Shown here: positions 1-64,000 of the stretch, piece by piece
Layout: the number at the start of each line of letters is the position of its first letter
How positions within the stretch are numbered: the stretch's first letter is position 1
Source: Bugula neritina
Lineage: Eukaryota > Animalia > Bryozoa
Direction: 5' to 3'
Length of the DNA stretch: 64,000 bases
Assembly: GCA_964035545.1 (NCBI GenBank)
Contig: OZ037770.1
Coordinates: forward strand, 10,360,973 to 10,424,972
Program-made: the position numbers and the translations under genes
Notes under the pieces: model-generated
What the model saw: the letters and a program-made list of their open reading frames with translations, nothing else
Told to the model about the DNA's origin: nothing
Database searches by the model: none

Positions 1-480
1 AAAATTGGCTGTAAACAAACAAAAAACATTGGCTTACCAACATGTTGGAGTATAGTGTGTTGGTTGTAGTGATTGCAGTGGAGTTGTACAATTTCAGCTC
101 ATCTTATGATGGCAATGGATAGAGAAACCTGTTAGCAAGTTTATTATGACTGATGAAATGATCATGAAATTAACTAAACCACCCATTTTTAGTGGTAAAA
201 TATTTACAAACAAGTTTAGAGAATGCAGTTTACAGCTTTTTTCTAGATGTTGTATTACATAGAGTTGAGTTTACCCAGTTGCACCTGTATGTTATGGCTA
301 GCATGCTTGCTTGAAAACCGGAGATCTTAAAGGGTTCGAATCTTAGTTGGGGCTGAACTATTTTACAAGTTATTTTGGCTATTTCTTCAGTTAAGCTTTC
401 GGTCATTGCAAATCGATCATATATAGTTGTCATTCAAAATTTACAGATCAAACTCTATAGAACTTAGAAATTGTCTGTTT

Positions 481-780
481 TTAAATCGCGCAGCTAGAGC
501 CACGAGATAGAGCTTTAACGAAGGAAGACAACCCCGTGATTCCGCCAACGAGTGAGAAGGGTTGAAAGATGAGTCGCGCGCGTTTCCATAGCTTCTATAT
601 CAATATTGTTGTTGTCACTGGTTGTTGTTGTTGTGGTGATGGTTAGTGATTCCCTAGACGCCATTACTAACTTCAGTATGCTGCTGAAATGTTAAAATAT
701 TATTTGTCTTGAGATTGATCAATAACGTAAAGGTGCCCAAATCACACGCTTTAGTTTGTTTTTAGTTTAAACAAGGTAAT
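481..780 (+). promoter_or_regulatory. CpG-enriched putative promoter / non-coding first exon of copy 1
   Basis: Block GACAACCCCGTG..GAGTCGCGCGC..TTTC..ACGCCATTACTAAC..ATCACACGCT is homologous to blocks upstream of copies 2 and 3. The first coding exon is preceded by an acceptor (TTTTATAG, 4995), implying an upstream UTR exon. Confidence 0.5.
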
Positions 781-1041
781 TGTGAGATTACCAGCAGCAT
801 TTCGACTAGGCAACTTAAATATATTACTATTAGTATTACAATTTACATTTAGTTTTATTGTTTAGTTTTACTTTCGTCCATGACCATTGTGATTGCTCAT
901 ATGCTAATACTAGTTATAGTGAAATACTATTAACATTAGTAAATACTATTACTATTAGTATTAGTATTAGTAATAATATTACTTTTACTATTAGATTAGC
1001 ATTAATATTACTATTACTATCAGTATTAGTATATTAGTATA

Positions 1042-3460
1042 GAGGCTTTTCACAAGCCCTCTGGGGACATTTGTATTTTGAAGTTGTCTCCTCCCAGAAG
1101 GGCGAAGTGCAGTCTCCATGATATATAGAACAAGCACATAAAATCAGTAGAAATTTAAGGTTTGTGGGAAGACTATTGCTAGTACGAGTTTCATTTTTTC
1201 TGAGATTAATATTTTGGCATAAGCACACAGGTTAGCAGTTCCAGAAAAATTTTAAAAATTTTCTTTCTTCAAAAATCTTGAGAAAAATTAACTTCAAAGC
1301 ATGTTTGTGGTTTTGGTTACTGCACGAGCAAGCTGAATTGGCAACTATGAGATAAGTCCCATTAATCATTTTTTGTGCTGGCTGTCATATTTAATTTATA
1401 GCTGTTGACCTTTCAACTCTTTGGTCAGAATGTGCTGTTAACACAGTGTTAGAGCACTGCTACTCTGCTAGTGCACTAAATGAGACAGCAGATTAGCTGT
1501 GTTAGCATTTTCATTACACTTACACACTTATGCTATGAGAATAGCTAGACTTTAACCTCAACATCCATCATTTTCACAAAAAGCATTTTCACAAAGCTAT
1601 AGATATATATTAAATAGACAGATTAAATATGAAATGTGCTTTGATACATGTCGGTTAATTTTCTAATACAGGTTAAATGCACTATTGCAATTGTAACAAT
1701 TGCGCTCAAATAAATATATATCTAGATAATTTAATCGAAAACCCGAGATAACCTTTTAGCAGTTGGCATTCAGGCCCTTGTGTTACAGCTTTGTTATTTC
1801 TTAATTATGCCTGTGGCTTGTAGCATTTAGGAGCATGCAGTAGTGAAGAAATTGAGATAGCCCAAGTTCTTTAACTTTCTTTGCAAATGTTGGTGTTGCG
1901 TATAATACAACTTTTTTGCTACATTTCTAATCTAGAAAAAAGGCTTTTCTCAATTTCTCCATTAGTACTGCATCTACCTCGTGTGTAGTAGTCATCTCCG
2001 TCAACTGCGGTAGATTCAAGATCCTAGTTAATGTATGGTAGGTTAAAATATAGTTATATAATAAAATGGATATTCAATATAAAATAGGTAAACTAAGCTA
2101 ATCACTACTGCACCTGAAAGCCCAAGTTTCCCAACTCATCAAATTGCAGCATAAACTGAATTCTCTGAAAATTACTTTAGAAGGAAATTCTGATTGAAAA
2201 GTATTAAGCAGATTCTTACAAGTGAAGCAGTGAAAGCATGTTGATAAAATTGGGTTATTAACATTTTGCTTGGATTTTCAGTTAAACTGTTTAATGTTAT
2301 AGCTCCTCAACTTCTCATGCTTCAAATATCATGAGCTAGTGTTATTGACACTCAACTGCAGTTATACAACTAGCTTGGCTGATCCCATGGGTCACAAAAT
2401 GTTATAAAATATAAAGCCTTTCTTAAATTTGAGACTCATATTTGAATGACATAAAAGTTTAGAGGTTGGCTATAAGTCACGACAGCACCAATTAGAATAT
2501 TACAGCTATATTATCTTAAAATAGGCATGCGGGAAGATATGTAATTTAAAATCAAGTATAACATTTCAATTAAATCTTTTAAATAAAACTATTAGACCTG
2601 TTGTAAAATATGCAATGAAGATATAGGGCAGACAAAATATTTCAAGATGGATCGATACTGAATGAAAAGATGCCTGCCTAAATATAAAGTGTTTTTAATA
2701 AATTTTTGCATAAACTGAGCTTTGCTTTTCTTGGTAATATTTTTCTTTTAAAGAAGTTTTAGCCATAACATGAAACTATGTAAAGCATTTATGGTCCTTT
2801 GAACATAATGTAGCACAAACTCTTCAAAGTGTAATTAAGTACACATGCTATCACCATCATTTTGAGACTACAAATTTAATCTGTCTATTTAATATATATC
2901 TATAGCTTTGTGAAAATGCTTTTTGTGAAAATGATGGATGTTGAGGTTATAGTCCAGCTATTCTCATAGCATAAGTGTGTAAGTGTAATGAAAATGCTAA
3001 CACAGCTAATCTGCTGTCTCATTTAGTGCACTAGCAGAGTAACAGTGCTCTAACACTGTGTTAACAGCACATTCTGACCAAAGAGTTGAAAGGTCAACAG
3101 CTATAAACTAAATATGACAGCCAGCACAACAAATGATTAATGGGACTTATCTCATAGTTGCCAATTCAGCTTGCTCATGCAGTAACCAAAACCACAAACA
3201 TGCTTTGAAGTTAATTTTTCTCAAGATTTTTGAAGAAAGAAAATTTTTAAAATTTTTCTGGAACTGCTAACCTGTGTGCTTATGCCAAAATATTAATCTC
3301 AGAAAAAATGAAACTCGTACTAGCAATAGTCTTCCCACAAACCTTAAATTTCTACTGATTTTATGTGCTTGTTCTATATATCATGGAGACTGCACTTCGC
3401 CCTTCTGGGAGGAGACAACTTCAAAATACAAATGTCCCCAGAGGGCTTGTGAAAAGCCTC
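1042..3460. mobile_element. Non-autonomous foldback DNA transposon with ~587-bp terminal inverted repeats (GAG...CTC ends; Sola-like, tentative)
   Basis: 1042-1628 is the reverse complement of 2874-3460 with few mismatches (mirror ORFs 1034..1228- and 3274..3489+); flanks TATA / TATT; non-coding interior; absent from the homologous region of copies 2 and 3. Confidence 0.8.
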
Positions 3461-3765
3461 TATTATTATTAATATTAGTATCACCATAATCATGCAAATA
3501 TCATATTGATTTTTATTTTTTAGGTACGACATTTACTGTTGAGTTTGACTATGACTTAGACTTATCAGTATGACTCTGACTATCAATCGGTATGAGTATC
3601 ACTATTGACTATGAGTATTACTGTTAGTCTGAGTATGACTATGCTTATCACTGTGGTCTCTGAGTCGGATTATCAGTATGAATATCACTATCAGACTATG
3701 CATGACTATGAGTACTAGTTGACAAATAGTAACAGTGAATGTAATAGTACAAGTAATCCTAATAG

Positions 3766-4240
3766 TGTTGTAGTCTCGTACACTACTAGATTGGGTGTTT
3801 TTGTGTGCTAGTAATTACTGCATATCCACTGTGAGGTTATGTGAAAAACCGAATCAGTTGATCATGGGAACGAGAGAACTGTATTTAGTTGATTATACAC
3901 CAGTAAAAAGTACGATACATAGGCTAAAGTGAGAAAAATATAGAAATAATTGAGCAGTTACATGTAGTTATCCTAGTAGTTACTAATACTGTCCAAGACC
4001 GACTGTGGGCGCCGGAAGGCGTTACTTATATATGAGTGGTGGACCCTGATTAGTCGACACAGATTTCAGCGGTGTCGTCCGCAATTGCTGGCGGTGCCGC
4101 CCGTATGTATTAGTAGGCACCGCATATAGATACGGCATGACTTGGAGTTGCCGTTCCTGACCATAATCTATTGAGTTATGTTTACTAGGGGATACTGGGG
4201 GGGGGAGGGGAGGGGGGTTGTACTTTCACTGACCATTACA
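3766..4240 (-). mobile_element. Solo LTR related to the LTRs of the Gypsy element at 52873-58487
   Basis: Starts TGTTGTAG, ends CCATTACA; shares TTACTGCATATCCACT..GAGGTTATGT, CTGTGGGCGCCGGAAGG and CCATAATCTAT with 58044-58487. TSD degenerate (ATAG/CCAG). Confidence 0.75.
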
Positions 4241-5006
4241 CCAGTACTACTCTGACTATCATTATCAGCATCAATTTTAGTTTCACCATGACTGGCTATC
4301 AGTATCACTATGCCTATAGTTACTATGAGTATGACTGTCAGTATCACTATGCCTATGGGAATAAATTTTTCGTTCGATGATTTGGAATAGTTACATCGAA
4401 TAGAACCACAACCATAAGTTAATACAAACTGCAACCTCAAATCCATTCGAGACAAATAAAACACAGTTCATGACTCTTGACTACTACCTGCATTAACTAA
4501 ACCATTAACTTTAATTATCAAGTTAAAGTTGCAACCAAATATGAATAGCCATTTGAAATTCTCTGTTAATTACAATTACAATTACACTCTGTATTACTAA
4601 TAGTGGAAGTAATAATGCTCTTAGTCATTGTTATATCAAGTATATTTTACATGCTTCTAGAATTGTTTTTATCTGCAGTAATTTTCTATTCACATTTTTA
4701 AAAGCATGTTTCTAAGAAAAACTTTTTTTATTTAAAGACGTATACTTATATGTCAGGTCATGTGACAGTATGAATATATGGTCATGTGACAAGTTTGAAG
4801 CTGCAGTTCTACCTTTTCATGTTAATTCATTTATGTTTGATGATATTGTTTCATTTGAAAAAATTTTCAATGTAGGGAAATTATGTTACAAATTAATTTA
4901 GTTTTCCAAAATGCTTGTTATGCTAGTTTCAATAGCTATTTACTAATTTATATGATTGTTAATTTGAGTAAATGAACTACATTTATATTTTATAGGGTAG
5001 AGCTAA

Positions 5007-8000
5007 ATGGCGGAGGCTGCAGTGGAAAAAGTTGAGTGTGGATTCTGTTTACTAAAAGAAGGTTTAGAGAATCCCAAGTGTCTACCATGTGGTCATGTAC
5101 ACTGTTTACTATGTCTTACTCGTAATGTTGATGTGAATGACATGATCAGGTGTCCCTGGTGTAGGTAAGTTAGTTTTGTATTAGCAGAGCTGAAACATAC
5201 TGTTGCTAAAGAGTTAATGATTTGTATCATATGTTTTATCTTATGCTGAATTTTGCAAGCCGTTATATATAGTTTCCATTATTACTGAATAATTATGTGT
5301 CTTGTCGCAGGGAAGTGTTTGATGTGAGAGTGGAGAATCTTCCTTCTGCTGATATAGAGGACAACTCCGTATCATGTGACGTCTGCACTAAGAAAGGGAT
5401 AGAGAAAGTACCAGCAGTAACCTACTGTACTGTGTGTCGTAAACTATTCTGTAGAAAACATGAGGAGGTAATTCCCTCACATAACTCTTTTTAAATCAGT
5501 TTATGACTGTTTATTCTGTTGTTGCTCAGCTTTTCAATGTGATTGTCATAATTAGCTATGAATTTACTTATTAAGTGTAAAATGATTTCATATTATTTAT
5601 GACTCCTTTTAGATAGTCTAGAATATAACAATGTTTTCCCGCTATGCATAGTTGAGTTATATTTTTCAGTAAATATGTATTTTGTTATATATTCAGTTAC
5701 ATGATGAAATCAGTGATGACCATCAGAAGATGACCATCTCTGACTACAGAATACAAGCCAAGAGACTGGAGATAAGAGTTTGTCCCAAACACACAGCATA
5801 TCCCTACATACATGGATGTAAAGTCTGTGCTCAGCTGTTCTGTGTGCAGTGTGTATCTCCACGCAACTTATGTGTCGGAGGTACGAAATTTTTATATCAT
5901 TTTATGCTATATTTATTTTTCAACTTTTGAGCTTTTAGTAGTACATGATAGTGCATTAGTTGGCTTTTTAAAAATAACTTGAATGTTTTTACAAGATGAT
6001 ATCAAACTGTATAAAGATCACGTAGAAATTAAATAGTAAAACAGACCTGACTAAGAAATAGCAGAACAGAGTTGGAAACAATATGTTCAATTGATAAGTA
6101 TTGACGATGATTAGTAACCTGAATATGTTAGCTATTTTTTATTTAAAGTACTTGTTTACATTTTCTCTGATTGTAATTTAACCAGTCTTTATATAAGATT
6201 ACACTAACAATTAAAAATACTTGTTTACAATGAATCTGTATTGCATGAGTTCCAAACATAATTTGAAATACTATTAAATTGCTTGTGCAGATTAAAATGA
6301 ATCTATATTGTATTACACAGATTCTGAGCATAAGCTGGTTAATTTGGATGACCTAATTAAAGACCTGATCAATATTGATGAATTGACTTCTGCAGAAGAC
6401 AAGATGTCCGCCCACTTCAAACAGTTATCTCAAACTTTATCTGATTTTGATACTGAGACTGGCAAATTGCTGAATATTCTTCAAACACAGCGAGATGAAC
6501 ATGTAAGAATATTATTGGTGTAATTTATTCAATATGAATTTTTCAGGTAAAAGTGGCACTGGTAAAAATTCCACAGGTAATAATGGCACAAATGAGAGAA
6601 TAGGTAATAATGGTACACTGATGTTCAGTTTTCCAAAACACTAAACCCCAAACTCAAGCCCTCATTTCCAAACCCTTAAATCCCCCATTCTAAACTCCCA
6701 ACTACTATCCCAAACTCTAATATTGATAATGTGCCATTTTTACCTACTTCGCCATTTGTGCCATTATTTCCTGTACCATTTTTACCAGACACTATTCAAT
6801 ATGATTTTTGTGATTCTTATTAAAAATATACTTCAACATGCTGTTTAATTTTTATCATTACATTTGCTTCAAATGGCAATTAATTAGGCCTTGAGTAATG
6901 ATCATTCAATCTTTTAACTAGAAGTAGAAAGGAAATAGTGCTTTATATAACTTCCTGTAATGTTTGTGTTGAGTTCTCAGTCTTATAATAATATATACTA
7001 AGCTAGTTGATATCATATTATCAAATACTTGTTTTAGTTGACTGAAGTGAGACTAAAGTATGAGAAACTGGAGAAGGAATTCTTAGCTAGTAGAAAGAAG
7101 ACTAAAGAGGAACTGAACAGATACATGGAGAGAGAAGTTGGAACTGTTTTGTCTCAACTGAGTAACAGTAGAATGAAGATAGAAGCTCAACTTAGACAAA
7201 ACCATCAGGTTTGTAGAATTCAATATTTTCTACTAAACTGAGTTCTCCATTTTACTGTTTTCTGTCTTGTAATAATTTCTACTTATGATTTTACACTTTG
7301 TGGGGTATAAGAGATTCTGGTAGGTAGGCCTGTTTCTTTTCTCAATTCCTTGGTACCACATGCAATTATGCTGTCAAATAAATTTGTATATGTAATACGG
7401 TTTTGTATGTTTTATAGTGGTATATGTTATATCAGAGTGTATGTTATATAATAGTGTATGTCAGGGACGGGCAAATGTTTGTGAAATGAGGGGCCAGATC
7501 TCAAGATTTAAGGTGCCAGAAGGGCCAGGTTTGTTTGTTGTAAATTCAAGGTACACAATGCTGAACTATTAAATGCAAATATAAATTGCCTTTTCTCCCG
7601 TTTCCTGAACTGAAAATATAAATGGCAAAATGTAGATGCAGAATACAAAAGATATGACAGTTTAATAATTTAACAACAATTTGTATATAGTTCACTAAGC
7701 AAGAAAGCAGCAAAAGTTTATTGGGTACACTTATATTAGGCCTACTGTGAGAAGTATGAAATACACTTTTAGTAGCCGTACTAGCACTAATGTCAGTGCT
7801 AGTAATGGGTTCATGTATGGCTACTTGAAGCAAATCTTGTAGATGCTCATTGGTGAGCTAGCTGTGTTCTATTACTATTTGTATATGGTTCATGATAGAA
7901 AACATGCATTTGCAATTATAAGTATAACCAAATATGCCCAGTACTCTTAGTCCCAGTTTAGCTAGTGTAAGGTACTTCTCACTGGTTACTGGTGAAGTGT

Positions 8001-10537
8001 AGAAGCTCACTGTTGTTGCAGCAACTGGTAAATTGAGTTGCTACAGCAACATCACATAACCCAAGTTGTAATGCTGCTATACTTATGCTCTCTGAAGCGT
8101 GATTTTTAGTTTCAGCAACTATATTATTTAATGTAAAATGTCAGCAGTGACAGAAAGCTGTGAAGTATATATTGGTTATTGTGTATCTGTCTAGCAACTG
8201 TTCATATGTGGTCACATGTTACAGGTAGATCTGGTTGAAGGATTTGCAGAGATTAAAGAGAGAATAGAGAGACTGATATCTGTTGAGATACCTAAACTAG
8301 AGCTGTGTGATGTCATGTCTCTAAAGGTCAAAGGTTAGTATACCAAACTAGAGCTGTGTGATGTCATGTCTCTAAAAGTTAAAAGTTATAATTCTACAAC
8401 CAAGCAAGTCAATCTTCCCTGACAAGATTTCAATTCCTAATCTGTTGTATTGGTATTTCAATGCAGGTATAAGATAGATACAAACCTCATATACATAGAC
8501 CAGAATATAGTCACCTTAGCTATTATAGTAAATTATGGAAATAGCTAGGAGGAAGCATTACATTAAATATGTATATAATAATAAGAATAGTTCCTACAGT
8601 CTCCCTTACTAACTTTCACTCAACTTGTACTTTGTAGAAGAGAAGAGAGAAATAGAGGCAGAACTGGTTCCTGCAGCAGACATGATTATTAGTTTAGATC
8701 AAGGAGTGACAACAACTCTCCCTCTCTCGCTCTCTCCCCCTTTTCCCATCCTCCTTTCCCCCTCCCTTCCCCCCTCCCGTCCCCCCTCCCTTCCCCCCTC
8801 CCTTCCCTCTTTCTACCTCTCCCTCTCTTCCTAGCCCTCCCCCTCCTTCCCCTCTCCCTCTCTTCCACTCCCCCTCTCTCCCTCTCTCGCTCTCTCCCCC
8901 TTTTCCCATCCCCCTTCCCCCCTCCTTTCCCCCTCCCTTCCCTCTCTCTACCTCTCCCTCTCTTCCTAGCCCTCCCCCTCCTTCCCCTCTCCCTCTCTTC
9001 CACTCCCCCTCTCTCCCCCTCTCTGCCTCCCCCTCTTCCTAGCCCTACCCCTCCTTCCTCCTACCCTCTCCACTTCTATAGTATCAACTTGTACTTTGTA
9101 GAAGAGAGGAGAGAAATAGCGGCAGAACTGGTTCCTGCAGCAGATATGATTATTAGTTCAGATCAAGGAGTGACAACTCCTATTTTTCCTAAATCTCTCA
9201 AACTCATACAGTCTGTTGATGTTTCTAATAACTGTTATTCTGTCTGTAATTATGAGAGTAACACTTATGTAGGGCTGAGTTATGGTGCAGGGATAGACAG
9301 AATAGATGAGAGTTTCAGTGTTTCTAAGTCTTTTGCTTCTGTTACTGAAAATGTAAATGGGATAGCAGCTTACACCAACCAGTTGTATGCTTTAGTTTGT
9401 GTCATTGATCGCAATCCTCATTGGGTGGTGAATGTGTATGATCTTACTGGGAGACAGGTGACCAGCTGGTCTCACCATGATAGTAGTGTTGGTGTAAACA
9501 AACTTGTTATTGTTGATGACCAGGTTGTAGTTCCTGATAGACACAGTAAAAGACTTACAATCTACTCTCTTACTGGGGAGGTAATTAAACATGTCTTCTG
9601 CCCTCTACTCAGTAGTAGTAATACAGCAATATGTGCAGCAGACAGACATTGTGTAGTAGTTTCTGACTCTGATTCCTCTCAAGTATTTAAATTAGACTTG
9701 ACAACAGAGAAAGTCATCTGGACATGCAAGGATGTATCTCAACCACTAGGTATGACCTGCTATAGAAGTAAATATATTCTTGTGACTAACTGCAGCAGTA
9801 AAACCACCATCTGGATACTGGATGTGGAGACAGGTTGGTGATTCCAGTATTGTAATGTCTGCTGCAAAATATAATATAACATGTAAACTTTGTTCTGTAC
9901 ATGCACTACATATTACTATATTATTTTTATCTTGTATATATTGTATACGCAAACCACAAACAGTGGGTGGGTGTGTTAGTAAGCCATTTCATCAAAGTAA
10001 TCACAGCTCTACTGTATATAATAATTATGTTAGAAATTATAATGATCTCTCTTAGCTGCATATATACTTTCTGGTATGCTGTACAGTGTACACTGTTTGC
10101 ACATGTGCAAAGTAAAGTATGTATTAATGATTAATGGTTTTTTATGTGGCTATTCAACAGTGCAGTTTTGAAAGTTCATTCCCTAGTGTCATGGTATTAA
10201 TTTCTTAGTATTACAAGTATATTGAATATAATTTTGTTAGCACATGGCTGAAGCATATATTAAAGCTGTGACGGGGTATAATGTAGGTAAACAGTTATCT
10301 ATGCTAGAAGATACAACTGTTAGGAGTATTAGTATTACTACAATTTCTGGATATATTATATTATATTTAGGCTATTCTTTGTATTGAACTTGTTTTATTG
10401 TAGGTAGACAGTTATCTAAGCTAGAAGATACAACTGTTAGGAGGGAGAGTAGTGTATATGATCTCCATGTGTATAAAGACATGCTGATTGTACCCAGACG
10501 TTCAGAGAAGAAAGTTCTATTCTACCAACTCAACTGA
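5007..10537 (+). CDS. TRIM-like E3 ubiquitin ligase copy 1 (RING-Bbox1-Bbox2-coiled coil-beta-propeller), 8 coding exons, ~608 aa
   Basis: Exons read by hand with GT-AG ends and consistent phase: 5007-5164 ([28 protein letters not shown]3HC4 RING), 5311-5467 (B-box1 CDVC..CTVC..C..H), 5697-5880 (B-box2 CPKH..CKVC..CVQC), 6321-6502, 7038-7208 and 8225-8333 (coiled coil), 9102-9833 (propeller blades), 10404-10537 (TGA). Total 1827 nt. Confidence 0.88.
6541..6791. mobile_element. MITE with GGTAA(A/T)AATGGCACA subterminal repeats
   Basis: Inverted arrays of this motif; flanked by duplicated TATTCAATATGA; copy at the homologous site in copy 4 (~43851-44048); related pieces at ~36512-36725 and ~36985-37140. 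Confidence 0.65.
7462..8060 (-). mobile_element. Degenerate hAT (Buster/Charlie-like) transposon remnant
   Basis: CAGGG...GAGGGCCAG terminus; minus strand encodes VLGIFGYTYNCKCMFSIMN and LTNEHLQDLL, resembling hAT dimerization-domain motifs FGSTYxCExxFS and LTDEHL. Confidence 0.6.
8716..9075. repeat. Polypyrimidine (C/T) low-complexity tract with internal ~160-bp duplication
   Basis: Almost pure C/T; CTCCCTCTCTCGCTCTCTCCCCCTTTTCCCATCC occurs at ~8718 and ~8878. Confidence 0.9.
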
Positions 10538-13500
10538 ACAGGTATTAATTATATAGTAGGAGTTATGTCCCTTTCATAGGAAAAAATGAAAAACTTAAAA
10601 ATTAAACATGCTGCACTCAGTTTATGTCAAGAGGAGACAATTAATTCCAAAATCCTAAGTTTGAGAAAGCAAGAGCTTATAATGAACTATTGCAAAAAAA
10701 TGTCAAAGAACATTGTAACCCTGATTTTGAAAAATAGAATCTGTCAATTTAATGGCTATGGCATGAAACAGTGAAACTAGTCCAAGTTTCTTTTTGCTTT
10801 CATTTCTGTCCAATTAAATTAAGTTGTATTATCGTTGTTTATTCTGCTATACTCTTAAAACCTAATTGTCTAGTAGAAATACTGCTTGTCTGGCTTGATT
10901 TTGCTTCTTCTTTTGTGCAGCACTAAATAGGGTAAATTTACTTGTTTCATCTGCTTGACTTAAAAAATTACTTCAATTTTTAGGTCACTCTGCTAAGTAT
11001 ATTTGAGATGTATTTGTACCGTTACAATCTGTTGATGTTATTTTGGTAGTAAAACTATTAGATGAGTCATTTACACAATGCATACTAACATAATATATGT
11101 ATAGATGATAACTTTCTTCTATTTCTGTGTATTTCCTGTGTCTTTGTCCCTCATATTACTAGTTGCTATGCTTCATAAATGACTAATAGTTGTGATAAAG
11201 TAATATACTGTTTATAAAAGTATTTATTAAATATCCAAAGTTGCTTTCTCAATACTCAGAATATTTATTACAGGAAGATATAGACTGATGTGGAACAGGA
11301 AGTAGTTTCTGCAGCAGACACATCTAGTTATTTGGTTTAGAAAGTGACAAGTGAAAAGGCAGCTGATTGGTCCATTCATCTGACCTAGTAACACTCTATG
11401 GTTACATTACCATGTCATTCATATGATACTTATTTTAACATTATTCTATATTATCTATCATACAGGACTGAGAACTAAGTAGTAGCAGTTATTGTAAATT
11501 ATATTTCTTATAGGAGTGAAAACTCTGTAGTGCTTTCTATTGACAATCAAATATGGTTTTATGACATATATTATTATGTGTTTCAAAACAGGAAATCACA
11601 TAATCTGTATAATTTGAGAATCGATGTATGCTACTCAAAGTAAATATTAGTCAAATGAGGTCATGTGACATGTTAGCACTAGTCCAGTAGCCCAGTTTCC
11701 TTTTGGATTGTTTGGGAATATGGTTAGGCAGCCCATTAGTGATAAAATTCAATTACTAATACTATATTATCTCATTATTTACTCTCTATATATCATCTAA
11801 TTGATTATTGATACCACCCTGGCCATGTACTTGTTAGAAAATGTTGCAGCTGGGAATTGAACCCAGACCTCTTAGTAGAGAATCATGTGCCCTACCAACT
11901 GTGTCATCCTCTCTCTATCATATTAGTAATATTTTACTCCATATTACTAGTAATATCATTAGCCCAATTGTATTAATATTAGCAATGTGTTAATTAGGTT
12001 TCTTGATTTACGTTTTTTCCAAAAATAAATATTTTGCTTGTTCGCCGATTTTAAAATATAATATTGTGAGAAAACAGTGACTCATTTGTACTGCAAACTA
12101 AAGTAGAAGGTTTCACAGTGTAGAGTATTAGAGATGTTATATTCTTAGTTCTCACTTGATAGAAGTCAGTCTCTGTATCACCTTACTGCACTGTCTTTAT
12201 TTTACTCATTGGTGCATCTTGCATATGTCAACTGAATATTAAATATATTCAACAGTTCAACAGAGATAGTATGTCAAATAAATCCTTTACACTGTATCAC
12301 AGTTATGATGTAGTATTCTATATCTACAGGGCAACAAGGCATATATTGATGGTAGTGTTGCCAAATTACTCTCTAGTTGGTAACAGTAGAACCATGAATT
12401 CCAAATCTCACTGATGCCATATTCTATCATTTAACCAGCATATTATAATTATTGGAAACTTGCAATGTAATATTGTCTTAGTAATATTATGCACATCAAA
12501 GTGTGGTACACTGACTTATATACATTCAAGGGGCATGTTATATTCCCTAGCATGTTATCAGTAAACAAAATATTATAAACATTATGAAGGCTTACAGCTG
12601 AGACTACCAATTGGCATATAATAAATAAATTTGCTGCCTCTAACATGCACTTGGTTTATCATAATGGAAGGACAACTCTAATATACCATAAAATGCCCAT
12701 ATGAGTTTCTCGAAATTCAGATTTGGGAAACTTGTGTAATTACACTGCTTGCAGTTTGTGTGTATTTTTCATTGCAAATGCAGGTATTACTCAGTTATTC
12801 AATGACTAGTATTTGGCAATGCACTGTTACTTTTCTTTCACATAATAGAGAAAGCATTAGCCAATTGAAATCACCACATCATTTCTACTGAGAAGAGGGC
12901 GTGACTACAAAAAACAATTACAGTTTGCATTCTAGTATTAGTTAATGCACTGTCGCTTGACAATCATATATAGAAAGCATTAGCCAATAGGAATCACTAC
13001 ATTCTGACTGACAAGGGGCGTGGTTACAAGAAGCAGTAATTCAAGTTGGCATAAGTTATTCAAAATTTATTTACAGACTATACGTAAAATATTACTGTTT
13101 CATAATGAATAGATACACTATGAAGTAGAACCTAAAGTACAGCATTGTACAGAATCATTAAAACATGATGAGTAGAATTATAACTTACTGACCTTACTGG
13201 AAAATAATTATACACAATAGTTGAGTATGTGAATTACTGGTTGCATAACAGTGAAGCAGATATACATTATAATAAATTATAAAATATTTACTGTATAAAT
13301 ATAATGTCACATGTATTCATTTTGTAACATGTGTTGCTAATGTATAATAATAATAACATTAGCCAATAGGAATCTGATAGCCTCAATACCAGTGCAAATA
13401 CTTGTCAAGGAGAGGGCGACTCTTACTCTGATGTGTATATGTGGCCATTTTGTTGAGGAACTCAACTCTATCTTTATCATCTCAGCACTTACAATGTTAA

Positions 13501-13887
13501 TAAGATTTACAGTAAAGTATATTTCATAATATTGCTATGTATCTGTTGATGAACCTTTCACCAGCTAGGTCCTTTATGTTCTAGTACAATGTTTCTCTAT
13601 AATATGTCACTTTATATTACTCAATGTAATTCATATGCTAATGAAGTGAATATAAATAAAGTATAATTAATAAACTCTTACAATTCAGAGCATGTATATC
13701 AAATGTCAATATATCTTCTGTAGACCTGGGGAAGTAGACTGTTGCATCAGAACTGAATAATTAAATATATATATAATGATTTTCTCATCATGCTGCAGTA
13801 TAGACAATCTTCAGTGCTGGTATTTTGAAACTATAGAGTTATATTTATAGTTGATAGTCAACTGCACATATTATTAGTGCTAAACAC

Positions 13888-13963
13888 TGTAAAATAATTG
13901 CCCCCATTCGAACCACAGACCTCCAGCTTGCAAGCAGGCACGCTAACCAATTACGCTACAGGG
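13888..13963 (-). repeat. tRNA(Ala-TGC-like)-derived SINE head
   Basis: Minus strand TAGCGTAATTGGTTAGCG (A box), CTTGCAA loop, GGTTCGAAT (B box); no intact acceptor stem; copies at the same position of later units (27461-27536, 63288-63364). Confidence 0.6.
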
Positions 13964-14399
13964 ACTTCGGGATTCCAAGCAACACACACCAGATATATAT
14001 GTCTACAAGTACATGATTATAACCCCATAATAGTTACAAAATATGGTTTCAAACTCTTTAATGTAGTGAGGAAAGATAAAATATTATAATGTGCTAATAT
14101 TTAATGTCATGGTAAGGTATAAAACACATGATGAGATAAACATTAAGCTTTAAAACTATTTCCTATTTGTTGTGTTTGTCATGTATTATAATACAATGGT
14201 ATTGCGCAGACTTTGTTTGCTCTTTGATGGTTGTAGTTGTATGATTATAGCAAGCCAGTCATTTGTTCCTGTCAATTATTGCAGTTTTTAGGACTTATAC
14301 AGTTGCTAGAATTCTATAAGCATATCTAGAAAAATGCGGTATTTATTTCATTTCAAAATAATATAATAATTTAGTATAATAATTGTCTGAAGATGTGTC

Positions 14400-14740
14400 A
14401 AAACGCTGTATAGCCTTGCAGGCTACGGCCTTTTGCATATAATAGTAATAGTATTATGGTAAGGAACAGGGATGCCCATAAGCACAGGATGTAGAAGTAA
14501 GACAACCCCGTGCGCTCGTCGGAGAACTAGAAAAGGTTAAAATGGGAGTCGCGCGCTTTCTATAAAACAATAATGTCCGGTTGTGATCTTCCGTTGGGAT
14601 TTCCCGAACGCCATTACCAACTGTAGTGCCAGTATGCTGCTGAATTGCTGATAAAATTTTAGTTGACTGAATAACACCATACTTCAGAGTGATCAGTGGC
14701 TCAAACGTGATTAGATCACGCGCTCCAGCTACTGTAATTT
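14400..14740 (+). promoter_or_regulatory. Putative promoter of copy 2 with kB site GGGATTTCCC (14596-14605)
   Basis: CpG-rich patch in AT-rich DNA, repeated once per tandem unit; matches the NF-kB consensus GGGRNYYYCC. Confidence 0.55.
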
Positions 14741-16400
14741 AACAAAATGCAGTTCTAAATTGTCATTCACTTGCAATTTGCAGCGCTTCTACTTGCCACT
14801 TTATCACTTTAACACTTATTTATTAACTTATTACTTAATCTTATTACAGTAGTACTAGTAGTACTTTAATAGTAGTAGTACTACTAGTGAATTACTAGTT
14901 TTCTACTAGCAGTACTATTACTAGTACTACATTAGTACTAGTAGTAATACTGGTGGTAGTACTTGGCACTATGGGCATGGCAATTGATTTAAAATTCATT
15001 TTCATTTTAAATTTGACTTTCATATTCAACATTGGTTATGAATTAAAATATCATTATGAGTATCACTTTTAGACTCTGTATGAGTATCAGCATGACTATG
15101 AGACATGAGGTTAAGTTAGAGTATTCATTGATTAAATTTAATAGTATCACTATTAGTTTTAGTATCACTCTGACTTATAGTTAAAAAATTAGTATTAGTA
15201 ATAGTATCACTGATACCAATACTAATACTGTAATAGTATTACAGTATTACGACTACTACAACTGTTAGAATCATTATCATATTCATACTCATAGCCATAG
15301 TGACCCTGTCTACTTATAGTTACACTAATACTAATAGTAACATTATCATATGACTAACACTTTTCGAAATAGAATGTGAATAATGAAAGTGCATGTGAGT
15401 GATTATCATTATCACTTACACTATCACTCTGACTATGGTTGTTTTGCTGCGTGTTTGTTGGTAACCACTACCCTAACCAATAATCATTATAAATATTAGC
15501 CTGTTTAAAACTTTAAGATTATTACTATAACTATGGGTATGGCATTGTAGGTGTCAGTATAACAACTAGAAGTATCATGACCTGTAAGTTAACATGTTTG
15601 TTGTAATTGATGAATAAATGATTAAATCATTGTCATTAGTGTTATGAATAATAACCTATAAGTGTGAGTATCAATATGAGTATAAGTATGATTATCTGAA
15701 TACCAAAACATATAATACTGAGTCTTATACTTATAGTTACTATAAGTATGAGACTCCCAGTATCAATATTCAGGTTAGCCGTTGCCTGCATTAGCCATTT
15801 ACTGAATCAATAACTTTAAGTATCAACATATAGTTAAGATCGACTATGAATATCAAGATGAAGACCACTGTTAAGTGTAAGTGATTATTAGTATCACTGT
15901 GACTATCCATATTACTAAGAGTAGAAGTAACAATATCCTTATTCTATGTTCTAAATACAAGTTTTCAAATTTATTGTGAATATTTGTAACTACATGAAAT
16001 AGTACAATATGTGTACAGCATCCAGTTGGTTAATCAAGTTCTGGAAATCTTTCCGATTCAATAGTTGAAAATTTTAAGCAAATCAAGTGGAATGATTTTA
16101 TCAAGTTGGTTATTATTAACTATCCACTGCTTATGCCTAATGTTTTTACTTTTAATCTGCCTCTTTTGTATTGCTTTTTTATATTTGAAGGACATGCAGT
16201 CTCAATTCATGGGGTTTCACTGTAGCTAAGTAATTTAGTTCTGATTCTTAATAATGTACATATTAAGGTGTATTTTAAATGCTTCTAGAGATTTGTTTTG
16301 TTTGTTTTATTTCTCTCTTACAATTCTTTGTTGAAACATGTTTCTAAGAAAAATTGTTTTTATGTAAAGCTCACATTTCTATTTTATAGGGTAGATCTAA

Positions 16401-19400
16401 ATGGCAGAGGCTGCAGTGGAAAAAGTTGAGTGTGGATTCTGTTTACTTGAAGAAGGTTTAGAGAATCCCAAGTGTCTACCATGTGGTCATGTACACTGTT
16501 TACTGTGTCTTACTCGTAATGTTGATGTGAATGACATGATCAGGTGTCCTTGGTGTAGGTAAGTTAGTTTTATATAGACAGAGCTAAGACATACTGTTGA
16601 TAAAGAGTTGATGATTTACATCATATGTTTTACCTTATAATATTTTATTGCATTCTGTTATATATAGTTTCAATTATTACAAAATATTTATGTGTCTTGT
16701 CACAGGGAAGTGTTTGATGTGAGAGTGGAAAGTCTTCCATTTGCTGATATAGAGGACAACTCCGTATCATGTGACGTCTGCACTAAGAAAGGGATAGAGA
16801 AAGTACCAGCAGTAACCTACTGCACTGTGTGTCGTAAACTATTTTGTAGGAAACATGAGGAGGTAATTCCCTTACATAACTCTTTTTAAATCAGTTTATT
16901 ACTGTTTATTTTGTTGTTGCTCAGCATTTCAATGCGATGGTCACAATTGGCTATAAATTGACTTTATTGTCAAGGCTTTTATTATCTAAAGGACATCCTC
17001 CACAATTTGACAATCTTTTAAATCTTTTTTTGCTATGCATAGCTGAGTTTTCTTTAATATATTAATCAATATTATTGACCCTTGTTCATCACAGTCAACA
17101 AGTAGTCTTGCATTCTGTAAAATTTTTTTGGGGGTTTACTAAGCAGATAAAATACATTATTTTGTATCTAACATCATGATGATGTAATGCTCTGTAGTGA
17201 TAGCCTCTAGACTGTGTTCTTAACCTCGTTATGTGCAGTTGAGTTATCTTTATCAGTAAATATGTATTCTGTTATATTCAGTTACATGATGATCTCAGTG
17301 ATGACCACCAGAAGATGACCATCTCTGACTACAGAGTACAAGCCAAGAGACTGGAGAAAAAAGTTTGTCCCAAACACACAGCATATCCCTATGTACATGG
17401 ATGTAGAGTCTGTGCTCAACTGTTCTGTGTGCAGTGTGTATCTCGGACTAACTTGTGTGTTGGAGGTAACTCTTCTGCTTTTATATCCTTTCATATCATT
17501 ACTTTAAAGTTTTTTTATTTGTATCAACTGTATGTCTAAGTAATTAGTTTTAGTAGGCTACAGTGTCAATCAACAATTTCTACTCACCCTCTCCGTTGGA
17601 AGTTCGCATTCCGTTATTGTTTATTAATCGAACAAAAGATGGTGAAATACTTAAATAAACAATTTTTCCAATTATATTAGCAATACTTAGAAACAATTTA
17701 CCCAATGAAATCAAGAATAACCCATTAAACTCAAGATTTTAGAGTTTTTATAGTTGAGTCTATTTAATTGCATACGTGTGTAGTTTTATGATTTGTTTCC
17801 TTGTTCGTTATGTTTTCTGGTGAACCAATTATTGAACCATGTTGGAAATCTTTTGGCATTTTAAGCAAATGAAAACTGAGCCATTCTTATACATGCGAAG
17901 TTATTCACTCCTATAAAATTCAGATTAGACAGTGTTAGTTGGAGTTTGTAAGTCTCAGGAGTTCAAATAGGGTTCAGTCAGGAAAGACTCGGTTTCATTA
18001 CATGTAATATCTAAGTTAATCCACAACCTAAATGCATGCTAAAATAGTGCTGGGTGGTACTTGAGTTTGTTGGTTCATTGAAGTATATAATGGCAAGGAA
18101 AGGCAATTTTATTAAAGTATTACTTGTGATATTGTGCTCCTTTACGCAAAAACCTTTTTCATCAGGGGCTCTCCCACAGGGATGGTGACTATAACCTTGC
18201 GTGATATTGTCATTGTTATTTAAGCAAATATTGGTGTACATATGATTACATCACTGTGATGTAGATTCAGAGCACAAGATGGTTAGTCTAGATGAACTTA
18301 TCAGACAGTTGACAAACATAGAAGAACTGATAACTGCTGAAGATAAGACATCTCATCTCTTCAAAGAGATATCTAAGGCTATATCTGACTTTGATACTGA
18401 GACTGAAGACTTGCTGAGTATTCTTCATACACAGAGAGATGAACAGGTGAGATTCTGAAGAACACAGGCTACTCTCATGTGTTTTCATAGTTCTGTAAGA
18501 TGTTATTGGTTGGTTAATGTCTAAGAAATTGTGATTACTTTGTTTTAAGTCTCAAAGTATACAGCCAGACAAAGTGAAAGGGCCTGACTGATTGTTGTAA
18601 GTCTAGGAAGTGCCAAGCAATAATCTAGCTGAGGGATTTGAATTTATTTAATGTTGTGTCTACTTTCAGATTTCCAACTTGGATTGGGGATGTTGATTTT
18701 GTACAACAACTTTTTATAGGCTTGAGACTGTTTTTATCTCTTTTAATTGATTAATATTTATAATAGGGGTAACGGGGGCACAACGGTCATAGGGGTACAA
18801 AAAGCCGCTCAGATTGTCAGAGAACTTGTTGACTTAGAGTTTCGATTTTTTTCAATAAAAAGGTATTGGCCTAATTTTTCAGTCATTGTAGTTTCAAAAC
18901 TTGCGGAGCATACATGTTGAAGAGGCGAGTCAAAAACTGTTTTACCTACTCTTTGTAAATCTTTTAAGATGTCGTTAAAATTTTATAACTTTTTACACTC
19001 AAGGGTAACAAGCCTAGATTTTACTGATATTGTTGTCATTGTTTGTCTCTACATTGCCTAACTAGTATAACAGCAAACGCTAAAATAAATTTTCCTTGAA
19101 CCACATTTATTTTCAACTTGGCCACACGGAGCACAATGGGCTACATGATCTTTGCACCCTAATTACTGTTATCAGTTTGTTTGCTCAAAAAGTTGGATGA
19201 AATGTTAATAAAATCTATAGATATAGCCATTTCTGACCTTTTTGTAAAGTATGAAAGGCATCATGGTAAGACTACAAAACTACAAGGTGAAGCTCCGCTA
19301 ATAGGCCTATACACATTTGGTGAGGTCATAGCCTTGCCATTTTCTACATTATACAAAACACTCTGCTGTTGCTACTAAGTGATAGTCATGATATTTATTA

Positions 19401-22400
19401 TACATTATATCATTGAGGGATTATACATGTATTTGACTAAAATAAATTCTGATTTGTACATTTTCTCCCCTCCCTTTCCTCATTCCAGTCACAAACCTCA
19501 GCCATGCACCTTAGCTACAGTTGATAGAAAAAAGTTCACCCGGAATTTTGTAGTATATGTTACTAAAAAGTTTTCTGTTGAAAGTTCCTGTGGAGTGGAA
19601 ATAAAAAAACATTTTTAGTTCTAAACAGTAATGAAAATGGTAATGTAAAAATGAGTGATGCAGAAATAAGTGAGGGATGTGCGTTTGATTTTGCCTCCCC
19701 TTGCTATCTGTGGTTGTACAAATTGTACAGCTAAAACATGATTTTTGCTGTAGATCTGAAAGAGTATCTTTATTTATTTGTGTATATTAATTAAATTAAG
19801 ATCAGATGCAACCAAATTAACAAAGTTTCAATATATTTGTTGTGTCCCACCCAGTAGCCCATTGTACCCATTATCACTAAAAACTGAGTCACTGTTTGAC
19901 TTGACTCAGAGTATTCTGCGGGTACCTTGATTTGATTTTGCTAGCAATAAACATGACTTTTCTGGCTTGCAGTGACTTCAACTTTGGAAAGTTCCAAATC
20001 TTACTAGAATATTTCACTAGGTTTTACATATAAGTTATGTTTTAGTTGACTGAAGTGAGACTAAAGTATGAGAAACTGGAGAAGGAATTCTTAGCTAGTA
20101 GAAAGAAGACTAAAGAGGAACTGAACAGATACATGGAGAGAGAAGTTGGAACTGTTTTGTCTCAGCTGAGTAACAGTAGAATGAAGATAGAAGCTCAACT
20201 TAGACAAAACCATCAGGTTAGTGCAGAATTCAACATCTTCTACTAAACTGAGTTTTTCCTTGTAGTACTTTCCATTCTATAGTTTCACACCTTGCCATAT
20301 GTAATCAATGTTATATGGTAGACCTGTTTTTATGTTCATTTACTTGGAAGCACAAAATATGAAATGCTGGAAAACAGATATATCCTATATCGAATAAATA
20401 TTTTCAGCTTTAGTAATTTCAACAGATGGCAGTCTGCATCTCTACACTTTAAAAATTCTTATGTCTGACAACTGATGGATTCACAGTTTATTTTTTTCTA
20501 TGTTTAAATATTCAATGTGTATTTCTTGACTCAACTTTGTGGTATTAAATTTAAAATTTTTACAGCACTTCATTTATCCAAAATTTTAATCCTCGTTCTA
20601 ATGGTGTAAAATATTCACACTTACTGTTAATAGAACTGCACACCTACGTCTGCTGCATGCTAACTATTACACTACTACTGGGTAATCTCATACAGTTCTC
20701 TGTAACCCCTATAACTGCTTTAGTACCTAAACTTCCCTGGCCCCTAGTACTACTACACTACACTGCGCTAAACTCCAACCCACTGCAACACACTGCAGCA
20801 CACTGCAACCCACTGCAACACACTGCAACACACTGCAACACACTGCAACACACTGCATTACTCTCAAGACCAAAATACCTTGTAAAATAATTGCCCCCCC
20901 CCCACTGTTGATTGAACCACATATTTCTGGCTTGCAAGCCAGCGTACTAACCTTTGCACAGTAGGGGCTACGAAGGAGTCTCAACACTACAAATGGCTTG
21001 CATTTTGGTTGGTTATATTGTATATTATATAATGATGTATCTTATATTATAGTGCATTTTATACAGTGGTGTATTTAGTGCCATTTACAGAGAAATGTGA
21101 AATAGATCTTGGTTTATTATTTATCTGTCTAGCAGCTGTTCCTATCAGGGCTGGGGTAATTGTAATTTGTAATTGTAATTGGTTGTAATTAATTACATTT
21201 TTTTCAAGTAATTGAATGTAATTAGTAATTGATTTACAAAAATAAAATTGTAATTGCAATTGATTACATATTGAATGTAATTATTGATTTTTACAATTAC
21301 TTTATAATTACATGTCAAATACTTCAAATTTTTAAATCTTAAAAAATTAATACATTTCCTACCATGCCTATTGTTAAATAACAAGTTCAGATTTTAATTC
21401 AATGTAGTATTCTATCCCCCTCTTAATGATTGTTGAGAACAAAGGAGGTTCACCACTGTCAAAATTGTCCCTAGTAGTTGGACCCTAAAAGTGTGATTGC
21501 ATAACCTCTATATATCACTTGTGAGAACAAAAATAGTTGTAATTGTAATTAATTACATTACCATGTAATTGTAATTGTAATTAATTACATTACTTTTTAG
21601 TTGTAATTATAATTGTAATTATAACTGACAGATTTTCATGTAATTGTAATTGTAATTACATTCATATGTAATTGACCCCAATCCTGGTTCCTATGTGGCT
21701 ACACGTTACAGGTGGATCTGGTTGAAGGATTTGCAGAGATTAAAGAGAGAATACAGAGACTGATATCTGTTGAGATACCTAAACTAGAGCTGTGTGATGT
21801 CATGTCTCTAAAGGTCAAAGGTTAGTATACTAAACTAGAGCTGTGTGATGTCATGTCTCTAAAGGTCAAAGGTCAGTATACTAAACTAGAGCTATGTGAT
21901 GTCATGTCTCTAGAGGTCAAAGGTTAGTATACTAAACTAGAGCTGTGTGATGTAATCACCGGCTTTCCATGTACCGATCTCAGCGAGATCGATCCATGGA
22001 AAGATGTCAAAGATCGATCTCAGTCGTTCTGAGCTGGTCGGTCTGTAGAGCTCGAACTCAGATCGATCTCAGTGAGATCGATCCATGGAAAGACTCCAGA
22101 TCGATCTGAGAAGTAGAAAAAGACTGTTCGCTAAAATGTTGTCTGCTGATAAAAATGACAACTTACTGATAATTACTAAGCAAATTACTTAATAATTACG
22201 ATAGCCACATTTTCAGATGCCAAAACTTTGACTTTCAGTACTATGATTAAAAAAACTCAATTATATAAAATTATAGTCCATAGAAATTACAAAAAATTGG
22301 AGCATTTAAATTGAATTTAAATGACTAGTAAAACTTACTTTCATTAGTTATTTGCTGCGTAATTTCAAGCTTAACAATCCTGTAAGTTTATGAATAATCT

Positions 22401-24792
22401 GCAAGATAGCTATTAATTTTATTTAAGCTGTTGAGCTAAAAAATTAAAAGTGATTATCTTAAATTGGCTATATTACTTTACACTAAAAGCTTTGTTGCGT
22501 ATTGTTTACAAGCACCATTAATTTTTAGACATCAACAATCTTGTTTTTTAACCTCAGCAGCTTTAATCATCCAGATTTGTGAACAAATTATACTATTAAA
22601 GTACTCTTCACTTAAGAGGAGGCAACTCCGTGAGATCGATCTGACACTTCTCATGGAAAAACGATCGATCTGAGAGGTATGCTCAGATCGATCTCAGCGA
22701 GATCGATCTGAGATCGGTACATGGAAAGCCGGTGAATGTCTCTACAGGTCAAAGGTTAGTATACTAAACTAGAGCTGTGTCATGTCATGTCTCTAAAGGT
22801 CAAAGGTTAGTATACTAAACTAGAGCTGTATGATGTCATGTCTCTAAAATTCAAAGGTTAGTATACTAAACTAAAGCTGTGTGATGTCATGTCTCTACAG
22901 GTCACAGTAATAATTCTATTACGCAATTAAGCTTTTAGGTGAAGCTTGCAAGTGTAAAATGTATAAAACTGTTGTCCCCCTGGGACTCAACCACAAACCT
23001 CTGGCTTGTAAGCAGGCGTACTAACCTCTTGCACCACAGTGTAGTAGTACTCCTAAAAAGTTGAGTGGCCAGGGAAGCTTGAAGACTGAAGGAGTAGTAG
23101 AGAAGCCAGTGGAGTTCAGAGAACTGAGTGGGATGTACAGTGTTGTGATTATCCAGTGCCCCCTCCCCCCATGTGGTGTAATTGGTTAGCGCTCCTGCTT
23201 GCACGCTGGAGGTCTGTGGTTCGAGTCCCAGTGAGGACAACTATTTTACAAAATCCTCCAAAAAGCTGTAATTTTCAACAATATTTTCATTCCTACATTG
23301 CTGTATCAGCATTGCAATGCAAATATAAGATGAATGAAATGGTGCCTTATATACATAGTCGAATACATAGCCCATTAGCTGTGGTAGTAGATAATGACAA
23401 TAGCTACCTGAAAGCATTACATTAATTATATAATGAAGACCAATGTTCCAATTGTCTCTTTACTGGCTCTCTCTCTCTCTTCACTTTTATGATATGAGAT
23501 TGTGCTTTGCAGAGGAGATGAGAGAAATAGAGGCAGAACTGGTTCCTGCAGCAGACATGGTTATTAGTTTAGATCAAGAAGTGACAACTCCTACTCTTCC
23601 TAAATCTCTCAAACTCATAGAGTCTGTTGATGTTTCTGATGAATGTTTCTCTGTTTGTAAATATGCTGGAAACACTTATGTAGGGCTGAGTAATTGTGCA
23701 GGGATAGACAGAATAGATGAGAGTTTCAGTGTTTCCAAGTCTTTTGTTTCTGTTACTAACAATGTAAATGGAGTCACATTACATTGGAATAAGTTGTATG
23801 CTGTGCAGTACATTAGCAACACTAATTGGGAGGTACATGTGTATGATCTTACTGGGAAACAGGTGACCAGCTGGTCTCACCATGATAATAGTATGTATGT
23901 AAACAACCTTGCTATTGTTGATGATCAGGTTGTAGTTCCTGATAGACACAGTAAAAAGCTTACAGTCTACTCTCTTACTGGGGAGGTAATTAAACATGTC
24001 TCTTGCCCTCTACTCGGTGATAGTAATACAGCAATATGTGCAGCAGACAGACATTGTGTAGTAGTTTCTGACTCTGGTTCCTCTCAAGTATTTAAATTAG
24101 ACTTGACAACAGAGAAAGTCATCTGGACATGCAAGGATGTATCTCAACCAGAAGGTGTGACCTGCTATAAAAGTAAATATATTCTTGTGACTAACCGCAG
24201 CAGTAAAACCACCATCTGGATACTGGATGTGGAGACAGGTTAGTGATTCCAGTATTGTAATGCCTGCTGCAAAATATACTATAACATGTAAACTTTGTTC
24301 TGTACATCCACTACATATTACTATATAATTATATTGTATATTTTATACACAAACTACAATCAGTGAGTGAGTGTGTTAGTAAGCCATTTCATCACAAAAT
24401 TCGCACATATATTGTTTATATTGAAAATTAAAAGGATTTCTCTTAGCTACATGTACCTTCTAGTATGCTAGTATGCACTGTTTACACATATGCTCAATAA
24501 ACTATATAATAATGAATAATTACTTTTGAAGTTGCTATTTCAAAGGTGAAGTTTTATATATCCTAGTGTCATGGCATTGATTCCCCAGTATTACAGGCAT
24601 ATATTGAATATAATTTTGATAAAGCTATATGAAAAACATTAAACTTGTTATACTGTAGGTAGACAGTTATCTATGCTAGAAGATGCAACTGTTAGGAGTG
24701 ATAGTGATGTACTTGATCTCCATGTGTATAAAAACATGCTGATTGTACCCAGACGGAGTGAGAAGAAAGTTCTATTCTACCAACTCAACTGA
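16401..24792 (+). CDS. TRIM-like E3 ligase copy 2, ~606 aa
   Basis: Exons 16401-16558, 16706-16862, 17282-17465, 18265-18446, 20046-20216, 21712-21820, 23513-24238, 24659-24792; same phases as copy 1, same lengths except exon 7 (726 nt), no internal stop. Confidence 0.88.
18764..19875. mobile_element. Probable non-autonomous DNA transposon in intron 4 of copy 2
   Basis: Starts AGGGGTAACGGGGGCACAACGG, ends with loosely complementary CCCATTGTACCCATTA; not present in the other copies. Confidence 0.4.
20760..20858. repeat. 10-bp minisatellite (CACTGCAACA)n
   Basis: About 8 direct units visible; adjacent tRNA-like fragment at 20881-20968 (-). Confidence 0.85.
21146..21686. mobile_element. Non-autonomous hAT element with (GTAATT)n subterminal repeats
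   Basis: TIR CAGGGCTGGGGT / ACCCCAATCCTG; perfect 8-bp TSD GTTCCTAT; ends 25 nt upstream of exon 6. Confidence 0.85.
21781..22905 (+). repeat. 51-bp tandem repeat of the exon-6 end plus 5' splice site (7 units in copy 2; one interrupted by a MITE)
   Basis: Unit AAACTAGAGCTGTGTGATGTCATGTCTCTAAAGGTCAAAG/GTTAGTATACT; 2 units in copy 1 (~8294-8388), 3 in copy 3 (34210-35133), 3+ in copy 4 (58929-59086). Confidence 0.9.
21957..22734 (+). mobile_element. MITE, TIR CACCGGCTTTCCATGTACCGATCTCAG, many GATCGATCT subterminal repeats (CACTA/CMC-like, tentative)
   Basis: Perfect TIRs, 3-bp TSD AAT within a 51-bp repeat unit. Confidence 0.88.
22960..23250. repeat. Two divergently oriented tRNA-derived heads forming an inverted pair
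   Basis: 22960-23040 (-) and ~23168-23250 (+: GGTGTAATTGGTTAGCGC..CTTGCAC..GGTTCGAGTCCC) with complementary outer ends. Confidence 0.6.
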
Positions 24793-27460
24793 ACAGGTAT
24801 TATGTATATTGTAATAAGACTTTCATTCTATTACCTGCATTTGCAAACCTGCCTATTAATGAATGAATGAATGAACAGTAATGAGAGAAAAATTCAAGCT
24901 AGTTTCTAGTTTTTCTGGCCGGTCTTCTGGCACGATTTAACTAAATTGTTAGGTACGCTCACCCTGCTAGCTCGCAACAATTTTTTGTCCAACAGGAATC
25001 CTGCCTTTCTAGCATAGTTTTGTTACTTGCCTTTTGCAGCTCTATATAAGTAAAGTTAATATAATTATTTGCAATTTACAGGTGAGAATACTATAATTTT
25101 CATTCATCCTGAGTTGTTTTAATTTATTACAGGAAAATAGACTGATGTGGAACAGGAAGTAGTTTCTGCAGCAGACACATCTAGTTATTTGGTTTAGAAG
25201 GTGACAAGTGAAAAGGCAGCTGATTGGTCCATTCATCTGACCTAGTAACACTCTATGGTTACATTACCATGTCATTCATATGATACTTATTTTAACATTA
25301 TTCTATATTATCATACAGGACTGAGAACTAAGTAGTAGCAGTTATTTTATATTATCTTTCTTATAGGAGTGAAAACTCTGTAGTACATGCTTTCAAGTGA
25401 TAATCCAAAACAGTTATATTATATGTAGTATATATCTTTCAAGACTAATAAATGGCTTAAACTAGGAAATGACCTTTTATATCTACAGGGCAACAAGGCA
25501 TATATTGATGGTAGTGTTCACAAATTACTCTTTACGTGGTAACAGTAAATCAACAAATTCCAAATCCCACTAATGGTATATATATCATTTAACCAGCATA
25601 TTGTAAATAATATTGGAAACTTGCAATGTAATATTGTCTTAGTAATATTATGTACATCAAAGTGTAGTACACTGGCTTATAAACATTCAAGGGGCATGTT
25701 ATATTCCCTAGCATGTTATTAGTAAACAAAATATTATAAACATTATGAAGGCTCACTGCTGAGACTACCAATTGGCATATAATAAATAAATTTGCTGCTT
25801 CTAATATGCACTCAGTTTATCATATTGGAAGGACAACTCTAATCTACCATAAAATGCCTGTTTGAGCTTCTCGAAATTCAAATTTGGTAAACTTGTGTAA
25901 TTACACTGCTTGCAGTTTGTGTATATTTTTCTATGCAAATGCAAGTATTGCTCAGTTATTCAATGACTAGTATTTGGCTATGTGCTGCTACTTTCATATA
26001 ATAGAGAAAGCATTAGCCAATTGACTTCATCACATAATTCCTACTGAGGAAGGGCGTGACTACAATAAGGAATTACAGCTGGCATTCTAGTAGTAGGTAA
26101 TCCACTGTTGCTTTACAATCATATATAGAAATGATTAGCCAATAGGAATCATCACATTCTGACTGACAAGGGGCGTGGTTACAAGAAACAATAATTCAAG
26201 TTGGTATAAATTATTCAAAGTTTATTTACAGGCTACAGGTAAAATATTACTATTTCATAATGAATAGCTACACTATGAAGTAGAAGCTAAAGTACAGCAT
26301 TGTACAGAATCATTAAAACATGATGAGTAGAATTATAACTTACTGACCTTACTGGAAAATATACACAATAGTTGAGTATGTGAATTACTGGTTGTATAAT
26401 AGTGAAGCAGCTTTACATGATAAGATGGTAGAAAAAACTTTTTCTATAAGCAGCTCATTAGTTTGCGGTTCTCAGATGGGAAGTTTACATTTGAACTCCA
26501 AGTTTGAGACTCTAAAACTACTGCACTTAGTCACCCCAACTCAGGGCTGCTTATTGATGATGTCATTAAAAAATGTACCATGGTCAACAGAAATCTACTG
26601 ACAGATATATACATGAAAAGTGTAGGAAAATATACTTACTGGATATAGCACAACGAGGTAGTAGAGTGTGTGAGATATTATTGTTATGAGGTCAAGGTCA
26701 AATGGCTCCAACAGCATTATGTTTAAAATTGGCTGTAAGCAAACAAAACTACATAAAATATTAGATTAGACAGAGAAGGGGGTTGATGTATAGGTGTGTG
26801 TGAATTGTACTTTTCAAAATGGCTGCTACCAACATGTTGGAGTGTAGTGTGTTGGTTGAAGTAGAAACTCACAGCAAGTGTGAAAAAAACAGAAAGACAA
26901 TTAAAGGATAGAAGGGAGTTTTTGCATAAAACACACCCGGATGTAGGGAAATATGATAGCCTCAGTACCTATACAATCACTTGTCAAGGAGGGGGTGACT
27001 CTTACTCTGATGTATATATGTTGAGGAACTCAACTAATTCTTTAGCACCTCAGGACTTACAATGTTATTAAAATTTACAGTGAAGTATATTTTATAATAT
27101 TGCTATGTATCTGTTGATGAATCTTTCACCAGCTAGGTCCTTTATGTTCTAGTACAATGTTTCTCTATAATATGTCACTTTATATTACTCATTGTAATTC
27201 ATATGCTAATGAAGTGAATATAAATAAAGTATAATTAATAAACTCTTACAATTCAGAGCATGTATATCAAATGTCAATATATCTTCTGTAGACCTGGGGG
27301 AGTAGACTGTTGCATCAGAACTGAATAATTAAATATATAATATAATTATTTTCTCATCATGCTGCAGTATAGACATTCTTCAGCCCTGATATTTCCTAAC
27401 TATAGAGTTATACTTAATTATAGTTGATAGTCAACTGCACATATTATTAGTGCTACACAC

Positions 27461-27536
27461 TGTAAAATAATTGCCCCCATTCGAACCACAAACCTCCAGC
27501 TTGCAAGCAGGCACGCTAACCAATTACGCTACAGGG
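27461..27536 (-). repeat. tRNA-derived SINE head (paralogous to 13888)
   Basis: Near-identical sequence and context. Confidence 0.6.
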
Positions 27537-27964
27537 GTTTCGGAATTCCAAGCAACACACACCAGATATATATGTCTACAAGTACATGATTATAACCCCA
27601 TAATCATTACTAAATATAGTTTCAAACTCTTTAATTTAGTGAGAAAGATAAAATATTATAATGTGCTAATATTTAATGTCATGGTGAGGTATAAAACACA
27701 TGATGAGATAAACAAGCTTTAAAACTATTTCCTATTTGTTGTGTTTGTCATGTATTATAATACAATGGTATTGCGCAGACTTTGTTTGCTCTTTGATGGT
27801 TGTAGTTGTATGATTATAGCAAGCCAGTCATTTGTTCCTGTCAATTATTGCAGTTTTTAGGACTTATACAGTTGCTAGAATTTTATAAGCATATTTAGAA
27901 AAATGCAAAATTTATTTCATTTCAAAATAATAAAATAATTTAGTATAATAATAATTGTCTAATG

Positions 27965-28320
27965 ATGTGTCAAAACGTTGTATAGCCTTGCAGGCTACGG
28001 CCTTTTGCATATAATAGTAATAGTATTATGGTAAGGAACAGGGATGCCCATAAGCGCAGGATGTAGAAGTAAGACAACCCCGTGCGCTCGTCGGAGAACT
28101 AGAAAAGGTTAAAATGGGAGTCGCGCGCTTTCACTCATAAAATAATATCCGGTTGCTATCTTCCGTTGGGGAATTTCCCGAACGCCATTACTAACTTTAG
28201 TCATTAGTGTCAGTATTCTGCTGAATTGCTGATAAAGTTTTAGTTGACTAAATAAAACTAACTTTCAGAGTGATTAGTGACTCAAAAATGATTCAATCAC
28301 ACGCTCCAGCTACTGTAATT
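27965..28320 (+). promoter_or_regulatory. Putative promoter of copy 3 with kB site GGGAATTTCC (28169-28178)
   Basis: Near-identical to 14400-14740. Confidence 0.55.
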
Positions 28321-30009
28321 TAACAAAATGCAGTGCTAAATTGTCATTCACTTGCAATTTGCCGCGCTTCTACTTGCCACTTTATCACTTATTACTTAAT
28401 CTTATTACAATAGTACTAGTAGTATTACTATTAGTATTAGTAGTAGTAATAATACTAGTAGTACTTTAATAGTAGTAGTACTACTAGTGAATTACTAGTT
28501 TTCTACTAGCAGTACTATTACTAGTACTACATTAGTACTAGTAGTAATACTGGTGGTAGTACTTGGCACTATCACTCTATGGGCATGGCAATTGATTTAC
28601 AATTCATTTTCATTTTAAATTTGACTTTCATATTCAACATTGGTTATGAATTAAAATATCATTATGAGTATCACTTTTAGACTCAGTATGAGTATCAGCA
28701 TGACTATGAGACATGAGGTTAAGTTAGAGTATTCATTGATTAAATTTAATAGTATCACTATTAGTTTTAGTATCACTCTGACTTATAGTTAAAAAATTAG
28801 TATTAGTAATAGTATCACTGATACTAATACTAATGCTAATACTGTAATAGTATTACAGTATTACGACTACTACAACTGTTAGAATCATTATCATATTCAT
28901 ACTCATAGCCATAGTGACCCTGTCTACTTATAGTTACACTAATACTAATAGTAACATTATCATATGACTAACTCTTTTCGAAATAGAATGTGATTAATGA
29001 AAGTGCATGTGAGTGATTATCATTATGACTTACGCTATCACTCTGACTATGGTTGTTTTGCTGCGTGTTTGTTGGTAACCACTACCCTAACCAATAATCA
29101 TTATAAATATAAGCCTGTTTAAAACTTTAAGATTATTACTATAACTATGGATATGGCATTGTAGGTGTCAGTATAACAACTAGAAGTATCATAACCTGTA
29201 AGTTAACATGTTTGTTGTAATTAATGAATAAATGATTAAATCATTGTCATTAGTGTTATGAATAATAACCTATAAGTGTGAGTATCAATATGAGTATAAG
29301 TATGATTATCTGAAAACCAAAACATATAATACTGAGTCTTATACTTATAGTTACTATAAGTATGAGACTCCCAGTATTACTATTCAGGTTGATATTTACC
29401 TGCATTAGCCATTCACTGAATCAATAACTTTAAGTATCAACATATAGTTAAGATCGACTATGAATATCAAAATGAAGACCACTGTTAAGTGTTAGTGATT
29501 ATTAGTATCACTCTGACTATCCATATTATTAAGAGTGGAAGTAACAATATCCTTATTCTATGTTCTAAATATAAGTTTTTGAATTTATTGTGAATATTTG
29601 TAACTACGTGACATAGTACAATATGTGTACAGCATCTAGTTGGTTAATCAAATTATGGAAATCTTTTCGATTCAATAGTTGAAAATTTTAAGCAAATCAA
29701 GTCAAATGATTTTATCAAATTAATTGGCACTAAATATCCACTGCTTATACCTATTTTTTACTTTTAATCTGCCTCTTTTGTTTTGCTTTTTGATATTTGA
29801 AAGGCATGCAGTTTCAATTCATGGGGTTTCACTGTAACTCAGTAATTTAGTCCTGGTTCTTGATAGTACACATAATAAATGTATTTTAAATGTTTCTAGA
29901 ATATTTTTGTTTGTTATATTTTTCCCTTACAATTCTTTGTTGAAACATGTTTCTAAGAAAAATTGTTTTTATGTAAAGCTTACATTTCTATTTTATAGGG
30001 TAGGTCTAA

Positions 30010-31814
30010 ATGGCGGAGGCCGCAGTGGAAAAAGTTGAGTGTGGATTCTGTTTACTTGAAGAAGGTTTAGAGAATCCCAAGTGTCTACCATGTGGTCATG
30101 TACACTGTTTACTATGTCTTACTCGTAATGTTGATGTGAATGACATGATCAGGTGTCCCTGGTGTAGGTAAGTTAGTTTTACATAGGCAGAGCTGAGACA
30201 TACTGTTGGTAAAGAGTTATGATTTACATCATATGTTTTTCCTTATATTAATTTGTTGCATTCTGTTATATATAGTTTTAAATATTACAAAGTAATAATG
30301 TGTCTTGTCACAGGGAAGTGTTTGATGTGAGAGTGGAGAATCTTCCATCTGCTGATGTAGAGGACAACTCCGTATCATGTGACGTGTGCACTAAGAAAGG
30401 GATAGAGAAAGTACCAGCAGTAACTTACTGCACTGTGTGCCGTAAACTCCTCTGCAGAAAACATGATGAGGTATTTATTTGATAATATAACTATTAATTA
30501 CTATTCAAGTTATGCACCATGCTTTTTGTAAGCTATTTGCAAACCATGCTGTTTGTAAGCCTATTACGTTTGTTTTTTCTTTGAGATATATTTCATGTTA
30601 AATATGTCTTCTGTTATACTCAGTCACATGATGACACCAATGACGACCACCAGAAGATGACCATCTCTGACTACAGAATACAAGCCAAGAGAATGGAGAA
30701 AAGAGTTTGTCCCAAACACACAGCATATCCCTACATTCTAGGATGTAAACTATGCATTCAGCTGTTCTGTGTGCAGTGTGCATCTTCAACAAACTTATGT
30801 GTTGGAGGTAAGGGATTCTTGTGGTTTTATTTTATGCTATAGTTATCTGTCAACTTATTGTAGTTGGATTTATGTAACTTTTGTTTTTTTGGTAGCTGGA
30901 GATAATACATTTGTTAACTTTATAAATGAATTTGAATCTTTTTAAACTATGTCAAAATGTAGAAATTTTTCGCAGAAATTAAATAGTAAAAACGACTTGG
31001 CTGAGAAAATGCCATGACAGAGTTGGAAAAGCCGTATTTGATTAATAAGTATTGATCTTAAAATATCTTGACCCTATTTTATTATTCTCTTTTTCATGTA
31101 GCATGTTTTGTCATTATTTTACTCTAGTCTTCGTCTGTTAGCAGACTCAAATACTAAATTTTACACCAGTAACTTGATTTTATTGGCTATATTCTGTATA
31201 TAGTAACTTTTCTTCCATTGGAGCTCAACCAGTATTAGTTCAAACTTGTGTAAACTCTAATCATTTGAAATTATTTTTTTACAATCAATTTGTAATTTAA
31301 AAAATAACTGACCTGTGCAGATTGAAATGAATCTGTATTGTATTACACAGATTCTGAGCATAAGCTGGTTAATTTGGATGACTTAATTAAAGACCTGATC
31401 AATATTGATGAATTGACTTCTGCAGAAGACAAGATGTCCGACCACTTCAAACAATTATCTCAAACTTTATCTGATTTTGATACTGAGACCAGTGAATTGT
31501 TAAATATTCTTCATACACAGCGAGATGAACATGTAAGATAGTTATTTGTGTAATAAATTCAATATGATTAGGTTTTTAAAACATGCCTCAACTTGATATT
31601 TTCTTAGCTTTATATTTGCTTTGAAGGCTAATTAACTAAACCCTTAACTTGATATTTTCTAAGCCGCCACTTCTTTGTTGTAGCATCTAGAATGGTGACT
31701 TTTAGCATGTAGACATTCTATAGTGTCCTTATAAGTCACAATATTTTCTAGTTTGTTCTGACCAACAGAACTTTTTTCACAGTCCTGAAAGTAATTAAGG
31801 GGATTTATATTATA

Positions 31815-31904
<90 letters not shown>

Positions 31905-31953
31905 TATATATATATGTATATATATATATATTTATAATATATATATGTATATA

Positions 31954-32048
<95 letters not shown>

Positions 32049-35000
32049 GTTTATATTATAAGCTGCCACTTCAGCATTGGTCAATGACCAAAAGCACAAA
32101 AATGCTTTCAAGTTCTTTTTTTTCAAATTTTATCATAAAGAAATGTTTTTTTTTATTTTTTTTCGGAATGCTAATTAATATGTGTGCTTATATCAAAATA
32201 TTTATCTCCTAAAAGAACAGTTCCATAACATTGTTGGGATTTTATGTAGCAGTCAAACTTGAAATTTGTATTGACTTTGCTCTCTATATTATGATCTAAC
32301 TAAATCCCTACTAGGAGGAAACAACCCTTAATTGTAAATTGAGTACCAGAGGTATTGGAAAACCATTTTTTGTAATTGTAAGTTATGTGCATCTTCTAAC
32401 AAAAGGAAAACTTTGAGAGAAGTGGGTACAGCCAACTTTTCTTTTTCACTTCTTTAGCTGCACTGACTCATACCATAATGAAAATAGGTAACAGTTAAAA
32501 AGCTATTGCCATAAAGCTTTCAAAAAAAGCTCCTGTCACACATGTTATCAAATGTATGCTTTAGTTGACAGAAGTGAGACTAAAGTATGAGAAACTGGAA
32601 AAGGAATTCTTAGCTAGTAGAAAGAAGACTAAAGAGGAACTGGACAGATACATGGAGAAAGAAGTTGAAACTGTTTTGTCTCAACTGAGTAACAGTAGAA
32701 TGAAGATAAAAGCTCAACTTAGACAAAACCATCAGGTGTGTGTAGAAGTTAAAATTTTATATCCTCAGCAAAGCTGAGTTATGTTTACTAGGTTCCTGTT
32801 TTGTGATGGTTTTATATAATAATTGTAACTATCGATGTTTTGTAGACCTATTCATTCGCTTAGAAAGCAAGCAATGATGTCATTCAGCATAAGTGTATCG
32901 TTCATTCAGGATTAGCAATGTTGGAATTTTGACCAGTTGTCAGTCTGCATCTATTCACTTTAAACCTGAATACCAATATAGTTTGCAAAAATTTGTTTAA
33001 TTTTTTTTTATTCTCAATAGTGCAAGGAACTTATATATTAGTGTATGTAATATGATACTATTTTTCATACAATGATATATTTACATAATACTGTGTGCGT
33101 TACAAATTTACCATCTTTCACTTCAGTCATGAATATATTCTGTTTCAGTTATAAAAAAAGTTACAAAGAGATGTGAAGTATGTCTTTGTTATTGTGTATC
33201 TGCTTAGCAACTGTTATATGTTATATTATATACAGCGTGTTGTACTAATTAGCAATATCCACTGCTAGTAATACATTTGATGCAGAATAATCACGGGCTT
33301 TCCATGTACCGATCTCAGATCGATCTTGCTGAGATCGATCTGAGACATGTGCTCAGATCGATCGTTTTTCCATGAGAGTGTCAGATCGATCTCTCGAAGT
33401 TGCCTCCTCTTAAGTGAAGGATACTTTAAAAGTATAATTTGTTCACCTATTTGAGTGATTAAAGCTACTACTGTTGAAAACAAGATGGTCATAGTCTAAA
33501 GTTTAATCCCAGCTATAAACTATACGCAGCAAAGCTTTCAGTGTATAGTAATTTGGCCAATTTAAAATAATTAATTTTAATTTTTTAGCTTGACAGCTTA
33601 TATAAAATTAATGGCTGTCTTGCAAATTATTAATAAACTTACAGGACTGTTAGGCTTAAAATTACAAAGAAAATAGCTAATGAAACTAAGTTTTAATAGT
33701 CATTTAAATTCAATTTAAATTCTCCCATTTTTTTACCTTCTACTGCATATAATTGAGTTTTCCTAATCATTGTACTGAAAGTCAAAGTTTTGGCATCTGA
33801 AAAGGTGGCTATCATAATTATTTATTACTTTGCTTAGTAATTATCAATAAGTTATCATTTTTATTAGCAGACAACATTGTAGCGCACAGTCTTTTTCTAC
33901 TTCTCAGATCGATCTGGCGTCTTTCCATGGTCTTATTGACATGAGATCGATCTGAGTTCGAGCTCCACAGACCGACCAGCTCAGATCGACGGAGATCGAT
34001 ATTTGGTGTCTTTCCATAGATCGATCTGAGATCGGTACATGGAAAGCCGGTGATTATGAGCAGCCGTAGAGAGATATGAAGTAGGTCTTGGTAATTGTGT
34101 ATCTGTCTAGCAACTGTTCATATGTGGTCACATGTTACAGGTGGATCTAGTTGAAGGATTTGCAGAAATTGAACACAGAATACAGAGACTGATATCTGTT
34201 GAAATACCTAAACTAGAGCTGTGTGATGTCATGTCTCTAAAGGTCAAAGGTTAGTATACTAAACTAGAGCTGTATGATATCATCACCGGCTTTCCATGTA
34301 CCGATCTCAGATCGATCTCGCTGAGATCGATCTGAGCATACCTCTCAGATCGATCGTTTTTCCATGAGAAGTGTCAGATCGATCTCACGGAGTTGCCTCC
34401 TCTTAAGTGAAGAGTACTTTAATAGTATAATTTGTTCACAAATCTGGATGATTAAAGCTGCTGAGGTTAAAAAACAAGATTGTTGATGTCTAAAAATTAA
34501 TGGTGCTTGTAAACAATACGCAACAAAGCTTTTAGTGTAACGTAATATAGCCAATTTAAGATAATCACTTTTAATTTTTTAGCTCAACAGCTTAAATAAA
34601 ATTAATAGCTATCTTGCAGATTATTCATAAACTTACAGGATTGTTAAGCTTGAAATTACGCAGCAAATAACTAATGAAAGTAAGTTTTACTAGTCATTTA
34701 AATTCAATTTAAATGCTCCAATTTTTTGTAATTTCTATGGACTATAATTTTATATAATTGAGTTTTTTTAATCATAGTACTGAAAGTCAAAGTTTTGGCA
34801 TCTGAAAATGTGGCTATCGTAATTATTAAGTAATTTGCTTAGTAATTATCAATAAGTTGTCATTTTTATCAGCAGACAACATTTTAGCGAACAGTCTTTT
34901 TCTACTTCTCAGATCGATCTGGAGTCTTTCCATGGATCGATCTCACTGAGATCGATCTGAGTTCGAGCTCTACAGACCGACCAGCTCAGAACGACTGAGA

Positions 35001-38000
35001 TCGATCTTTGACATCTTTCCATGGATCGATCTCGCTGAGATCGGTACATGGAAAGCCGGTGCATGTCTCTAAAGGTCAAAGGTTAGTATACTGAACTAGA
35101 GCTGTTTGATGTCACGTCTCTAAAGGTTAAAGTTAATAATTCTGCAATCAACCTTGGTATGTGTAGTAAACTTCTCTAGCTGATGAGCTGAATTTTTGAC
35201 AAGATTTTCCTTAATTTGCTGTTTCCTAATAAACCATGCATGGTAGCCTCAGCCAATCAGGTTGTGTACCAACTCTAAAATATCTCCACTGTAACTTATA
35301 TCAGGTTTTGCAAGCTCAAGTGCAAAATGCATGCTTTTAAAAAACAGCTCTCCAACTTTTAAGCATTGTTGTATTCCATATCCAAGTTTATGAGTTTTGA
35401 GTTCATTTTGTAAACTATTAAAATTGATTGTTAAAAAGAAAAATTAAAAACTACATGTCCGCAAGAATACCCTGGTACAATTTCGCCACAACCTCAGCTG
35501 TTTCTGCATAACATACTTTATGGCTCTTGTATTGACATGGTGGTAAATTACTTGGTTTTATAGCAGCTGGGTAAAATTCAAACACTGAAATTTGAACACA
35601 AGTCTGATTGCCGAGTTTTACATGACCAGTTGATACTTGTATTTTGATTGGCCTAATATTTCACACTGTAGTTTATCTGAGATGACACTTCCCGCTTTAG
35701 GGATGCTATTATAGGCATTCGTATTGTGAAATCTGTTTATTGAAAGAAATATATTAGCTTACGTCACTATGCCAACTTTCTTACAAAGCTTGTAATAAAA
35801 TATGCAGCTACAACTTAGGCGACTTCATCGATGGTAGACACTGCTTGGAACCTCAAATCAACCACTGCTGTCACTTGTTAGTATGGTAAATCAATAGCGA
35901 GAGCGTAACACTGTAATGTTAGTGCTACCCTATATTCATCAGTTCTATTGTAAAATAGTATGTTAGGAACGTATAGGACATAAGAACATTAGTCTAGGGC
36001 AGTGGTTCACAACCTGGGGGGAATTTATACGTTTAAAGGGGGAATTTCGACTGAAAAATTCACACAATTTGTTGAAGACTTTTTGAGCTCTTGCAAGTTA
36101 CATGGGTAAGTTTTCACCTTAGTTCATTTGTATAACCAAACCATATTCTGCAATCTCAGTTTACTTCTAAATGAATGTGTTTATTAATTCCTCTACCTTA
36201 ACTGCTATCTGTGCTACTTTGAAGGGAGGTCAAAAAATCTGCAAAAACCAACAGGCCAACTTTCAGCAGCCATGCAAGTCAATCTCTATGAACTGTATAC
36301 TACTTACTTAGTGAATATATATATATATATATATGATACACTAAATAATCTGAACCTAAGAATGCAGGAGTGCAATCATTGCATATTATTGCATTTCATA
36401 GCAGCATCAATGTATTTAAAATTGTACTAAAGTGGTGGCATCTATCAAAAAAATGCTGTCGTTCCCCGGAATCGAATGAACTTTTATAGGAAAAGAACCT
36501 GTTCTAATTTTAGGTAAAAATTTCACACTAGTGTTAAATTTTCCCATACCCATGCACAACCCAAACCCCAAACCCCCCATCTTGAACCCCTAACCGCCAA
36601 CCTAAATCTTCAATCTTAATATTGAAAATATGCCATTTTTACCTAATTTTCCAAATCTGTGCCGATATTACCTATGCCATTATTACCTGTATCATTTTTA
36701 CCTGTGCCATTTTTACTGGATACCACCTGATCCAAAGATCGTTTTTCAAAAAATCTTCTTGGCATTTCTCTGAACTTTTAATGGAGTTTTAACAGTATTT
36801 CTTTGAGCTACCTCCTCAAAAATAAAGAGCTAGATTCTTAACTTGACATGTGATCTATTGCAACACTTTGCTGGAAAAATTTCAGAGGAATTACAAGAGG
36901 ATTTCATTGAGTTGTTGACAATTCAGCAATGAAGGTGATTTAAAATCTTCCCCAATTGATGTATTGTGGGTGGTGTTCAATTGAAATGGCACAGGTAATA
37001 ATGGTATTAATAAAAAAGTAGGTAAAAACGGTACATTTTCAATATTGGTGTGGGTGTTTGGAGGTAGGGTTTGAGGTGAGGAGTTTGGATTTGTATTGGG
37101 GTTTTTCGTTTAGGAAAATTTACCATTAGTGTGTCATTTTTATCTAAAATCTTTCTGGATTTCCACAAGCAAACTCTTCCCACACATAGCTGAAAAAGCA
37201 GAGTTTTGGTACCATGCAGCACCACATATTTACGTGAGGTAGGATTCTTATCAATTTAATTCAAAGAAAAACTGCCTTAACCTGCAGAGCGACTTAAAAC
37301 GGGTCTCATCAAAAATCGAGCCAGGCTTAAGCGAGCTGGCACACAATCATCAACTGCAGCCATAACATTAATAATTAAACTGCTGTGTGTTTTATAACAT
37401 AATAACAAGATAATATAACTATATTATGATAATTAAATTATATGCAAATATAATAGAACAATATATATTGCATTGTATCATATATAATCATTATGTCAGT
37501 CGTAAGTTTTTTTGGAAAAAGGGAAACTAATAGTCAACATTTGTGAAAGGGGGAAATAGTGTGAAAAAGGTTGGGAACCACTAGCCTAGGGTCTGTTTGT
37601 ATGTAGAGCAGTAGCACAGTCACAGCACATTCACACTACCTGCTCTATCTTGTCTATCAAACACATGAGTTGCAGTGATAATAATCATTTTGTGATTATG
37701 ATTATTGGCTAAAGAAAAAATGGAAATGCTAAAAGTTTGTTTGTGGAAGCAATGGATAGATGATAGATAGTTTAGTAAGAGGTGTACGATATGCTGTATT
37801 ACAATAGTAGCGACATAGGCCATATGCGTGTGTGTGTGTATATGTGTGTATGTAATATGAACAATAGTTCCAACAGTGTCGCCCGCTGACTTTCTCTTAA
37901 CTTGCTTAGTATTACATTTTACATTGTAGAAGAGAGGAGAGAAATAGAAGCAGAACTGGTTCCTGCAGCAGACATGATTATTAGTTTAGATCAAGGAGTG

Positions 38001-39127
38001 ACAACTCGTACTCTTCCTAAATCTCTCAAACTCATACAGTCTGTTGATGTTTCTGATAGCTGTTTGTCTGTCTGTAAAAATGAGGATAACACTTATGTAG
38101 GACTGGGTAATGGTGCAGGAATAGACAGAATAAATGAGCGTTTCAGTGTTTCCAAGTCTTTTGGTACTGTTGCTAAAAATGTAAATGGGATAGCAGCTTA
38201 CACCAACCAGTTGTATGCTTTAGTGTATGTCAGTGATCGCAATCCTCGTTGGGCTGTACATGTGTATGATTTTACTGGGAAACATGTGACCAGCTGGTTT
38301 CATTATGATAGTTGCAGTAGTGTAAACAACCTTGCTATTGCTGATGACCAGGTTGTAGTTCCTGATAGAGGCAATAAAAGACTTACGTTCTACTCTCTTA
38401 CCGAGGAGGTAATTAAACATGTATCCTGTCCTCTACTCAGTGATAGTCGTACAGCAATATGTGCAGCAGACAGATATTGTGTAGTAGTTTCTGAATTTGG
38501 TTCTTCTCAAGTATTTAAATTAGACTTGACAACAGAGAAAGTCATCTGGACATGCAAGGATGTATCTCAACCAGAAGGTGTGACCTGCTATAGAAGTAAA
38601 TATATTCTTGTGACTAACTGCATCAGTCAAACTACCGTCTGGATACTGGATGTGAAGACAGGTTAGTGATTTCCGCTTTTTAATGTGTGCATGAAAAGCA
38701 TATGTATATTTGACATGTAAAATTCGTTCCATATATACACTACATATTCCTGTATGATTATACTGAATATTGTATACACAAACCACAATCAGTGGGTTAG
38801 TGTGTTGGTAAAGCCATTTGATGACATATTCACTGTTCTACTGTATTTTATGGTGATCATATCCTCGTGTCATGGCATTGATTTCTCAGTATTGCAGGCA
38901 TATTGATTATAACTTTGTTAGCACATAACAAAATATAATAATACAACACTAAACAGTAAGATTTATTGAAACAGTGAATTTGATATACTGTAGGTACACA
39001 GTTATCTATGCTCAAAGATCCAACTGTTAGGAGTATTAGTAATGTACTTGATCTCCATGTGTATAAAGACATGCTGATTGTACCCAGAAATTTGGAGAAG
39101 AAAGTTCTATTTTACCAGCTCAATTAA
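30010..39127 (+). CDS. TRIM-like E3 ligase copy 3, ~608 aa
   Basis: Exons 30010-30167, 30314-30470, 30624-30807, 31351-31532, 32565-32735, 34141-34249, 37930-38661, 38994-39127 (TAA). Confidence 0.88.
31817..32048. repeat. (TA)n microsatellite
   Basis: About 230 bp of near-pure TA in intron 4 of copy 3. Confidence 0.97.
33292..34052 (-). mobile_element. Older copy of the CACCGGC MITE family
   Basis: Near-perfect TIRs; more diverged interior; intron 5 of copy 3. Confidence 0.85.
34284..35061 (-). mobile_element. CACCGGC MITE, near-identical to 21957-22734 but inverted
   Basis: Perfect TIRs; 3-bp TSD CAT; mirror ORFs 22464..22673+ and 34345..34554- differ by one residue. Confidence 0.88.
36000..37583 (+). 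mobile_element. Degenerate hAT-Charlie/Buster element with nested MITE fragments
   Basis: TIR CAGTGGTTCACAACCT / AGGTTGGGAACCACTA; 8-bp TSD GTCTAGGG/GCCTAGGG; transposase remnant [15 protein letters not shown] at ~37203-37247. Confidence 0.8.
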
Positions 39128-41417
39128 ATAGGTATTATGCATATAGTTACAGTGTGTATAGCATATAATCTAACCTCAGGTATTTTATAAGAGGTAAATT
39201 TCCGAACCCTGAAACTTTTTTATTTGATATAAATATAGCTTATCAGTCTGTTTTGCATAAAATAAGTAAAACTATTTACCCTTGCAGGTATGCCAAATAT
39301 CACAGAGCACTTAGCATCTAGTTTCTTTTAATTTTTCCTAGTGTGTATCTGTATTTTATCTTGATGTATTTTGTTCTCATGGTAATACAGTGAAATGGCT
39401 CATCCATGTAATGCTGACTAAAAACTGTATACACAAGTTCAACTTTGCTTCTGGTGTACTCCATATGCACTCCTTGTTTTGCATGTTGTCAGCTGACACA
39501 TCTAACGGTTGTTACTACTTAACACTACACAATATTAACATTCGTGTAAAATATAACTTGACTTGCATAGATTTGAATAATCAATGCGTGAAATTATTAC
39601 AGAAATATGATGGAGAAGAGAACAAAGGAGTTTCTGCAGCAGATACATCTACTAGTTTATATTAGAGAGTGACAAGTGAGAAGATATTCAGGTACAAGAC
39701 TAAATGATGAGAACTTCAGTGGAGCAGCTGATTGGTCAATTCATCTGACTTAGTAACATTGTCTGACTATATTCATCACTATGAAATATGACCTAGTAAC
39801 ATTCTTACCCAGTTCCACGTTATTCAACTATTTACTGTTGTAGTAATTATTGCTTACTTATTTGATTATTCATCATATTATCACGAATACATTTGCTGTG
39901 TTAATTACAATAGTATTTACCCATCTGTTGTTACATAAACTATTGCGTATTATCTATCATATAAATAACATAATATATATTATGACACTTCATAAATTAT
40001 TTCTATATTAATTATATTTTCTATCATATAGAGTTGAACCCCTGCATATCAATTACTTGTAATATCACAGAAAGTTTCTATATTATATACTCTTTGAAAT
40101 TATAGAATATTTATATTTTAAATCTGCTCTCCTTCACTGTGCAACAGAATTCTATCAGAATCTGGTAGTTTGTAATATCAGCACTAGAGAAACTCAGTAT
40201 ATGTAATATGTTAGTAATAATGAAATGCTTAGACTCCATGTTTTATGGAATGTCAGCAAAATCTGACATGCTGTCACTTTGTGATTTACTTCATCACTCG
40301 GTACATTTCTAATATTGAACATGCTGTATTTTAACTGGTGATCTGTACTATAGTTTTATATTACCATGTGTTATGTAAATAATTCAGTCTATTGTTTGTG
40401 GAATAATAAATATTCTATGCTCTCATAAATCCCACCTGGTGTTTTCACATTATATTTGTTTGTTGCTCAATGACTTTTCATTTGTTAGAATAAGCTAAAT
40501 TCGTTTTGGAACTTGAAACAGTGCTGTTTGAATAATTTAGTCAACATTTGTGACTTTGTTAACAAAAGCTATAAAATGAGCTGCAGTTGAACTAAAATGG
40601 TATAATACTGTGTTGTAATGATTTATGTATGTCATAATTTCCCCAGAGTGAGAAGTTACACCTCCAATGCCCCATGTTTATTATTAACAATCGCCTCTCA
40701 AGCAAAACTTGTGTTGCTAGAGAGGCAACATGTGTCGAGGTACATTAACTTTCTTCTAAAGCCAAAACCAGGACATTGAACACCACACACACCTTGCACA
40801 CAGTCTATAGGTAATACACAGGCTGACTGTTAACCTTCTAGCTGCTTTCAAAACATTGGTAAAACCTTCAGTTGTGTAACACAGTTGTTTAATACCTCTT
40901 TCTAAAGTGGTCTATAATATTGTAAAATAACACGAGCAGCTTTCAATATGACTGACTTGAATCTATAAATGAGATCACAATTGAAGATGTGCTACCATAT
41001 TCCTACATTCTAGTCTAGTCATTTATCACAGTGTTTAGTATTGACTACAGGCACAATACAAAAAGACTGGTCTGATACTTTCTTTATATTTGTTAATTCC
41101 CCAACAGCTGGTAAACTGTACTTGGTAATCATATGACAGCTAAACCATTTAACAGGACTTTTGCTAAATTATAATATTTTGACAACTTATTATTGTATGT
41201 CACTTTCCATTCATTTTGAACTTTAATTAACTTTACTGAAGCACATGATAATATTTTCCATTTTCAAACACTTGGTCACAGCTTTTCACTGAAGCCCATT
41301 ATTATAATCTTCTACCTGCACAATTCTGAGGATGTTTAATTTAGTTATCTTACCTGCTAGATGATAGCTCAAGGTAAACATTTTTTGACCCTTTGAACTT
41401 TGATCAACACTTTAGTA

Positions 41418-41766
41418 CCGGGTGTCCAGCTTTTTCACAACGAGGGCCAGAGGGCCACGGAAAAGGAATATTACGGTGGGAAGGGCCACGTTTTAATTTT
41501 AAGCTTGAACTGGCGGTCAAAGTGCCAATATTTTTCAAATTACCTTTTTCCAAATTCTTGTGAATTATTACACAATATAGTCCCAATAGTTACTGCAGGT
41601 TGCAGGTTTTATATAGCATGTGCATAAATAAGACATGTTTGAAAGGTAATTTTCACCCTAACTCATATTTTTAGGCAAAATAATTTTATTCCGTACGCTT
41701 TTGAGGGTCACATAAATGTAGACTGAGGGCCACATCCGGGCCTGAAGCTGCCTGTTGGACAGGCCC
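41418..41766. mobile_element. hAT-like MITE
   Basis: Ends CCGGGTGTCCA / TGGACAGGCCCG with subterminal AGGGCCAC repeats; TSD not clear. Confidence 0.5.
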
Positions 41767-41992
41767 GCTTCATTATATTAGTGGTAGGGGTTAACTTTAT
41801 TTATGGTCTCAACTACTAAGATAAGATATCTACTTGGTACTTATCAGCTGCTTATACCTGATGTTGATCATTCTGCTTCATCTGTCTTGTTTCTGTTATA
41901 TCAGTGACACGCAGTTCCATTTTACAGGGCTTTATTTTTACTCTGTATCATATCATATGATTCATATTAATGGTGGTGCTCTTTAGAATAGC

Positions 41993-44900
41993 ATGGCTGC
42001 AGCAGAAGAAGTTGAGTGTGGATTCTGTTTACTAAAAGAAGGTTTAGAGAATCCCAAGTGTCTACCATGTGGTCATGTACACTGTTTACTATGTCTTACT
42101 CGTAATGTTGATGTGAATGACATGATCAAGTGTCCCTGGTGTAGGTAAGTTAGTTTTGTATATGTAAAGTAGAAGCATACTGTTGGTAAAAAAATATCTC
42201 ACATTTGCAACACATTGTAATGTATTTATCATGCACTTATTTATACATTTTTTGATGCTGTATGCTGTTTGTGTTGAAGAGAGGTATTTGATACGAATGT
42301 AGACAGCTTGGCTTCTGCAAACATAGCAGACAGCTACGTATCATGTGACGTATGCACTAAAAAGGGGCTGAAAAATGTACCAGCAGTCATATACTGCACT
42401 GTGTGCCGTAAACTCTTCTGCAGAAAACATGATGAGGTATTTGATTTATTGTAACAATTTACTTTCAGGTCCTGCCTTGTAAAATATATTGTTAGTAATT
42501 ACCCATTCTAATATTTTTGTGAATACTTGAATTATATTTCTCAGTAAATATATATTCTGTTATATTCAGTCACATGATGACACCAGTGATGACCACCAGA
42601 AGATGACCATATCTGACTACAGAATACAAGCCAAGAGACTGGAGAAAAGAGTTTGTCCTAAACACACAGCATATCCTTACTCACTGGGATGTAAAGTCTG
42701 TGTTCAGCTGTTCTGTGTGCAGTGTGTATCTCAGACTAACGTGTGTGTTGGAGGTACGGAAGTTTTATCCAAATATTTTTTGCAAAAGTTACTTGGCAAC
42801 TTGTGGTTTTCTTGATAATTCTTTTAGTAGTTGTGCGTTTGTTGCCTAAAATTACTTGGATCTTTGAATGGATATCACAAATCACAATGAATAAAGTTCA
42901 GGAGGATATCAAATAGTAAAAGCAGATCTGAAGGAGAAAATGTCATAACAGAATTGGATATTTCTTTTTATTGATAGGTGTGGATGTTAGAATTTGCTGG
43001 TTTTATTTTATTAATTTCATTGCCCTGCAATATGTTTTGTCAGCCTCAAATACGTTTCGTAGTTTCGTAGCAGCCTCAAATACACAGTTTAAACTTTCTA
43101 TCGGTAAGCCTAGGGCCACATGGTGCGTATTTTCGCATGCGAAAATTGAAATCACAAGTAGCAAAGGTGTCCACTGTGCGCGTTGAGAAAACCTTCGCAC
43201 TTGTCGCTCTGCATTTTCAACGCAAGTGCGAATCGTCTCTGTCGTCGTCACCTAATTGGCTGGTAGCTATTCAGCGAGCCCAATTTCTTTATTTAGTGCT
43301 ATATTCCAGTAAATTGCGTTTTATTGAAAGCGAGTGCGATTTAAAAATGAAAGCTTTATTTATCACGCATCACTGACGCTACAGTGGACACCTTTGCTAC
43401 TCGTGATTTTAATTTTCGCATGCGAAAATACGCACAGTGTGGCCCTAGGCTAACCTTTTTTCATTTACTGTAATATATTTTATCAGCTATATTTTATTTA
43501 TCATAACTTTTTGCATTTTCTTTAATTGGAGGACAACCAGTATTAACTCAAGATTGTTGGTTAAGCATGCAATTCAATAATTTTAATTACTTGTTCACAA
43601 TGAATTTATGTTGTATTACACAGATTCTGAGCATAAGCTGGTTAACTTGGATGACCTAATTAAAGACCTGATCAATATTGATGAATTGACTTCTGCAGAA
43701 GACAAGATGTCCGCCCACTTCAAACAAATATCTAAAACTCTATCTGATTTTGATACTGAGACTGGCAGATTGCTGATAATTCTTCATACACAGCGAGATC
43801 AGCATGTAAGATTATTATTGGTGTAATATGTTCAATATGGATTTCTTAGGTAGCAATGTAAAAATTTCACAGGTAATATGGCACAAATTAAAGAGTAGGT
43901 ACTAATGACACATTGATGTTAATTTTCCGAAACACCAAACTCAAACACCCATCCCAAACCTAAATCTCTATTCCAAACCCCTAACCACCACCCAAAACCC
44001 TAATACTGAAAATGTACCACTCTTACCTGTGCCATTTTTACCAGACATCATTTAATATGATTGTTGCATGTATTTTGTATTAGAAATTTACTTCAGCATG
44101 CTGTTTAATTCCTGTCATTAAATTTGCTTCAGATGTCAAATAGTTAGGCCATAAGTTGTGATCACTAAATATTTTACCTAGAAATAAAAGGGAAACAGTA
44201 CTTTACATAACTTCCTGTAATTTTATTTGCGTTAAGTTCTCAGCCTTATAATAATATATACTAAGTTAGCTGATATTGTAGTAATTCGTGCAATTACTGT
44301 GCGTGGGTTCCTAGCTTTGTAATTATAGTCTATTTATTCACATCAATAAAGTATTAAAGTGAGATTCACGAGGTTTATTTATTACTAAGTATATAGAAGA
44401 TACAAAAAGTACGCAGACTTGAAACACTACATCTTTACTCGCTTAGTACGCTCTCTCTACTACTACTACTACTACTCGCTGAGGGTTATCACATGACGCA
44501 CTCTGATTGGCTAAAGGGGCTTGGGGGACGCGCGTATTACGTACTCACTACACCGCCCCCCCCCAGCAGAAAGCCCTACTTTCTGATAACACATATACAG
44601 TTGATACTAAGACATAAAACGTTACAAAAACTATAAAACTGAGAGAGCGTATGGCACATAAAAGAAAGAACATGACTATGTACAGTAATAAAAAAAGTAT
44701 ATATAAAAAAAATATATAACAGTAAAACACACGATGGCACTGACGGGAGGCACTTGTAGTGAATAGTCCATGGTTAGAGATGCATACTTGTAGGTTACTA
44801 TAAGATTGTCACACTGAGGAATTGTTTGTTAGCACCGGGCATGAGAGGGGTTCGAGATGGGGCACCACCTGCGGTACCATCACGGGTAGGGAGTTTGGGG

Positions 44901-47900
44901 ATGTCGTCTTCAAGCGCTTCCTTTCATTCGGGCTACAGAGGCAGAGAGTGCCAGGAGTTCAGATGCGGCGGCAGAGATTCTCGGTGTCAGTCTTTGTACT
45001 TCTTTCTCTAATTCTCGTATCCGCTCTTCTGCTTCTCCTAGGTTCCGGGCGGGGGCAGAGTGCCGGTTGGGGGACGAAGATGGCCAACGCCGTTTACGAG
45101 AAGGCCTTGGGGAGACGGGGGGGGGGAGAGGGACGCCATCGCTGTGGTACTTCGATGCGTCGTAGCACGACTCTGGGTATGGAGTCGGGGCGGGGCACTG
45201 TGCGTGTGGGGGGTGATGGACGGGGTACGTGTGGTCTCCTATATCCGGGTGGTTTAGGGCAGGGTCCTTGCGTGATGGTCCTGGGTGCGGGGAATTCCTG
45301 ACGCAGCCGTTCGTAGCGAGCTGGGTCTGGTATGAATGGTCGGATGAGGTCAAGGAATTGTGGAAAGGAGGGTTCGTCGACTTCGAAAAGGTGTCCAACA
45401 TGGCATCCCATAGTCCGCTGGTGACGGAGGATGTAGTCCCTGTGGTAACTATATTCACCACAAGGACAAAAGGTGGTGAAATAATGTTGGGGAACGTGAA
45501 CTCGGAGTCTTCGTGGGGTGGTGAAATGAAGCTGGCATAAACGGCAGGTGGTGCATTGGTCGTCGCCCTTGTGTTCTCGTATAAGTGCTTCTGTGTCTGG
45601 GGTAACCCAGCATGGCTGATGTAAGAGTGCCTCCGGAAGTGTAGTGGGAACGGGTTCCTCGTTCCAAGCCATTTCCAATGACGGCATGTCACAAGGAAGA
45701 GGAGAGCGAGCTGTATCTAAAAGAGCAGAATTACTGTTAGATCGAGTGTGATCTTTACACCATAATTCTGATGACAACCGACTGTTACTAGTCTGGGAGT
45801 CATACATCTTTTTAGATAGAACTCGAGGGACTGAGTCGTGTCGTGTAGACTGACAGAGAGACATAGTGTCAAGCTCCAGATCTAGTAGATCGTCGGCCAT
45901 CGTTATGTTCTCGTCGCCTTTCACGTAAGACTCAGTCCCCAGTAGTTGTGATTCAATCAAGGCGATTAAATCAGAACTGACTGATGGTAGACTTGTTTCC
46001 ATGAGTGGAAATGTTAGCTCAGAGCAAGCTTACCTGAGAACCCGGTATTTGTAATCATACTCAGCGTTCCAGCTTGGATGTCCATGGATTGAGTTTGAAT
46101 GCGTCTGCCCTTGACAACGTCAGCGTAGGAAAAGACTGGGCAGCGTGGTTGTTGCGCACGGCTGGAACTATTTGCCCCGGGCGTAGTAGTTTTGTTTACC
46201 ACTCCGCCTTCGCAAAAGTTGAGATTTCCGTGGTGTTCACAACTCCCACGCTTTGTTGCCAGCCCTTCCGTACGGCGCCCAGCTGAACTTTCGTAACTGC
46301 CGTTTGAAACACGGTCACATACGAAGTCTTTCAGGTATGCTGGGGGTTGTCTAGTACGCTGTCCCCGTTCCAGGGGAGGTGACGTATCAGCTGGAGAGGG
46401 GGTTGTAGTTGTTGGTTGGGGCGGTGTACTCACTGGTGGGCTATTTTGCTCTACCTGTGGTGTTTCTAGCCCGTCGTTGATGATCGTGTTTCCCTCTCCG
46501 CTGTTGTCTCTGGATGGAGCCCTCCCACGGGGGGGTTTTGCACTTCCGGACGCGGATGCGGATCCGGAAGTGGTGGGGGTAGACTTGGTACTGGAGGCGG
46601 TGGGCGCACTTCCGTTGGTGGGAGTGGCGTTTCCTGCCTCACCAAGTCCTCCTCCCGCGGCACAACCACTTCGTATTCTTGTCCGTGCCGTTGCCGCCCG
46701 CGCGTTGCTGTCTGCCTCCTGGGCTCCAACAATGGGGGGGCTGCTCCTGCTGCTCCTGGGCTAGCCCAATACGGTTTCAAGCGGGCTTCATTCTGGACAG
46801 AGACCTGTCCAGATCGCTCCAACTTGTACGTATGATTGGGCATTGCCTCAACTACTACGTAGGGTCCCACAAACTTAGGCTGGAGCTTAGCCGCTTGTCC
46901 TCGACGCCTACGGTAGTTGACCATCCACACCCAGTCCCCAGTTTGATAGAGGGGTGGTTCCTGAGAGTCCTCTTGCCGTACCTGCCACTGCTTTGTCCGC
47001 AGTATTTCGTGTGCGGCCCTCAGGTCCTCTATCAATTTACTGGCATACTCGTGGATGGTATAGTCTTGCTCTGGGATGTGGTATGTGAGGTGGTCAGGCA
47101 CTCGCTTCTCTCGACCGAGCATCAGGAGGTTAGGGGTTTCCCCCGTACTGGTGTGTGGTGTACTACGGTAGGCCCGCATGACTTGCGGTAGTACCGTATC
47201 CCACTCCTCCTGACCCCGGCCGAGGAGCAGACTGCGCAGTGCATCGCCCAACATGCGGTTGTTGCGTTCCACCACCCCGTTGCCCTGAGGATGGTATGGG
47301 GTGGTCCTGCTTTGGTTTACTCCCCAGAGGCGGCAGAGGTCGCTCAACAGTTGGGACTGGAATTGAGCCCCCTGATCCGAATGTATTTGCTCGGGTAGTC
47401 CAAGATAGCAGAATACATTTTGGTTTAGCACCCTGGCCACCGTGGGGGCGGATGCATCTGGAATAGCCAGGGCGTCCGCCCACCGTGTAAAGTGGTCGGT
47501 TAATACTAGGATCCAACTGTTTCCTCTGGGGGTGACGGGCATGGGTCCGACTAGGTCGATAGCTACCACCTGCCATGGCCTTCCAGCATATAGCCTACGC
47601 CGTCCCGCTTCGCCAGGGAGACGGCCATGCTTGCTGGCCTGGCAGATTTCGCATTGTTTGACTCTACGCCGTACCTCCCGCTCCATGCCGGGCCAGTACC
47701 ACCGGAGCTGTAACTTGGAGAGCACCCTGCTTACCCCGGCATGGGCCTGTTTGTGGGTGTCCCATACTAACTCCCGGCGTATGGCGGCTGGGCAGATCAC
47801 CCTCTTTCTTCCATACTGGCTGTTGTGAGCTGCCACTGTGATGGTCAGCAGACCATCTGGCCCGATCCGCAGCAAGTCCCAACGTTGACAGTACGACCGT

Positions 47901-50900
47901 AACTCGGTGCATCCCTGCCGCAGTTGTTCTTCACTGGGTCGTCGCCCCTCCTTTTTGGCGCGATATACGTCGGCTACTACTCCGGGGAGGTCCTCCTAGA
48001 GTCTTCGTAGCTCCCTGACGTTATCAGCCAAGACAGGATTGGCACGGAGGCGTTGGATAGCCTCTGGGGGCGTAGTGGCCTTCTGTAGGAGTTGACCCTG
48101 GTCCCAGTCATACTCCGTTTCAGAGTGGTTCAATGCTCTCAACTTGGATTTTGGGGGACCTCCATCCCTCTTCTCGATGTTGAGGCATTGCTTGCACCCC
48201 TCGTCCGGTCGCCGGCTCAGTCCATCAGCATTGCCGTGTTTCTTACCGGGCCGATGCTCGATCCGGTAAGAGAACTCGGCCAGGACCTCGAGCCATCGGG
48301 CGACTTGACTGGACGGTTCTGCTCTCTTGCATAACCAAATCAAGGAGGCGTGATCAGTCCGCAAGCGGAACTTCCTGCCGTATAGATAAGGTCTGAAATG
48401 CTTCACCGACTTGATTACTGCCAGCAGTTCCTTTCGGGTAGTGCAGTAATTTCGTTCAGTGGGCGAGAGAGACTTACTGTAATAGGCCACGACCACTTCG
48501 CGGCCCTCCTGCACCTGGGACAGCACAGCGCCGACATTTTGGTCACTGGCGTCGGTATCGAGGATGTACTCCAGGCCAGGGTCTGGATAGGCTAAGATAG
48601 GGGCCTCTAGCAGGCGGCCCTTGAGGCAGTCGAACGCTCTCTGTTCGACGGGAGTCCACTGCCAGGTCACCCCCTTTGCGGTGAGCCGGTTTAACGGCTG
48701 CGCTACCCCCGCAAAGTCTGGTGTGTATTGCCTGTAATACCCTACCAGCCCCAGGAAAGCCCGTAGTCCGGTCAAATCCTGAGGGGTTACCCAATCTTCT
48801 ATAGCTCGTACTTTTTCAGGATCCGTCGCCACACCGTGTCGGCCGACGACGTGCCCCAGGTACTTCACCTCTGGCTGCAAGAGAGCGCACTTGGAGGGTT
48901 TGAGCTTCAGATTGGCACCTCGGAGTCGATCGAAGACCTCCCGCAGACGGCTGACGTGTGTTTGAAAGTCTCGGGAGATCACGATGACGTCGTCGAGGTA
49001 TACCAGCAGTGTCTTCCAGTGGAGTCCACTGAGGACCTGTTCCATGAGCCGCTGGAACGTGGCGGGGGCAGAAGTCAGTCCAAAGGGGAGGACTTTCCAC
49101 TTCCATAAGCCGTCCCGCGTGATGAACGCCGCCTTCTCCTGGGCGTCCGGGCTGAGAGGGACCTGCCAATAGCCGCTCAACAAGTCTAGCGTACTGAAGT
49201 ACTTGCTGCCGGCTAAGGCGTCCAGAGATTGGTCGATCCTGGGTAAGGGGTAGGCATCCTGTATGGTCACGCTATTGAGCTTGCGATAATCCACACAGAA
49301 CTGCCAACTGCCGTCTTTCTTTCGGACCAGGACGACCGGTGAGCTCCACGCACTATGTGCTGGCTCGATGAGGCCGCGGTCCAAAAGATCCCGGACTTGT
49401 TGGCTGACCTCCTTTTCCTTCTCGGGTCCCAGCCTCCTAGTGGGCTGGCGAATAGGGGTAGTCCCCGCAGCTAGCGGTATCTCATGACGGACGGCCGTGG
49501 TCAGGCCGACGTCATGGTCTCCGCTGCTGAACACGTCGCTATAATCACGTAGCAACTGAGCCATGGTCTGGCGTTCCACGTTGCCCGTGCAGCCGTCACA
49601 CGCTGCCTGGTATAGCTCTTTGACGTGTGGTGGGACGGTCCCCCGCCTAACTGACGGGCTCTGTTGGGGACCTTCCGTCGCAGCTCCCAGCGACGGCCCT
49701 ATATCCTCCTCCTGGATGGAGTGGAAGCGACCCAGCATGGATCCTGACAGCAATTGTACCGCTTAGGAGAAGGGGTTGACACACTGCACCAAGATCTCTC
49801 CTCGGTCAGTCAGCCAGTTAAGACTGCTGGCAAGTTGGATTCTTCTGTGCGCACCTTCGACAACCCCTAACCCCGAGAGTTGGCTATTGTTCACTCTGCA
49901 GTGAACGGTAGCCCGGGAGCGGCCGGGTATAGTACAGTTCCGTACTACCTGCACACCTCCCGCTAGGGGACGACCGAACTTGTCGACACAGGCGAGCTCC
50001 CTGCCGCCCATTAGCATGGCTGACTTGCTAAAGTCAATATGGCACCCGTGTCTCTTTAAGAACGGCATCCCCAGTATAGCATCTTCTTCGAGTTGGCTGA
50101 TGACGAAGGTTTCCTGAATGACCTGGTCGCGGACGCGCCCAGTCAGTTCTATGATACCGTAGAAAGGAATCCGCGACCCGTCAGCTAGGGTGCCCGGTTC
50201 CCCGGTATAGGGAGCTAAGGCTCCCCTCTCCCTAGGGGGGAGGGTGTCGAAGACCCGACGGCTGAGGAGATTAGTGGTACACCCGGAGTCTAACAGAAAG
50301 GTGACAGCTTTGCCAGCCACCTTCCCTGGCAAGAAGTAGCTGCCTCTGTGAGGTTGTACCCGTACTCCCCCAGCGTGCTCGGTCTCGGCCGAACGGGGCT
50401 GCGCCCGTTTGTTCCGCGGTTTGCGGGGCCGGTGAGAGTTTCCTTGGGGGGGGGTGTTTTGATCCTCCCCGATGCCCTGAGGGGGCTCGCTGGTCCGCTC
50501 CATTACTGGTAGCGGACCGAAGCGGTTGGTGAGAGGCAGAGAGAAGGGGTCTCGTGGTCGACCCGGCTGGCTGGTTCGGCGGGGTGTTTGCCATTGATGG
50601 GGGGCGGGCCGCTGGGCCCGTACGGGCTCCTGGCGACATCCACCCCGTTTTCTTCTCGGTTTGGGTCTCCGGAGCTCTGGAGGTCTCCGGGGAGGTTGTG
50701 GTTTCTGCTGCCGTTTGAATCGTGGGCCGCTTGGATGGCGCATTCCAAGCGTTGCATAGTGGGTCTGGGGGGTTTTGTTGCTGGTCTCTTATATCTCCTG
50801 GAGTGGTTGTATGCTATGGTCGCCATCAATTGTCCCAGTTTAGTCATCAAGCGGTCCATCTCCATCTCTATAGGGGGGCTAGTGGTAGCGGCAGCTATTC

Positions 50901-53900
50901 GGACCAGGTGGTCTGGCTCTCTAGAGGTCCGCGGAGCAGTCTCCTCCGTCTTGTAGAGCTGCTCGGCCACAGCGTAGGCCTTGTTTTCTTGAGTTGCGGC
51001 CTCGATCGTGGTTACTCCCTTGGCTTGTAACTGGTGGTGGAAGTCCAAAGTGTTGAGGGACTGTACAAAATCTTCGAATGTATAGCGCCGTCTGTGTGTT
51101 TCTGGCAGATCGCTATACGCGGTCCGTGCCAGTCTCTGCACCAGAGTGGCGTGATCAGGAAGCGGTGTACATGTCTTGCAGAGCAGTCCCTGCAGCTTGG
51201 ACTTGACGACGGCAACGGGTATGCCAAAACGGGCCCGTAGCGTAGCAATGATCCCGTTTACGCTAGACCCCCACCCGTACGGCTTGGCTTCTTCCGTCAG
51301 TGCCATTCGTAGTTTTGCAAGAGTTACTCTTGGCGGCCATCTTGTAATGGCTGCAACTTCACGGAACTCTTGAATGAATTGTTCAACATCTTCAAGGCCC
51401 GTGAACACGGGAACCTCTAATGTATGTCTATACGCCTCCTCTCCAGCTCTGAGAGGGCCTATGATAATGTTTCGCTCACCTTCTTCTATTGAAGTTACAC
51501 TTTTGTCCATGATGTTCTAATACTTTCCCATTGTCTTTATATAGTAGCTAGTAATCCCACCGCTGCCACCACTGTAGTAATTCGTGCAATTACTGTGCGT
51601 GAGTTCCTAGCTTTGTAATTATAGTCTATTTATCCACATCAATAAAGTATTTAAGTGAGATTCACGAGGTTTATTTATTACTAAGTATATAGAAGATACA
51701 AAAAGTACGCAGACTTGAAACACTACATCTTTACTCGCTTAGTACGCTCTCTCTACTACTACTACTACTACTCGCTGAGGGTTATCACATGACGCACTCT
51801 GATTGGCTAAAGGGGCTTGGGGGACGCGCGTATTACGTACTCACTACAATATCATATTATCAAACACTTGTTTTAGTTGACTGAAGTGAGACTAAAGTAT
51901 GAGAAACTGGAGAAGAAATTCTTGGCTAGTAGAAAGAAGACTAAAGAGGAACTGAACAGATACATGGAGAGAGAAGTTGGAACTGCTTTGTCTCAACTGA
52001 GCAACAGTAGAATGAAGATAGAAGCTCAGCTTAGACAAAACCATCAGGTTTGTATAGAATTCAATATCTTTTACTAAACTCTAAAGTGTGTTTTCCATTT
52101 TGCTGATTTCCTATCTTCTAATAATTTCTACTTCATGATTTACACTTTGCGGTATACAAGCTATGCTGTTAGGTAGGCTGGTTTCTTTTCTCAATTACTT
52201 ATAAACACAAATAAATGTGTGTGTTATATAATAGTATGTAATAGAGTATATTATAATTATAGTGGTGCATTTTTAGAATATTGTTTGTTATATAATATAG
52301 TGTTTGTTATATAATAGTGTGTGTTTTATAATAGTATATGCTATGTAATAGTGTGCTATGTATTGAATGTTAAACAAATTAGCAATATTTAGAGCCAGTA
52401 ACATATTCACCGGCTTTCCATGGCTCTCAGATCGATATCAGTGAAATCGATCCATGGAAAGACGTCAAACATCGATCTCTATCGATCTGAGCAACTCAGA
52501 TCAATCTCAAGGCAGTAAGACCATGGAAAGACGCCAGATCGATCTGAGAAGTAGAAAAATGACTGCTCACTATGAAATGTTGTCTACTAATAAAATGATA
52601 ACTTATTGCTAATTACTAAGCAAAGTACTTAATAATTACGATAACCACCTTTTCAGATGCCAAAACTTTGACTTTCAACACAATGATTAAGAAAACTTAA
52701 TTATATAAAATTATAGACCGTAGGAGGTACAAAAAGTGGTAACATTTAAATGACTAGTAAAACGTACTTTCGTTAGTTATTTGCTGCGTAATTTTAAGCC
52801 TAACAGTTCTGTAAGTTTATGAATAATCTGCAAAACAGCTATTAATTTTATATAAGCTGTCAAGCATGATATTGTTGTATTTTTGTGTACTACCAATTGG
52901 GTGTTATTGTGTGTTGATAGTTACTGCATATCCACTTGTAAGGTTATGTAAAGAGCCGAACTAGTTGATCATTTAAAGAGAGAACTGCATTTGAATCACT
53001 TATACACAACATAGATAAATCATAGGTACAAAAGAGAACGACTATAATCTGTAAAAAAGTGTTACATATAGTTAACCTAGTTGTCTATTACTGTCAAGGC
53101 TGGCTGTGGGCGCCGGAAGGTATCACTTGTATACGTGGAGCGGATCCTGATTATATGAGCCAAGGTTCCAGCGCTGTCATCGTGGAGTATAACGGAGCGC
53201 CGCATGGGACTGCACCATGGCTTGCGGAGTTGTCATCCTTGACGATATTTACATCATAATCTATATAGAGTCGCCCAATGCAACAAACACGGTCAAGAAA
53301 GTAGGTTTGTAATGAGCGGCCATTACCCAAAGAAGAAAGAAATGTCCACATGAAAGGATAGGGGACGAGCTAGTGTTAAGAACCAAGGCATACCCGGAGT
53401 TGGGTTAGCGGGTACGAATATTTTGTTTCAGGCGGCCTACTGAGTCTTTTAGTTGACTTAGTCCATGAGTGGCAGCCAGCAGTTGGGGTGCAAGCTACCC
53501 AAACTCCGCTTGGAGTTTCCGTATCTGCCGCTCAGCCTCGTGGATAGAGTCACAAGAAGTCCTGGGGCTCTTGACAGCCTGGCCAGCCCTTTGAGGAGAA
53601 GGTCGCCGACGGGTGAGGGCGTCCAACTGGCATTGGCGGCGTATTCACACGATTGATCCTCATTGGGCGATGAGAATGGGGCTGGCAAGCGAATGCCAGC
53701 TTAGTGGGCAGTCTCATCCGATCAGGCTCCAAAATGGGTTCTGGTGCTAAGAGTTGTGTGGTCGAGAATCCTTTGAGCAAAACAAGCAAGTTTCTCGGAT
53801 TTCTGATAAGTGGCCGAATGAGGGCGTAGAACTGTATGAAGCTGTGCTTATCTACCAGAAGAACAGCTCCTCTATAACAGCTTGTCGTCTGTTGGTGACA

Positions 53901-56900
53901 CAGGATGTAGCGTTCGTTAGAACTGTGCTCTCTACATGAGCAAAATGTCATCATGTAATGTTGGCTCATATGAGTTTTCAGTTCTCTGGTAGAGTCAAAT
54001 GTCTCCTGGCACAGCTGACAATCCGTGTTATCAATGTCTTCCCAGTCGGCCTGTATCTGTCAGTTGCCGGGTCTACCCAGTGCCATCGTCTGTGGTGAGG
54101 GTCCGGTAGCTCGTTCTGCGTATTTAGAAGGAGAAGAGAAGGTGGCTAACTTGATAACATGACATCGTCCCAGATGAGCTTGGGTGACATAGAGGCACCC
54201 GCGGTAGCAGGTGGAGTGGTATCTAAAAGGGCAGAATTAGATTTGACCCCTAAGGATCTGAATATTCTAACACAAGTGAGACCATACATTATACAGTCTG
54301 AGAATCGCAACCCTTTTACATACACTCGTGAGATCATTCACAATGGGGGGTAGACTGACCAAGAGCTACGGATTCCAGTAAAAGTTCTAATAGATCCCTT
54401 GTCAGTTCATGTTCTCCCCACCGTTACCCATTGTCAAAATCTCCAGCTAGTCCAACTTCACTAAATTAGCTATGCAGAACTGAACTGATGGCAGACCCGT
54501 TTTCATACTAATCAGAATACTAGGCCTGATCGACTTACCTCGAAACTCAGTATTTGGTTGCATACTTAAACATTTAGAGATAAAGTATGAGATAGTACTT
54601 TAACTACGTCGGCGTATGGAAAAGACTTTGTACTGTTGGTGGATTGATTCTGTCCACAGCTCCGCCCTCGCAAAATTCACTTTCACTTCTGGAGGCACAA
54701 CTCCTACGCTGCCCGCAGCAATTCCTTGCGAGGCCCACCACTTGACTCAGTGATCTCCATTTCGTAGGCAGTCGCAGACGACGTCTTGCAAATAAGGCGG
54801 GGGTTGCCGTGTCTGCTAGCTTTTTTCTAGACACAGCGGAGACTCTACAGGTAGACCCACAGGATTCACAAGGGGAGCCGCCTGAATGGGGGAGCCACTA
54901 TCAGCTTCAGCCTCGTCGTTTGAGTTAGGACCGTCCTCTGGAAGGAAGGTCCCACCTCCCATGGCCTGGATTGGGTGCAGGGGGTGGCAGGATAAGAAAA
55001 GTTGCTAGAGGCGGCCGCCTTTCTTCTGGTGGAAGGGGTGACCGCTCGTCCCTCACCAGATCCCTGTCCTATAGCACAACCACTTCAAACTCTGGTCTGT
55101 TTGTATCCACCCCCGCATCGCTGTCTGCCTCCTGGGCTCGAGCAACGGGGGTGCTTTACCTGCCGTATCAGGCCTAGCCCAATACGGTTTCAAGCAAACC
55201 TCATTCTGAAGAGACACCTGCCCTGAACGTTCGATCTTGTATGTATGATTGGCAGAGCCTCAATTACCAATAGAGCCCCACGAACTTGGGCTGTAACTTA
55301 GCCGCTTGTCCGCGGTGCCTGCGGTAGTTGGCCATCTAGACCCAGTCCCCCACTTGATAAGGGGGAGGCTCATCAGAGTCCTGGATCAATACTTGCCATT
55401 GCTTCTCTCGAAGCATTTTGTGTGCAGCCCTCATGCGTTCCACCATCTCCTCCACGTACTTATGTACAGAGTTATCGTCATTGGGAATGTGATAGGTCAG
55501 GTGGTCAGGGACCCGGGTCTCTCGACAGAGCATCAAGAAGTTGGGGGGCTTCACTAGTCCTAGTGTGACTGGTACTGCGGTGGGTCCTCATAACCTGTGG
55601 AAGTACCATATCCCATTCTTGGCCACGGCCGAGGAGCATCTCCTACATGCGGTTGTTACGCTTCACAACCACATTAGCTTGAGGAACGTACGAGGTAGTC
55701 CTGCTTTGACTTACCCCCCCCCCCCAGAGTCGACAGAGGTCACTCATAAGTTGCGACTAGAACTGGGCACTTTGGTCCAAATGTATCTGCTCAAGGAGGC
55801 CGAGATAGCAGAAAACATTCTGGTCAAGCACCTGGGCCACAGTTGGACCCGACACGTCTGGGATAGCCAGGGTGTTGACCCACCGAGTAAAGTGGTCTAT
55901 GAGCACCAAGATCCAGCTGTTGCCTCGGGGTGTCGGGGGCATGGGGCCTACCAGATCAACAGCTACCACCTGCCATGGTTGACCAGGTTAATGCCGTCGC
56001 CGCCCCGAATCGCTTGGGGTCGGACTTGCTTACTGGTCTGGTAGATCTCACACTGTTTCACTTTGAGCCGCACATCACGCCCCATCTTTGGTTAGTACCG
56101 CCGGAGTTGTAGCTTGGCGAGTACCCACTAGACTCCTGCGTGAACCTGCTTGTGGGTTTCCCAAATTAACTCCCGGTTGATGGCAAAGGGACAGACCATC
56201 CGCTCCCACCTCAGGTGACCGCCGTTGGCAGCCAACTTGATGGTCAGAAGCCCAGCCTCTTTGATCCGCAAAGAGTCCCAGCGGTGAAAACACATCTGGA
56301 GTTCATCGCACCCTTGCTGCTGCTGCTCCTCACCGGGTTGCTTGCCCGCCTTCTCGGGTCGGTAAACGTCGGTTATTACTCCAAGCAATGTTTAATGGAA
56401 TTTCAGCTCACTGACATTACCAACCAAAATGGGTTGATGCGGAGAGCGTGCACAGCATCGGCAGAATTGTCAGCCACCAGCCGACCATGCTTCCAGCTTC
56501 ACGCCTCTCCGTTTTCAGGTTGTGCCTCAACCTCGGATCACGAGAGGTCTGTGACACTCCTCTCAATGTTGAGACACTGTCTGCATCGTCCGTCCGTATT
56601 GCCGTGTTTCTTCCCGGATCAATAATCGAGTCGGTAGAAGAACTAGGCCAGGATTTCTAGCCATCGTGCGACCATGCTGGAAGGTTCAGCCTTGTTACAC
56701 AACCAAATCAATGAGGCATAATCCATTTACAGCCGGAACATTCCGCCATAGAGATAGGGTCAGGAAGGCTTCACTGCTTTAATTACTGCCAGGAGCTCCT
56801 TCCTGTAATAAGCAATGACTACCTATCGACTCTCCTGGATCTGCAATAGTGCAGAACCCACATTGTGGTCGCTGGCATCAGTGTCCAGGATGTATTCCCA

Positions 56901-59900
56901 TGCAGGGTCGGGGTAGGCCAAGACGAGCGCTCTGAACAAGGAACCCTTGAGGCGGTCGAATGCTTGCAGTTCAGCCATTGGATCCCCTTTGCAGTGAGCC
57001 AATTCCACGGCTGCGCTATTCTCACAAAATCTGGTATGTACTGCCAGTAATATCCTAACTTCCTCCGTGTCAAAGGGCACTCCCTGCGAAGGTGCCCGCG
57101 GTTACCACACTCCTAACAGGTGATAGCCAGATCTCTCGGTGGTCCCGATCACGACCTCAAGGGTCTGTGAGCCGGCCTCGCCGCTGGGGATTGTGTAAGC
57201 GCCTCCATCATTTTCGCCACCGTGTCGGTCACTTGCACAACCTTAGAGGCTGTCGAAGACTTTGTAGTGGCGACAGCTATGCGGTTCACCATCTCAGCCT
57301 CACTAAGAGTAGTTGCCAAACTACTTTAACCTGACAGGACCCCACACGACTCCTGTGTAACTGAGTAGCCAACAGGTAAACCTCACCTTCATGCAGCGCA
57401 TCTTCGACCGTCTCGACTCACCTCGATAAAAACTGGTGATGGAGTCCTAAGTCATTTACCGACTGCACAAACTCATCGAAGTGTACCTCTCATAGTTAAC
57501 AGATGGCAGGTTACCGTGCACGATTTGTGCTAGCGGTTTAACAGCAGCAGCATGTTCTTGCAAGAAAGTGCGCGTGTCGCGCGCAGCCCTTGCGAGCGAA
57601 CTCTGGCGTCTATAGCAGAGAGGCCAAATCGAGCCCGTAATGCAGCAAAGATACTGTTGACATCGGGTCCTAACCCATAAGATGTGGCCTTATCTGTCAA
57701 CGCCAGCTGCAATTTCAACAGGGCTACACGGGGTGGCCATTGGGTGACGGCTGCAACGTCACTGAACTCCTGAATGAATTGCTCTACTTCCTCATTGCCG
57801 GTAAATATGGGGGCCTTCAGGCTGTACTTCTCACCAAGTAGTTCCTTGTGAGCTTCCTCATCACATGGCACTGGATTTTCAAGAACAATTTGAATTGTGG
57901 GCTCACCTTCCCTTTGTCGCGGAGGTTACGCAGGGTTTTCCACCATGGCAGAAACTCCATCATTGTCTGCCGCCATTATAATCCCTCTTTTTTGTCCGGA
58001 TAGCGGTTGCATTGACACACAATTATCCCACCGCTGCCACCACTGTTGTAGCTTTGTGCACTACTAATTGGGTGCTATTGTGTGTTGATAGTTACTGCAT
58101 ATCCACTTGTGAGGTTATGTAAAGAACGAAACTAGTTGATCGTTTAAAGAGAGAACTGCATTAGAATTACTTATACACAAAAGAGATAAATCATGAGTAT
58201 AAAAAAAACAAGTATTATCTGCAAAAAAGTGTTACATATAGTTAACCTAGTTGTCTATTACTGTCAAGACTGGCTGTGGGTGCCGGAAGGTATCACTAAT
58301 ATATGTAGAGTGGATCCCGACTGGATGAGCCTAGGGTCCGGCGGCGTCAGTGTAGAGTATGACAGGGCGCCGTGTGGGACTGTGGCATGGCTTGCGGAGT
58401 TGTCGTCCTTGAATATATTTACACCATAATCTATGTAGTCATGTTTAGCAGGGAACAGAGAGGGGTATACTTACCCTAGCCATTACAATATTTAAATTAT
58501 TTATCCTAAATTGGGCAAATTACTTTACACTAAAACCTTTACTGCGTAGAGTTTATAGTTGGCGTTAAATCTTAGACTATGGAAATTTTGTTTTTCAACA
58601 ACAGTAGCGTTAATTACTCAGATGGGTGAATAAATTACACTATTTAAGTATTCTTCACTTAAGAGGAGGCAACTCCGCGAGATCGACCTAACACTCTCAT
58701 GGAAAACCGATAGCTCTGGGCGAGTTCAATCTGAGATCGATTCATGGAAAGCCAGTGAATATTTAACATAAAATATGAGCAGTGACAGAAAGATGTGAAA
58801 TATATATTAGTTATTTTTTATCTGTCTAGCAACTGTTCATATGTGGTCACATGTTACAGGTGGATCTGGTTGAAGGATTTGCAGAGATTAAAGACAGAAT
58901 ACAGAGACTGATATCTGTTGAGATACCTAAACTAAAGCTGTGTGATGTCATGTCTTTAAAGGTCAAAGGTTAGTATACTAGACTAGAGCTGTGTGATGTC
59001 ATGTTTCTAAAGGTCAAAGGTTAGTATACTACACTAGAGCTGTGTGATGTCATGTCTTTAAAGGTCAATGGTTAGTATACTAGACTCTTGGAATTCAAGC
59101 CTGATTTGTCAATTCAAGTCCTTCATTAAGCTGCCAGTTTGTATTATAATTGTAATGTGAATTATGTTGTATGTATAAACTATGCACGCACATACACACA
59201 CTATGTATAATATCTTGTAGAAGGGAAGAAAGATGTGAAAGTAGACTTGGTTCCTGCAGCAGACATGATTATTAGTTTAGATCAAGAAGTGACAACTTCT
59301 ACTCTTCCTAATTCTTTCACGCTTATACAGTCTGTTGATGTTTCTAATAACTGTTGGTCTGTCTGTGAATATCATGAAAACGTATACATAGGAATGTACA
59401 AGAGGATAGATAGACTATGTGGAGGTTTTGTTGTTGGGAATACATTCATTGGTGTTAATAGTAATGCGAATGCAGTTTCAGTTTATAAGAACTGTTTGTA
59501 TGCTTTGGTGCGTAGGAGTAATTGGGAGGTACATGTGTATGATCTTACTGGGAAACAGGTGACCAGCTGGTCTCACCATGATAGTAGTGGGTATGTAAAC
59601 AAACTTGCTATTGTTGACAACCACGTTGTAGTTCCTGATAGACGCAATAGGAAACTTACAATCTACTCTCTTACTGGGGAGGTGATTAAACATGTCCTAT
59701 GTGCTCTACTCAGTAATAGTCATACAGCAATATGTGCAGCAGACAGACATTGTGTAGTAGTTTCTGACTCTGGTTCCTCTCAAGTATTTAAACTAGACTT
59801 GACAACAGAGAAAGTCATTTGGACATGCAAGGATGTCTCTGAATCACAAGGTGTGACCTGCTATAGAAGTAAATATATTCTTGTGACTAACCACAGCAGT

Positions 59901-61131
59901 AAAACCACCATCTGGATACTGGATGTGGAGACAGGTTGGTGATTCCAGTATTAAAATGATGTGTTGGTACAAACTGCATTTATATTTGACATATATAAAC
60001 TTTGTTCCATAAGATATACACTTCATAATATTTTCTCAACATATTGTCTATCGAACACACAAATCACACTCTGTGGGTGAGTGTGTTAATAAGCAATTTC
60101 ATCACAGCATTGACAGATATACTGCATATAATGCTGCTTAAACCATACAAGAGTTTAACTTAGCTTATACATGTATACCTTCTAGCATGTTGTGCACTAT
60201 TTATAAATGTACAATGCTGGTTACCAACTGATAACTATATATATTATGTATTATTATGAAGTTGTTATTCATATGTTGAAGTTTGAAGATTTGTTTTCTA
60301 GTGCAGGGAATTGATATGCCATGTAACAGAATATAGTAATCTCGGCACATGCCTAAAATGTATAGCTACAAGTTTTTTCTCTCAGTTTCTGGATATATAT
60401 TATATTTAGTCTATCTTGCCTATAGTAAACTGGTTATATTGTAGGTAAACAGTTATCTAAGCTAGAAGAAACAACTGTTAGGAGTAATAGTAGTGTATTT
60501 GATCTCCATGTATGTAAAGACATGCTGATTGTCCCCAGGTATTCAGAGAAGAAAATTATATTCTACCAACTCAACTGGACAGGTATTATGTCTATAGTAG
60601 GAGTTATGTCTCTTTCATAGGAAAAAAAAGAACTTTAAATTAAACATGCTGCACTCAGTTTATGTCAAGAGGAGACAATTAATCCCAAAATCCTAAGTTT
60701 GAGAAAGCAAGAGCTTATAATGACCTATTGCAACAAAATGTCAAAGAACATTGTAACTCTGATTTTGAAAAATAGAGTCTGTCAATTTATTTGCTATGAC
60801 ATGAAACAACGAAACTAGTCCAAGATTCTGTTTGCTTTCATTTCTGTCCAATCTAATTAAGTTTTATTCTCACTGTCTATTCTGTCTATTCTATCACTGT
60901 TTATTCTGCTATACTCTCAAAACCTAATTGTCCAATAGAAATACTGCTTGTCTGGCTGGATTTTACTTGTACTTGTACTTGTTACTTGTGTCTTTGTCTC
61001 TCATACTACTAGTTGCTATACTTTCTAAATGACTAATAGTTGTGATAAGAGAATATACTGTTGATAAAAGTATTTATTAAATATCTTGAGTTGCTTTCTT
61101 AATACTCAGTATATTTATTACAGGAAAATAG
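41993..61131 (+). CDS. TRIM-like E3 ligase copy 4, ~604 aa, introns expanded by two LTR retrotransposons
   Basis: Exons 41993-42144, 42280-42436, 42570-42753, 43624-43805, 51877-52047, 58860-58968, 59221-59934, 60445-60582 (paralogous stop reads TGG), plus predicted 61124-61131 (TAG). Confidence 0.82.
43108..43450. mobile_element. PIF/Harbinger-type MITE (long hairpin)
   Basis: ~70-bp TIR GCCTAGGGCCACA..AAGGTGTCCACTGT; TAA TSD on both sides. Confidence 0.85.
43851..44048. mobile_element. MITE at the site homologous to 6541-6791 (intron 4 of copy 4)
   Basis: Same motif and position relative to exon 4; absent in copy 3. Confidence 0.6.
44910..46002 (-). CDS. Accessory ORF of Gypsy A: C2H2 zinc finger(s), Pro/Arg-rich linker, C-terminal coiled coil (1-nt frameshift at G10 run 45117-45126)
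   Basis: CRLCQLHFTTPRRLRVHVPQH then CPCGEYSYHRDYILRHQRTMGCH; the coiled coil EAEERIRELEKEVQRL..SVARMK lies in the adjacent frame; both parts have homologues in Gypsy B. Confidence 0.7.
46014..50743 (-). pseudogene. pol: Pol of Gypsy A (protease LLDSGC, RT YLDD, RNase H DTDAS, integrase H-H-C-C / D,D35E / GPY, tail RTRQPPAYLKDFV), disrupted
   Basis: ORFs 49763..50743, 47996..49753 and 46466..47875 share one frame, separated by stops at 49763-49765 and 47996-47998; tail ORF 46014..46433 is in a shifted frame. Confidence 0.9.
50503..51510 (-). CDS. gag: Gag-like protein of Gypsy A
   Basis: PVFTGLEDVEQFIQEF..WPPRV..LRARFG retrotransposon capsid-like motif; first ORF after the PBS; homologous to 57530..57871. 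Confidence 0.75.
   Translation of the reverse strand: MDKSVTSIEEGERNIIIGPLRAGEEAYRHTLEVPVFTGLEDVEQFIQEFREVAAITRWPPRVTLAKLRMALTEEAKPYGWGSSVNGIIATLRARFGIPVAVVKSKLQGLLCKTCTPLPDHATLVQRLARTAYSDLPETHRRRYTFEDFVQSLNTLDFHHQLQAKGVTTIEAATQENKAYAVAEQLYKTEETAPRTSREPDHLVRIAAATTSPPIEMEMDRLMTKLGQLMATIAYNHSRRYKRPATKPPRPTMQRLECAIQAAHDSNGSRNHNLPGDLQSSGDPNREENGVDVARSPYGPSGPPPINGKHPAEPASRVDHETPSLCLSPTASVRYQ
51554..51571 (-). other. Primer-binding site complementary to the tRNA-Leu 3' end
   Basis: Minus strand TGGTGGCAGCGGTGGGAT, 1 nt from the 5' LTR; identical PBS at 58025-58042. Confidence 0.85.
52408..58757 (+). mobile_element. CACCGGC MITE split by a nested Gypsy element
   Basis: Left half 52408-52872 and right half 58488-58757 (ends CATGGAAAGCCAGTG) join into a complete family member. 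Confidence 0.85.
52873..58487 (-). mobile_element. Ty3/Gypsy LTR retrotransposon B, older, internally deleted (protease and most of RT missing)
   Basis: LTRs 52873-~53326 and 58044-58487 (visibly over 10% diverged), ATAT TSD, tRNA-Leu PBS, gag remnant 57530-57871, RNase H (DTDAS) ~56620-57080, fragmented integrase ~55150-56390, zinc-finger/coiled-coil remnant 53405-54222. Confidence 0.92.
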
Positions 61132-63287
61132 ACTGATGTGGAACAGGAAGTAGTCTCTGCAGCAGACACATCTAGTTATTTGGTTTAGAAAGTGGCAAGT
61201 GAAAAGGCAGCTGATTGGTCCATTCATCTGACCTAGTAACACTCTATGGTTACATTACCATGTCATTCATATGATACTTATTGTAACATTATTCTATATT
61301 ATCTATCATACAGGACTGAGAACTAAGTAGTAGCAGTTATTGTATATTATCTTTCTTATAGGAGTGAAAACTCTGTAGTACTTGCTTTCTATTACTACTA
61401 TTATCATGAGTCATATTGTATTAATATTATCCACATACTAGTTACATTACTTGATTTATGCTCTTCAAAATCTACATATTTGGCTTAGAGCTTCTGTACT
61501 TATGAAATATATTTTTGTAAAAGATGTGCTGAAGTGAAGGCTTATTCATACTGCAAACTAAAGTAGAAGCTTTCACAGTGTAGAGTATTAGAGATGTTAT
61601 ATTCTTAGTTCTGACTTGTTAGAAGTCAGTCTCTGTATCACCTTACTGCACTGTCTTTATTTTACTCATTGGTGCACCTTGCATATGTCAACTGAATATT
61701 AAATATATTCAACAGTTCAACAGAGTTAGTATACCAAATAAATCTTTTAAGGCATATATTAATGGTAGTGTTTATTAATTACTCTCTACGTGGTAACGAA
61801 TGAAGCCTAAATTTCAAATCTCACTGATGCCATACTCTATCATTTACCCAATATAATATATTTATTGGAAACTTGCAACATAATATTGTCTTAGTAATAT
61901 TATGCACATCAAAGTGTGGTACACTGACTTATATACATTCAAGGGGCATGTTATATTCCCTAGCATGTTATCAGTAAACAAAATATTATAAATGTTATGA
62001 AGGCTTACTGCTGAGACTATCAATTGGCATATAATAAATAAATTTGCTGCCTCTAATATGCACTCAGTTTATCATAATGGAAGGACAACTCTGATCTACC
62101 TGAAAATGCCCATTTGATTTTATCAACAACAGCCATGGTAAACTTGTATAATTACACTGCTTGCAGTTTGTGTATATTTCTTATGCAAATGCAGGTATTG
62201 CTCAGTTATTCAATGACTAGTATTTGGCAATGCACTGTTGCTATTCTTTCATATGACAGAGAAAGCGTTAGCCAATAGGAATCATTATTCCCACTGAGGA
62301 GGGGCGCGACTACAATAAACAATCACAGTTGGCATTCTAGTATTAGTTAATGCACTGTTGCTTTACAATGGAATATAGAAAGCATTAGCCAATAGGAATC
62401 ATCACATTCTGACTGACAAGGGGCGTGGTTTCAAGAAACAATAATTCAAGTTGGCATAAATTATTCCAAGTTTATTTACAGGTAAAATATTACTATATTT
62501 TATAATGAATAGCTACACTATGAAGTAGAACCTAAAGTACAGTATTATACAGAATCATTAAAACATGATGAGTAGAATTATAACTTACTGACCTTACTGG
62601 AAAATATACACAATAGTTGAGTATGTGAATTACTGGTTGTATAATAGTGAAGCAGCTATACATTGTAAGAAATTATAAAATATTTACTGTATAAATATAA
62701 TGTCACATGTATTCATTATGTTACACGTGTTGCTAATGTATAATAATAATAACATTAGCCAATAGGAATCCTATAGCCTCAGTACCAGTGCAAATACTTG
62801 TCAAAGAGAAGGCGACTCTTACTCTGATGTGTATATGTGGCCATTTTGTTGAGGAACTCAATTCTATCTTTATCATCTCAGCACTTACAATGTTATTAAG
62901 ATTTACAGTAAAGTATATTTCATAATATTGCTATATATCTGTTGATGAATCTTTCACCAGCTAGGTCCTTTATGTTCTAGTACAATGTTTCTCTATAATA
63001 TGTCACTTTATATTACTCATTGTAATTCATATGCTAATGAAGTGAATATAAATAAAGTATAATTAATAAACTCTTACAATTCAGAGCATGTATATCACAT
63101 GACAATAGATCTTCTGTAGACCTGGGGGAGTAGACTGTTGCACCACCATTGATTAATTAAATATATAATTAATTATTTTCTCATCATGTTGCAGTATAGA
63201 CATTCTTCAGCTCTGATATTTCCTAACTATAGAGTTATACTTAATTATAGTTGATAGCCAACTGCACATGTTGTTAGTGCTACACAC

Positions 63288-63364
63288 TGTAAAATAATTG
63301 CCCCCATTCGAACCACAAACCTCCAGCTTGCAAGCAGGCACACTAACCAATTACACTACAGGGG
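63288..63364 (-). repeat. tRNA-derived SINE head (paralogous to 13888)
   Basis: Near-identical sequence and context. Confidence 0.6.
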
Positions 63365-63769
63365 TTTCGGGATTCCAAGCAACACACACCAGATATATAT
63401 GTCTACAAGTACATGATTATAACCCCATAATCATTACAAAATATGGTTTCAAACTCTTTAATGTAGTGAGGAAAGATAAAATATTATAATGTGCTGATAT
63501 TTAATGTCATGGTGAGGTATAAAACATGTGATGAGATAAACATTAAGCTTTCCTATATGTTGTGTTTGTCATGTATTATAATACAATGGTTTGCTCTTTG
63601 ATGGTTGTAGTTGTATGATTATAGCAAGCCAGTCATTTGTTCCTGTCAATTATTGCAGTTTTTAGGACTTATACAGTTGCTAGAATTTTATAAGCATGTC
63701 TAGAAAAATGCGGTATTTATTTCGTTTCAAAATAATAAAATAATTTAGTATAAGAATTGTCTGAAGATG

Positions 63770-64000
63770 TGTCAAAACGCTGTATAGCCTTGCAGGCTAC
63801 GGCCTTTTGCATATAATAGTAACTTAGTATTATGGTAAGGAACAGGGATGCCCATAAGCGCAGGATGTAGAAGTAAGACAACCCCGTGCTTTCGTCGGAG
63901 AACTAGAAAACGTTAAAATGGGAGTCGCGCGCTTTCACTCATACATTAATATCCGGTTGTTATCTTCCGTTGGGGATTTCCCGAACGCCATTACTAACTT
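63770..64000 (+). promoter_or_regulatory. Putative promoter of a fifth array unit (continues beyond window), kB site GGGGATTTCC (63972-63981)
   Basis: Near-identical to the blocks at 14400 and 27965 and preceded by the same intergenic sequence. Confidence 0.55.

Follow-up and report, generated by a model that had tools for sequence, protein, structure and literature searches.

The question raised by this locus is whether a putative spliceosomal intron carried by two neighbouring Gypsy elements, A and B, both on the minus strand, is indeed spliced, and what the element would gain from it. The window considered here is a stretch of 64,000 nucleotides of Bugula neritina contig OZ037770.1. A first-pass annotation of this stretch had proposed that a conserved intron with a mostly non-conserved interior joins the tail behind integrase, in frame, to a zinc-finger and coiled-coil module, yielding either an integrase–finger isoform or an env-like subgenomic mRNA. 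The elements and their main parts are as follows.

44277-51848, minus strand: element A, a Gypsy element
51573-51848, minus strand: 5' LTR of A, 276 nt, TG..CA, with 3 differences from the 3' LTR
51553-51572, minus strand: primer-binding site of A, 19 of 20 nt common to B
50506-51516, minus strand: ORF of A in the gag position, without Pfam match
46469-50788, minus strand: pol of A, with protease, RT, RNase H and integrase with an SH3-like end
46059-46517, minus strand: conserved Pol tail, RQPPAYLKDFVCD ... SYADVVK, with 51 relatives
44277-44580, minus strand: purine tract and 3' LTR of A (LTR 44277-44552)
58044-58438, minus strand: 5' LTR of B, approximate, 84-89% identical to 52873-53268

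The structural hallmarks of Ty3/Gypsy elements are present, namely paired TG..CA LTRs, a target duplication (the 4-bp ATAT on both sides of A), a primer-binding site, presumably tRNA-Leu-like, and a purine tract, and pol of element A displays the corresponding domain order, protease–RT–RNase H–integrase. In this copy, the pol of A is broken near 49,765, 47,997 and 46,500. Element B is an older copy (its LTRs are 84-89% alike) and is more decayed than A. Both elements sit between the third and the fourth of four similar host ORFs on the plus strand (8693-9838, 23437-24240, 37890-38663 and 59211-59939), which give weak beta-propeller matches (PQQ_2, WD40-like in three of the four). Three head-to-tail copies of a 51-nt unit are found at 58927-59086.

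The predicted introns lie immediately behind the Pol tail.

45717-46033, minus strand: predicted intron of A, 317 nt, a 31-nt spacer followed by 95 conserved codons
54223-54538, minus strand: predicted intron of B, 316 nt, with stops and frameshifts from decay
45716-45733, minus strand: acceptor block of A, a pyrimidine tract and TAG|AT with a branch-like CTAAC just upstream; the top-scoring 18-nt window

In element A, the donor reads CAG|GTAAGC, with its GT at 46033-46032, and the acceptor CTAAC..TTCTGCTCTTTTAG|AT, with its AG at 45718-45717, while B has a GAG|GTAAGT donor (54538) and an acceptor at 54223; both introns are in phase 1 with the zinc-finger frame. Donors, acceptors, lengths and phase are as the first-pass annotation had described them, and the resemblance of the acceptors goes beyond chance. 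When both elements were compared, the windows starting at 45733-45730 matched at 17 of 18 positions and ranked first of 1485 18-nt windows, for which the mean is 8.8 and no stretch outside the acceptor exceeds 16. The donor window gives a weaker signal, with 8 of 9 identical positions (14% of windows reach 7). The acceptor is also among the few YAG sites that pass a simple filter, 4 out of 239 for A and 3 out of 154 for B; the threshold of this filter was the target sites' own score, a stricter earlier filter having missed both sites. As for AG|GTRAG, it occurs at two sites in the 7572 nt of element A, against 0.9 expected from shuffles, and at four sites in 5611 nt of element B, against 0.64 expected.

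A second source of variation was X1, a single sequencing run, probably of DNA, providing thousands of short variant contigs. Among the 40 of 48 rows listed, no variant falls within -17 to +8 of the acceptor or -3 to +10 of the donor. Three contigs match on the intron side but lose their fit right at the acceptor, where the exon begins (at 45716); in divergent relatives, the acceptor seems to be retained and the linker that follows it not. The 46034/45716 joint is absent among the 15 of 51 joints listed, a result uninformative on splicing, as such contigs drop rare forms; around the intron, the sole joint listed is 45795-45866.

At the protein level, the residue pair across the acceptor fits NYA|G in 65 of 67 relatives, the first residue varying between L, S, V and I, a pattern that is not unique to this place (3 of 296 column pairs behave alike), and the equivalent position of remote homologs is, as judged by eye, LI-D, LV-D, VV-D or LL-D. 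Within one homolog cluster, the divergence of P0284 from P0158, P0283 and P0285 starts exactly at I-V|G, as would that between spliced and unspliced forms. At the donor, two relatives of the B type, P0149 and P0189, read R-D-K where others read G-K, and have probably lost the GT. The start typical of a spliced form, NTxFxD, was found in none of the relatives collected, as expected for genes called on DNA. We regard the splice signals as real and constrained, and infer splicing from them; that this intron is actually spliced is, in our judgement, probable.

The interior of the intron is itself a coding segment.

45718-46002, minus strand: intron-internal coding segment, with an acidic N-terminus, predicted to be disordered

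The ATG at 46002 opens a frame that crosses the acceptor and continues into the fingers. When A is compared with B, identity at the three codon positions amounts to 54/95, 59/94 and 38/95 in this interior (46002-45717; 0.57, 0.63 and 0.40) and to 44/86, 54/85 and 34/85 in the finger domain (0.51, 0.64 and 0.40), a comparison free of the bias of gene callers towards open frames, and the notion that most of the interior is not conserved must be abandoned. A search with the accessory ORF recovered 95 relatives, the full-length ones having 355-366 aa (one has 383), and 93 of them were aligned once the two weakest had been dropped. Forty of these 93 reach codon 1, which is always Met, and 37 of the 40 show no indel up to the acceptor, with a mean pairwise identity of 0.73 and a minimum of 0.54, the count of open frames being inflated by protein searches and gene callers, which select them. 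Of the 29 changes listed for the interior in X1, 13 are synonymous, where 8.5 would be expected (P=0.05). Because the codon-position identities match and synonymous changes are in excess in X1, the interior is judged to be constrained as strongly as the fingers. And because this frame is constrained while the splice signals are also kept, the most fitting reading is that of a segment that codes for protein and can also be spliced. In the first-pass annotation, purifying selection on the frame beginning METSLPSV..., together with non-conserved GT and AG, was to speak against the intron; the coding constraint is there, and the signals have been kept, not lost.

Residues 1-55 of protein P0002, which fall within this segment, contain 12 D/E to 1 K/R. 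Codons 35-49 show a hydrophobic spacing that is NES-like or activation-domain-like. The x3-x2-x1 pattern of the NES consensus, a loose one, is formed by L40/L44/M47/L49 in 33 of 52 relatives and by M35/L39/L42/L44 in 39 of 52, and a similar spacing appears in the remote homologs P0157, P0223, P0176 and P0247.

Downstream of the acceptor, the rest of the accessory protein is encoded.

45271-45651, minus strand: folded domain of about 120 aa, with a C2H2 finger, a CxC-H-C finger, a YxVD strand and helices
45031-45270, minus strand: Pro/Ser/Arg-rich linker with RKRR, its frame broken in this copy near 45,120
44913-45030, minus strand: C-terminal predicted coiled-coil helix, in a separate frame in A and in the same ORF in relatives
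53553-54059, minus strand: remnant of the zinc-finger domain of B (zf-C2H2, E=0.004)

The whole is a conserved accessory ORF of about 365 aa placed in the env slot, the first 95 residues of which are intron-encoded. In element A, a frameshift splits off the C-terminal helix in which the full-length ORFs of relatives end. The model of P0002 is of low confidence at residues 14-119, well folded at 121-240 and a single helix at 316-364, and the finger domain predicted alone reaches a pLDDT of 95.2 and a pTM of 0.86. Across 66 sequences of this domain, C39, H52, C62 and C64 are invariant, and a C-x2-C-x12-H-x3-H finger is present, with C153, C156, H169 and H173 found in 91-95%. Similarity to known families is low: Pfam yields weak zf-C2H2 matches only, in 14 of 66 sequences, the first match of an Atlas search is zf-C2H2 at 0.90, with a recognition of 2012, also weak, and by structure the domain comes closest to DNA-binding finger pairs, again weakly (Kaiso, with Z 3.5 and rmsd 2.8 over 57 of 127 residues). 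Neither the full model, compared with the PDB, nor that of the finger domain, compared with PDB representatives (best Z 3.5) and with viral models (best E 0.8), gave a whole-domain match, which does not show that the fold is new. Residues 246-310 of P0002 include 14 basic and 2 acidic positions, and RKRR is present in most full-length relatives. The zinc-finger plus coiled-coil module proposed at first is supported. An env protein was considered for this slot and rejected: P0002 contains no transmembrane stretch (maximal 19-aa hydropathy 0.67), and has a finger domain and a long helix instead.

What is spliced to this module depends on the sequence preceding the donor, and a second candidate donor exists near the start of gag.

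46034-46058, minus strand: short exon of A, ATG plus 7 codons plus 1 nt, in phase with the fingers
54539-54563, minus strand: short exon of B, MQPNTEFR
51474-51483, minus strand: candidate phase-1 donor of A, GAAG|GTGAGC with its GT at 51479, after the first ten codons of gag
57901-57910, minus strand: gag-start donor of B, GAAG|GTGAGC, GT at 57906, phase 1, in a decayed gag frame

Residues compatible with the ATG of the short exon, E-[YH]-[DEG], occur in all of the 15 relatives for which the Pol frame was read, and its M is kept at the same spacing in P0102, P0106, P0116, P0134, P0138, P0149, P0189 and P0240. In elements of the A type, this short frame is closed by a stop a few codons beyond the donor and, hence, the conserved ATG would yield a long product only upon removal of the intron. 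In the B-type relatives P0240, P0149 and P0189, the short exon and the whole interior form one frame, the spacer before the internal ATG being 32 nt versus 31 nt in A; likewise, the unspliced short exon of element B meets no stop as far as its internal ATG at 54506.

The Pol frame behaves differently from what had been proposed. Among 51 Pol-tail relatives, some ends of which may be contig ends, 21 end upstream of the short-exon ATG; another 15, of which 14 were recognised by pattern and P0108 by eye, have V[PL][RG] as their last residues, and the codon that follows overlaps the donor GTAA; five run in the short-exon frame, which look like products of separate frameshifts, and the remaining 10 are short or otherwise shifted. 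The Pol frame meets the donor in phase 2 and is, consequently, out of frame with the fingers. In element A, the integrase frame ends at 46469 and the tail frame reaching the donor (46760-46017) is another one, so the apparent Pol–finger fusion of this copy is read as the result of copy-specific frameshifts; in element B, the frame of the Pol-tail YADVVK has its stop ahead of the donor, and NTEFR is read in a different one. In neither copy in the window is integrase in frame with the donor. The idea that splicing joins the post-integrase tail in frame to the fingers is not borne out by these observations.

The gag-start donor is the only other AG|GTRAG site of element A. The 10-mer GAAGGTGAGC is identical near the gag start of A and B, with dissimilar flanks, and its phase 1 makes it compatible with the 45717 acceptor; it is known from two copies and was noticed post hoc. 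The env-like subgenomic mRNA offered as an alternative by the first annotation fits this arrangement. Regarding an internal promoter, the Pol tail gave a negative result: its third-position identity (0.50) does not exceed that of integrase (0.53). At 46202-46255 on the minus strand, about 150-200 nt upstream of the short exon, two short Pol-tail blocks show an A/B identity of 15-16 of 18; they are possibly promoter elements, or merely coding.

The distribution of the finger module provides a wider view. A profile search with it gave 272 clusters at E<=0.001, 150 of which were listed. P0290 (757 aa), a distant relative, carries an integrase C-terminus 57% identical to that of A (E=2e-39) in one open frame with the finger module; it is one of nine members of its cluster, the remaining ones being shorter, and the intron-segment profile matches it at E 0.3 only. 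An integrase–finger fusion, not supported as a splice product in the A family given the Pol ends described above, is found in P0290 by another route. In addition, P0269, P0298 and P0299, likewise from distant families, have the Pol end motif in frame upstream of the module, and in P0247, P0214 and P0138 the Pol tail is in frame through the donor position. In P0188, P0200 and P0268, pol pieces are joined straight to the finger region, and these are probably internal deletions. The only named relatives of the finger domain are proteins of Watersipora and Bugula. Annotated bryozoan genes carry one or two copies of it (P0282/P0151 and P0241 in Watersipora; P0286 and P0289, with consecutive locus tags, in Bugula); some have a C-terminal helix, and P0241, P0286 and P0289 share an N-terminal motif. 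This may reflect capture or domestication, in either direction. No DNA loci of the element were found among metagenome and viral contigs.

These elements can be integrated in a model that we hold to have about an even chance of being right: that A and B encode an accessory nuclear regulator made in two isoforms by means of a coding intron. It builds on the following observations: an accessory ORF is present, the intron interior is constrained as coding sequence and the acceptor at the nucleotide level, an ATG is conserved upstream, and the Pol frame ends before or in the donor in most relatives. The long isoform, started at the internal ATG (46002), would comprise the acidic, NES-like N-terminus, the finger pair, the basic patch and the coiled coil; in B-type elements, reading through from the short exon could also produce it, with an intron that would then measure 318 nt and keep the frame. 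Splicing would remove the acidic N-terminus and leave a shorter zinc-finger/coiled-coil protein, produced either from the Pol-tail donor with its own ATG or, as env-type mRNAs are, from the phase-1 donor near the gag start. The fingers may bind the DNA of the element and the acidic segment activate it, in which case the spliced form, keeping fingers, RKRR and coiled coil, would damp the long form and act as a brake by which the element regulates itself. Given an accessory protein, a role as transcription regulator is plausible, at somewhat less than even chances. The model gives no account of the promoter or upstream acceptor that would place the short exon near a 5' end, which counts against it, and the in-frame modules of P0290 and of P0269, P0298 and P0299 suit an integrase-linked role equally well.

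The rival that fares best, which we nonetheless consider unlikely, retains the same two isoforms but makes the protein an RNA export adaptor like Rev or CERV, in which the leucine-rich motif coded by the intron is the NES, RKRR is the import signal, and splicing drops the NES as feedback. The hydrophobic spacing described above, seen in a majority of relatives and in remote homologs, argues for it, as does the precedent of CERV, a spliced, Gag-leader-sharing Gypsy export factor with a Cys finger and an NLS and NES, as described in the available text of PMC10309623. However, the pattern is loose and acidic activation domains fit it equally, its register is broken in a third of relatives, and the fingers resemble C2H2 pairs and not the predicted C4 finger of CERV.

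Rather improbable, in turn, is that the module serves as a targeting domain of integrase through fusion to Pol, spliced here and by read-through elsewhere, as chromodomains do in chromoviruses. The single frame of P0290, the upstream Pol end motif of P0269, P0298 and P0299, and the Pol tail crossing the donor in P0247, P0214 and P0138 speak in its favor; yet P0290 is one of nine cluster members, the others being shorter, a protease may cleave a polyprotein fusion, the A-family Pol frame ends upstream of the short exon or at the donor in phase 2 in 21 and 15 of the 51 relatives, respectively, and integrase is out of frame with the donor in both window copies.

Most doubtful is that nothing is functionally spliced and the ORF from 46002 is an ordinary single-exon accessory ORF, its signals being a side effect of conserved codons (SNNNSALLD; R-stop) or remnants of an exon captured from the host: the interior is coding, NNNSAL is kept at the protein level, P0149 and P0189 have probably lost the donor, and annotated bryozoan genes contain the same domain, but the acceptor surpasses every finger-coding window in nucleotide identity despite lying in a predicted disordered stretch, and the spacing and phase of the upstream ATG are kept in several subfamilies. 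Our preferred reading remains the two-isoform nuclear regulator.

Introns of this kind recall exitrons, which have been described in cellular genes and are defined by RNA evidence. The likeness consists of a stop-free coding segment between GT and AG, which in B-type elements is in frame: the canonical GT-AG is under constraint (with the exception of P0149 and P0189, where the GT is probably lost), and the interior codes for protein in the frame of the exon that follows. Reading from the upstream exon through the unspliced intron, in contrast, holds for the B type (P0240, P0149, P0189 and the start of B) and fails for the A type, whose unspliced short exon is out of frame, so that the long form needs the internal ATG. 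Furthermore, while exitrons are defined by RNA, the intron of A and B is predicted from sequence.

Of the systems described in Gypsy elements, the module is most like CERV of Cer1, a Ty3/Gypsy element of C. elegans, in outline and by description, with a different architecture. According to the available text of PMC10309623, CERV has 517 aa, is encoded by five exons overlapping gag, and possesses H, M and G domains and a C4-type finger. Common to both are a non-env accessory protein, a spliced mRNA (inferred here), a Cys-rich finger and a predicted coiled coil; the candidate NLS and NES of CERV have possible counterparts in RKRR and in the loose hydrophobic pattern of 33-39 of 52 relatives. In contrast to CERV, the ORF of A and B follows pol, it has a C2H2 and CxC-H-C pair, and the intron itself is coding; CERV shares its N-terminus with Gag, which for A and B would follow from the gag-start donor, and the function of CERV has been demonstrated, while that of the protein of A and B is a proposal. 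In the Tor elements of Oikopleura, according to the available text of PMC4402516, expression of the 3' ORF relies either on a splice donor close to where gag starts (Tor3a) or on an internal promoter located within pol or behind it (Tor3b/4b), and the same two routes are proposed for A and B; however, the Tor ORF is a membrane glycoprotein, whereas that of A and B lacks a transmembrane stretch and has its acceptor inside the coding frame.

In the bdelloid LTR retrotransposons covered by the available text of PMC5408684, captured non-env ORF3s of GDSL, DEDDy, TM or coiled-coil types occupy the env slot, some thus sharing a coiled coil with A and B, although the word 'zinc' is absent from that text and the ORF of A and B is a zinc-finger one. 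Fusions of integrase to reader domains are known from several phyla (10.1101/2021.11.30.470311, in its available text), and P0290 resembles chromoviruses in having a chromatin- or DNA-binding module C-terminal to integrase; in A and B, however, the module is a separate ORF, and 'C2H2' is absent from that same text. No chromodomain or PHD was detected in element A, and no chromodomain in the integrase or tail of A or in P0290. Bryozoan elements carrying env have another layout, as far as the available text of PMC13524379 tells, and that of PMC9341512 holds nothing on this element type. The literature consulted, with Repbase, Dfam, most subscription papers and supplements outside its scope, gave no account of such elements, and CERV is the one characterised nuclear accessory protein found in it among Gypsy elements.

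A and B are to be placed, by analogy, among the Gypsy elements with spliced accessory ORFs, known for instance from CERV, from which the predicted coding intron sets them apart. It is tempting, if only tentatively and with the odds clearly against it, to see here a widespread and so far undescribed class of animal Gypsy elements resembling complex retroviruses, with a nuclear regulator based on a novel two-finger domain, switched by splicing between activating and damping forms, wired to integrase in sister families and traded with bryozoan genes. One module occurs in this lineage in three wirings, as a separate ORF, as a spliceable ORF and as an integrase fusion, as well as in host genes, which makes the lineage a compact case of retroelements gaining and redeploying regulatory or targeting domains. 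If the model is true, it would provide a second nuclear accessory protein of Gypsy elements, seemingly unrelated to the first and with a spliceable coding segment, and would mean that Gypsy elements can carry their own feedback control.
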